From Zygnema circumcarinatum SAG 698-1b (taxonomy: Eukaryota; Plantae; Zygnematophyceae), in NCBI GenBank assembly GCA_037447605.1, contig CM074815.1, positions 744,001-808,000 on the forward strand: DNA of 64,000 nucleotides, written 5' to 3'. The translations under genes and the position numbers were made by a program. Every line of letters starts with the position of its first letter. Position 1 is the stretch's first letter. This document shows positions 1 to 64,000 of the stretch, piece by piece. The notes under the pieces were generated by a model. That model saw only the letters and a list, made by a program, of their open reading frames with translations. It had not been told where the DNA came from and did no database searches.

Positions 1-2323
1 CAACCGCTCGTTTCCTCTCCTACCCCCCTCGGCCTCCTCTCCCCTCCCTCCCTCCGTAGGGTCTGTGCAAAGGTCTGCAGTTCCCGCCATGGCTGCCGGT
101 TGAGAGGTTTTGGAGAGTTTTGGAGCTGCAAGGGCCCCCTTTCGGGACACGAGGCATCGGTGCTGGGAGAAGGGGTGCCTGTGAGGGAGGAGAGGGAGGA
201 GTGGGAAAGGGAGAGGGAGAGGGAGGAGGAGGATTCAAGGCCATGGCGGCTGGAAGCCGCGGAGAAGAGAGGCCACGACAGCGAGAAGGGCGGCCATGGT
301 TGCTGCAGCAGAGAATTGCCACGTGGCGCGGCCTGGCGCCACATGGCACGACGAGCGAGTGCCACGTGGAGGGAGCGGTGATGCCCGAGGGGGAATGCCC
401 AGGACCCGGATCCACGCGTGTCCAATAGGTGGACCTTGCCACGTTGATCTCCAATGGGAAGGCGCCACGGAAGCAGAAAAACTTCCTAATGCTCGACATG
501 GATTGGGTGGACCCGATTTTTGTGGAACCTGGAGCCTCCATGAGCCGTGGTAAAACGTGAACTGCCACATATAGCACTGTACGGCTGAATGGGGGAGGGG
601 GTGCGACCGTATGAAGGGTCCGCGTTGTAGCGTAACGGAGCTGCGTTCGACGGATCTGCGTCAGGTCAATTGTACTTGACATATGCCTCTTCCGTGTCAC
701 GGATCAACGGAATCCAGGAGCTGCCAACGGAGATTGAGAGAAGGCGGCGCCATGCGTTGGCGGCCCACGGAACAGCACACCATCCAGCAAGGCGCACTCG
801 GGAGCACCGCCTAAGGCCGCCGATTATCATTCGTTNNNNNNNNNNCCGGATCCTGGCTCTATGCTGCAGGCAGACCCACAGCACCACCCCAACCCTACGT
901 CAGTTTCAGCACGGACGCTCGGGTGGCCGTACAGCATCTGCGACTAGCTCAGCAATCTCCTTTTAACCCCACTTATCTTGTGCTACAGCGTCCAAGGGTC
1001 GTACGGACCGTACATGTGTACGAACCGTACGGGTGTACGAAAATGACGGCGCTGCATCTCCAAGGCCCAAGGGAAAATTCGGAGGGCTGCAACCGGGGGG
1101 ATCAGATTTAGCCCGGAGCGTACTAAATTCCCGAATTTAGTATACTAAAAGTCAAAGTTTCGTGTACGAATTCCGGGTCGGGATTCGTGGCTCCGCCGAA
1201 CCCAGCCGTACCGAAATGCGTACCTAGCCAATGCTCAACTCGCCCGACAGGCTTACTAAATTGATGTGCAGAATTTGTAAACCAAATTCATGTTAATGCA
1301 AAGAAACTTTTTGTGTGGTTCGTTGACTTAGGTGCTTCAAAACATATGGGGGTGACACTTCTCTCATTGCAGAAATACAACCTTTGGATAAAGCAAGTCC
1401 TGTCTTTCCAGCAACAAGAGATCAAATTGATCTCATACATAGTAAAACTGTTCAGTTGCTGCCTGTTAGAGAAGGCACAACTACCCAACTTAGAATTGGT
1501 AATGTCTTGCACACACCCACCTTACAGAACAATCTTTTTTTGTAAGCCTAGTGTGTGGCAAAAGTTATGAAAGGGGTTTTTAGAAAAAATCATGCAAAAT
1601 ATTGCATAGGAACCAAAAAATTCTGTGTACTGTATAGGGACTTAAAAGGGGGGTACTACTTAGACTGGCATAAGGATTCGATTAGGGAGATTAGATTTCG
1701 ATTAGGGAGTCAGTAGCAGTAGCGCGTGCCACGGACAGACGGATTTATTTGGGTAGTTAAGGTTCAAGGATTTTAAGGGTTAAGGATTGTTTTGCAATAA
1801 ATTGGACCCCACTGAAATCTATTCCACTTGCCTGAATCCAGTTCAATTAAACTCAACCTGTTCAACTCAATACAGTCAAAACCCAACTGATCTCCAGAGT
1901 TTATCCCAATGAACTTGAAAAAAACCAAAAAAATCATAAAATTTTATACAAGCCATCCAACCCCTGTACAAAGGTCCCATCCGCCTTAACCCTAATCTGC
2001 AGATCCTCACTAGACTCGACTAAATCCGCTGTACAAAGTGAACTGAAATACACTCACTTCCGGCCTCGAAACAATATGCTACTCAATTATTCGGGGTTCC
2101 TCACGTAACCCGCTCTAAAGAAGTTAGGAGTTTCGGCCCCAAATTAGGTCCCAAACTCTCGATTGCTATCAACCGAAACCTTTCCCCACTGTACAAGTAA
2201 ACTTCACGCAAAACTTGATGGCCTTTTCGTCGGACATCAACGAAAATTCCATCCTCTAATGCTAAATGTTAGACTCTCCAACGTCGCTATTTTCTCCTTA
2301 CATCCTTTCGAAAGTTCCAGCCC

Positions 2324-5300
2324 TTAAATTGATGATAGAAGTGTATGAACTCCGCTGATCAAAGCCAGAGTCTCGGCTTCAATTGGTGCAGCTGAAGCAG
2401 CGTTTAAAAGAGGCTCCACCACCGGCTCTACTATCACCGACTGCATCAGCTCCACTCCAAGATGGCACTGCTCGCTCGCTCTATGGCTGAACTTCTCCAG
2501 CCATGGCTGAAGGCGCACAAGGGAGTCCAGAACTGGCTGTGCTTGCACCATAGTCCAATTCATAGGGTCTGCACTTACCTCCGTCTGCTCCATAGCTAAG
2601 CCACTGATCTCCTGCATAGAGAGTAAGAAGGAGGTGGCTCTCTCTGCATAGGCCTCTATCTCACTCGCAGGTAGCATGCTGACATCCACCGGAACAGCGA
2701 AGCAGGAGGAGATGATGTAGTCCATGGCGGAGGCACCGAATGCTTCAATATCGACTGCTACTTGATTCGACGCCATCCCCCCATCGACAGCCGGAAGAAA
2801 CCCTAATTCCAATGGGCAAATCGCTGACCTCTCGAGAATAATGAGCTGCCTAGAGCCCAGAGGAGTGAACATCTCCATATTGGATACGGGTGTCAAGATG
2901 TTCGAGACATTTCGGGCTCTCTCTGAGAGAGCCATCAACACTTCTGCAGCTGAAGGAGGAAGCGTCTCCATTGTCTTCACCATTACGTCCATGGATGATC
3001 TACCCGGCTTTACCGCACCCACAAGCGACTCCATGGCTGGCAATGCAGCTTGGCACATAGAGCTTGCAACTGAGGATGCTTCAGCCCCTACAGCACCTAC
3101 TCCTGACACTACCAACTGTAGAGTCGAACTCACACTGCCCACTCCTGACCCAACCATTGCTCCTGCCCCTGCTCCGGCTGCCACTGCCACGCTGGTAATT
3201 GCCTGAACCGCAGCCCCTGCAGCTGCAGAGGCTGAGACAGCAGTTGCAGCACTTCCCGGAACAATATTACTCACAGCGGAGGAAGCCGATTGCAGTGCGG
3301 TAATAGCAGGTAGAGCAGATTCCGCTGCCATGACAGAGCTCACAGCTTGCGAGACGCCGGAGGCAACAGGGGCCACTGATGCCACAACAGAGCTTTGCAG
3401 TCCCACAGCAGCACTAGTTGCTACAGGTACTGTAGCAGTGACTGCGCCCTGAATCACCGCTGTAGCGGATGGAAGAACGCCTCCCGCTGCAGAAACCGTT
3501 GCTTGAATAGCAGACCCTGCAGCAGCTGTTCCTGAAGAAACTGCCGCAGCCGGAGCTGTAGCAGCAGCAGCAGCAGCCTGAAGGGCAGACCCAGCAGCTT
3601 GACTTACAGGGACAGCCACTCCCTGCATTGCACTGCCTGCAGCTTGAATTGCTCCCCCTCCCACAGCCTGAACGCTTCCTAACACAGCCCCACTGGCTGC
3701 ATTTAGGGTTCCCCCCACCCCAGCAACAGAGCCTGTTTGAATTGCCCCTAAGCCTGCACTTGAAGCAACATGGGCAGCAGTAGTTGTACCTACTCCTGCA
3801 CCTGCTCCTCCAGTCAAGCCTGCTCCCACTGCTCCGGGCACTGACCCAGCTGCAACTCCCGCTCCTACACCTCCACTAACGGCAGACCCAGTAGCAGCAA
3901 TGGGAGCCCCAACTGTAGCTCCACCTACTACACTCCCACCTGCTGTAGCTCCCCCTACTACACTCCCACCTGCTGTAGCTCCACCTACTACACTCCCACC
4001 TGCTGTAGCTCCACCTACTACACTCCCACCTGCTGTAGCTCCACCTACTACACTCCCACCTGCTGTAGCTCCACCTACTACACTCCCACCTGCTGTAGCT
4101 CCTCCAGCTGCAACTCCGCCTCCTGTAGTAGCTGCTCCCACTCCTCCTGCAACTGCACTTGCTGCTGTCCCTCCGACTGTAGTACCCCCTAGAGCTCCAC
4201 CTGTAGCTGTACCTGTAGCAGCAGGAACAGCATAGCTCCCAGCCCCTACAGCAGCTACAGGTCCTGAGCCTGCTGCTGCTACAGCACTCCCTGCCACCTT
4301 CGCTCCGGCTCCCATACCAGCACTGCCTCCTTTAGCAGTCACCATAGCAGCATTCACACTTTCACCCATACCCCGGGCCTTAGACAGAATCTCCTGAGCC
4401 TGGTTTGCGTAGAATGGGAATTTCAGCTGCGTCTGAAGGAAGGCACTCGGGAGAGTGTCTGGGTTGGGTCCTCCCCCCTCCTCCTTCTCCTGCTCCGTCT
4501 CCTCCTCTGCTGTCGTATGCACTAACGATCCTTCACCAATTGTCTCCTCTACACCTCTCGAATCGACCTGCCGTAACTGCTCATGCGCCGCAGCAATTGA
4601 CGGAGTCTCAGATGTCAAACTTTGCTCTCCTATGCTTGAACTCGAAACCACTGGTAAGTCTTTAATTGGTAGGGTCTGCCCCATCATGCTGTTCTCCAAT
4701 TGCGCACCGTCAAATGCAAATGCTGTTTTCGGTACGGGAAAATCAAAAGCGGTCTCTTCAAGTGGAACACCAGCATCTGAAATTCTTCTCCCCCAATCCA
4801 TAGCTGTCGCTTCTTTCCCTTTTCCTTCAGATGCAGGGCCATCAGGTTTGGTCACTTCTTCCTTTACTGCCTTAGTCTCTACTTCCGACCTGGACAGTTC
4901 CTTTGACTCTGGGGCAGTCATCCAAGCAAAGCAGGTCGCCCCCATAACGAGTGCTGTACTTGCCAGCACTTCCTCCAAAGAGGGAAGGCCTCCTCGACCA
5001 ATGACTAAACTAGTCATTAAGCCGCCCCAAACAGGAATTGTAGTGAAGATGAGTGTAGCAGTTGATGCATGAACATTCCGCAGACCCGTCAGTTCGGCCC
5101 ACCCTCCAACGCCTGCCACAACATGCATCCATGTGCAACACCACCCCCTATTGAAGTCAGCTCCATGTAAAGGTGAGGTGAGGTGAGGTGAGGTGGGAAG
5201 TTAGCGGCCTCTTCAAATGACGAGTGCGGAATTTATTAGTTACTCCAGAGAAAACACTCCAGCTAGAACACTGATTGATCAATAGTACTCAGATTACTGT

Positions 5301-8062
5301 TTCATCCATTTGGAGGCGATGGAAGCCCGACATGCAGAATTCTATAAAGATCTCAATGAATGATTACGATCAATGTACGTAACATCGAAATCTCAGCTCA
5401 CTGGTGCCCAAAACTCATCAAGAATGATAAGACGAACAAAAAAGCAACTGATCCTCCAGCTTTTACCCCTCAAAGCCAACAACAATACAAAAATGAAAAA
5501 GAAAAAAAAAAATAGGGGGGGACGAAAAAAAGAACTGCCGCTGAACTACTACCTCCTGCAAGGAGCCCACTGTAGAGCAGTGGCCCCCATGGAAGCTGAG
5601 GCAAAACATCCTCAAGTTGCTGAACCTGCTGCAGGCCCCCTATAGTCCAACCCTCCCATACAAGGGAAACAAGGAACATAAAGACCATTTGAATGGCGGT
5701 CAGCTTCAAAGGGTCGAAGCGCAAGCACAGCATCTCCGCTCGAAAGATCTGAACGCCAAAGAAGGTGCCACTGAGAACTCCCATAACATCCTCCAATTTG
5801 GGAATCATTAAGTCCCAATTCCACTGCCCGGACTCCTTTAAGAAAAGCATGCCTGCTCAACACAACATGACAAAGAAAGGTAGGTTGGTGCATGATCACA
5901 TGGAACAGGGTTAGGTTCCCAGCTCAAACTAGCCGAAAAGTTTGAACAGGCATGGTTATGTGAGGGTTATAGAGACAACAATTGAGGTGATTCAGACATG
6001 GCAAATTTGCCGCAGAAGGACACATAGCAACATGCAGCGGTTCAATCTTTACATTCTAGTAGCTTAGCATGGGGAACAGCTCCATGTGTTGTAAGGAACA
6101 TTGAAGTTTTCGGAAACACTCGGACGCGTGTAAGGGAATACGCCAACAGGAGATATTGCGACTATTCCATATTTCCGGACTACAATCCGTCCCGAACTAG
6201 CACGTTCTGCAGTCAAAGAAACTCGTAGAAAGGTGGAAACTTGTGTGCTTACCCGAAAGAGCAGCGAGAGTAGCCAACCATGTCGACTTACTGATCTTCC
6301 GACGGCCCGTAAATATCTCCAGAAGAGGCACCAGCACCACCTACAGCAAAATAAGTAAAAACAGGAAAGTCAAAGCACATCAAGACAACAAATGAACGAG
6401 GTGGGAGGCCTAAGATGTCTGAATCTCCAGACAAAGTGGACTTTGTCATAGTAAAGCGCTTCCTTAGAGGCCAGACTGTCAAGACACCTATAGCGCTGTT
6501 CGTACGACGGCAGGAATAAGAAATCAGATTCAGCCAAAAAGTGGCATTTCTTGATCTAACCACGTCTAACTATTTACAAGTACGCACTCCAGGCATCACG
6601 AAGGGAAACGAGATCATTCACAGTCCCACCCCTCATCTCAACCACAATCATCCCAGCCATCCAATCAACAAAAACTCACTGTGAATGCCAGCAACAGCGA
6701 AGCATTGCTCGATGCAGACGCGCCTCCAAGGCCTACTGTCTGCGTAATGATGCCCGCCATAAGCCATAGCGCTAGCTCCAAACCTGCAAAGACCATCCCT
6801 TTCTCTTCTTTCGACATTCTGCTGTTGAATGTGTCCACCAAAGCCGGTGAAAAGGCGAGCGCTGCAGCTCCGAACTTGATGACGCAGGCCAAGCTGGCGG
6901 GCGGACTGACAGCAGCTGCTTCAGTGAATTTCATAGCCACCGCATTGGAGCCGTAAAGGGCGGCAAGACAATTGAGCAGCATGATGCCATTCCATCGACT
7001 GTCCATGGCTGCAGATGTCATCTGCCCCGCCGTAACAATACAGACAAATAGTGAATAAACCTTCGCATGTATCGATCATTATCATGATTCATTCACATCA
7101 CCATAGCACATCATGAGGAGAAGCAGCTTGACACATCAGCTCATACTTTTTGAAGTCGCAGAAAACTCTAGGATCTGCCTGTTCTTGCGTTTCAGATACC
7201 AAAACAGCCTTCTTATCGGCCCTAATTGAAGCTTTCTGTTGCTTACTCTCATAATATCCAAAGCTTGCGCTGTCTTGTCCTCCTCCTTCTCCTCCTCTTC
7301 CTTGCCCCCCTCCTTCTTCCACATCTCCCTCTTAGCTATTGCGGCTGCTTTCCGCATAGACAGCCCTGTCACACGCCAATCTTCCTTATTGCTGCGAGCA
7401 GGTACAAACGTATCATTTGGGTCCTTTTTCTTGTCCCTCTTAAACTCTCTCCCTTGCTGCTGTTCTCTAGTTTGGTCACCATCCGTATAAAAAGTAACGC
7501 TTCTTGCATGAGTGGCCGAGTCCGTGGGTTCTTCTGCAAACCCATCAAAGAAATATACTTTTCTGCTCTCAGATTCGCCAGCTGTCTGCCGATTCTCCTT
7601 TTCTGCAAAACTATCGTCGTCACTGGTAAACAAAAAATGCTCGGCGTTCTCCTCTCTTCTTCGACGCCTGAACGGAAAAAAGTCCTTCCAAGATTGTTGC
7701 AAACCGTTCCATCTTGCACTGCCAACCCTAACAGACCTGTTGGAAGCCATACCTCCTCTAAAAAAGCGGGAGGCACCACAAATACTGCAGAAGCACGACC
7801 TCGTTTGAGCCTTGCAAGGAAAGCCCGTCAATCTGCTATTGCTTCTGCAGATGCCGCTCATCAAATGCTTGTTCACCGTCAACTGTCCCTGCGATATTTT
7901 TACAATACGACTCCCCAATCTCACGCTTTCACATGAAAATCTTCCATCTCTTTGCGCTTCTTTCCTGAAATCAAGCCTATGTGAAGGGCCTCTACTCAGA
8001 AACGTGGAATTTCGTGGCATCTCGCAGGATTTGCAGGAATCGAGCGCCGCCATGCGCTCCAT
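2324..8062 (-). CDS. EamA/DMT-family transporter with N-terminal extension and long low-complexity C-terminal tail. Exons 8062-7147, 7008-6680, 6340-6253, 5852-5553, 5112-2324 (~1473 aa)
   Basis: All four introns are GT-AG and phases agree. The spliced hydrophobic core (LLNCLAALYGSNAVAMKF...QTVGLGGASASSNASLLLAFT|VVLVPLLEIFTGRRK...GTFFGVQIFRAE...GPLLYSGLLAG|GVGGWAELTGLRNVHASTATLIFTTIPVWG) resembles two EamA repeats. Confidence 0.85.
3921..4100 (-). repeat. Coding 30-bp tandem repeat x6 (AGGSVVGGAT)
   Basis: ccacctactacactcccacctgctgtagct units start at 3921, 3951, 3981, 4011, 4041 and 4071. Confidence 0.95.
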
Positions 8063-9359
8063 ATCTATTTGCGCTTCACAGACAGCAAGCAGCCTAAACA
8101 GACTGCCAGGGAATTAAACCAACAAGTTAAACCTCTAAAAGTGCGCTGTTGGCTCGATCAGGACTAGGGTATCCAATAGCAGAATCAGCAAAAGGAAAAG
8201 GACCTTTCCATGCACCCAAGGAAGTCCTGCTCAAAAGTATATTTGCTTCTATTGCATCACAGCTCGACTGCAGTATCGCACCACCTTCCAAATAACTCCA
8301 ATACAGGCAAGTTTCAAGTACTTCAGTTGTACATGCAGCTTTCGAATGACCTTCCATGCAAAGATAAAGATATGAAGGTCTGCAGGATTTGAAGGTCCGA
8401 GCAGGACAGAGCGAGTCCAGATAGCGGCACATCCCTCAGAGTCATTTGGCTGCTGGAAGCACAGCTGTCAATTCGGGTACCATAAAAGGGGTATATAAAA
8501 TTTTGGTGATTTTTCAGCCAATCACATGCCAGCTCGCTTCGCAGATTGCGGCGGGACATAGCATATTTCAATAAGGATTTGCCACGTGTACCTATTGTAC
8601 ACGTTTCGAATCGTGATTGGGGACTTTTCGAATCCGTGTTTTCGTGACGGGAGCGGTCGCCGCCAGTCGTGGGCGGAACCTTTTCGGAACCGATTCTTCG
8701 AATCTGCGCGATTTCGTGACCAATTTCCAAACCGGCGACGGTCGGCAGTGGCCGGCAACGGCGCGCAGTGGCTTGGTGGCGCAGGAAGCTGCCGGCCGCC
8801 GGAGAAAGCTGCCGACTGGCCAAAACTCTGCCGGCCGGCGCGGATCTTTTCGGCTTTGTCCAGGGCCTGTGCCGACAGAAAAAGATTTGGACTTTGCGGC
8901 CGCGGCGGGCCTTTACAGGCGGACGCGTGAGGGCTCGACACGTGGCAGGGAAAGGGCGGCGATGTGGATAGGCTTGGCGCGCAGCGAGGCAGCCTCCGAT
9001 TGGAGGGTAAACTTCCAAGTGGAATCAGATCAACACTTGCATAGGCTCGCAGGTTGTTTGTGTTGTAGGTTTGTTTCGTTTTTGGGTTGATCCTAGTGGC
9101 GGCGGTTGATTTCCTCGTGGTTCTCTCGCCATGTTGTTTGTGTCCGTGTGCACGATGCTCTTTGGCTTAAGCCGACATTCGTGATTGAGTGATTGATTCC
9201 GTGGATTTGGGAGGGCCGAAGTCTCTTTTTTAGCTTAGGCGTTGGCAATTGAAGGCATGCAATGACAAGCCCTGAAAGACTACGGTAGGCCAATCGCAGC
9301 GTCCAATGTGTCAGACTCCAGAGTAGCGGGGGTTTAAAAGTTTCTTTAGGCGCCGCAAA

Positions 9360-9475
9360 CCAGTTCCAGTTCAGCCGTTCAGTCCAGTCCAGTCCAGTCC
9401 AGTTCAGTGCAGTTCAGCTTTCTATCCAGTTCAGTTCAAGCGCAGTTCAGTTTACAGTTCAGTTTAGTTCATCCA
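9360..9475. repeat. Degenerate (CAGTY)n pentamer repeat
   Basis: Runs of cagtc/cagtt are directly visible. Confidence 0.8.
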
Positions 9476-10322
9476 GCAACGGAATCACGCTGACGATTGT
9501 CAAGTGCCCCTGCTTGGAGCGTTGGAGCGTTGCCGGCTCCGTCCCCTCTGGCTCTGTGACGCCTGCCGGCGATTAATGTTTTTAGGGTTTTTATGGGATT
9601 TCCCTATGCTGCTTTTGTGCATGTACATTCGATGGCATCATGGCCATCGTGATTTCAATGCCACATCCCCGTCCATAACACCCATACGGTACCCCAACCA
9701 TAGACCCTACCCCCTCTCAACTCACAAGGCGCGACTCTCCAAGAACTACAACTGATGAAGGGATGAGGGACGAGAGGTCACCGCGTTGGGGACCGCGGGA
9801 CCACCGACAGGACGGAGTGGACTCGCCGGCCACTAGGCGCCACGTAGGTGAAGTCGGGTTCCACGGTGACCTCAAACACGCCGAGTCAAGTTGAACTCCC
9901 GCAATGAAGAAACGACCTTCCTTCCCTCCTCCCACATTTAACCACTTAGCAGTCAAACAAATCCAATAGCGATTCGACACGTGGTCCTGAGGCGAGTCGC
10001 GATTGATCATTCTTTGAACTCGACTTGCCGGGTTGCACTGTGAGCTCAAACACGCCGAGGCAAGTTGAACTCGACTCCCGCAATGGAGAACGACCTTCCT
10101 TCCCCGCCCCGCGAGCGGCGCTTCCGACCGTTGCGCCTGCTGCCGCTGCCTCTGCCGCGGCCACGTGGTAGCCTCTTGTCGTTGTCTTTGCGTTTTCCTG
10201 TCGCGTGTCTTGCTGCATTGTTCTGTTTTTGTTGTTTGTGTTTCTTTTCGTTTTTTGTTTTTTGTTTTTGGTTGTTTTGCTGCTGTTTTGCTGCGGTTTT
10301 TTCTGTTCTAACNNNNNNNNNN

Positions 10323-10830
10323 CTCCACCTCTGTTTCCCTATCCCTTCCCTTCCAATCCCTTCCTTTGTCCTGCCCCTTCCTTTTCCTTCTCCCCCCCCC
10401 CTTCTCATTTCCCCTCCCCTTCCTTTCTCCCTTCCCTTCCCTTCCCTTCCCTCTTTCCTCCCCGTTTCTCCTCCTCTCCTTTCCTTTCCCTCCTCCCTTC
10501 CTTTCCCATCCCCTTCCTTTCCCGTATTCCCCCCTTTCTTCTCCCTTCTCTCTTCTCTTTCCTGTCCCTTTTCTTCCCTCCTCTTCCCTTCCCTTTCCTC
10601 CCCCCCCCCCGCCTCCTCTCCCTTTCTTTCCCTCCCCTTCCTCTACCCCTTCCCTTCCATCCCCTTCCCTTATCCTTTCCCCTTTCCCTTCTTTTCCGTA
10701 CCCTTATTCCTCTCGCCATTCCTTTCCTTTCCTCTCCCTCCCCTTCCCGTCCCTTCCCTTCTCTTCCCTACCCTTCCTTCCCCTTTCTCCTCCCCGCCCA
10801 CCCGCTTCCCTTCCCTCATCCATTCCCTTC
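10323..10830. repeat. CT-rich low-complexity pyrimidine tract next to an N gap
   Basis: Almost only C/T on the + strand. Confidence 0.85.
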
Positions 10831-10979
10831 TCCTTCGTCATGCCTCTTCGTCGCTCCTCTCGTTCCCCTTCCCCTTCCCACCCCCTTGCCTTGTCATCTG
10901 CTGTTGCTCTTCCCCCTCCTGTCCGTTCTTCCCCTCTTCCTTCTTCCCCTCCCGCTGCTCGCCCCAGGCCTCTCCCCCG

Positions 10980-13900
10980 GGTTCCTTGTGATCATTGTGG
11001 AAATTGTTTTGGTCAGGGTGCGGGTTTGTCCCGGCATATGCGGCGCGTGTCCTCTTACGTCCTCCTCCATTTATGCGACCCTTCTTCTCTCCCTCTTCTT
11101 CTCTACCCGTCACTTTGCCACCCACAGGTCTACCACTTTTGCATGTTGGGCCCTGAATCGGCTTCTGCTTGAGTATGCTCGGTCTTTAGATGTCCTTGGG
11201 TCGTTTTGTTGGGTCCACGTCGTCCTGCGTCTTTGCGGCTCGTATCCACGGGCTTTGCGTGTTTAATGATTGCATTGATGCTTCTGCGTTTGCCTCTTGC
11301 TTTCGTCTTGCGTGTTCTTGATCATCAGAGATATTCTTTGCCTTGGCATGTCCTTCTTCTTTTCCCCTTTGGGTTTTAATTTTGCCTGACGCAGGGCCAT
11401 TGCCGTTCAGCGAGACCGTCAGCCCGATGTCTTGCGTTTTGGGTGGGGATTGCAGGGCTGCGAGCGAACGCGGCCCGTCGCGTGGGTACTTTGTCGGCGT
11501 CTGCGCCCTTTCATCGCCCTCCTTTGAGGACGCCTCCGCTCGACATGGGCAGTTCAATTAGGCGATGCGGTTAATCTCCCGTATTTGCTTTCGCGCTCTT
11601 TGACCCTTCGCCGCCCGGCCAGCAACGCGACACTTTGGATCGCCGCCGGACTCTCTCCATCCGGATCTTTCGCGAGATATCCTTCCTTCGCCGACACTTT
11701 TGAGCCCATCGGCTTCGTTTTGTGCTTGTCGTGCGCTTTCATTGAGCTTACTGCATCCCCCCTCATTTGTCTGGGGGCAGCCGGGCATAGTTTATGAGTT
11801 GCCGTGATGTGTTTTCTCCAGACACCGGGGATAGTGGGTTTGGTTTGCTTTTTCAGCTTGCTTGTGTCATGCTCGGCGAGTGCGTGTTCCCTAGATCCGT
11901 GAGTCATATTCTTCACGTCCAGCTCGTTTGGTTGCCGCTTGCCAAGAAACTTTGCAGGGGTTAAGCCCCATATAGCGGTAGGGGAGGTTTGGCAGCGTAT
12001 GCTATGGTTGTTGCTTTCGGCGCTATGTGTTTCGATTCTGAGGGGGCCCCTTCGAGGTCATTTTTCCCCTTACCAGTTTGGTGTGGCGACCCCTGGGGGC
12101 TGCGAGGCCGTAGTTCGTGGCATTCGTGCGACGTTAGATCTTCACCCTCATTGGGTTGTTTTGCAGGTTGATGTGACAAACGCTTTTAATACGGTGGATC
12201 GTCATGAGATTTTTTGCGAGTTACGAGAGGCCCTTGCACCGATTGCGTCCCTTTTTCCTTTTGTGCGCACATTTTATTCTCGTTCGAGCCCGCTCCTTTT
12301 TCCTCTTGGCGATGCATCTGGTGGAGTGGCGACCTTGGAGTCTGCGACCGGGACCCGCCAAGCGCCCCTTTAGGAGGTCCTTTATTCGCTTTGGCGCACA
12401 TTCGTGCGCTTCGGGCTTCGGCACAGGCTTTTCCAAGCTGCCTTCTCCCATCAGTGGCCGACGATACTCATATCATTGGCCCTGCTGACGTGACCAGGTC
12501 GTTGCGCGTTTGCACTGATTTTACTACTCGATTGGCAGCTATCGTTTGATAAATTTGGCCGAAGTGTTTTGCTTGGTCTCGGTTGGTATCCCTTCTACGC
12601 TTTAAACTCCTTGGTATCAGGACTTGTCTTTGATGGAATTGAGGCCGATACGTGTTTTAGGCTGCCCTTTCGGCGTTGCATCTTATGTTGATCGTTGTGT
12701 TGATGATGCTGAGGTTGAGGATACGTCTCAGGTCGAAGAGCTTCCACATCTTTCAGATCCTAAAGTGGCTTTTTCTTTGCTTACTCGTTGTTTTGCTTTG
12801 CGTCCGTCATACCTTTTGCGTACTCTCCCTCCTAACCCTGCTTTCCTTGAGTCATTGCAATCTTCGATGGCGTTTGTTTTAAGTATGTCATAAAGCCTTT
12901 TGGGTCTGGTATTGTTTTGATGCGACGAGATCGCTTGCCGTCGCAAAGCCTGCGCTCCCCTATTTAGTGGTTTAGGACTCATCCGACAATTAGGTGTGGC
13001 CTTACGCGTTTTGGGTAGTTGGGCTCTCGTTACTCCCTATTTGGCTTAGCGTTTGGTAGCTGGCTGATCGTCCGTTGCTTGATCTGTTGTCGCTCATGTT
13101 GATGATGGTGATCTTCCGTTTGAGGAGGTTGCATTCTGCGTGGCGCCCATGGTTTTGCTTCTGCTAGTGCTCGGGCTTCGTCGCCCCGTTTGCCGCTTGC
13201 GTCGATGCGATTCCGCGTGTCAACTCACTTTGGTGATGAGGTTGTTCTTTCTTTGAGTTCTCTACCCTTATTGCGGCTCTTCCTTACGATGTTCTTGCGT
13301 GCTGCGGCGGCGCGTATGGCGGGTCACAGAACGAGGCGGTTGGCGGCTGTTACCCGATATTTTCCACCGCCGTTTGACCCCAGGCGGTTTCAGCTTGCGG
13401 TAGCGACCGTCTCGGGCTCCCCATCCGCCATTGCAGGGTTCTCCTCGTTGTGTTTGTGGTGATTCGATTGATGCGCCCAGAGCGTTCATCTGCGCCGATG
13501 TGCACCGCGAGGCGAAACGCATTTTGGCTCGCAATGTTGTCGCGGCGATGCGTTGCTGCGGTGGCTCCAGGCTATTTACCTTGTGCGGCGGGGCGAGCCA
13601 CCCTGTGTCCCACGGCCGACTGGCCATTGGCGGCGGAGTTAAGCCCTGATTTGTAGCTCTTATGGATGGTGCCGGTATTTTTTGGGGATATTGGTGGCGA
13701 TCCAACCCGTCGCGTTTATTGTCGCGTGCGGCACATCAGCGAAGGCATTGGCTGCTTTCGCGTCGACCCCGCGCCATGAGGAAGCGTCGTATGCTCCTGA
13801 TGATGCAGCCGACGGGTTTGTTCCTATGGCTGTGAGATTTTTGGCTGCCTCGACACCCGTTTGGATACCTTCCTTAGCCGGTCGCCCATACCGGCTCTTT

Positions 13901-14245
13901 TCGAGATGCGGCCCGGAAGCCCTCCCTCCGGCCCGATCTTGGCTACCTTTTATCGACAACGTATTTCCGTCGCCCTTCAGCGTTGCCTCGCTTCTACGCT
14001 ACTTCGGCGTGCTGCAGTTGTTGGTGACCGTGTTGGTGGACTTCCGCCGCTCCCTCCTCGCGACGTGCCTCACATCGGTGACCTTCGCGGCTGCTTTTAG
14101 GGCTGCGTTGTTGTGCCTAGGCGTAGTTTTCCGCTCCTAGCTTCGTTTTATTGTGTTTCGGTCCTTTGTGACCAGTCCTTCGTGGTTCCACATTTTGCCT
14201 TTATCCATGTAAATTTGATGGCCTCGCCATCGCGAGTTCAATGAA
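10980..14245 (+). mobile_element. Decayed non-LTR retrotransposon, CRE-like clade (zinc finger + RT + restriction-like endonuclease), multiply frameshifted
   Basis: C2H2-like CDHCGNCFGQGAGLSRHMR (~10990-11045). RT motifs HIAVGEVWQRM, QFGVATPGGCEAVV, VLQVDVTNAFNTVDR, TGTRQ..PLGGPLFALAH and VADDTHIIG (11940-12480). C-terminal CVCGDSID, KPD and FVPMAV remnants (13445-13835). Stop at 14140, then a short 3' UTR. Confidence 0.85.
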
Positions 14246-16339
14246 AGTTTGCGTTCCTTCCCTCCTCCCACATTAAACCACTTAGCAGTCAAGGAAATCC
14301 AATAACGATTCGACACGTGATCCCAAGGCGAGTCGCGATTGGTCATTCTTGAATCCAGCTGGCAGTGGAGACAAGCAATTGAAGCAGATTCGTCGGTTTG
14401 TGCAAGTTCCATGTGTTGCAGCTAGCAGCCGTTCAGTTCAGAAATTGAGCAATTTTTTTTGCTGAATTTTGCACTGCAAAGTTTGTGGGCCGTTTGAAGC
14501 GCAAAAAGGGCGTCGTCGAGTGCCGGAGAATCTCGGGATTGCGTCATGATGATGTCACGTAAGGACCTCTAAGGCGCTCCCATTGGCTGGCCGGCCGCAC
14601 ACGCTTGGCCGGCCGCGACTGTGACCGATAGTGTACGAACGTCCCATTGCCTTGACTTCTCTCGCGTCAGTAACTGACCTGATGATGTCACCAATAGTGG
14701 CCCTGTCCCAAGGCGGAGAGATTCTTGTCGTACTGACCAGCTCTGAAATGACGTCATACATGACGTGACATCCACCCCCGGCCGACGACGGCCCCTCAGC
14801 ATTGCTAGTGACTTCAATAAGCGACAAAAATAGATGACAGATTGGACGTTGGCTGACGTCTATTTTGTCGCTTATAGCCCTCTGTTTGACAGTACACCTC
14901 CAACAATACTAGTAATGTTTTGTCGTATTGTAAGATTCGGCGTTTGGATTCATTCCGAGAAATAACTGTCGGATCCACCGTCGATATATGCCTGCGTCAG
15001 CACACGCCAGCTTCGTGAAAATATCAAACGGGCGACAAATCAGAGAGCTTTCGCTGGTGCAAGCTGACAAAAACGCTGTACAAATACCGTACGACATTGT
15101 TTGTCCGATGCGTCCGCCACCAATATGCGACAAAAGTCTCTCCCCGAAGCTGCGCCGAGCCCTCCCAGCCGCGCGACGTGCTACGTGGCGCGCTGCCAAT
15201 GGAGCCGCCACATCTACCACAAATAATGAGTGACGTTTCACAATCCCAGCTGTCCAAATACTTGGTGGACCCTCACGTGGTGAGAATCGGACCGTTCGTC
15301 TCGCCTGCTTTGACCAGGATTCGCAACTCAAAACCTCCAAAAATATTCGTTCATTTTAAGAAAACTTTTGTATTCCTGCCCTAAGGAGCTTTTGGCCGCC
15401 CAAATGTCTACAAACATATTGCCAATTTGATTCATCCCACGAATCTCATCAAGTTTCTGTACGGATCAAACGTCCCGCTGTACTTTTTCCCAGCGAAATT
15501 TTACCCCCTTTATTTTTTCTAAGCCTGACCTTTATTTCTTCCCGGCATTTTAATTTCCCATTTTCGTAAAACCACAAACTGGTTGTTCAAAAGTGCCAAC
15601 CGCCAGTGTTTGGTTGAAAACTGAGAGGGGAGCTCGTGAAGCAGGGAGAGCCTCCTCCAGCCATGGCTTCCCAGGGAGGGGAGGGGGGAGGGCCGGAGGG
15701 CGGCAGATAAGGCGGGCAGCCATGGCGGAGGGGAGGCCATAGCTGAAGAGAGCTTACTCTGCTTCCGTCAATACTGCTGCTCCTGCTTCCTCCACGTATC
15801 ACCTTCTAGCGCCTTTTCAAGGATTATATTTTATAAGAAGGTAGCTCAATGGCTTCAGAAAAGACTCGTTTTGGAAGAAATTTAGCTTTTCTTATTTCCA
15901 TGTATTTAGGTTTGAATGGATGAAGGAGGCCATGTCTGGGAGGTGCAGTCGTGGCAGCATGCATCAATGTTCAGCTTTTCTTGGAATAGCTTATATTTCA
16001 GACTTGCATTCTAGAGCAGATGCAGCTGCATGCTGTACAGATTCACTCTGAAACCATTTTTTTGGTAGATTTTGCGCAATAATCTGGAAAATTTTCAGCA
16101 CCTGGTCGTCAACTGTCAACATGACAAAGCATTTTGGCATAATTGGAGCTGAAAGTGCTTGACTGGGGTTGCAAACCTCCCAGCAAATGACTGCTTGCAT
16201 CTGATTTGGCTCAATTTTTTTTATCATTGCTGCTGATGTAATGACCTTCAAAGCCTCCTCCTCCGCTCTCCTCTTGTCATGTGCAGAAAGGCTGTGCCGG
16301 CCCTGAAGAGTAGAATTCTCACATTCTGAAAGTAAGCGA

Positions 16340-19272
16340 ATGGGTAATTGTAAAGATGAAGCTGCGTATGAAGGTGTGTGGGAGAAGGGCTGCATTCCCA
16401 AAGAAGGCTGGTGCTGTGTGAGGGAGCCGCTGCTTGCAGACCAGAGAGGCATCGTTTTGGTTCTCCTCTGCCAGGCCCTGGCCCTTCTTCTGCATCCAGA
16501 AAGCAGCCATGGCGGGCGAGAAGGGAAGCTCAGCATGCTCGCAGAAGCAGCAACTCTCGAGTCTGTCGGAATAATTGCAGCAGTGCTCTGGTTGTCTGTT
16601 ACTGGTCTTTTGGGGAACACAGAATGGTACGGAAGAAACAGGGGGTCCCTTATTATAATATGTCATGCAGCAATTTCGATGACGAATGCGGTGGAAGTGC
16701 ATCGGTTTCCGAATGCTCCATGGACCAATGCGCTGCTTTACTGTACAGCTCCATCGCTCGCCTCTGCTTTGAGCCACTCTGGAATGTGGCCGGAGCTTTT
16801 CAGCCGACTTGCTGCACAGGTGACAATTTTCTTCACCCAAATTTTTTCATGATGATGGTGTTCCTCTGCTAGGGGGTCTCTCTCTACATTTGAAGGTTCA
16901 CTGTCAACTGCAGAGTGGTTAGGATGTTATGCAGGCTCTTTCAATTTGCGAAGCGATTTGGGGGGATTTGCAGGTAGTAGCATTTGGAGCCGTGCTTCTT
17001 TTCCTCGGCGATCGTGCGGCGATATCCACAAGTCTTCCACTTATAACTGCTACGAGTTTAGCATCAGGTTTGTTGGCGAGCTGCTGGAGAGGAGATGCTT
17101 GGAGCTTGGAAATCAATCCGCTTCAGTATGCGTGGGAAGGAAGGCTTCTCCCTCCTCACACCAAAGCTATCAGTGAGAACGTAAAACCTAGAGTTCAAGT
17201 GATTCCGGAAAATATGGAATTCAATAGTCCTTTGCTACGTACAGAACCGGCGGTCACAAATTCACCTTCCGAAATTGTCTCAGAAGCTCAGGCACTGAAG
17301 ACAGTACCTGCCACTTCTCTGATTGAAAGAGAGACTGGGAATAGACCAGGTCATGCAGGTCTCCAAGCAGCTAAGCAGAGTATTAACATACGTTCTGAGA
17401 AGCTTCAGTCGTCATCTTCTCAGCCACTTAGGACATCTGAAGTGAAGCTGTGTTCGGAAGAAAGGTGCTGTGATGCTGAGATGAAGGGTCTACAGGTGGG
17501 AAATCATTCAGCAGCATTCAGGTTTTCAGAAATTGGAAACCGATTAGAGGGGAGTCTGGATGCTTTGAGTGAGGAAACTATGGCTATGATTCAGTCAGCT
17601 TGTGAGGCGGTTGCTGCTGCGGAGGAGGCAGCTGCAGCGAGATCTGCTGCGGAAAAAGTTGTCATTGCAGCATTGAAAATTGCAGAGTTAGAGAAGCAGG
17701 TGGTGGAGAATAGGGTTGCTGAGGCAAAGAATAGTGTTGAGCAGGCGATGAGGGCAATACAGCGGGCAGCACAAGCAAGCCGATTCAACGAGATGAGACT
17801 GAATGGGGCTATTGTGGCGGAGCTCATGACGATAGCGGCTTCGTCAAAAGGGCTTCAGGAGGAAGCTCTCAAGAAGTGGTTCATGATATCGTTCCGAGCA
17901 ATGAAGAAAATTTCTTTGTTGCGAAATGGGGCTGACAGAGGTTGCTTGAGAGAGGTGATGGTTGCTAAGGAGAGTAGCAGAGGCGGGCTGGAGAAGATAG
18001 ATAGTGAAGGTTGTAAGCTTGGAAGTGCTGGAAATTGTACTTCATATGGTGAAGAGAAGGAACAGCATCTGGGCGATTCTCGTAGTGGTAGTTGTAATAT
18101 GGAACGTTTTATAACATGTAGAAGCTCTTTGGGAAGAAAATGGCTTCCAGCTGCTCCGGGGCGGAGGAGATGGGTAGCTGTGAGACGAGAAATATTACTT
18201 CGTAGATCACGAGTGAAAATCCCAGCGGCGAAATTGTGTTTCTTATTGGCTAGACAACGGTCTGTGGAAGCAGCAATAGAGTTTGAAAGATTCTGCTCTC
18301 CTTCACAGCTGCCGGATGAACTCTATCTGAGAGTAAGTGATGATTGGACTGGAGGGAACTTGTCAATATGGGATGACGATGAAAAGACCGTCAGCTTTTG
18401 AGTATGACTTGTCGGCATCGCTTTCTTGCTTGATGTGTTTGAACTTGCCTTCAAATTGGACGGACATTGAGTGTCTGTTTTTTCTTTCTTATGGAGTGCA
18501 GGCTGAGGAGGAAATTGAATCGTTCGGCTATGAGGAGGCAGTGAAGGAATGGAGGCATCGCCAAGGTGAAGCCATAGCCTTAGAATGCATGCAGACCTCC
18601 TCCCAAGAGGGGGAGATATCTGCAGCCATAGTTCTATGCAGAAATGTGCGAGTGGAGCTGGCAGCCATGGGTATAGCTGCGGTAAGAAGGGAGCCATGGC
18701 TCGCTTTGGAGCACAGGTATGGGCGGCAGGGCCTTCTCCTCTCGCCTCTAGAAGCTTGCCTACCACCGTCTCTATGGGTAAACTATGCGCAAACTGGATT
18801 ACAAGACTCCAGAACATGGAAGAACGCAGTCAGATCGTCCTGGCTTGCAGAGCACTTCACCATGTCGGGAATGCTTGAAAGCATGATAGACAGTGTGAGA
18901 CCTGAGTTGGGCCCATCTCAGAAGCAGGCACTGAGAACTGCTGTGAGAGATATGGACAGAGTGGAGGCAGCTGTGAGAGCGAGATTCGAGGAGCTCTGCC
19001 AAGGAATTGCAGTTTGGTTGAGAGGGGCTCCCTCTGCAGCTGAATTGGACCCCTCACGAGGTCCGGGAGCTTTGATAGCCACTCTCGGAGAGAGGGTGGA
19101 GGGTCTCTTTCTGGAAGCTGCAGACAGACACTTTCAGCTCTTTGAATTCTGCAGAGCTGTACTAGTGCCGAGGCAGATGGCAAGCCTCTTGGTGGGATTC
19201 AGTGAACATATTCGCAAATTGGGACATGTGGGGCAGCTCTGGGAGCTGAAGCATGCCGGAGAATGTAGCTGA
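16340..19272 (+). CDS. Predicted membrane + coiled-coil protein with a C-terminal DOG1/TGA-like domain. Exons 16340-16819, 16935-18332, 18502-19272 (~882 aa); start codon uncertain
   Basis: Two GT-AG phase-0 introns join three long ORFs in frame. The last exon has a DOG1-like pattern (EAVKEW...LLSPLEACLPPSLW...LGPSQKQAL...E..V...FEEL...LFLEAADRHFQL...VLVPRQMASLL...IRKLGHVGQLW). Confidence 0.75.
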
Positions 19273-21158
19273 AGAGTTGTGAGGTTAAATAAGAAATTTT
19301 AACGAATTGGGGGCTCAAATTGCGGCTTGATTCGGGGTTCGACTTTGATATGTAAGCGGGATAAAACGTGGGGAGACCAGGAGAGTTGTGATTAGGATAT
19401 GAACATGCGAGAGGAGGTGGGATATGGGGCAGAACGAGGAGGTAAGCCTTCAGCAAGGGCCAAGGTAGAAAAGGACGACTCTGAGGAGCATTTTGGCGGA
19501 TTATATTCTTTTTTTCTTAACTCGATCTGGCCCGGCCGTACAGGGTGGCAGATGTTGTGGGATTAGCGTGAATAAGGCGGTACAGTAGGATACACGTATA
19601 GTTCTTGAGGCTTTTTTGTTATGAGGAGGTAGGCAGCTCTCTCCTTTTCTACCTTGCTTCCCAGCCCTCTCTCTCCCTTTCGATGAACGTCTGTCGTATA
19701 TTTAGATGCCTCTAGCGGTCGGAGTACAGCCTGGGCCTATCCATTAGATGTATGTTCTGGTGAGGACTCTACCCCTTCTGCTCAAGGCTGCAGCATGCAT
19801 GCCATGGCTGGCCATGATGTGGAAACCGGGGACATTCACATGGCATGACATAACATGACGTGATGTGGCATGACAAGTTAGTCAGCCGGAGCGAGCCAAT
19901 TCTACCATTGGCAACTTGAGCCGGCTACATGAGATCAGGAGGGCAACAAGGGTGGCGGAAGCTGGAGCGGCACATTGATGCTGAGCTGCCGAATGAGAAG
20001 CTCTAGATGTAGCAATATTAACAATTCCAAAATTGTTAAATTGTCAAATTGTTTTCCTTTGTTTTTAAAATTTACCGCCGATTGAGTGCTGTGCCATGTT
20101 CAATGTGAGCTACAAGAGTTTACTTCGATCTGTATTCAAGCTGTAAACGATGTGTGGGATCCTCCACGATTTATTGGTCAAATGTTTTTTGTAACTTTCG
20201 CGTAGAAATGCTACAAGTCGCTCTTCAGCACTTGCTGACTGATGAGGTATAATGAAAGTAATCAATACTTGAACGTAGCATTCGCACAAACAACAATATG
20301 TTGCCAACATTGACTCCATGGTTTAGTAGAGCACTTGTAAGTACATATATAACACTGGGACTGCACGTTGCCTAGCGCTGTCGGCAGAAGGCACGAACCG
20401 CCAACTCACTTCGTTGTTGAAAGCGTCTCCATGTAAACTAGTCGTAAGTTACAACATGAGACTATGCAGTTGAGCTTATGAATTCATACTTAGTTTTTAG
20501 TATGAGTTTATTATGAGTTTTTTGAGTTGTCATTATCAAGCTCACGTTTAACTGTTGTGATTCTACTTGTTGTTGTCAACCGCCACGTGCATAGGCTCCC
20601 AGGTAGTCAGAGATAGGCCGAATGAAAGACAACCAAACCAACGACAACAACAATGAAAGCAGCAAACAAAACAAAGACAACCTTGCCACTGAAAGGCATC
20701 ACAATGCAACATCATCTCAGGAGACGATAAGGAAATAAATGGAAATATATACAACAAGTTGCAAAGCGAGAAAAACTTCATCTCATAAAATGCTGAACAC
20801 GGCACAACCCGACGGTGATCATTGGAGAGTCAAATGAAATGTACAGACCTTGAGACACCCTCAATAGTAAAGTACAACCCTACCTTGGCTACATCTCCTG
20901 CACTTGACATGCATCTCACATATTCACATCAAATCTGACCTATTACTGATCCCTAAAACCCCTCAAAGAATCTTTGCAAGGGCAAACGCCTTTGTACAAT
21001 TGGAGAACTTTTTTCAAAGCAATAATTTTGTGCAGTGTTTCATGCTGTCCTGACATCACAGTCGTCACATTAAAGGAGGGGAAGGAGGGGAAAAAATAGG
21101 CTTGCCTGATTCAATTCACGGAACAAGCTTCACTTCACGGAACAAAAAATAATTCCCC

Positions 21159-24100
21159 TCATGAACAGTCGAAGTATTTGGGGTTGGTCGGCTGGTCATA
21201 CTCAATAGAGACCTGCCCGAAAACCACCCCATAGAGAAACTTTCACTCTCTCAAATTGAAGACAACCTTTGAAGCTTTCCTCCCACCCTCCCTGCCTCAC
21301 TTGCCCTCTCTCAAAACCACAATGATTCAAATGAATCTCCATTATACCTATTTCACAAACTGAGCCCGGACCTTCCGCGATTGAAGGCTAGCTTTAATAG
21401 AAGCGAGTTCTGTATTTATCTATGTCCACCTGAAACGTACCCCTAAAACGGACTGAACTTTTTATCACAAGGAACTTGAAAAAAGGTGCATTTGGTGTAG
21501 AAAATTTCTGAATTGAAACAATCTTCTTACAATACCTGGCCGTTGTCTGAATACGCTTGGCGCAAAGGGAACACCACCCTCAGCTCTCCATAGAGGTAGA
21601 ACTTCCGCTTATCCAACTCCTCCTTATCACTCACCTGCTCTTGTCCTATCCACGTGCCTCCATCGCCGCCTTCCTCCCCAACACAATCGCCTAAGTCTGC
21701 ATTGAGACCACTGCTCCTTTTACCTGACATGCCTGCTTCACTTCTACTTCCTGTATCCACATTTTGATGGTTGGCCCCCAATCTCCCAATATAAGATTGG
21801 CTATTGGAGACAGACGCAGTACCTTTCAGCTCTGCATTCTGCGATCTCTGCCCTTTTAGAGGTGGACACAAGAACTGTAGATGTAAGGCATACCTAAGGG
21901 CAGGACTTGGACCCCGAATCCTCCCTCTTCCACTTCTCTCCTGTACCCATCGTCCTTGTCCTTGTCTGCATCGCTCCCACGTGTCCGCAGTACTGCTACC
22001 CTCACTACCCCCTCCATCTCTCTCTGCACTCAATCTCTGATGTCCTATACCTTCACTACATTCAGATTTCTCCTTGCTTCCAGTTTCCCTTGATGTTGCT
22101 ACTTGTTTACTGTGCCCTTCTGGTCTCCGCATGAACTCTGTTCCCAGACTGCCATAGATGCCTTGCAAATCCTTTTGTGGACGCTCAGCTACAGAAGGTG
22201 AAACCAAAGCTTTTTGTCGCAAGAAGGTCTGTTGTATGTGCAGAAGTCAAAGGAGCTTGTGGTTAGAGCAAGCCAAAACTTCTTGCCTTGGAAAAGATGA
22301 TAAATCGAAAAGGGGGAGTCAGAAAGTACTAAAAAACTGCCTTTGAAATTTAGAGAACATGTGCATGCTTAAGGAGTAAAGTTGATGAGGGTACCTTTGT
22401 GCCAGGAGGCATGTCAGATAGGTCATAGCTGCAGAGAAATGTGTGTACAGGTGTTGCCTCTGGATTACTCACTACCTGCAATGCAAATACCCAATAGCTT
22501 TTTAAAAATGACCAAATTCAAGAGCTTTTAAAAATGACCAGATTCAAGTAACAGATGATCAAGTCCACCTGTGATGATTTGGCTTGCTGAACCAAATCAC
22601 ATTTAGATTCTGAAGCTGTTTTTGTTGGCAAGACTGTTGCCGACTTCAAAGGACTGCAAGTTTCCACACCACCAATCAATGACTTCTGGAGGGCCAATGA
22701 GCCAACGATGTAATTGTTGAGAAACAAAGAAAGATAGGAAGGAAGAAATGCAGCCTAAAATTTACCCAACTAAAATGACTTTAACCATCACGACGAGCAA
22801 CGTGAACGATCAAGCTATGGTTTGCAGCCCCTTCCTCCACCTTTATTCTCATTAACCACTACTAATGCTGCTGCCCTCATAAGGTTCAATACACCCATAG
22901 AAAAGGAGTTTAATTTCCAAAAACCATATTTATGATTAAGGATTTCCAGCAATATACCAGTTGTACTCGCCCCTTTGGGGGCACTCGCATTCGGTGGCGG
23001 CTTGACCCTGTACCTTCGCCAGTAAGTGGTTTTGCGAGAGGGATAGCAGCACTATACAAAGGAGAATCATCTGCCGGGTCTCTCGATGTTCCATATGCAA
23101 CATGGATGGCAAAAGGAAGCCTCCTTTGAGCAGGGGCCCATTCACCGCCTGTGATGTTAAGCACTCCCTTGAAACCTTCCACTCTCTGCATCCCCACCAA
23201 TAGAGCAATCCTAACAGTTAGCATTCACACGGAACATCTTTTGTTATCGACGTTAGATGAAGTAGAAGTTTTGGAAAGGTGCGGTTTGTTTTCCAGGTGC
23301 GAATGAGAAACTAGTTTATGACAGGTGCAAGAGCATACCACTGTATACTGATTGTAGACAATGCATTACTGGTGCATCATATGCCCCGGAAAGAGTGCGA
23401 TTTAGATTCTGTTGATAAGCAACAAAAGCTAAGGATGCTTTTTACCCATACTTGGCCTTTAGTTTACAAACTTAGAATGCTCACCCGCAAAGGTGCACCT
23501 GCCAGATGGGCTGACAATAAACTTTCTTCATACGATCCAACAAGCAGACGCCTTGCTCCTCCTCCAACACTAACATTAGCACTGCAACTACATCGCCATC
23601 CTCTCCTTCGTCGACTCCCACTCCTACTCAGTTCTGAAGGAGACAACTCTGAAAAGCATTCAAGCTTTGAGTCTAAACTCGAGCTGTCCAGTCCGTCATC
23701 CTCCCGAGACGAGCGACCATTGAAGGATCGACTTGTGATAAGTGACCTAAAAGGAGAAAGATTTGTACTACTATCGCTGTTCTCCAAAGAGCGGCAGTAG
23801 GCACATATTGAAGTTGGGTTCGGCGTGCTGGCTATAGTGTTAGAAAAGGAGCTACTATGAGTAAGAAGCCGGCGAGATGCAGACAAGAACTCCCCCGTAG
23901 GGAGACTGCCCTCCATAGAAGCAGGTCTATGCAAAGAAGATGAAGGTAAAACTCGAACTTCTGGTCCAGAAATGTCAGAAATTTGAGTTTCCTCATGTCC
24001 AGTTTTGCGGGGTCGGACAAATGGTAAAGTGGCAGCTGCTAAGGAAGGCTCGCCTGGTCCAAGGGGAGAGAGAGAGAGGGGAGGAATCGCATATTGAGAT

Positions 24101-25002
24101 TGAGAAGATAGAGATGAAGATGCCCGGGATGATGAGCAGTCGAATGGTGTCCTATCCCGAATTGCAGTGTTCATTTCAGGAATGTCGGAGTTCGCAACTA
24201 ACTGCTTTTGACCGGCCCTTTTACTGATACTAATTCCAACTTCATTTCGAGGTTTGGGGATCGCCATTGGCCTGCTACTTGAAGTCACAGACTTGTTGCT
24301 TTCCGAGTCACGACCTGCACTCTTAAAGGAACTCTCCATCCGCCCTTCAGTCTGTTCTCCTTCTCCCTCCAATATGGAAATGCCTCCCACCATCCACATC
24401 TTCGATTGGTTGTCTTTCTCCTGTACCTTTGTGACCCCTCTGTTGTCGTTTCCATGCTTGTTGAGCTCACTGCTGAGTTTGCTGCTTCCTGCTGCAATAC
24501 ACATCCAAGCCGACAGACTATTTTTTCAGAGTTGCAACAGATTCTTAAATTCAAAAAAGGAAAACAAACAGACCACCCTAAAACACCCCACTCTAAAAGA
24601 CTGATGAAGACATTTAACCCCAACCCCATACAGCACTTCCAGTGATGCATGGCACATTTCAGTGCTACAGTTCTCAGACCCACATCCGTCATTCCGTTTC
24701 CTAGTTGACCAATGCTGCTGCTTCAACATGAACAATTTCAGCGTCTGAATTCCTCAAAAACTCCAAAATTCATACTCTTCCAATCAAGTCAATCTTCCGA
24801 AAGTCACTGAAAAGTATAGCACAGCACCTGCTGCTCCATTTCCCTTCTCTTCGTCGTTGCTTGGCCACAGTTGACGTTTAACCCCTCCACTACGAAATTC
24901 AGGAACACCCATGACAGCTCGAGTTGATGGGTCATGTGCAATAGCGTTTGATACTTGTGGAGAAGACGACCACTCTCCATTTGTCACACTGAGAATCCCC
25001 AT
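21159..25002 (-). CDS. FAM214/ATOS-like protein (DUF4210 + Chromosome_seg). Exons 25002-24828, 24491-23485, 23185-22958, 22475-22395, 22228-21536, 21212-21159 (~745 aa)
   Basis: Motifs [36 protein letters not shown]|[27 protein letters not shown]|[25 protein letters not shown] and [12 protein letters not shown]. Intron phases are consistent; the first exon is less certain. Confidence 0.9.
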
Positions 25003-26782
25003 AGTGCAGACTGGCTGCTGTGGTTGAAGGGGACAAAAACAAACAAAAAAACCGAAAGGAAATACATGTGTAAGTGGCAAGCTTGCACTTCAAGAACCGT
25101 CAAGAAAAACTTGGTGTTTCCATTCACCTTACTAAGAAAGGAAAACCTCTCACAAATCATTCGGTGTGCCCCTGCGGTATTCATGCTAATGAAATGTTCA
25201 ACAAGATAAAGCCAAGCTTAAATAAGTTGCGTAAACCCAGTTTGATGGGGAAATGCATCCCTCTAATGAAAGACCTTGCTTGAGATTTGAAGGAAACGAA
25301 AAAAGAGTGTCTGACATTTGTATTGAGGCGTAATATATGAAATGGCAAATGACATGTTCAAAGAAGCACATAAGCTTAAAAATAGAACACCATCATCTAC
25401 ATTGGAGCCCAGCAAGGTAGTTGAATCAGTCGCCGAAAAAGAATGCACAGAACTGAAAGTGAATTTCAAAAAAAACTATCACGCCAGAAACATACATTCT
25501 GGAAAAAACACACAAAGTCGAAGACTCAGCTTTCATAGAGAGTAGTCTGGGTTAAGATTGTCAAGCGAAAGGAACAGACACACACTTCTCAATGAAATAA
25601 AGAAAAAAACTTGACAGAACAACATTCCTTCACTACACAAAATGGCGGAACAATGCTATAGTTCTATTCCACTGGGCCTCTCACTGTCTTCGTAAAAGCA
25701 TCTAGCTGCAACTGAACACATGCCTCTCTCTCCCGCTCCCTCTCTCTCCCCCTCGACCTCTCCCTCTCTCTCGCATGACCAAGCATGTGTAAGGGTATTA
25801 GATCCCTCTCCTTCTACCCCTCCCCCCTCTCTCTGAAAGACCAAGCATGTATGAGGATATTGGCACACGTATGGTTGACATCGTCCAAGCCAAAAAGTCA
25901 GAGGAACGAGCAAGAAGGAATGCCAACTGAGGACAAAGTTAGTTTCAGCTTCACCTACTGTACTGTGACACGACCTTCAAGAAATACAATGCGCAAGCTT
26001 TTCAAAGGGTGTTTCTTTTCTTCAACATATGCTAAACATTCTGTAAAACACCAGTTCAGCCTTCGACTAGTCAAGACCTTCGATACTTAGAGAAGAACAG
26101 TGCTCCCAAATAACGTGTGGCTCCGCCGCCCACAGCTTCTCATATCCCCTGAAACTGAAGATAGGAAGAGAGTGGGAAAAAAACTTCTCAACTATACCAA
26201 CAGCAATGAAACAGAGCTCTACAGCTCTTTCGCCTTATCATAGCTGAAAAAAGCCTCCTACAAACAGCCCACTAAGCTCGTTCTCTTGCATACATATCCA
26301 AACCCCAATTCCTTACCCTCACAAAAAGATTCTCTCAAGCATGAGGTCAAACTTGCACCCTTCAAACACTAAATAGCTGCCAAATAACAACACTTCACAC
26401 AAACATCCAGTTCCTATTTTCACATACTTGTCAAATACCTCAAAAATGCGAAATCTTCTCGAGGACGCGCCCTCCAGACCCCGAATTTTCGAGCTCCCCA
26501 CTCCCTCTCCCTCCCCNNNNNNNNNNTTCCCCTCCCCCTTCCCTTCCCCCTCCCCTTTCTTCTCCCTCTCCCTCCTGCAGCCCCCGCAGCATCAAAATCA
26601 CGCCACGGCCTCCGCAAGCAGGCGCGTCCACCAGAAGTTCGAGTATCCCAGCTTTCTCCTCCGCCATAGCCCCCCGCCACGTGTCCTGCAGGCGCCCGCC
26701 GCCGCCATGGCTGCCAGCTCTGCAGGGAGTGAGCGCGCTCTCCAAGACTCGTGCTGCCGAGGATCTCGAATAAGGGGAGCCG

Positions 26783-26960
26783 TGCGACACCATGCGACGA
26801 AATGCGACAGTATCCTACATAGTGTGACTTACTACGACCTCCTGCGACTCCGTGCGATGGATTGAGATGTGAACCGATGCCTGCGACATTGTGCGACCAA
26901 ATGCGATTATGATTTTGATACTGCGACTGACATGCGATTTGTTGCGACACAATGCGACGA
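26783..26960. repeat. Degenerate 10-bp-period repeat with a TGCGA(C/T) core
   Basis: Cores at 26783, 26793, 26803, 26843, 26853, 26882, 26892, 26902, 26922, 26933, 26943 and 26953. Confidence 0.8.
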
Positions 26961-28140
26961 ACAGGCGCCACAGAAGGCTGGCCGTGCGACTGGGACGGGC
27001 GACCGGTGGTCGGTGCAGGGAACGGCTGGCGAACAGCTGTGGAACTGCGACGGGCGGACGAGCGGACAGGCAGCATGGAGTGCCGTGCTAGAGCGATCGT
27101 TGTCTCACACTCAGGATATGGGACATGGGAGATGGGCGATGGGACGGAGAGTGAGGTGGGTGGAGCTTAGTACATGGATGGCAGCAGAAGGAGGGAGGGC
27201 CAAGGCACTTTTGGGGGTAGCGAATTGGGATATTTGTACTTGATGGGGGGTAGAGGCTTGGGGATGAATGAGGGAGCAACAACCTTTGGGGGATTGGTGT
27301 CAAAGTGAGAGTTTAGTGGTGCAATCACTGTCTTGGGTTGTGGCCAACATTGTCTTGACAGTCCCTCTTCGCCGCTCTCTACCAACAGTTCATATCCGTC
27401 GCTTTGGTCCTTTGTTACCTTTCTCGCAGTCGTCCTTCACAATAACCATTTCCTATGTACTTCCAATGGCTATTCAATACTAGTTTATGCTTTCTTTTGG
27501 CCACCGCTTGTCTATGTCGTAAGCCATGGACGCCATGTTGTAGAACAATGGATCGTTGTGAGATCAAAATCCCAAATCCAGTTCCTCAAACAACAAATTA
27601 GGAACCATTTGTTTATCTCTGCCATGCTGCAAAGCCCAATGGGGCTCGTGAGATAAAGAGAAGCAAAGCAAAACAAAGGCTATATTTGAAGGAAACAAGG
27701 TTACAGGTCAAGACCCAGTCATGAGATTTTCACATTTCCATGGCATGGAAACGACAGTTCCGTTCCGTTTCCGTTCCATTGCCGTTCTGTTTCTCCCGTT
27801 AGCCATTGGCAGCCTCAAGTCGCCACGTCGACGAGGGAGTGTCCACTTGGCGCTCCCTCCGCAGGCCATGTGGCGCTTCCGACGGCCGACACGTGGCGCT
27901 TCTTTCTCGCAGACACGGCCGGCTCTCCGCCCGCCATGGCGACCTCCAAGCTCCGAGCCCTCCTCCTCCCATGGCGGAGGGCTCTGCCCAAAGTCCGGTA
28001 GCGCCATTGCCGGCCTAAAAGCGGAGGGGTCGTTTTGGAGCAGAGAGGAAGGTGGCAAATTTAGGGTTTCAAGTTTATTTAGGGTTTGCAGAGAACAGGA
28101 GAGACATGGGGTAGAGAAAATAGGTTTAATGGAGGGAGCT

Positions 28141-28461
28141 ATGGCGGCTTCTGGCTCCCGGCCACGGTTACTCTGCAGCTGGGTGCACGGATCAGGAGCA
28201 TTTAACGCTTCCATTACCAGTTTCAGTTCCAGTTCCAGTTACAGGTGGGCTTGTCAGAGCACAGAAGTACTGAGAGGGAAGGGAGCAGCTCGACAGGGAG
28301 GGAGTGGCTGTGGGAGCTCGTATGTTGCAGTTCAGCAATTCAGAAGCTCTGCGCAGTGCTACCTTCCAGTTGAAGGAGGGGCAAAACCTTCAGCAGGTAA
28401 TGGAGAATGAGCCGTCGGGTATAGATGAGTATATGTATAAAAACACAAGTATAGGTGTATG

Positions 28462-28515
<54 letters not shown>

Positions 28516-30303
28516 CATATATGTATAACCATATTCAATACCATTTTCTTTTGAAAGGAAACCTTACTCTGTGTCCTTAAATATGGACGATAACCACTGA
28601 GTGGTGCAAAAACTCAACCAGTTTATCGGAAAGCCAAAAGACGTAAAGAATGACATGTTGACGCTTCCCCCCAGTATGGAATTTTTTTTGTAGAGTGACA
28701 TCATGAGTGATTTTGTGCAGCATCGCGCGGTAAAAGGCTTCTGGAAGCGAGCCAGGCTGCAGCTTCCAAGAAGTCGCAGGGTATGGTGCTGTACTTAGCA
28801 GCTCTGGTGGTGGCCATGGTCGGCGCCTCCTATGCAGCAGTGCCCCTTTACCGCATGTTCTGTCAGGCAACCGGGTTCGGGGGAACAATACAACGTCGCG
28901 AGGTTTGTGAAATTTAGGGTTTGCAGGGTTTGCAGGTTTTCAGGGTAGTGAAGGCAAGGGTTTTTGGCGTTTAGCCGTGTGTTTTAGGCAGGTTACTGGA
29001 ATCAGTGCAAGTAGTTGAAGGGGTTGTTTTGGGGAATTGGGCTGTGGAAAAACAGAGTGTGGAGGAGAAGATAGCTCGGCACGGGACGGAAACTGCAGCA
29101 AGGTTAGATGGCCTGCATGGAGCTGGAATGGGGGGTGCAGCAGAGGCGAAATCTGCTGCTTGGCGAAATTCAGATTTGAATTCAGATTTTTTAGGCTGAA
29201 TTCAACTATGGGCTTTTGATGTCTAAGTTTCGTGTTCGGTTTGTTGCAGACCGCGTGAAATTGTCGTTTACTTTAATGCTGACGTGGCAGATGACATGCC
29301 TTGGCGCTTTCTGCCAAGCCAACGCGAGGTAACAAAAATTTTTGTGCCGCTTTTTCTGAAGCTCTAAACTGTAACATGGAAAAAAATGCACCACATTTTA
29401 GAGGGGAAGGAACAGGTGGAAAGGGAGGAGGGAGGGAGATCGGAAGGGAGAGGGAAAGGAGGAGATGGAGAGTGGGAGGGGGGGAGGTAGGCGGAGCATT
29501 AGCGAAGGCAGCGGAAATATAGAGAGGAAAGGAGTGGGGAGAGTGAATGGGCGGAATCAATGAGTGGGAGCGAAAAACAGGGAAGAGATATATGGAGGAA
29601 AGGAGCTTCATCAATGTGCTCTTACATTGGCATGATGACTGGAGACACTCTCACTTAGACTCTTATCTGATTTATTCAACATTTGCCCCTGTTTTTTACA
29701 AAACTGTTGGGTCACTAAGATTGCTTCGTTTCATTGAAATCTTACATTCCTTTCTTTTCCTATACCCTTTGCTGTATCTTCTTCAGGTGGTTATACGGCC
29801 TGGACAAAGCACTTTGGCCTTCTATACAGCCCATAATAGGAGCAATCGGCCAATCACAGGGATTTCTACGTATAATGTGACCCCCTTAAAGGTGAAATTT
29901 TGGGCCTTGAAAGGGGAGGCTGGGTGGTGGCGAAGGAGGGACTATTTCTGGGGTATATGGAAGCTTTTTGTTTCCAAAAATTTGGGGAAAAAGGGGCTGC
30001 AATTCATAGAATGTAGTGTGGCATCTTACAAGTGTGGGCTGTACTTGCAATTTTATATATTTTATTTTATATTTTATTTTATTTTATTTTATTTTGTATG
30101 TCTGGGAGGGGGAGTGAGTGCAGGCTGGAGCTTACTTCAATAAAATTCAGTGCTTCTGTTTTGAGGAGCAACGACTGAGGGCGGGGGAAAAACTGGACAT
30201 GCCTGTAAGTAGCCTGTGGGGGGTGAGGGAGGATGGGGGAGGTGGGGAGGAAGAGAGAAGATATGTTCGTACAGGGAAAGCGCATACGAGAGAGAGAGAG
30301 AGC

Positions 30304-30338
<35 letters not shown>

Positions 30339-30681
30339 GGGAGCAAATGGGAGGGAGGGGCCCACAGATTCTATAGAGCTGACTCCTTCTCCAACCAGTG
30401 AGAGTATCAGACTTGGAAAAGCTTCACATTTTGGGAATTTGAAATCAGTACACGCTCTCCCTCGACATTAGTAACAACGAAATATAAAGCACTCCCTTAA
30501 ATGCAAAATTCTTATCATTTTTTTCTAGTCTGAAACCAACTATTGTGTTTGCTTGCAGGTGTTTTTCTACATCGATCCGGAATTCGCCACTGACCCAAAA
30601 ATGAAGGATGTCAACTCTCTAACTTTGTCATATACATTTTTTAGAGTGGACGACGATGAGGAGAGTGAGAGCTCTCAGTAG
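28141..30681 (+). CDS. COX11: Cytochrome c oxidase copper chaperone COX11. Exons 28141-28396, 28721-28902, 29056-29102, 29250-29328, 29787-29891, 30124-30204, 30559-30681 (~290 aa)
   Basis: [61 protein letters not shown] (CFCF copper motif) and VFFYIDPEF. All splice phases agree. Confidence 0.97.
28466..28525. repeat. (TA)n microsatellite in COX11 intron 1
   Basis: Directly visible. Confidence 0.95.
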
Positions 30682-30823
30682 CGCCGCCCCTTGTAAAAAA
30701 AAGTATGAGCGATTGGTCAATATTGAAATCGCAGATATCTTTTGCCCCCTTAATGTTCCATGTAAAATTGACTCTTTCTATGAACTTGAGAACTCTATAC
30801 CGATAATCTCTCCCCCCCTCTCC

Positions 30824-30854
<31 letters not shown>

Positions 30855-31981
30855 ACTCTTTCTCTCTCTCTCCTCTTTCTCTCTTTCGCATTTTGAGGCA
30901 AACGAATGGAGCTCCGTTTGGACGATAGGTTCAAATACATTATTACACAAGGCTCGGAGCCTTCCCAGTCGTGGAAGTAAAATCAGCCCCTCCTCCGACT
31001 GCAATAATGTTAACTACAGCTCATCAAAAAATTATGAGCCATTAGACTTTTCTCAAAAACATTTCAAAAAAGTCACAGTTATATTTCAAGAGCAGGCGAA
31101 GGGGGTCGACACCATTCAGCAGCAAATAACTGTTTGAAGCCAATGCTGGCAGGCATAGATTCTCCAACTCTTTCACTGCCAAACATGCTTTTTCTAAGCC
31201 ATGGGGATCCGAGCTCTTCCCATGCAGGGCAAGCATGGAGCCGAGTGAAGTCAAACATAGAGGAGGGAAGGGGCAGGAGAAATTGGTTTACTGCTGGAAA
31301 ATGATGGCTCGCATTCATTGCAATGGCTGGCAACCATTGGATTCAATGGTTCGAACCATCGGCAATGGCTGGCAACCATTGGTTTCAATGGTTCGAACCA
31401 TTCACAGATCGGACCATTAGACAAACCAGTCGACTGGTTGGCAACCAGTGGTTGCGGACCGAAACAACCATTCGACTGGTTGGCAACCAGTGGTTGCGGA
31501 CCGAAACAACCATTCGACTGGTTGGCAACCAGTGCCGCCGGATCGAAACAACCATTCGACTGGTTTGGAACCAGTGGATGCCACTGGTTGGCAACCAGTC
31601 GAATGGTTGCCAACCAGTGGCATCCACTGGTTGGCAACCAGTCGAATGGTTGCGAACCAGTGGCGCAGGACTGAAACAACCATTCGACTGGTTCGGAACC
31701 AGTGATCCAATGGTTGGCAACCATTGAATTTCTGAAATTATGCCTTTTTGCAAAGATGGGTCGTTTGTGTTTTTTGGTTGGTTGCCAACCGTTGACAACT
31801 AGTGTAACAAGCCTGATGGGTACAGATGCGTACGAATTCGTACAGAAGAATCGTACGGCTGTACGGGGATTCTGTACGGCGAACCGTAATAGTTTTCTCC
31901 GAAACGCCGACGGCATTTTGGTAACTGTAGCGTTCAGTTCGCTACAACTAGTGATTTAATGGTTGCCAACCATTTGATTTA

Positions 31982-32466
31982 CAGTCTAATCACGTTATAG
32001 TGTCCATGTCGGTCCCCACACATTTGTGTCACTATATCGGTAATGACCCGTTTGTCATTTCACATTTATAGTAACAATGTTATTACATATGTTTTTGCGG
32101 TATATCCGTACGACTTTGATACCGTACATTGTACTTTTTGGGCAGTCGTCACGTGGGTAGGTGTGTACGAACCCTAGTGAGCATGTGTACGGACAACTTG
32201 ATATGTACGGTCAAGTCGATATCTGACGATATTAGTCGATAATGTGTACGGTCGTAAATATATTTGTAACGCATATTCCAATACGTGGGTGGATAATATC
32301 GACATTTTGAATATATAGTAACAATCAGGGTTTTTCAACGTCATTATATCCGTAATGGCGTCACTACTGGCGCAGGATCTGCAGTGGTGCAATTCCGTTC
32401 CCGGAAAAAAAGTCAGTATATCCATGCTGTTATTATAAACAGTGTCACTATAACGTGATTAGACTG
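31982..32466. mobile_element. Tc1/mariner-type MITE (485 bp)
   Basis: Perfect 21-bp TIR CAGTCTAATCACGTTATAGTG (31982-32002 and 32446-32466), flanked by TA on both sides. Confidence 0.9.
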
Positions 32467-32501
32467 TAATGGATATAACCATTCGACTGGTTGTCGACTG
32501 G

Positions 32502-32845
32502 GCCCCGGAAGCCCTCCTCCGGCGATCTTGGCTACCTTTTATCGACAACGTATTTCCGTCGCCCTTCAGCGTTGCCTCGCTTCTACGCTACTTCGGCGTG
32601 CTGCAGTTGTTGGTGACCGTGTTGGTGGACTTCCGCCGCTCCCTCCTCGCGACGTGCCTCACATCGGTGACCTTCGCGGCTGCTTCTAGGGCTGCGTTGT
32701 TGTGCCTAGGCGTAGTTTTCCGCTCCTAGCTTCGTTTTATTGTGTTTCGGTCCTTTGTGACCAGTCCTTCGTGGTTCCACATTTTGCCTTTATCCATGTA
32801 AATTTGATGGCCTCGCCATCGCGAGTTCAATGAAAGTTTGCGTTG
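32502..32845 (+). mobile_element. 5'-truncated 3' fragment of the CRE-like retrotransposon
   Basis: Nearly identical to ~13911-14245. The same ORF tail (SWLPFIDNVFPSPF...LGVVFRS) appears twice in the ORF track. Confidence 0.92.
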
Positions 32846-33200
32846 CCAACCAGTGCCGCCAGATCGAAACAACCATTCGACTGGTTGCCAACCAGTGGTT
32901 GCGGACCGAAACAACCATTCGACTGGTTGCCAACCAGTAGACGTCCAACCATTGCCATCCAATGGTTGTCCAATGGTTGCCGATCCACTGGTCCGAACTG
33001 TGGAACCATTGCAATGGCTGGCAACCATTGGATCCACTGGTTCGAACCATTGGCAATGGCTGGCAACCATTGGATCGAATGGTTGATCCAATGGCCCGAC
33101 CTGTTATCTTCAATCTGTGTCCCGAAATATTGTATCGTATCGTATCGGGGGTTTAACTTAAAATATCGTACACCCGAAATCATCCTCACTAGCAACTTTG

Positions 33201-33605
33201 CACAGTTCGGACCAGTGGATCGGCAACCATTGGACAACCATTGGATGGCAATGGTTGGACGTCTACTGGTTGGCAACCAGTCGAATGGTTGTTTCGGTCC
33301 GCAACCACTGGTTGCCAACCAGTCGAATGGTTGTTTCGGTCCGCAACCACTGGTTGCCAACCAGTCGAATGGTTGTTTCGGTCCGCAACCACTGGTTGCC
33401 AACCAGTCGAATGGTTGTTTCGGTCCGCAACCACTGGTTGCCAACCAGTCGAATGGTTGTTTCGGTCCGCAACCACTGGTTGCCAACCAGTCGAATGGTT
33501 GTTTCGGTCCGGCGGCACTGGTTGGCAACCAGTCGAATGGTTGTTTCGGTCCGCAACCACTGGTTGCCAACCAGTCGACTGGTTTGTCTAATGGTCCGAT
33601 CTGTG
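33201..33605. mobile_element. 405-bp non-autonomous TIR element of the same family as 31403-33002, in opposite orientation
   Basis: CACAGTTCGGACC...GGTCCGATCTGTG termini. 8-bp TSD caactttg at 33193-33200 and 33606-33613. The interior is ~7 copies of the 42-bp unit. Confidence 0.9.
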
Positions 33606-34225
33606 CAACTTTGTCATGTGCATGTCACATGAAAGGGGTCCTCCATGTTGCCCATTTCCATACATCTTGCTAGAAGCAGAGTTCCACCCAAAGCTTTTCT
33701 TTGCATCCCTAGGTCCTTTGTTGTTGTTGTTGTTATTCGCCATGTACAATTTCATGGCATCGCCATCATGAGACCAATGCCAATTCACATGTCTATCCAC
33801 ACGCCGTTGTTGTGCCATGGTTGGCCACACTCCATTCTTGAGCTAACAGCCCAATGCAGAACTTGAAGCAGAAGCCTCTGCACATAGCACAGAGTTTTTT
33901 ACTCATTTGCTTAAAGCCCCACTTTGCATACACTAATGATGTGTGTGAATTTCTTCCCTTTCAATCAGAGCAGTTGCGCATTTGGCCATCACAAGACGTC
34001 AGCTGCGCAGTGGGCAGGACCCAATTACAGCAAAGCCTCTCAGTGGCATATCCAAGACAGGTAAAATTTGCATCGATCCAAAACTCTCCTTCTCCATCTC
34101 CCTCCGCAGATCTTAGCCTCCCTCTCCCCTCTCCCCTCTCCCCTCTCCCCCTCCCACTCCCACCCCCTCTCCCTCTCTCTTCCCTACACCTCCCGCGCAC
34201 CCCTCTCCTTACCCCCTTTCAGGCC

Positions 34226-34973
34226 ATGGCTGCCCTGCGTGTCCCTCTCTTGGGCGGCCACGTGTCGCACTCTCAGGCGCTTTCCAGGCCTTGCTCTGCG
34301 GCGAGCCTCCCTTCCATGGCTGGTCTGCGGCGAGTCCTCCCTCAGCGCGAAGGAGGGGGTAGCCGGAGCAGCAGCCATGGCGGTCGGCCCTCTCTCCCTG
34401 TGAGAGCGCAGAGCGGCTGGAGGGAGGAAGGGGGAGCAGCTGCTTTTTTCGGAGGCCCTCAGTGAGCTGCTTCCCCTGCCTTGCAGGAATTCCATTTCAG
34501 TTTCAGTTTCCTCCTTTGCTTCGTTTCTTCTTTCCCTTTCCCTTCTCCGCCCTTATATGAAGGTAGTTTGGGTCTAGCTTGCAGTTTTTTTTCTTGAAGG
34601 CTTAAAAGCCCTGTGATATACTCTCAGAAGATGCTGAAACTGCCAAAGCTCCCTTTAAATTGAGAAGCTCAGGGAGGAGCGGATTGATCCCTGTCAATGT
34701 GCAGGATGAAGCTGCCATTTGAAGTACAGCTGAAGGTTCGTGACTATGAGTTAGACCAATATGGAGTGGTCAATAATGCAGTCTATGCCAATTACTGTCA
34801 ACATGGTGAGATAGTTCCTTCTTTCAAACACAATCTTATACTAAGAGTGTATATTTCGTACATGGTTCTGGAACGAGAGTCACTAAAGAGCACCCAAACA
34901 TAGGCTGGGGTCCTTTGATCAAGGAGTCCAGCATTGCAGTTTAAGGCTCATGTTAGTTTTCTACTTTTGTATT

Positions 34974-35012
<39 letters not shown>

Positions 35013-36386
35013 GAGGAAAAGAGAGAGAGAGAGTGTGAGAGAGAGAGAGAGATGTTAAAACCAGCTTCTTTGACAGTCGTGGAGCATTGGAAAGTCTACG
35101 GGGTCTACAAAACGTTGAAAGGTTAGAAGAGGGGATGGGATTTTTTGTTCGGAGGTATCCTGTTTTGCTAACTTTGCCCGTTCTTCCTGCAAGCGGATCA
35201 GGAAACGAACCCAATTTTGACCAAGCAGTGGGTTTCTTGAAAAAAATTTAGGTTTCTTGGTCGTTGGTTAACCAAATTGTCGATCATTTTGTGCAGTTCG
35301 TCATGAGCTTTTGGAGGCTATTGGCATCACAGCCGACTCGTTTGCAAGAAATGGAGAGGCGTTAGCACTGTCCGAAGTTTCCTACAAATATCTCGGAGCA
35401 CTCCGGGTATTGTTTTCCTAAACCCAAGACTTCTACAAGTTGCCCTAAGAACATAAGAAGCAGAAGCGATTCGTGGCTTGTTGTGAAGAAACAGAGCATA
35501 GTACATTTTTTCCCTCGCGATATAGTGCATCTGGGAGAGGGAGAGGACGGCGTCAGGTTCTAAGGCCACTGCGAAGGAAAGAGGGGGGTGGGGGGGGTGG
35601 GGGGGGGAGGGGAAGGGGGAGGAGGGACGGCGGGGGTGGGTGGGAGAGCATGGGAGGGGTGTTGAAAGAGGCGGAGGGAAGGAGTGAGGGAGAGAGGAAG
35701 GCGAGGTATGGGAGATGAAATTAGAAAGAGGGAAGAAAGGAGTGGAAAGGAAAGTGAGGTAGGGACAGGCCCGGCATGACAGACGGGCATGGGAAAAGTA
35801 GGAAAGGGAGGTAGTTTGGAAAGGAAAGAGGAAGGAGGGACTTTAGGGAAGGGGAATTGAGGCAGAGCCCAGCATTTACATTTTTTAATCGGGGCAGAGA
35901 ACACGGGCGCAGGCAGAGTGGTGAAGAGTTCATTGTGACCGCTCGCATGTCGGGATCATCCCCTGCACGAATTTTTTTTGAACACTTCATTTATCGCCTC
36001 CCTAGCAGAGAGGTGAGGATTCTCCTTCCCCTCCCCAATTTCCTTCTCACTCTTCCTCCCCTCCCTCTCATCCTTCCCTCCCTCTCCTCACTCTTGCTCT
36101 CTCTATTTCTCTCTTCCGCCCCCTTTCAACCTCAACCTTTCTCGACCTCAATTCAAAATTTCCCGCTTGATTCAAGCAGTGAGTGAATGTGATGGCGTTC
36201 AAGTTATGGACCCGTGTACCTTGCTTTCTGAATTGATGGAGAATTGTGACACTTCATTTTCAAATGTATGTGCAGGTGGTATTGGAGGCCAAGGCGACAG
36301 TTGTCTTTCTTGACAAAAACTACAAACCGAACCGAGTGCCGGTGGAGTTAAAGTCAAAGCTGACCATGTTTTTGCGGAACCAATAA
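34226..36386 (+). CDS. Acyl-lipid/acyl-ACP thioesterase of the ALT (single hot-dog, 4HBT/YbgC-like) family with a probable transit peptide. Exons 34226-34461, 34705-34805, 35297-35406, 35917-36012, 36276-36386 (~217 aa)
   Basis: [26 protein letters not shown]|[10 protein letters not shown]...[15 protein letters not shown]|[26 protein letters not shown]...|[18 protein letters not shown]. Phases agree. Confidence 0.95.
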
Positions 36387-37907
36387 TGCAAAAACCTTCT
36401 CTCCTTATCTTGCTTTCTCCTCCGCTTATTTCTGGAAGGGCGAAAACCCTAGAGGCCTTAAAGGATATAAAGGACGATTCTTTCTCCCGCGAGCGGGGAG
36501 AGAGGAGCAGGGTGAGTGAGATAAGAGTGTGCTCAAGCAGTGTTTTTGAAAGAGGTGGTTTTTTGGTCTCCTTTATTAAGATGGGGAATCAGAACTGATG
36601 TTGTGCCTACATTGGCGCCATCTTCTTTTGCGATTTCAATGTGAGAAAATGTGCGTAGCAAGAAAGGAGGGGGGGGGGGGGGAATCTTGACTGGGGAGAG
36701 AGAGAGAGAGAGGTAGGTCAGGAGAGTAGGTCAGGCAGAGATGTCTCAATGTGAGATTCTAAAAACGAAATAGCATCTGATTATTTTGTACATTTTTTCC
36801 TTCTCTCCATTCTTTAGGAGCTTGTACTCCTGGCTTTGCTCGTGTCCTTCTGACCGGTCAATGTCTTTCAGTACTTGAATTCAACACAAAAGAAAATAAG
36901 AGGCGGATTAACTCCGCGTGCGTTGCCTATGGGGTGAATATTAAAACTAAATAGTAAATAATACAGGAAAATGCTAATAACAAGATAATATAGTGGCAAT
37001 CGGGCCATCCCAACTACATGGTGGAGGGGTTGTGCTCCGTCGGTCTCCATTAGAGATACGCATTTTGTGTTATTTCATTTTGATTTTGATCAGATTCAAA
37101 GGTATGCTTTCAGGAATTCTATTTGGGCTTGAAATGAATCAGGATCAACCTGTCAAATTCTAGCTAAAGACCTATTCAATGGTGGGTAAAGGAAGCAAAC
37201 TGGAGATTAGATCTGCATGGAGCATCAATGGCATGATATGTAGACTTCAATTTCAAAAGTTCCGCACTCTTGGAATTCTATACAGTACATGCTTCTCGCG
37301 AAATAAGTCATAAGAGCGAAATTCCGAAGCACCTCCTTCAAAACAGACTCTACACCGACGTTTTCACATCTGAGAGAATGATGCGGCATTGATCTCACGA
37401 TGGCGATGATGGCATCAAATGCACATGGACAACAGCAACATGGGGAACCACGAGGAAGTGGTAAAAAAGGACCTAAGGACGATAGAAAAAAGCTACGAGA
37501 TAAAATCCCCTAATACAAGGAAACAATTTTTGCAATCAACGTCAATCAATCGCCAAATGGCATGCTCTTATTTATACACGTGGCAAACCACGTCCTTTTT
37601 AACAGTGTGACGTTGTCAACCACATTCTGTCACCTCTACCTCAAAACCTTTTTCAGACAGTTAGGGTAAGGAAGGATAGCACTATGCACCATAGAAAAGC
37701 TCATTGAACACAATTGCTTACAAGCGAAATGCCAGAATTCAGTACTTAATGCTGACTACCCCCCATACTCCTCCCCAATATTCACACATGTAAAAAAAAA
37801 AAAACCTCTTCCTCGTTTTCAGCACTCTCCTCCTCTCACTCCTCTGTACAAGACAAGTCTATCTATAAGCCCAAACATATTTGCATGGCATGATTCAGGA
37901 TCTTGAC

Positions 37908-39620
37908 CTAACGAGTCGGAGGGGGCCCTACTATGACCACCATATAGACGAACAGGCCCACAATCACTCCAAAGCCTGCATATGTGAACTTGGGATTCGT
38001 CCAGAAATTAAGGGCAGATTTTTCCGTTCGCCGGAAAGAGTCCACCTCCTCCATAAGGGAGAAGTTCGACTGCGGCGGCGAACGACTTACATATTTTTCC
38101 ATAAACTGGAAGGGGCCCTTCTTCGGGGCCATTCCTTGCTGCGACTTGAAAGACTTCCATTGTTTATCCCAATCAACAGACGGCCCCTTACCTGCAAGTC
38201 ACACAAGGCACATCTACGAGAATTCAGGAGAGAACAACTGCTGCTAAACATAACTGCCACTACTCCCCCCTCCCCCTTTCTTTTCCCCCTTCCCTATACC
38301 TCCCTTGGTTTCACCTCATATTCTTTGTATCTGATGAGCACACTAATAAGGCATGCATGTTCAAGCTCTGTTATCCTTTATGTCAGAATCGGTATGAAGG
38401 AATGGCATGAATACACTACGCACATACCCTTGCTGGGCTCATTCTCCTTGTTGCTTGAAGCACGTACTAAGGGTCCTTTCTGAATCTTTCTCGGAATGAC
38501 AATATGGCTGCTGTCATGCCTACGCGGGCGACCCTGCAATAGAGCAGATTTTGGCATAAGGTTAAGGAAGTGCACTTCAGCAAATGATGGGGAAAAACGA
38601 GCGTCTGGTATACCAGCAAAAACGTCAAAGACGAAGAAGGACTGGAATAACGACCACCAGAAAATCGTTCAAGACACAATTGGACTCAGACAACAGACGC
38701 TTTCATGCAAAGTAAATCTAAACTTCTAAAGCTTTTCATTGCGTATGCAATTGGTAATTAATTCACTTTTCATTGAAGGGGATCAGACCCCTTGTAAAAA
38801 GCAAAAAGACTATAACCAAGTTCCTGCCTTTATCCGTTCTTTTCCAACGCCTCTCCCTCCCCTCCCTCCCACCCTCCCTCCCTCCCTCCCTCCCTCCCTC
38901 CCTCCCTCCCTCCCTCCCTCTCACCTCCACTCTGCTCTCTATCAAATCTCCTCTCTGCACCTATTCTATCCTCCCTCCCCGTCACTTCACTCCCTCGCGC
39001 CCTCCACTGCTAGTCTTTCTCTCCCTCTCATTTTTCGTCCCTCCGTTTCCCTATGACCCCGATTTCCCTTTATTTTTAACTGCTTCCTTCCCCACAAGAT
39101 TTGACTCTACATTTTCCCTTGCGCAGATCGCAATTAGACTTGGAATAGCTTTTAGAAAAATCCAGGAGCAATTTAAACCGTTCTGAACGATTAACGACAT
39201 GGAATAATTTCAGAGAAATTTCCAAAGAGCATGGCATTTGCCCTCTGCAGCATGAAATCCATCATTGCACCGATGACAAGAGATAGGCCTTCACGATTGA
39301 TCTCTAAAGCGCGTAGGAGGAAGCAGGAGAAAAAGACGTAGTAGCGAATTGCAGAAGTGAAGGGCGAGGGCCGATGCAGGACAATTAAACCATCATTTCA
39401 CTTTAAAATTAGTCATTTGCCGCAGACTCCGAACATTACCTTCTGAGAATCCATCCTGCTCACAGAAATGAATTCCAAATCATAGCCTCCAGCGTTGCTG
39501 GATTCAGACACAGAAACAGCAAGCGCAATCACAACTGAATTTGGAACTTACTCCCTTGCTGCTCATCCAATCCCTCTGTCCGTGGAGTCCCAGCTTCCCT
39601 TGAGCAGTAATGGAAGCCAT
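37908..39620 (-). CDS. Small putative plastid-targeted single-TM protein. Exons 39620-39552 (tentative), 38533-38428, 38191-37908; intermediate exons are possible
   Basis: Spliced VRASSNKENEPSK|GKGPSVDWDKQWKSFK...YVSRSPPQSNFSLMEEVDSFRRTEKSALNFWTNPKFTYAGFGVIVGLFVYMVV, with a C-terminal hydrophobic helix. It resembles a conserved plant DWDxxW protein (from recall). Confidence 0.7.
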
Positions 39621-41608
39621 CGCGAGAGCTTCCTGAACCTCCTTTCTCTGCAAACCAAGAACCAGGAACCTCACCACCCAAGACCTGTCTGCAGCTCAAA
39701 GAATTTTTGTGTCCCAAAATTTGAAAATTGCAACTCAGATCCTGCTCCTCTTAGCAGGTAGAGTCGACTGGTTCCGAATCCACTGATCCACCATTGCAGA
39801 GCCAGATCCACACCACGTGCCAGCCTGTTCATCCGATTCCCCGAGCCCCTCCGAGATCTACGTGGATCCATTATATCACCCTCCGAGGACGCCGGAAGAA
39901 AGCCGGATCTTCTCTTCACCGTTAAAATGATGACACGTGGCACAAAATTGTAATCCTGCGGCTGTCAGAGCCTTCGGATCTAGCATTGCCACGTGTTGGT
40001 CACTTATTGGGTGCATTTTCCATCAGAACGGAACGCGGAACGGGCCCATGTGACACGGGACATGGGAACCCGCCGGCGAGCTTGTGGCTAGGCCCTGCGA
40101 GTTCGCTCCTAGCTTTTTTCTTCTGTGCTTAGGTCCTTTGCGGCCAGTCCCTCGTGGTTCCCCGTATTGATTTGGTCCATGTACACTTGATGGCATCATC
40201 TCCATAGTGAGATCAATGCCCCATCCCTTGCTGTAAGTTCGCCACCTTATTAGATCAAACAACCTGCGAAGCATTTGAGGAACGGGGGTGGGGGGGGAGG
40301 GAGAGATGTGGCATTGATCTTTTGAGGCTGTCCCACAGGTTGAATTTCTAGGACATTACCACGATGGGAATGTTGTGCTGGTACCAACTCAAGTCAAAGA
40401 TGAGTGAGTTCCTAGCATTATTATCTCACAAGGTTACTTCAATAGGTACAGTAGTGATGGTGGCCTCAGACCGTACGGTGTAGGTCGGTTCGCACGCGCG
40501 AACGTTGCCAGCCTACTCACGATGGCGAATAGAAAACCGCCACGTCAGAGAATAGGTTTGTAATACTGCGACAAATCACAGCTCTCCACATCAGTCGAGT
40601 GGATCACCTGGCAGACTCTGTGACCCATCATGGCATGTGTGCATGCGTTGTTTGGCATGGGAGAAATAGCGGTCGAGGCGGCTTATAAGGGTCCCCCAAG
40701 GGCCCTCCAAAGGCAGATGGCATGTGGCAGCATTCACTCGCCTAAAACCCAATGGCTTTGCTCCCCCTCAGATTTTGAAAAGCTGTGAGCCGCTGGCCGA
40801 TCGCATCTGAAGGTTGCATAGCAGAAAACACACTCGACTCGAATTTCAGATTTTTTTTTTTCCCAACTCATTGGTCAGCACCCCTCTTAACTAAAAATCT
40901 TGGATCCCAGCGAGTCAGCCCTCCTTGAACTAACATCCTGGGCCTGCCACGCACAACCTGCAGCGAGCTGCCTCCCCACACGCGGCGGAAGAGACAAGAT
41001 TGCACACCCAATCTGGCGAGGCCATGCGCCGTAGTACAAACTTTGATGGCATTTAGCACATCGTTCGTACGCGCTGCAAACGCTTTCTACCCAACTATGG
41101 GAGTCATACGTTGCACGTTTGGGTACCGCTGGAACTGCACTGCATGACGCCAGCAGGGGCACTCGGGGGGCTTTTGCCTTTGCCCTTGCCTATAGTCAGG
41201 CATCTTCCAATGGGCACCACACCACACCACATACACTACTGAAAAAATGTGGTCCAGTAGAGTACCCAGTCGCATATGGATTTGCTAAACCTTCGTAGAC
41301 AATGAACTTCGTGACAGTATCGTACTATGGAGATACGCTCTAGCGAAAGTGACGGAGTATTTTTTCGAAACATGCGGGGTCACATGCAGCATTGCAGAAC
41401 CATCTTCTAACGCATGGCGAGACATGATTCAACAAAGACACAGAAGCGCAGAGGCACGGAACCTCTCCAACGTGCCGCGCTGCAAGCCAACAGTTTGCTC
41501 TTTCCCTTCCAGTGAGAAACAGCCCAGGAAAGGTGCTGGCAACATTGAACCATTGGAGCCATTGCAGCTGCATAGAAGGGTCGGATCAGAGTGAAGGCCG
41601 AGAGCCCC

Positions 41609-44600
41609 TCAGAGCTGAGGCCCTTTGGCGAGCCAGGCGGCGATATCGTCTTGGTCACGTCGCAGCCACGCCGCGCGGGACCTTATGTCTTCGAGGGTTC
41701 GCCCCAGTTCCATGTTCGCCTCCGGCACGGGATGTGCTTTGAAAAACTCCTCCGCCTCCTGTGCTTTTTCGTAGGTGCTGAATCCCCGCAGGGGCACCGA
41801 CACCGCATCCTGCACCATATATACATACATACATACATACATGCATGTATGCATCGATGTTATGCCGAGGCATGGATACCACATGTTGCACGATAGGTAC
41901 ATGCATACATCCATGATGCATGCATCGATGTCAAGCAGATGGGTCGACACCACATGTTGCACCGCACATATATACATACATCATGTCCCACTCACTGATC
42001 CTATGGCCTTCCTCAAAACATGCATAATATCATGTGTATTGGGGCCCTCGCGAACATCCGAAACAAAGAGATAAGCGGATTTTTTTCTCTTGGTTCGGAT
42101 AGGTGACAGGCTGGGGGGATGCGCAGCTGTGGGTTACCAATATGGGCTTTAGGAGGTCCTGCATACCTGAATGAGCCCGGAGGAATTTTTAAACCGTGCG
42201 TAGATGCTTTCCCAGCGCTCCCTCACAAAGTCCCACTGAATTTCACGCCCCCAACGGTTTCTAGACAGCGCGGAAAATACGTACCTGCAGCACAGCATAC
42301 AAGATATTAAATAATAATTTAATAATTCGATAATGAGCATTTTTTAGTCTTTATAATATGGGGATATCTTGTTCGCAAAAATCAAATCTTGTAACTTACA
42401 TTAGTAATTTGCGAGTCTCATTTATTTCAAGCGATGACAATCTTCATCAGCAATCCGTTGGTGGAAACTTTCCGTTCTAAGAAGGTCTGCCCAATTGGAG
42501 AAACACATTTTAAGAGAGGCAACTTACGCAGTATCTTGTGCCTTCACCTCGTTCTCGTTGAGCCCAAATTCAAGATACTCCCGAATAAGTTCTTGATCCT
42601 TTGTCTGCCCCATCGCTGCAACAACATAAACCTAATTAGCCTAACAGATTTCCAACAAAGATAATATACCAGCCGAAGGAAACCATCCGTAGCTCTCAAA
42701 AGGTAGACAACAAAACATCAACACAGACATACATTCTTTTTCCTGCTGATTTTTCCACCTTCTAAACGGCTGACCTTTTCTTATTATCCAAAGAGTTCGC
42801 GTCCCACTTCTCCCTAAATCAAGTCTTTTATGGCGGTCTATCTACCTTTTGGTTTCACTCACCCATAAGACACTCCAGTTTAAAGTCCGGAGTCTGCGCT
42901 TCACGATAGAGCTGCTTTGCCGACTCAAATTCTTCCCGGCCTCCATACTTCACTGCTATATAACTAACTGGTTTCCGCAGATCGGCAGGCACTGAATGTG
43001 GGTCCTTTTGTAACTCTGAAAACCTTCTTCTGCATTCTTCTATTGTCGATTCATGACCAAATGCAGCAAGGCGGCCAAGAACAAGAGGTCTTAGCAAAGC
43101 CACCAAATGAGACTCTCCGGACTGAGGATTCCAACCCACTCGCTCTACAATGGGAATGAAGAGATCTCGTGCCACTGCCTCAAAGCGATCAAGATATTCT
43201 GTTGTAGAGAGAAGAACAGCTACCTCTCCCAAGTCTCCGCTTAGCTGATCCCAAACAGTGTATTCCGTCTCATTCTTGAATGAGAATGCCAATTCTAAAG
43301 CGTGGCTGCTAGCCAGAATCCCTGACTTGGCTAATGCGAAGGCATCCATCAGAATTCCCAAACGATCTGTCACACTCAGTGCATTTGACCGAACGGCCAA
43401 TCCCAGAGCAGCCCATTGCTTTAGGCTGTAATTTACGCGGAAAAATCCGGACTGTCCTGCATTCAGCTTTAGCCAACCCCCTTCTGGAAGCTCCAACTCG
43501 CTTGTCTCTACCTCCTTCTCTGTCAATATGGTAGTGGGGAGAGAAAAAGTTTTTCCATCTGCTGTACCAGCAATGGCTGTAATAGGGACCCACCATAGAT
43601 GTGCGTCTTCCTCCTCAGTGGGAGGTCCTTTTGAGAGAAATCTGCTTTGGTGAAGGTGCAGACCTCCCCCTGTAGAAGGGCTCACAGTGATGAGGGGATA
43701 GCCCATCTGTTGGGTCCAACTCATCATCATGCTCTCAACAGGCTTCCCAGATTCCTCTCCCACTGCTTTCCAAAGGTCGTTCGTAACAGTGTTTCCCCAT
43801 TGATGTCTCTTGAGGTAGGCTCGCAAGCCCTGCAAAACCCTTCGACACCATGTCATCATAGCCTAGCAAACGAAGAAGAATCAATGATGAATGACGTACA
43901 TGATGAATCAATTGATAACTGACACAAAAGCTGCAGAAAGCAGCATCGCCCACATGTCAGACGACGAGAGTGAGAGCCCCTCCTCTTAAGAAACGTACCT
44001 GTTTGAAGACTTCAGGGTTAACAGTAGCATCCAACTGTCGGATCACACAGGCTCCCTTCTCGTAAGAAAGGGCATCAAAAACTTGGTCGATCTCCTTAGG
44101 ATCGCGAATAGGGACTTCGATCGGGTGGGAGGATAGGAGCGCATCAGTCACTAGTGCAGAGCCGAAGTCAGTGCTCACAAACTGATTCCCGCACACCCAC
44201 AAGCCAAAGTGCATTTTTTCCAGTATTTTAGGGTTTGTAGAGTTTGATCTTGCATTGCGATCACACTCAGAGAGCGGAAGTATAATTGCACCAGCTCAGA
44301 ATGGCAACACAGAAGCAAACGACGGGAGTTCAATCTTCAAGAAATCAAAAACGTGGGTTTGAAAGCCTACACCAACTGCTCCTACTTTTCCCATTCCCAC
44401 CAAACTCGAAGCCTACTCGTAGAATCATCCAGTGCCGATGTCATTCCATCCTCTTATGTCATCCTCATTCTAGTTTCCGGATTGTCGTTATACGTCCTAC
44501 GCCGGTCTATTGTAACATATGCTTTTCAGATTTCGTTGACGTTAAATTGAATGGAACCATCGATGAAGGTGGACGAAGATTGTTCAGTCCTAGAGAATAT

Positions 44601-47600
44601 TCTACCTCAAGGTCAAGGTGAATCTGCCATATATAAAACTATTTGATTGTTGTTCAAACATGTCAGCTTCTGGAAACCCTAAAACAATTTGGTGATGCTC
44701 ATCTACCATGTATGGAGTTGTTCGATTGTTGAACAACTCTATCCAATGCTGGCAACATCCTACATGGAACAACAGCTCCATGCATCCATTCCATGCATCC
44801 AAAACCTCCTTCTAAAGTGAGCCCACCTGCGTCCATACGTCCCATTCAGGATGAACATGGTCCACCCCCAACCAGCCGACCCATGTTGCAAAGCCCTCAT
44901 TCAACCAGAGGTCGTTCCACCACTCCATTGTCACCAGGTTTCCGAACCACTGCAGTGCACATCACAAGGCTTCTAAGAAAACAAGGCTTTTTAAACAGAC
45001 TTTGAAGCAGGCGGAAGGGAAAGACAGCAAAAGGAGATGATAACGCAGATAAGGAAAGACTTAAAAAGTTTGCACTTCTGCTGATCACAGGCGGCAGATT
45101 TCAACGAGGATACAGTATTCAAGCAGTTTGAATTTATGAGCCTTGCCTTAAGGGCACGCATGAGCTTCGCTGAAGTTCAGAGTTTAAGTGGAGGTATTAC
45201 TTGCATGGATAGCTGTATGCGGACCTATGACTTGAAAACCAAAAGTGAATGCAAGGCTTGTTGCATATCACGACTAACCTTCATCTCATTCTGCAGCGTA
45301 AGCCAAGGCCTTACAGACAATACAAGAAAAGGCTGAATGTGCATTCATCAAATTTCGAAGCTATCGAGCGAAATCCTACTTGGTGAGCGAGCTCGTGAGA
45401 AACAACATAGGCGACATACTGACACGCAGCTGCTGAAGACTTGGCTTCATCCACCAACAACGCCGTATCGCGAAATGTGATGAGCCCCCAATTCTCCATT
45501 GCTCCCGAGGCAAATTCCGGAACAGCTGCATTGCATTGTACATAGCCATCTTTCACAATTGAGGGAGAGGGAGAGGGAGAGAGCGGGGCTCATGCGATGA
45601 AGCTCCAACGGCAGGTACATGCCCCTAATGATTATGCACATCGCTTCTTACTCTTAACAAACATTCACTAGCATAGGAATTAGCCTGGACTGAGGGTGTA
45701 ACTGAAACCAAAGAACAGAAAAGAGTTCCGTGATTGTCACGTCAAACGTACCCACAAGATCTGCTTTAGGAAGGGGAAATGCGATCCCAAAGTAGTCAGC
45801 GAAGAAGGAGAGAATCTCTGCAGCAATTTTGAGAGAAAAGCGGCCCTGCTCCGTGTTTCCAGGAGTTGTATACACACTCACCTGTACGGATGGTCATGAA
45901 AGATGTGTTGATTGAATTCCAGGCATCTAGAGTTTGATGCAAAAGGGCTTGCAAAGTATATGACTTGAAGAAAAGAACTTTGATGAAAGAGTCCCACAGA
46001 TCAACGACATGGATAAATGGCAAGGTGAATGAGATCGTTTGGGAGGGGAGGCATGACTTGTACAATACGCTACTGCAAACTTATATAAAGGGCACAAGGC
46101 AAATGCCTTTGATTCCCTTCATAAGTCTTCTCTATCATGGTGATGAAAAATGCACAAAAACCATCGGGTGCAAATAGACTCAGGAAGTGCTTAAGCTGCT
46201 TAAACAGCTCACCTCCACCCCTTCTTTTGTGGTCGTCGTCACCCTCTCCAAATGACCGACAACGAACGCCAACAAATATGTGCTCATGATTGGTGTATCT
46301 GCAAACTTAACCGCGGTCGATCCACTCGATAGAAGCTCACGACCAACTTCAGGCATGTTGGAGAGAGCGGTCAAACCCGGCTTCACGATCAAAGTGACGG
46401 CAAAGATGGCCTTGAATGAAGGCTCATCCCAGCAGGGAACTGCTCTGCGAGCATCTGTAGCTTCAAACTGTGTTGTAGCCATATACTGCTTCTTGCCATT
46501 CGTAGTATAAGAGGCACCTGCACGGAACTTGGCTTGGGCACAATGAAATGAAGAAGTCTATAGATAAAAGATTGCAGGCACATGCCCAATTCAAGAAAGA
46601 CTGGCTGAGCGTCATGCGATTAAGCTCGGATGAAGGATTAATCTAAGCCTTCACAATTGCCATCATCTTTCAGTTTTAACGGCTTTGCCAGTCAGTTCAT
46701 TCTCTATCAGAACATAAAAGATGCGCACACAACAATACATGAAGCCGGACACTTCACTTCGTTCGCAGAAATAATATGTCTCTACAGCTCATCGGGGTCA
46801 CTATTGCATAATTTCATCGAAGTTATTATTATTCTGTTTCCAAAACTTGAACCGCAGAACTAGTAAGTCTAAAACTCAGTGAAGCAATCCGATGGATGAC
46901 TTACGGTAGAATCCAATCATGTTATCGTTGAGCGTTCCCCGGTAGTTGAGGTGCAGCACAGCCTTTCCTGGTTCCAAAAATCTACTCCCGAGGCCCAGCA
47001 CTGCAGTTCCACTCTCATTGTCGAGCTCAATTGGATATGTTGTATCGTTAGGGGCAATGAAGTTGCCATTGCTGAAGACTTCGGCCTGCAAAACCCAGCT
47101 ATAATCTGACGAAACATCTCACATAAAGGAATGTTTGCATTTGGACACAGGATTTAAAACAGCTTTGAATCACATCAACACACAGAAGAACTTTACAATT
47201 GAATGCTGATTGACCATAGTTTCAATACATTGTGGCCGAACAGGCAAGCTTGTGTGCGTCAGAATAATGCAAGAATCAAAGCTTCAAGGTGGCCACAGTT
47301 GACTTCGAACATGCTATCAGCCTTCTGACTTGCCTTGCTTCCAGCAGCTGCTTGTTTAGTTGACAGCTGGCTAAGCCTTCAGTGCTTCAAACTACTTCAC
47401 TAATCCGCAGAAGCAAGATGCCTCGCGGAAGAGTGATACTTCGGCTTAGTCATAACCCTAGGAGTCAGCCTGGATGATAATTTGACAAGTTAACTCAATT
47501 TTCCTCAACTATGTAAATATAAGTAGATGGAAAAAGGACCCTCTGTTTATAAAAAAAATAAAAAGCAAAAACGAAGGGGGGCTGATCTCGAATACCGGCC

Positions 47601-48185
47601 CTGACATTCCGATCGTGAAGGTGAACGTAACATTCATTGGTGCCTAACTAAGAGGTTTTGCCAAAATTGATTGAAATAAGCATAAAGGGAAAAAAAACAC
47701 ACCTAAACACAAAAAAAAAAACACGCCTATGAAACAAGAGTTTCAAGTAATGAACATAGAAAATCATCAAAATAGAGAAAAAAAAAATTGATGACGTCCA
47801 AAATTCCTGACGTCCACCTCTCCTCCAGCAGTATCCTACCCCTCTTCCTTCCAAAAACTGCAGAAAAGCGGATGAGAATGCCCCTTGCGCGACCTAGAAG
47901 TCAAGCCTTTCCTCCAATGGCGATGCGCCACGTATGCAAATATTGACACGTGGCAAATTCCCATTGGAAAATGCTCCTTAGAACTACAGGACTGCACTGT
48001 GAAGGCCTCACCTTCAAGATGTGGAGGTCCTGCGCATGGAACGTGAGCTGGCTGACGCGCTGCAGCACGTCCAGCTCGATCTCTACCGACCCTGCAAAAG
48101 TGAAGTCCTGCAAATCAGGCTCCAATGTCACTGAATACTTGACCGGCTTCACATGCAACGGAAGCCTCTCAAACTCTGCAGCCAT
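41609..48185 (-). CDS. APM1: M1-family (puromycin-sensitive) aminopeptidase. Exons 48185-48012, 47085-46905, 46517-46213, 45881-45752, 45525-45380, 44949-44827, 44181-43999, 43829-42863, 42615-42528, 42284-42167, 41809-41609 (~871 aa)
   Basis: [34 protein letters not shown]|[23 protein letters not shown] (HExxH-x18-E) and [10 protein letters not shown]. All 10 introns are GT-AG with matching phase. Confidence 0.98.
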
Positions 48186-48399
48186 GACGCTGCAATGGCG
48201 GCGGAAAATCCCCGGGGAACTTCAGCAAATATCAGCCCGCTTTTCCAATCTGTATTTAGACAAAAAAAAAAAAATGAGGGAGAGGGAGAGCAGAGAATGG
48301 GAGAGCAGAGTGGGCGAGGAGCCAACTAGCGCCCCGAAAATAAGTCGGACCCTATGGAAATGTTCAGATATGATGGTGGGTTTCCATCAGCCCGTTATT

Positions 48400-48760
48400 C
48401 CGACGTGGCGTCGTAATGGACGACGACCCATGGGTTCCATGAGGCCGTTTCCGCCAACGTGGCGCCGACGTGGCTTCCACGTGGTAACGAGGCACCGTTC
48501 CACAGAACTGTGCACCGCCTGCAGCTAGGCTCCCCCCCTCCCCGCCGTCGATCGCCACGATCGGAATTGCTGCAGCTCCCCGCCCCCCGGCCGCCCACCC
48601 GCCCTGCAGCGTCCTCCCAGGTACGGCGCAGCGCCCGAGCGGGCGACGCCGGCCGAGCGCGCGGTCACCGCGGTGCCGGTTGCCACGTAGTTGCCACGGC
48701 GGCGCCACGTCTGGCACGTCGATTACACGTCTGCATGTCTATCCACGTCGGCGCCACGTC
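48400..48760. promoter_or_regulatory. Cluster of ACGT-core (G-box/ABRE-like) motifs upstream of APM1
   Basis: About 10 ACGT cores, mostly CCACGT or CCGACGTGGC, in ~360 bp. Confidence 0.5.
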
Positions 48761-49275
48761 ATTTAAAACCACTGAAATTGAACTTCGGGTGTGCCCGCCG
48801 CCGCTTGCCCACCGCCCATTGAAATTGAACATCGTGTCCTGGTACCAGGAGGTCTAGAGTTCGATCTTTGTTGGAGGCGTGTTTGCTACACAGCCCGAGC
48901 GAGCGAGGGAGGCCCTGCTTGCTTGCGCGGAGCGGTGTGTGGCGGCCGCGCCCCCCCCCCTTACGCATTACCACCGCATGTGCTGCAGGTACGTCTCTAT
49001 CCATCTTTTTTTCTATCCATCCGTTTATGCAGCGTGGTTTACTTACCTCTTTCTTCTATTGCAGAAATGGATCCAAGAATTCCTCATCTCTATCCTCATC
49101 ATCTAGGGTTGAGTCCAGAAGACGAAGCGTGGAGCGTATTTGATGATGCCTCTTATCTAGTGAAGAAGAATGGATGTATTATAGGAGATGAAGAGCTTAA
49201 AAGGACAATATTTGCAGCGGAAACGACAATTGAAGATGAAGAGGAACAAAGACGCGACATGCCTATAAAGCCAAG

Positions 49276-52097
49276 GTATGCTATTGGCTTTCTGCTTTCT
49301 GCTTTTCACTTTCTGCTTTCTGCTCTGTGCTTTCTGCTTTTTGCTTTTGGCTTTCTACTTTCTGCTTTTTGCTTTTGCTTTCTGCATTCTGCTTTCTGCT
49401 TTCTGCATTCTGCATTCTGCATTCAGCATTCAGCATTCAGCATTCAGCATTCAGCATTCAGCATTCAGCATTCAGCATTCAGCATTCAGCATTCAGCATT
49501 CAGCATTCAGCATTCTACATTCTGCATCCTGCATTCAGCATTCAGCATTCAGCATTCAGCATTCTGCATTCTACTTTCTGCTTTCTGCTTTCTACTTTTT
49601 GCATTTTGCATTTTGCATTTTGCTTTTTGCTTTTGCTTTTTGCATTCTGCTTTCTGCTTTCTGCTTTCTGCATTCAGCATTCTGCATTCTGCATTCTGCA
49701 TTCAGCATTCAGCATTCAGCATTCAGCATTCAGCATTCAACATTCAGCATTCAGCATTCTGCATTCAGCATTCTGCATTCTGCATCCTGCATTCTGCATT
49801 CTGCATTTTGTATTTGCATTCTGCATTCTGCATTCTGCATTCAGCATTCAGCATTCAGCATTCAGCATTCAGCATTCAGCATTCAGCATTCAACATTCAG
49901 CATTCAACATTCTGACATTCTGACATTCTGCAACCTGCATCCTGCATCCTGCATCCTACTTTTTGCATTCTGCTTTCTGCATTCTGCATCTGCATTCTGC
50001 ATTCTGCATTCAACATTCAGCATTCAGCATTCAGCATTCAGCATTCAGCATTCAGCATTCAGCATTCAGCATTCAGCATTCAGCATTCAGCATTCAGCAT
50101 TCAGCATTCAGCATTCAGCATTCAACATTCAGCATTCAGCATTCAGCATCCTGCATTTTGCATCTTGCATTCTGCATTCTGCATTCTGCTTTCTGCTTTC
50201 TGCTTTTTGCATTCTGCATTTTGCATTTTGCTTTTTGCTTTTGCTTTTTGCATTCTGCTTTCTGCTTTCTGCTTTTTGCATTCTGCATTCTGCATTCAGC
50301 ATTCAGCATTCAGCATTCAGCATTCAGCATTCAGCATGCAACATTCAGCATTCAACATTCTGCATTGAGCATTGAGCATTGAGCATTGAGCATTGAGCAT
50401 TGAGCATTGAGCATTGAGCATTGAGCATTGAGCATTGAGCATTGAGCATTGAGCATTGAGCATTGAGCATTGAGCATTGAGCATTGAGCATTGAGCATTG
50501 AGCATTGAGCATTGAGCGGTGAGCGGTGAGCGATGAGCATTGAGCATTGAGCATTGAGCATTGAGCATTGAACGTGAGCATTGAGCATTGAGCGGTGAGC
50601 ATTGAGCATTGAGCATTGAGCATTGAGCATTGAGCATTGAGCATTGAGCATTGAGCATTGAGCATTGAGCATTGAGCATTGAGCATTGAGCATTGAGCAT
50701 TGAGCATTGAACATTGAGCATTGAGCATTGGGCATTGAGCATTGAGCGGTGAGCATTGAGCATTGAGCATTGAGCAGTGAGCATTGACGTGAGCATTGAG
50801 CATTGAGCATTGAGCATTGAGCATTGAGCATTGAGCATTGAGCATTGAGCATTGAGCATTGAGCATTGAGCATTGAGCGATGAGCATTGAGCATTGAGCA
50901 TTGAGCATTGAGCATTGAACGTGAGCATTGAGCATTGAGCATTGAGCATTGAGCATTGAGCATTGAGCATTGAGCATTGAGCGTGAGCGTGAGCATTGAG
51001 CAGTGAGCATTGAGCATTGAGCATTGAACATTGAGCATTGAACATTGAGCATTGAGCATTGAGCGTGAGCATTGAGCATTGAGCATTGAGCATTGAGCGT
51101 GAGCATTGAGCGTGAGCATTGAGCATTGGGCATTGAGCATTGAGCGTGGGCATTGAGCATTGAGCGCATTGAGCATTGAGCAGTGAGCGTGAGCATTGAG
51201 CGGTGAGCATTGAGCATTGAGCATTGAGCGTGAGCGGTGAGCATTGAGCATTGAGCATTGGGCATTGAGCATTGGAGCATTGAGCATTGAGCATTGAGCA
51301 TGAGCATTGAGCATTGAGCATTGAGCATTGAGCATTGAGCGTGAGCGGTGAGCATTGAGCATTGAGCGTGAGCATTGAGCATTGAGCATTGAGCATTGAG
51401 CATTGAGCATTGAGCATTGAGCATTGAGCATTGAGCATTGAGCATTGAGCATTGAGCATTGAGCATTGAGCATTGAGCATTGAGCATTGAGCATTGAGCA
51501 TTGAGCATTGAGCATTGAGCATTGAGCATTGAGCATTGAGCATTGAACGCGTGAGCATTGAGCGGTGAGCATTGAGCATTGAGCATTGAGCATTGAGCAT
51601 TGAGCATTGTGAGCATTGAGCGTGAGCATTGAGCATTGAGCATTGAGCATTGAGCATTGAGCATTGAGCATTGAGCATTGAGCATTGAGCATTGAGCATT
51701 CTGCATTGAGCATTGAGCATTGAGCATTGAGCATTGAGCATTGAGCATTCTGCATTCTGCATTCTGCATTCTGCATTCTGCATTCTGCATTCTGCATTCT
51801 GCATTCTGCATTCTGCATTCTGCATTCTGCATTCTGCATTCTGCATTCTGCATTCTGCATTCTGCTGAATTCTGCATTCTGCATTTTGCATTCTGCATTC
51901 TGCATTCTGCATTCTACATTTTGCTGTTGGCTTTCTGCTTTCTACTTTCTGCTTTCTGCTTTTGGCTTTCTGCTTTTTGTTTTCTGCTTTCTGCTTTGTG
52001 CTTTCTGCTTTCTGCTTTTCTTTCAAATTTTGTACATTTTATGTCATTCTTTTTGAAGAATTATTGAATTAAGGGTTTTCCTTTTGTTTTTGTGCAG
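49276..52097 (+). repeat. 7-mer satellite (CTTTCTG/CATTCTG/CATTCAG/CATTGAG variants) filling a 2.8-kb intron
   Basis: Directly visible; bounded by AG|GTATGC and TTGTGCAG|G. Confidence 0.95.
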
Positions 52098-52469
52098 GGC
52101 AACTACAGCTCAAAGCCAATTATTAGTTTCTGGGGTAGAGAGGTTACGCCCAAAATCTACGAAGGCATCATACCGCCCCGTAATAAAGCAATTTGTTGCT
52201 AAGTGTGAAACAGAGCGTTGGAGGCCAGTTCCACATTCAGAAAGAGTGGCAGCTTTTTTATTTTGGAGATTAGACAATGGCACTATGAATGCAGGTCCTT
52301 TAACCCCAAGCACTTTGTCTAATAGTATTTTTGCATTGCAACATGCCCAAAAAACTATTGATTTTATAACACATGATCATGTATCTTTGGGTGTAAAAGT
52401 GAGTGAAAACTTGCAAGTCAAGTATATGGTGGAGATAATGGCCCGCTCTACCGATGAAAGACGACTTAG

Positions 52470-53661
52470 GCAAGTTATCTTTCTGCTTTCTGCATTCTGC
52501 ATTCTGCATTTTGCATTCTGTATACTGCATTCAGCATTCTGCATTCTGCATTCAACTTTCAGTTTTCTGCATTCTGCATTCTGCATTCTGCATTCTGCAT
52601 TCTGCATTCTATATTTTGCATTCTACATTCTGTATTCTACTTTTTGCTTTCTGCATTCTGCTTTCTGCTTTCTGCTTTTTGCTTTTTGCTTTTTGCATTC
52701 TGCATTCTGCATTCAATATTCTACATTCTACATTTTGCATTTTGCATTCTGCATTCTGCTTTCTGTATTCTGCTTTCTGCATTCTGCATTTTGCATTCTG
52801 CATTCTGCAATCTGTATTCTGCATTCTGCATTCTGCATTCTGCATTGAGTATTGAGCATTGAGCATTGAGCATTGAGCATTCTGTATTCTGCATTCTGCA
52901 TTCTGCATTCTGCATTTTGCATTCTGCATTCTGCATTCTGCATTCTGCATTTTGCATTCTGCATTCTGCATTTTGCATTCTGCATTCTGCATTGAGCATT
53001 GAGCATTGAGCATTGAGCATTCTGCATTTTGCATTCTGCATTGAGCATTGAGCATTGAGCATTGAGCAATCTGCATTTTGCATTTTGCATTTTGCATTCT
53101 GCATTCTGCATTCTGTATTCTGCATTCTGCATTCTGCATTCTGCATTTTGTATTCTGCATTCAGCATTGAGCATTGAGCATTGAGCATTCTGCATTCTGT
53201 ATTCTGCATTCTGCATTCTGCATTCTGCATTCTGCATTCTGCATTCTGCATTCTGCATTCTGTATTCTGCATTCTGTATTCTGCATTCTGCATTCTGCAT
53301 TCTGCATTTTGTATTCTGCATTCAGCATTGAGCATTGAGCATTGAGCATTGAGCATTCTGCATTCAGCATTCTGCATTCTGCATTCTGCATTCTGCATTC
53401 TGCATTCTGCATTTTGTATTGAGCATTGAGCATTGAGCATTCTGCATTTTGCATTTTGCATTTTGCATTCTGCATTTTGCATTCTGCATTTTGCATTTTG
53501 CATTCTGCATTTTGCATTCTGCATTCTGCATTCTGCTTGTTGTTTGCTGCTTTCTCTCTTTCCCTCTTTGCTTCCCGATCTCTCCCTCTCTCCCTCCTTA
53601 CTTGCTCTCCCCCTACCTCCTCCTCCCTCTCTAAATGTCTTTTAGTTTTTTGTGCCTACAG
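52470..53661 (+). repeat. Same 7-mer satellite filling a 1.2-kb GC-AG intron
   Basis: CATTCTG/CATTTTG/CATTGAG units, bounded by AG|GCAAGT and CCTACAG|G. Confidence 0.9.
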
Positions 53662-55626
53662 GATGTTCATTGATCCTAAACGAGGGACTGTTAAGGATAA
53701 ACTAGCGCTTTCAGACTTTCAAAAGTTGTTAAGGTATATGGGGTCATTCAACAACGAAACATATTTAAAGTATGGTAGTATGGTAGCTACAGCAAAGGCA
53801 ATGATGCTTCGAGGAGATGACCAAAGATCAATTCGGCACGATCTATTCATCATGATACGGGCTACAAATGTTTTATTGGCCCATCCAATGTAATCGGCCC
53901 CTGTGTGGTGTCACGGGGAAAAAGAACCGAGGAGCAGTCCACATGGGCTTCCTTTTAGACATTCAGATCCGAATTTTGCAGCTCCATGGATGGATATCAC
54001 GATATTTGTTCCACAGGTTCATTGTATCAAAAGAACCTCCTCCAGATCTTCGGAGCAACTACCTTTGGTGAGTCTAAACTTATCCAGTCAACTATTATTT
54101 GTGTATTTTGTTTTATATTTTTGCACAAATGTACTGTTTTTATTGACACGTTTGTTTGTTGTTTTGCAGGTACAAAACCTTATTGTTTCCGTCCAAAGAC
54201 TCCATTGAGGTTGAAATGGGTCGTGAAGCACAATCAAAGTTCATGAAAAAAATCATTGAGCACTTAGATCTCAGCTGTTCAGGCACCTTGCACATATTCC
54301 GTGGCGCGGCAGCAAGGGAATGTTTCGCGCACTCTTGTGGGTTTGATCAAATCCGTGGCAGGAGGCAAATAAGCCAAATAAATCCCTTTGCAATCAATTA
54401 CCTTTTCTCGACGGCTCCTCCACCGTAGTGGTGCTCATAGGATTCAAAAAAGAAGGCTATGACATGGATGTTTTGTTCTAAAACCAAATGGCGCCAGGAA
54501 GGTGGAAGTTTCCATTTCTTTTCCCAACTCTTGAGTTATCAGATAAAGGTATTATGTCATATCAGATGGATCTTTTGGCCGAAGACAGTAGAAGGGTGTG
54601 GAAAGAGATTGAGAGGAGGGAAAGGGTTAACGCTATGTGTTTTATGTGTAGATTACCGTGGGAGTGCCTTTTAAGTCGCTGAATCTTTCACATAGAGGCT
54701 TTTTGTGGACACGCTATGCTATTTTGCATGTGTTTTATTGCAAGATGCGTTGTCAAGCCCAATAAATTCCATCAAGTCATGAATCATCCATTCTCCTTCC
54801 AACGTGAGCAATGGGATGGTCTTCTTTTAGGGTTGCCGCCGCCAGAATGTTATTGTTTTCCCGCTAGTCGCCTTTTGCACTTGGCCGCTTAGTGCTCCTT
54901 TCTCCGCTTCGGCCGCTGCTCCCCGCTTCTGCTACCTGCTTTGCTGTTGCTGAGAAACACCCATACAACCTAAGTTGCCGCGTCGCTGAGAAAAACACTG
55001 CCAGCTCGTCGCTAGCCGCCGCTGCCGCTTCTTTTTTGCTTTTGTTGTGTTGCTGCTGTTGGTGATGCTGTTGCTGTGGGCGGATTGGAGGTGGAGGCGG
55101 AGAGTAAGAAGGAGGAAGGGGGCTTCATTAACGGGGTGAGGCGGACGTCGCCTGTTTTGAGGTTGTTATTTCAGTGAAGAAGTTCTCAATTTTGCGAGAG
55201 CGGCCAGGATCGAGGGGGGGAGGAAGAAGGAGGCCTTTGACAAGATCCAAGCTAAGACAACACAATCTCAGTCATGGACTCGAACTATGGTGAGTAAAAC
55301 CATGCTGCATCACTCTCATCACTCTCATCTCTCTAGTGTATCAAACAAAATTGTATTGATATCCTCATTACAGTCCTACTTTTCACACTAGTTGTACAGT
55401 TTTCAAGTGTCAACTTTTTTGTTGATTTATGGGCAAAGAGCAATATTTGCAGGGGAGCAATGAACACCAGACACAAGTGGGACGACAAAGCCGGGGTGAT
55501 GGCATGGACCAAAGGTCAGAGCTGGGAAGCGAAGGTAGAGGGGAGTACTTGCAAGGCGGCATGCAGGAAAGGACAGATGTGGGCAGAGAAGGCAGGGGCC
55601 AAGACATGCAAGGAGGCACGGGGCCA

Positions 55627-56015
55627 AGCATGGACGAGGAAAGAAACGGTTGGGGCCAAGGCAGTCAAAGAGGCAGGGGAGCAAGCATGGACGAGGAAAG
55701 AAACGGTTGGGGCCAAGGCAGTCAAAGAGGCAGGGGAGCAAGCATGGACGAGGAAAGAAACGGTTGGGGCCAAGGCAGTCAGAGAGGCAGGCCAGGAATG
55801 GGGCCAGGAATGGGGCCAGGCATGGGGCCAGGAATGGGGCCAGGAATGGGGCCAGGAATGGGGCCAGGAATGGGGCCAGGAATGGGGCCAGGAATGGGGC
55901 CAGGAATGGGGCCAGGAATGGGGCCAGGCATGGGGCCAGGAATGGGGCCAGGAATGGGGCCAGGAATGGGGCCAGGAATGGGGCCAGGAATGGGGCCAGG
56001 CATGGGGCCAGCCAT
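55627..56015 (+). repeat. Coding repeats: 57-bp x3 (SMDEERNGWGQGSQRGRGA), then 12-bp x~18 (MGPG)
   Basis: 57-bp units start at 55627, 55684 and 55741; (ATGGGGCCAGGA)n spans ~55795-56015. Confidence 0.95.
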
Positions 56016-57727
56016 GGGGTCAGGGGCTAAAGATGGTCAGGGACTTAGAGTGCATGTTGGGAAACAGCTAGATAGATATTTAGTCAGCATGCACACAGAT
56101 GTACTTAGCTTGTGGAAGGAGTTCTGGATTGTCGGGCCAGAAGGAAAAAAGCCCATCATCGAATTGATGGCATTTTTTGGTGTGACGCGTTGGTACAGTG
56201 GTGGACGACAAGGAGAAAATAATCGGAAAAATGCTTGGTGGAATCGAATGTATCCTATTGTCATAGAAATTATATGGAGGATGGATGAGGGTGGTGAAGA
56301 CGAGAAAACGGCAGTGGCGAATGTCTCTTCAATGATGAAGGCTGTCAGTCCAAAAACCATTGATGGTTTGGTCCGGGCTTTAAAAGGGTGGGATGTTGTT
56401 AAAAGGGGGAAGAGTGGACATGCTCGTGAAGCATTGGGGATTGTTGGAAAAGAACCTGATCGAGCAAAAGACTTTTTGGAGAAGGCTGTAAAGTACAAAA
56501 GAATGATGTGTGGCTATAGTATAGCAGAGAAAAGGAAAAGGAAATAAAAGTAAAATAGAATGTCCAACTACATGCGGTAGAGATTTGCAGCGCTTCTTGG
56601 AGAAGGCCGCCATTGTTAAAGTAAGCTTCTTTGCCCACTTTTCTCCCCATGCATTTTATCTTTTTCCTTTTCTTCATCAACTTGGTGATTGTTCTTCTTC
56701 TCCCTTCCTCCCTGCAACTTGCATCCCTTCATACCCCCCTGACATGAAAAAATCGGCTTTTAGGGTTTGTTAGGGTTCTTTTCTATCTCAATCCGTGTTC
56801 AGTTTTATGAAGTCATATTGCTTGACTTTAAAAAAAGCTTATATTTGGTTTGGTGGTGACAGCAGTTCAGATTTCGGCGGCGGCCCACGTGTTGGTGGGA
56901 GAGCCTCGCCTCGCCTTGCCTGTAGAGTAGGGCCACACTCCTCTTCGGCTCGCGTGTACAAACCACAGGAGCTCCTCTGAAGGTGGGTATGGCCAACAAT
57001 TATCTCTGTGGTCATTTGCCTGAGTATGATAAGGGGAAGTGAGTATTATCATCTGAAACCTTTCTTTTTTGGAGAAGGTATTAGAGGTAGGGCCTATTGC
57101 TGAAAATTAGATCGTTCAAAAAAAAGCATTTACTTTAGAAGGGTAAGTGGTGGATACAAAGGTAAGAAGGACGAGAAGTTTGCTGCCACGGAAAGAGTGA
57201 ATAAGGGAGGCTGAGATATGGGAATGGAGTAGTTGATTAGCGGATGCAAGTGTGCCTAATTAAATAAATAACTGCGACTGATACCTTGTATATTGTTGTG
57301 TAGGTGTGCGTGGCCAAGGTAGTTGACGATGACTCGGAGCACCTGAAGGACTGCATTGTACTCACTACGCCACCGCGAGTCTTGGGGGGAAGTTTGTGGA
57401 GCAGACTGTGTGTAACTCTCGGCGGAAACTTAGCACTAGGTGAGCTCTTTGGATGTCATTTGAGCCCCTGGAGATGTTTGCGATTGTTGCGTTTCTAGTG
57501 ACTGTTCTACCTTGGTTGACTTCTTGTTTATCTTCGCAAATGTGGTCGCAGGCCCTGGACGGACTGCACTTGAATGAGAAACGTGATCAAGCTGGAATCA
57601 TTAATTGCTCTTCGGCCTGNNNNNNNNNNNNNNNNNNNNNNNNNNNNNNNNNNNNNNNNNNNNNNNNNNNNNNNNNNNNNNNNNNNNNNNNNNNNNNNNN
57701 NNNNNNNNNNNNNNNNNNNTATGAACA

Positions 57728-60700
57728 CTCCCGCCTCCCCCTCCCTCCTCTCCCTCTCTCCCCCTCCCCTCCCTCCCTCCTCTTCCCCCTCTCCTCCCTC
57801 CCTCTCTCCCCCTCCCCCCCTCCCTCCCTCCTCTCTCCCTCCCTCCCTCCTCTCCCCCTCCTCTCTCCCTCCCTCCCTCTCTGCCCCTCCCCCCTCCCTC
57901 CCTCCCTCTCTCCCCCTCCCCCCTCCCTCCGTCCCTCTCTCCCCCTCCCCCCTCCCTTCCTCCCTCTCTCACCCTCCCCCCTCCTTCCCTCCCTCTCTCC
58001 CCCTCCCCCCTCCTTCCCTCCCACTCTCCCCCTCACCCTCCCCCCTCCTCTCTCCCCCCCTCCTCCCTCCCTCTCTCCCCCTCCCCCCTCCTTCCCTCCC
58101 TCTCTCCCCCTCCCTTTTCCCTCTCTCCCCCTCACTCCCTCCTCTCTCCCCCTCCCCCCACCCTCCCTCCCTCTCTCCCCTTCCCCCTCCCTCCCTCCCT
58201 CTCTCACCCTCCCCCCTCCCTCCCTCCCTCTCTCCCCCCCCTCCTCCCTCCCTCTCTGCCCCTCCCCCTCCCTCCCTCCCTCTCTCCCCCTCCCCCTCCC
58301 TCCCTCCCTCTCTCCCCCTCCCCCTCCCTCCCTCCCTCTCTCCCCCTCCCCCTCCCTCCCTCCCTCTCTCCCCCCCCCTCCCTCCCTCCCTCTCTCCCCA
58401 CCCTCCCTCCCTCCTCTCTCCCTCCCCCTCCCTCCCTCCTCTCCCCTCCCTCCCTCCCTCCCTCTCTCCCCTCCCCCTCCCTCCCTCCCTCTCCCTCCCT
58501 CCCTCCCTCCTCTCTCTCCCCCTCCCTCCCTCCCTCTCTCCCCCTCCCCCTCCCTCCTCCTCTCTCCCCTCCCCCTCCATCCCTCCCTCTCTACCCCCCT
58601 CTCCCTCCCACCATCTCTCCCACTCCCGCCTCCCCCCTCCCCTCTCTCCCTCTCTCCCCCTCCCCCCTCCCTCCCTCCCTCTCTCCCCCTCCCTCCCTCC
58701 CTCTCTCCCCCTCCCCCTCCATCCCTCCCTCTCTCCCCCCCTCTCCCTCCCACCATCTCTCCCACTCCCGCCTCCCCCTCCCTCTCTCCCTCTCTCCCCC
58801 TCCCCCTCCCTCCTCCTCTCTCCCCCTCCCCCTCCCTCCCTCCCTCTCTCCCCCTCCCCTACCTCCTCCCTCTCTCCCTCCCTCCCTCCCTCCCTCTCTC
58901 CCCCCCCTCCCTCCCTCCCTCTCTCCCCACCCTCCCTCCCTCCCTCTCTCCCCCTCCCCCTCCCTCCGTCCCTCTCCCCCTCCCCCTCCCTCCCTCCCTC
59001 TCTCCCCCTCCCTCCCTCCCTCTCTCCCCCTCCCCCTCCTCCCTCCTCCCTCTTCCCCCTCCCCCTCCATCCCTCCCTCTCTCCCCCCCTCTCCCTCCCA
59101 CCATCTCTCCCACCGCCTCCCTCCCTCTCTCCTCTCTCTCCCCTTCCCCCTCCCTCCCTCCCTCTCTCCCCCTCCCTCCTCCCTCCCTCTCTCCCCCTCC
59201 CCCATCCCTCCCTCTCTCCCCCCCTCTCCCTCCCACCATCTCTCCCACTCCCGCCTCCCCCTCCCTCTCTCCCTCTCTCCCCCTCCCCCTCCCTCCCTCC
59301 TCTCCTCCCCCTCCCTCCTCCCTCTCCCCCCTCCCTCCCTCCCTCTCTCCCCCTCCCCCTCCTCCCCTCTCTCCCCCTCCCTCCCTCCCTCTCTCCCCCC
59401 CCTCCCTCCTCCTCTCTGCCCCTCTCCTCCCCTCCTCCCTCTCTCCCCCCTCCCCCCTCCCTCCTCCCTCTCCCCCGCCCTCCCTCCCTCCCTCTCTCCC
59501 CCCTCCCGCCTCCCCCTCCCTCCTCCTCTCTGCCCCTCTCCCTCCCTCCCTCCTCTCCCCCTCCCCCTCCCTCCCTCCTCTCTCCCCCTCCGCCCTCCCT
59601 CTCTCCCCTCCCCCTCCTCCTCCCTCTCTCCCCTCCCCTCCTCCCTCCCTCTCTACCCCTCCCCTCCTCCCTCCTCCCTCTCTCCCCCTCCCCCCTCCCT
59701 CCCTCCCTCTCTCCCCCCCCTCCCCCCCCTCCCTCCCTCTCTGCCCCTCCCCCTCCCTCACCTTCCCTCTCTCCCCCTCCTCCCTCCTCTCTCCCCCTCC
59801 TTCCTCCCTCTCTCCCCTCCCCCTCCCTCCCTCCCTCTCTCCCCTCCCCTCCCTCCCTCCTCTCCCCCCCCCTCCCTCCCTCCCTCTCTTCATCCCCCTC
59901 CCCTTCCTCCCTCCTCTGCCCCTCCACCTCCCTCCCTCCCTCTCTCCCCCCTCCCTCCCTCCCTCCCTCTCACTTAGCCTCCCCCCTCCTCCTCCCTCTC
60001 TCCCCCTCACGCCTCCCCCCTCCCTCCTCCGTCTCTCCCCCTCCCCCCTCCCTCCCTCCCTCTCTCCCACCCCTCCCCCTTCCTCTTTCCCTCTCTCCCT
60101 TCCCCCTCCCTCCTCCGTCTCTCCCCCCCTCCCCCTCCTCCCTCCCTCTCTCCCCCCCTCCCTCCCTCCCTCTCTGCCCCTCTCCCCTCCCCTCCCTCCC
60201 TCTCTCCCCCTCCCCCTCCCTCCCTCCCTCTCTCCTCCTCTCCCACTCCCTCCCTCTCTCCCCTCCCTCCCTCCCTCTCTCCCCTCCCCCCTCCCCCTCC
60301 TTTCTGCTTCCCCCTCCTCCTCCTCTCTCCCACACTCCCCTCCCTCCTCTCTCCCCCTCCCCCTCCCTCCCTCCCTCTCTCCCCCCCTCCCCCCTCCCTC
60401 CCTCTCTCCCCCTCCCCCCTCCCTCCCTCCTCTCTCCCCTCCCCCCTCCCTCCCTCCCTCTCTCCCCCACTGCACCTCCCTCTCTCCCCCCCCCTCCCTC
60501 CCTCCCTCTCTGCCCCTCCCCCTCCCTCCCTCCCTCTCTCCCCCCTCCCCCTCCCTCCCTCTCCTCCCCCTCCCCCTCCCTCCCTCCCTCCCTCCCTCTC
60601 TCCCCCTCCGCCTCCCGCCCCCCTCCCTCCCTCTCTCCCCCTCCCCTCCCTCCCTCCCTCTCTCCCCCCCTCCCTCCCTCCCTCTCCTGCCCCTCTCCCT

Positions 60701-60745
60701 CCCTCCCTCCCTTTTTCCCCTCCCCCTTCCTCCCTCTCTCCTCCA
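57728..60745. repeat. ~3-kb polypyrimidine/polypurine low-complexity tract
   Basis: Almost exclusively C/T on the + strand; begins right after a 100-N gap. Confidence 0.95.
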
Positions 60746-62299
60746 CGCTGGCTGGAAGCCGTCAACGCTCGGTGACCGCTGGTCGTGGTCGCAGGTTGCT
60801 TCAGCGCCGAGGAAGCTTCCCAAGGTGCAGCCATGGCTGCCGACTTATCTTCAAAACCACGAGGAGAAGCCCGAGTGCTTGCGAACGGACAACGTGCGTT
60901 CCATGAGCCAGTCAGCCAAAGGGCGTAGAAGCTCGTTGCAGCAGGGAGGGCTGCGGAGTTAAGCTCCGGCGCTTAACCCTAAAACAGACTGGGGATGAGC
61001 ACCGAGGGGGCTCTGTTCCCATTCTCGCCTTAGGATTAGGGTTTGGAGATGGCTCTGGAGCATGCCGGAAGGGGGGGGGGCTATCCCTTTACTTCTCGCA
61101 CCGATGGAGATTTTCTATTAGAGGGAGGAGGGAGATCGCACTCTGTGAAGGTCAATGGTTGTGTCGGCGCTCCTCCGCGCTTTAGAAGCAATTGATTAGG
61201 GTTGTAATTATTATTATCCTTTTTTTTTAATTAATTTGAGTACGTGATTGGAAAATTTTCACTGTCAATTTTTTGCTACCATTCTCTTGGATGGCTTTTT
61301 CCAATGATGCTTGTGTTTTGGAGAGGAAAAAAAACGAAATTAGAGCATGTGGCATCTATCTATAAGCTGAATTCTGCCTTCTATGCAGTGTTCTGCTTGC
61401 CGCTGTGTACGTGAAGGGCAATCTGCTTATGAACAGTTCACTGTGTTAATGCCATTAGAAGATACCATGCTTGCCAACTTCTGACTCTTTGATTTGTTGA
61501 TGTCGCGAAAACTCCCTTCGAAAACGCCCTCCCTTCCCTTTGGGCGTATGCTACAGGAAGGTAGAATAGAGGAGTTTCCACGTGAACATGCAGAGCTCCG
61601 TGGTTTTGCCGTGCTCTGCCTGCAAAAGGGCGCCAATGGTGACCTTTGGGAAGGCTGCAAAAGGCTAGGGTTGCCGATTTAGGCATTTCTTGGAGAACAA
61701 AGGATACTTCTTACCGAGGATGCCGACAACCACTGCTTGTGGTTGAGGGGTTTTTTTTTTTTTTTGAGTCGTTCTATTGGGTTACTTTGGGATAGTGGTT
61801 GGAATATGCCTGGGCATGACCCCATACAAGAGCCATCAACCAGTTAGAATAGCAGAAGATGGGAATAGGAGCATGCTGTGTGATGGAGTGCAGGGCAGTA
61901 GTGAGCAGTTTACAGAGGGTGCTGAAGGGCGGGTGCAGCAGGCGGTGCGTGGGTTTTGGCAATAGGAGCCAGTTAATTGTATTTTGTAGACATGCAGGGC
62001 TTGTACTTTGGCTTTGGCTTTTGGAATTTGTATGTGGATGAATTGGTATAAGCTGAGTTGGGGATTAGGGATGAACATTGTTGGCGACTATTTGGCACTG
62101 GTTGTTCATCTTGAATATAGTGGAATTTCATTGCTTGATCCAATGGTTCGACCTGTGCAGTAGTAATGGCTTTTGAAAGTTAATGCAGAAGCAGTAACAG
62201 AAAGGAGAGAAATTTGCATTTGGATCTCACGGTGAGCGATGCCCCATTGGACAAAAGCAGCAACAATTTTTCCGTAGGGTTATATGTAATTCGCAAGAA

Positions 62300-62392
62300 G
62301 CAAGTAGCAAGCAGCAAGCAGCAAGCAGCAAGCAGCAAGAACCAAGAAGCAAGCAGCAAGCAGCAAGAAGCAAGAAGCAAGCAAGCAACAGA
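62300..62392. repeat. (AAGC/AGC)n degenerate microsatellite
   Basis: Directly visible. Confidence 0.8.
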
Positions 62393-63377
62393 AGACGACA
62401 ACACATAGCCTGTTGTCAACAAAGAGAGAAATCAGCCAAAGGAGAAGAGAGGGAAATCAGCCAAAGGAGAAGAGAGGATAAAAGAATGTCCTTTCCACAA
62501 CTTCCACCACAACAATAATATTTAATGCTCTTGAATTGCGAGGCAAACGCCGCGAATGGCGTTGCTGCAAAAGGCAGGGAAGGAGGGAAGAGAAGGGAGG
62601 GGAGGTGGCGGCTGACCGTCGCCTCCTGCAAACCCTAAAAAATTGTCGGCGGCGACGCGCGTACGGTAACCACGGTGGGCCATGGCGGACGCTTCAAATC
62701 GTGCACGTGGCGATCGCTGATTGAAACGGCGTTGTGATGGAACTCGTCGTTTCATCGGCAAAACGGCGTCCTACGTGGACCGTAACGAGCTCGTTACGAA
62801 ACGGGCTGATGGAAACCCACCCTGAGTCAAGGCGCCACGTGGCGAGTTTACCTACGTGGCAATAAATGATTTAACTGACGCACCTTTTCGGTGTGCGCTT
62901 ACGGAATATGGTGGTGGCTTTACCCTCCCAGTTTTTCGGAAAATATTTTGAAGCAGCGGCGAGGTTCGAACCCTCGTTTTTTTTTGTTCGAATTTTGGAA
63001 TAGGACGGAGCCAAACGGAGCCGGTCACTGAAAGTGTACGGCAGCGCCTTGTTTCAGCACCTCTTACGGACAACCGTACGAACATGTACGGCGCCAGTCA
63101 CAGGCGGCCTTGGTTTCTCCTGAGGAAAATTTGCTCCCCTGGTAGCAGGGCCTGAGCTGGGCCAATGAATGGATGCCACGTAAGAATGCGTACCAACGTG
63201 ACGCTGACTTGGCGTACAGAGATTGGCTCCCGCAAGTAGAAATGGATGCCATGTAGGCATGCATGCTGATGTGACGTGCAGGGATTGGCTCCGTTGAAGG
63301 CTGGAGGGGCAGTCAGTTAGGGTTTGGAACTCCGCCCCCCCTCCCTCCTGCAGGCAGGCAGGCCAACTGGCCGACTG

Positions 63378-63380
63378 GGT

Positions 63381-63411
<31 letters not shown>

Positions 63412-63442
63412 GCTACTGCTGCTGCTGCTACTGCTGCTGCTC
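63378..63442. repeat. (GCT/ACT)n trinucleotide repeat
   Basis: Directly visible. Confidence 0.85.
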
Positions 63443-64000
63443 TGCGACTGGCGCTTCGTTCTTGCAATATTGGGAATATTGGTGACACATGCGTTTCGGT
63501 ATACGTAGGAAAAAGCAGGTAAACTATTAGTCAGTGCAACTGAACAGGTTTCTCGGCTTTGTTTTTTTTTTTTTGGCTTTTTTGTTTCAAGAGGTTGAAG
63601 AATGGAAATGCATTGGAAGTTGCAGATCGTTTGGCTTCCTCAGTGCGAGACCGTGCAGCATTCAGCTGATGCACTTTTGGGAAGCTGCATAGTCAATATG
63701 AAGAGGTCTACTGCTTTGTAACTCCAGCTGATTTGCATCGGAGTGCAGAGATGTGGAGCAGAATCGCGAATCTGAAAGATAACATCACAGCGATCGCAGC
63801 AGATGTCTTGGAGACTCAGGAGGAGATAGAGGCTGAAACAAATGGAGATTTTCTTTCACAGACTGATCCTCCGAGAAGCAGTAACTATGCAAGCACTGCA
63901 AGGAAAAGCAGAGACATTCAGGTAGGATTGTCGTATCAAGTGCTCACTATTAACGACTATATAAAGACCAAACATTGCCGCTGTCGGTATTGCCAGTCTT

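Follow-up and report, generated by a model that had tools for sequence, protein, structure and literature searches.

Among DNA transposons, Cryptons are uncommon and little is understood about them. CryptonF elements, defined by a tyrosine recombinase (YR) combined with a GCR1_C domain (PMC3212892), are known from fungi, oomycetes and Chlamydomonas. A region of Zygnema circumcarinatum, located within the 64-kb stretch of DNA analysed here (the window), raises the question of whether a streptophyte alga also carries such an element, and whether it is still in working order. The initial annotation had proposed a CryptonF architecture, with an intron-containing YR, a GCR1_C-like domain and no reverse transcriptase (RT). 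Our analysis agrees with this on the basis of block order and similarity, a single spliced mRNA and a location in a host chromosome, and we put the probability that the window holds a single copy of the gene of a CryptonF-type DNA transposon, encoded on one mRNA of seven coding exons, at roughly 0.8.

Gene structure and transcription

Splice-site reading combined with RNA contigs placed the gene on the plus strand at 49067-56547, with seven coding exons (Table 1). Four public runs from the same organism and from four studies were used, three of them RNA (X20, X7 and X11) and one DNA-like (X1). The gene sequence was detected in more than 20 runs under the same organism label. Junction reads, which the initial annotation had suggested looking for, are present in the RNA data: the junctions 52469/53662, 54067/54170 and 55289/55453 (introns 2, 3 and 6) were found exactly in RNA contigs of three runs. 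In RNA contigs the 3' end of exon 2 is joined to 53662 (with a loose end at 53660), and one contig of 1489 nt links exons 1/2 through 6.

The RNA contigs thereby place the recombinase exons and the C-terminal open reading frame (ORF) on one mRNA. The GCR1_C-like ORF, previously described as separate, retains its domain resemblance but is the last exon of this mRNA. Likewise, the positions and splice sites of the four in-frame exon blocks and three introns described earlier were correct, but the count was not, as introns 4, 5 and 6 have to be added. Intron 4 was located by length, the interval 54405-54661 being 161 nt in the RNA contig vs 264 nt in the DNA contig, and the pair of sites listed in Table 1 is the sole GT..AG pair of the window that fits this difference. 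The acceptor of intron 5 is non-canonical in the window.

Table 1. Exons and introns of the putative CryptonF-type gene, in window positions
Feature	Position	Strand	Evidence and remarks
Candidate 5'-UTR intron	48989..49064	+	Consensus sites CAG/GTACGT ... TTGCAG/AA
Coding exon 1: ATG, acidic N-terminus	49067..49275	+	GT donor at 49276; sequence reading
Intron 1, predicted, 2822 nt	49276..52097	+	GT..AG ends
Coding exon 2: N-terminal domain of core-binding type	52098..52469	+	GC donor AG/GCAAGT
Intron 2, 1192 nt, GC-AG	52470..53661	+	Heptamer satellite as in intron 1; RNA junction in X20, X7, X11
Coding exon 3: box I, GKKN, YLF block	53662..54067	+	Sequence reading, block similarity, runs
Intron 3, 102 nt, GT-AG	54068..54169	+	Joint in RNA runs X20, X7, X11; absent from DNA run X1
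Coding exon 4: HxxR and putative catalytic Tyr	54170..54548	+	Sequence reading, runs
Intron 4, 103 nt, GT-AG, inferred	54549..54651	+	Length difference RNA vs DNA contig
Coding exon 5	54652..54748	+	RNA contig pieces map here; window frame open, runs on into exons 6-7
Intron 5, 425 nt, GT..CA ends in window	54749..55173	+	RNA joint 54748->55174 in X20, X11; in frame
Coding exon 6	55174..55289	+	RNA contigs and frame
Intron 6, 163 nt, GT-AG	55290..55452	+	Joint in X20, X7, X11; absent from X1
Coding exon 7: low-complexity linker, then GCR1_C-like domain	55453..56547	+	Stop at 56545-47
3'-UTR intron, GT-AG	56621..56865	+	RNA contigs exit window sequence at 56620; X7 continuation at 56866

Intron 1 consists nearly entirely of a 7-bp satellite with the variants GCATTCA, GCATTCT and GCATTGA, as found by tandem repeat finder, a heptamer census and GT depletion. 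Repeats also make up the linker of exon 7, with a 57-nt unit present 3.5 times at 55595-55791 and a 12-nt unit, encoding (PGMG)n, present 19.6 times at 55790-56024. The GCR1_C-like domain follows at about 56077-56393.

Catalytic residues and similarity to CryptonF proteins

The R of LRGDD (53810-12), the motif GKKN (53916-27, with its K at 53919), HIFR (54291-54302) and the Y of NYL (54399-54401) occur in the canonical order R, K, HxxR, Y, and in the window the HxxR and the Y share one frame. The initial annotation had already named the R(GDD), the HIFR and a candidate Tyr in the same frame. The W of GRW is missing in the window and present in the transcribed version.

Exon 2 encodes a motif, RPKST..Y...KQF..C, that by eye looks like the CryptonF N-terminus of the published alignment. 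Exon 3 encodes a box I of the form LRGDD..R...DLF and a further block, RH.DP..C...YLF.RF...PPD. Stretches of the published alignment of CryptonF proteins (PMC3212892, Additional file 3) were compared with the corresponding pieces by Smith-Waterman against 3000 shuffles; these blocks were picked after the sequence had been inspected, and among Cryptons the comparison covered CryptonF. Box I gave a z of 5.3 (1/3000 shuffles), and the YLF block 6.6 in the window and 11.7 in the transcribed version (0/3000 shuffles). The block from box II to the Tyr reached z 3.1 in the transcribed version, and the corresponding piece of the window itself had no significant similarity to the published block (z 0.5). 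The GCR1_C core is identical to that of yeast Hot1 at 13 of 31 positions (z 5.2, 2/3000 shuffles), and the GCR1_C piece gave z 2.2 against the CryF1_PI block.

Five blocks are ordered and spaced as in CryptonF proteins, exemplified by RH.DP..C followed after 8 residues by YLF.R[WF], EP-PP followed after 7 residues by WY, and QI...GRW. In tblastn searches of the whole window the top match fell exactly at the expected site for two of the five short blocks, and the other three missed the locus; the top match of the Hot1 GCR1_C block was at 56095-56193. Among the 100 Atlas clusters nearest to the C-terminal piece, 21 carried PF12550, the top one scoring 0.93 and sharing 198 features, and one neighbouring cluster combined GCR1_C with NDC10_II. 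The exon 4 piece fell among eukaryotic clusters labelled Phage_integrase.

Frame breaks in the window and an unbroken version in the runs

In the window, exons 1-3 are open for 270 codons, until a stop at 53891. The frame breaks at about 53837-53985 and further stops are found at 54426 and 54479. Inspection of exon 3 revealed a diverged patch (53837-53953) and a cluster of indels with a net effect of -1 (53970-53984), where all four runs have 126 nt in place of the patch and +G/-1/-1 at 53970/82/84. In exon 4 the GRW is destroyed by small deletions at 54354-54387, and 54406-54600 is diverged from the runs; the transcribed version has no stop over 54171-54425 and the GRW is restored. Where the frame could be followed, sequence preserving it was found at 53954-54067 in four of four runs and at 54171-54425 in two. 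The presence of frame-preserving sequence at the break points of the window means that an intact, expressed version exists. Describing the copy as decayed, with frameshifts and a stop, is therefore right for the window sequence but not for the runs.

The window copy may truly have decayed, the runs may represent a paralogue or another strain, or the assembly may be wrong at the breaks. The last of these would mean that the window copy is intact, its frameshifts, stops and diverged patches having arisen as consensus errors where the sequence is multi-copy and possibly methylated; this turns "decayed" into "intact copy" and leaves the CryptonF reading unaffected. In support of this, four runs from four studies, including the DNA-like X1, share one sequence at the break points that differs from that of the window, many of the differences are indels of 1-2 nt in short patches (53970-53984, 54354-54387 and 54690-54700), often beside runs of G or A, and the assembly is scaffolded with N gaps nearby. 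However, divergence exceeds 15% in two patches, of 117 and 195 nt, and plain substitutions amount to about 1% in the otherwise gap-free C-terminal exon, which is above the usual polishing residue. Furthermore, of the words sampled from 53640-55400 each run contains about a third at most, pointing to a different strain or paralogue, and at some positions (54205 and 55243) two versions occur within X1. We regard assembly error as somewhat unlikely.

At least two sequence versions besides that of the window are present in the runs, together with some loose ends that are absent from the window, and one X1 contig diverges at 55411. The loose ends in the reads may stem from other loci.

Proposed mechanism

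From its N-terminus, the protein predicted from the mRNA comprises a helical domain, the catalytic domain of a tyrosine recombinase, a low-complexity linker made of repeats and, at the C-terminus, a GCR1_C-like domain. If it acts as CryptonF elements do, the recombinase would cleave and rejoin DNA via a phosphotyrosine intermediate, and the GCR1_C-like domain would provide sequence-specific DNA binding. This model of Crypton recombination is reportedly that of Goodwin from 2003, and is said to agree with the active Chlamydomonas element. We infer catalysis, mobility and the DNA-binding role for the Zygnema protein. The copy in the window cannot make this protein, since exons 3 and 4 contain frameshifts and stops and GRW is lost. 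The organism nevertheless transcribes and correctly splices an unbroken version, so that the family has at least one potentially functional member and may still be active in this host.

Genomic setting

The copy lies among host genes, as previously stated, with an M1 aminopeptidase and Cox11 encoded in the same 64-kb window. The aminopeptidase gene is divergently oriented and starts about 0.9 kb from the Crypton copy. No other copies were found within the window.

Domestication of Cryptons is well documented (PMC3212892), and the gene could be a Crypton-derived host gene, encoding an immobile recombinase or a DNA-binding protein with a cellular function, of which the window would hold a pseudogenised paralogue or allele. 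Expression and correct splicing in runs of several studies, the six coding introns and the gene-rich surroundings equally suit a host gene, and X1 stays collinear downstream of the gene. In contrast, the transcribed version retains every one of R, K, HxxR, W and Y, whereas the catalytic site is gone from the CryptonF-derived genes described so far (PMC3212892). The several sequence versions in the runs and the broken window copy also speak against a host gene, and synonymous and non-synonymous differences stand at an unremarkable 9:10. Taken together, this makes domestication improbable.

Class assignment

The initial annotation had treated the absence of NDC10_II and GCR1_C profile matches as refuting its reading, and on the contiguous pieces no such match was found. 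Searches of contiguous pieces against Pfam (NDC10_II PF16787, Phage_integrase and GCR1_C PF12550), PHROG and NCBIfam gave no match at E<=10. There was also no match in a PDB sequence search with any piece, in phmmer of the exon carrying HxxR and Tyr against 1.84 billion representatives, or in word-index searches. The missing profile match is probably due to the pieces being short and divergent. The lack of any Pfam, PDB or large-database match on a contiguous piece points to a divergent lineage.

The same absence of profile and database matches would be expected if the resemblances arose by chance or if the gene were that of a different kind of tyrosine recombinase (CryptonS/A/I or a DIRS/Ngaro remnant). 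Around exon 4 the Atlas labels are Phage_integrase rather than NDC10_II, which points in the same direction, and the block comparison was confined to CryptonF. This is nonetheless very unlikely in view of five blocks with the same order and spacing, strings typical of CryptonF, z values of 5-12 against shuffles, a GCR1_C-like domain on the same mRNA and the absence of RT and RNase H nearby. Like the gene described here, all of these groups are tyrosine recombinases of eukaryotes that rely on R-H-R-Y chemistry, but they are without GCR1_C; CryptonA has DUF3504 and DIRS/Ngaro have RT and RNase H, and none of these other domains was found.

A Pfam search of window pieces found no RT, RNase H or DDE transposase domain. 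There is no LTR or TIR, and no repeat longer than 10 bp is common to the 5' and 3' flanks. The lack of an RT or RNase H match and of terminal repeats argues against a DIRS/Ngaro YR retrotransposon.

Contaminant DNA of a fungus or oomycete, the best-known CryptonF hosts, has a negligible probability, since the gene shares its 64-kb window with the M1 aminopeptidase and Cox11 genes, in sequence that extends at least 1.1 Mb further, and recurs in over 20 runs labelled as this organism.

Distribution and comparison with known Cryptons

In the literature searched we found no report of Cryptons in streptophytes, the hosts described being fungi, oomycetes, diatoms, animals and Chlamydomonas. Crypton activity has been seen solely in Chlamydomonas (PMC9977147). 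It is possible, and we propose it tentatively, that Zygnema harbours a still-active autonomous CryptonF lineage that is intron-rich, expressed and present in several genomic copies with a full catalytic set. If true, Streptophyta would for the first time have a described Crypton, and the number of lineages showing signs of current activity would rise to two. A CryptonF-type gene that is both expressed and catalytically complete, on the line leading to land plants, would widen the known range of these elements and offer a second system for the study of Crypton movement. It would also bear on inheritance vs transfer of green-lineage Cryptons. The Zygnema lineage of elements could descend from a green-lineage ancestor that its host has in common with Chlamydomonas, or it could have come from fungi or oomycetes. 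Standard annotation would miss such a lineage, since its divergence escapes Pfam and large-scale sequence searches exon by exon.

The CryptonF elements of fungi and oomycetes (CryF1_PI, CryF1_CI, CryF2_TS and others; PMC3212892) have the same layout of an N-terminal part, YR and C-terminal GCR1_C in one protein, and their conserved blocks have the same order and equal spacing, with block identities of 33-50%. Unlike them, the Zygnema gene has six coding introns, two of which are swollen by 4 kb of heptamer satellite, a repetitive linker of about 190 residues ahead of GCR1_C, and a spacing from GRW to the Tyr that is longer by three residues, and its single exons are too divergent for Pfam NDC10_II and GCR1_C. 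The Crypton-derived yeast proteins Gcr1, Hot1, Msn1 and Cbf2/Ndc10 (PMC3212892) have in common with it a GCR1_C-type core, Y.l....TDV..lW.E...G..GK..I..L....G..W. These are products of immobile host genes in which the catalytic site is dead or absent, whereas the transcribed version of the Zygnema gene retains its catalytic set.

CryptonF-1_cRei of Chlamydomonas reinhardtii (PMC9977147) likewise combines YR and GCR1_C in a host of the green lineage, a likeness drawn from its description rather than its sequence. Its host is a chlorophyte, in contrast to the streptophyte studied here, and, unlike the Zygnema element, it has defined ends (CACCG) and a defined target (CAYCG). Insertions of CryptonF-1_cRei favour gene-proximal intergenic DNA and 5' UTRs (PMC9977147), and the Zygnema copy adjoins the 5' end of a host gene.

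Gene structure and transcription

Reading and translation of the window sequence gave a + strand gene, 49067-56547, with seven coding exons. The initial annotation had recognised a Crypton-like tyrosine recombinase (YR) gene here; its exons, the order of its catalytic residues and the frame breaks in the window were all confirmed by reading and translation, and the gene does contain introns, although it has seven coding exons and not four. One open frame of 270 codons extends across exons 1-3 and another of 435 codons across exons 5-7, the latter with a GCR1_C-like domain at its C-terminal end. The catalytic residues follow the canonical order, R (53810), GK.N (53916), HxxR (54291-54302) and Y (54399), and the ends of introns 1-6 are, in order, GT-AG, GC-AG, GT-AG, GT-AG, GT-CA and GT-AG.

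Coding exons of the CryptonF-type gene (window coordinates)
Feature	Position	Strand	Basis
Exon 1	49067-49275	+	sequence reading and translation
Exon 2	52098-52469	+	sequence reading and translation
Exon 3	53662-54067	+	sequence reading and translation
Exon 4	54170-54548	+	sequence reading and translation
Exon 5	54652-54748	+	sequence reading and translation
Exon 6	55174-55289	+	sequence reading and translation
Exon 7	55453-56547	+	sequence reading and translation

Contigs from three RNA-like public sequencing runs (X20, X7 and X11) and one DNA-like run (X1) were aligned to window positions 53545-56700. This RNA check of the splice junctions revealed exact joints at 52469|53662, 54067|54170 and 55289|55453 in RNA runs; the latter two are absent from X1, as is a further joint from 54748 to 55174. 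The RNA contigs reach 53662 directly from the final bases of exon 2, which confirms the GC-AG intron 2. Over 54405-54661 the DNA contig exceeds the RNA contig by 103 nt, a difference that fits the GT-AG pair at 54549-54651. In the 3' UTR, an intron at 56621-56865 is supported by an X7 contig whose continuation is found at 56866.

The C-terminal GCR1_C-like frame had been read as a separate ORF. A separate GCR1_C gene was rejected, since exons 1/2 through 6 are chained on one contig of 1489 nt and overlapping contigs extend into exon 7, so that this ORF forms the final exon of the mRNA that encodes the recombinase.

An RNA joint supports intron 5 (54749-55173), and the reading frame is kept across it, yet its ends in the window are GT..CA instead of GT..AG. 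Either the transcribed copy has another acceptor, or a few unaligned letters are hidden at the joint. In the 3' UTR the short stretch 56586-56642 also occurs at one or more other loci: in every run, X1 among them, there are contigs whose match to the window begins at 56586 or stops at 56642, and their sequence past these limits is unrelated and missing from the window.

Introns 1 and 2 (2822 nt and 1192 nt) consist almost entirely of 7-bp satellite. A single satellite occupies both introns flanking exon 2 (49276-52097 and 52470-53661), its variants graded along the array from GCATTCA/GCATTCT through GCATTGA to GCATTCT, and GT is strongly depleted on the coding strand of the two introns (38 and 20 GT dinucleotides, where about 176 and 74 would be expected). 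Exon 7 carries coding tandem repeats within 55595-56024, with a 57-nt unit present 3.5 times and a 12-nt unit, encoding (PGMG)n, 19.6 times. In X7 and X1 the read depth drops sharply at 55877-55982, and variants are clustered at 55809-55821; probably, the number of repeat units is polymorphic or has been assembled poorly.

An unbroken version of the gene

In the window, three lesions break the frame between the two open stretches: the patch at 53837-53953 is diverged, indels clustered at 53970-53984 amount to a net -1, and several small deletions lie together at 54354-54387. Stops occur at 53891, 54426 and 54479. The initial annotation had concluded from such breaks that the copy is decayed. 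The breaks are real in the window, but they are specific to it: where the frame could be traced, the runs carry a frame-preserving version. In all four runs, 126 different bases (+9) stand in place of 53837-53953, and +G, -1 and -1 occur at 53970, 53982 and 53984, respectively. Two short stretches of this transcribed version, as given by the reads, were tested for stops and similarity. From 53954 to the exon end, the sequence with the run differences is stop-free and yields the string RH.DP..C...YLF.RF. Two versions occur among the runs at 54354-54387; that of X20 and X11 has a net gain of 6 bases, restores the GRW motif and is stop-free when read over 54171-54425.

Over 55032-55654 X1 matches the window without a difference; over 55994-56700 it differs by about 1%, gap-free, the same order continuing past 56700. 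It also contains two versions at each of 54205 and 55243, one of its contigs diverges at 55411, and several loose contig ends are missing from the window. Runs without the breaks, together with the several versions and loose ends, indicate that an unbroken expressed version exists and that there is more than one version or locus. The window copy may be an allele in decay or a paralogue, or it may in part reflect an error of the assembly.

Relationship to CryptonF

The combination of a YR with GCR1_C defines CryptonF, a group described in fungi and oomycetes (PMC3212892). An active element, CryptonF-1_cRei, is known from Chlamydomonas; its end is CACCG, its target is CAYCG, and it prefers DNA close to genes (PMC9977147). 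A literature search of incomplete coverage, without Repbase, returned no description of a streptophyte Crypton.

Comparison with the published alignment of CryptonF proteins (PMC3212892, Additional file 3) revealed the same motif order in the gene, from the N-terminal RP..T...Y...Q...C onwards: LLRGe..R....DLF; GK.N..G; RH.DP..C, followed after 8 residues by YLF.R[WF]; EP-PP, followed after 7 residues by WY; H..R; QI...GRW; YL...P...GF; and, in the last exon, Y.l....TDV..lW.E...G..GK..I..L....G..W. Short blocks of the alignment were scored against the corresponding pieces of the gene with 3000 shuffles each; the resulting z values are supportive and not definitive, because the blocks were chosen after the sequence had been seen. 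An unbiased tblastn search of the whole window with the five blocks gave, for two of them, a best match exactly where expected; the other three short blocks did not give the locus as best match.

Block scores against the gene
Block	Compared with	z	Shuffles reaching the score
Box I	window	5.3	1/3000
YLF block	window	6.6	0/3000
YLF block	transcribed version (16/37 identical)	11.7	0/3000
Box II-Tyr	window (GRW lost)	0.5	890/3000
Box II-Tyr	transcribed version	3.1	30/3000
GCR1_C core, yeast Hot1	window	5.2	2/3000
GCR1_C core, CryF1_PI	window	2.2	112/3000

As a lead, the language-model Atlas placed the HxxR-Tyr exon among eukaryotic clusters carrying Phage_integrase. GCR1_C occurs in 21 of the 100 clusters nearest to the C-terminal piece (best 0.93, with 198 shared features), and one neighbour cluster of this piece combines GCR1_C with NDC10_II. 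The core of the CryptonF-type reading is supported by motif order and block scores but lacks a profile match: Pfam, run twice (E<=1 and E<=10), matched neither NDC10_II (PF16787), GCR1_C (PF12550) nor any other family on any contiguous piece.

Other searches were likewise negative. PHROGs and NCBIfam gave only noise on the contiguous pieces, a PDB sequence search with four pieces nothing relevant, and phmmer with the HxxR-Tyr exon no matches among 1.84 billion representative proteins. There was no match in word-index searches with the C-terminal ORF (two length ranges) and with exon 1 inside a longer ORF, in scans for loci related to the C-terminal domain among metagenome and viral contigs, in exact-protein look-ups, or in Rfam over the whole window. 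AlphaFold models made without an alignment had pLDDT values of 42 (C-terminal domain) and 50 (exon 2), too low for searching by fold.

A DIRS-type retroelement was rejected, as Pfam detected neither an RT nor an RNase H or DDE domain, and the gene is not flanked by LTRs or TIRs. Contamination was also excluded, since the sequence piece extends more than 1.1 Mb further.

Taken together, the evidence supports the assignment of the gene to a known family, CryptonF. It stands out by its many introns, some inflated by satellite, by a long repetitive linker, by a divergence large enough to evade exon-by-exon profile searches, and by an expressed, catalytically complete version.

Genomic neighbourhood

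A second copy was sought within the window by tblastn and blastn and was not found. Two long ORFs at 16923-19269 had no Pfam match at E<=0.001, and Cox11 is located at about 29.5-30.1 kb. A multi-exon M1-family aminopeptidase gene (42000-48185, - strand) with Peptidase_M1_N, Peptidase_M1 and ERAP1_C domains is divergently transcribed, away from the Crypton gene, and about 0.9 kb separates the starts of the two. The upstream region shared by the two genes holds a 46-bp imperfect inverted repeat (83%; 48453-48497 and 48671-48715). Downstream, within 57620-61000, a gap of 100 N (57620-57719) precedes a C/T-rich simple repeat of about 3 kb, with 72.6% G+C over 58001-60000 and an artificial P/S/L open frame of 1169 codons.
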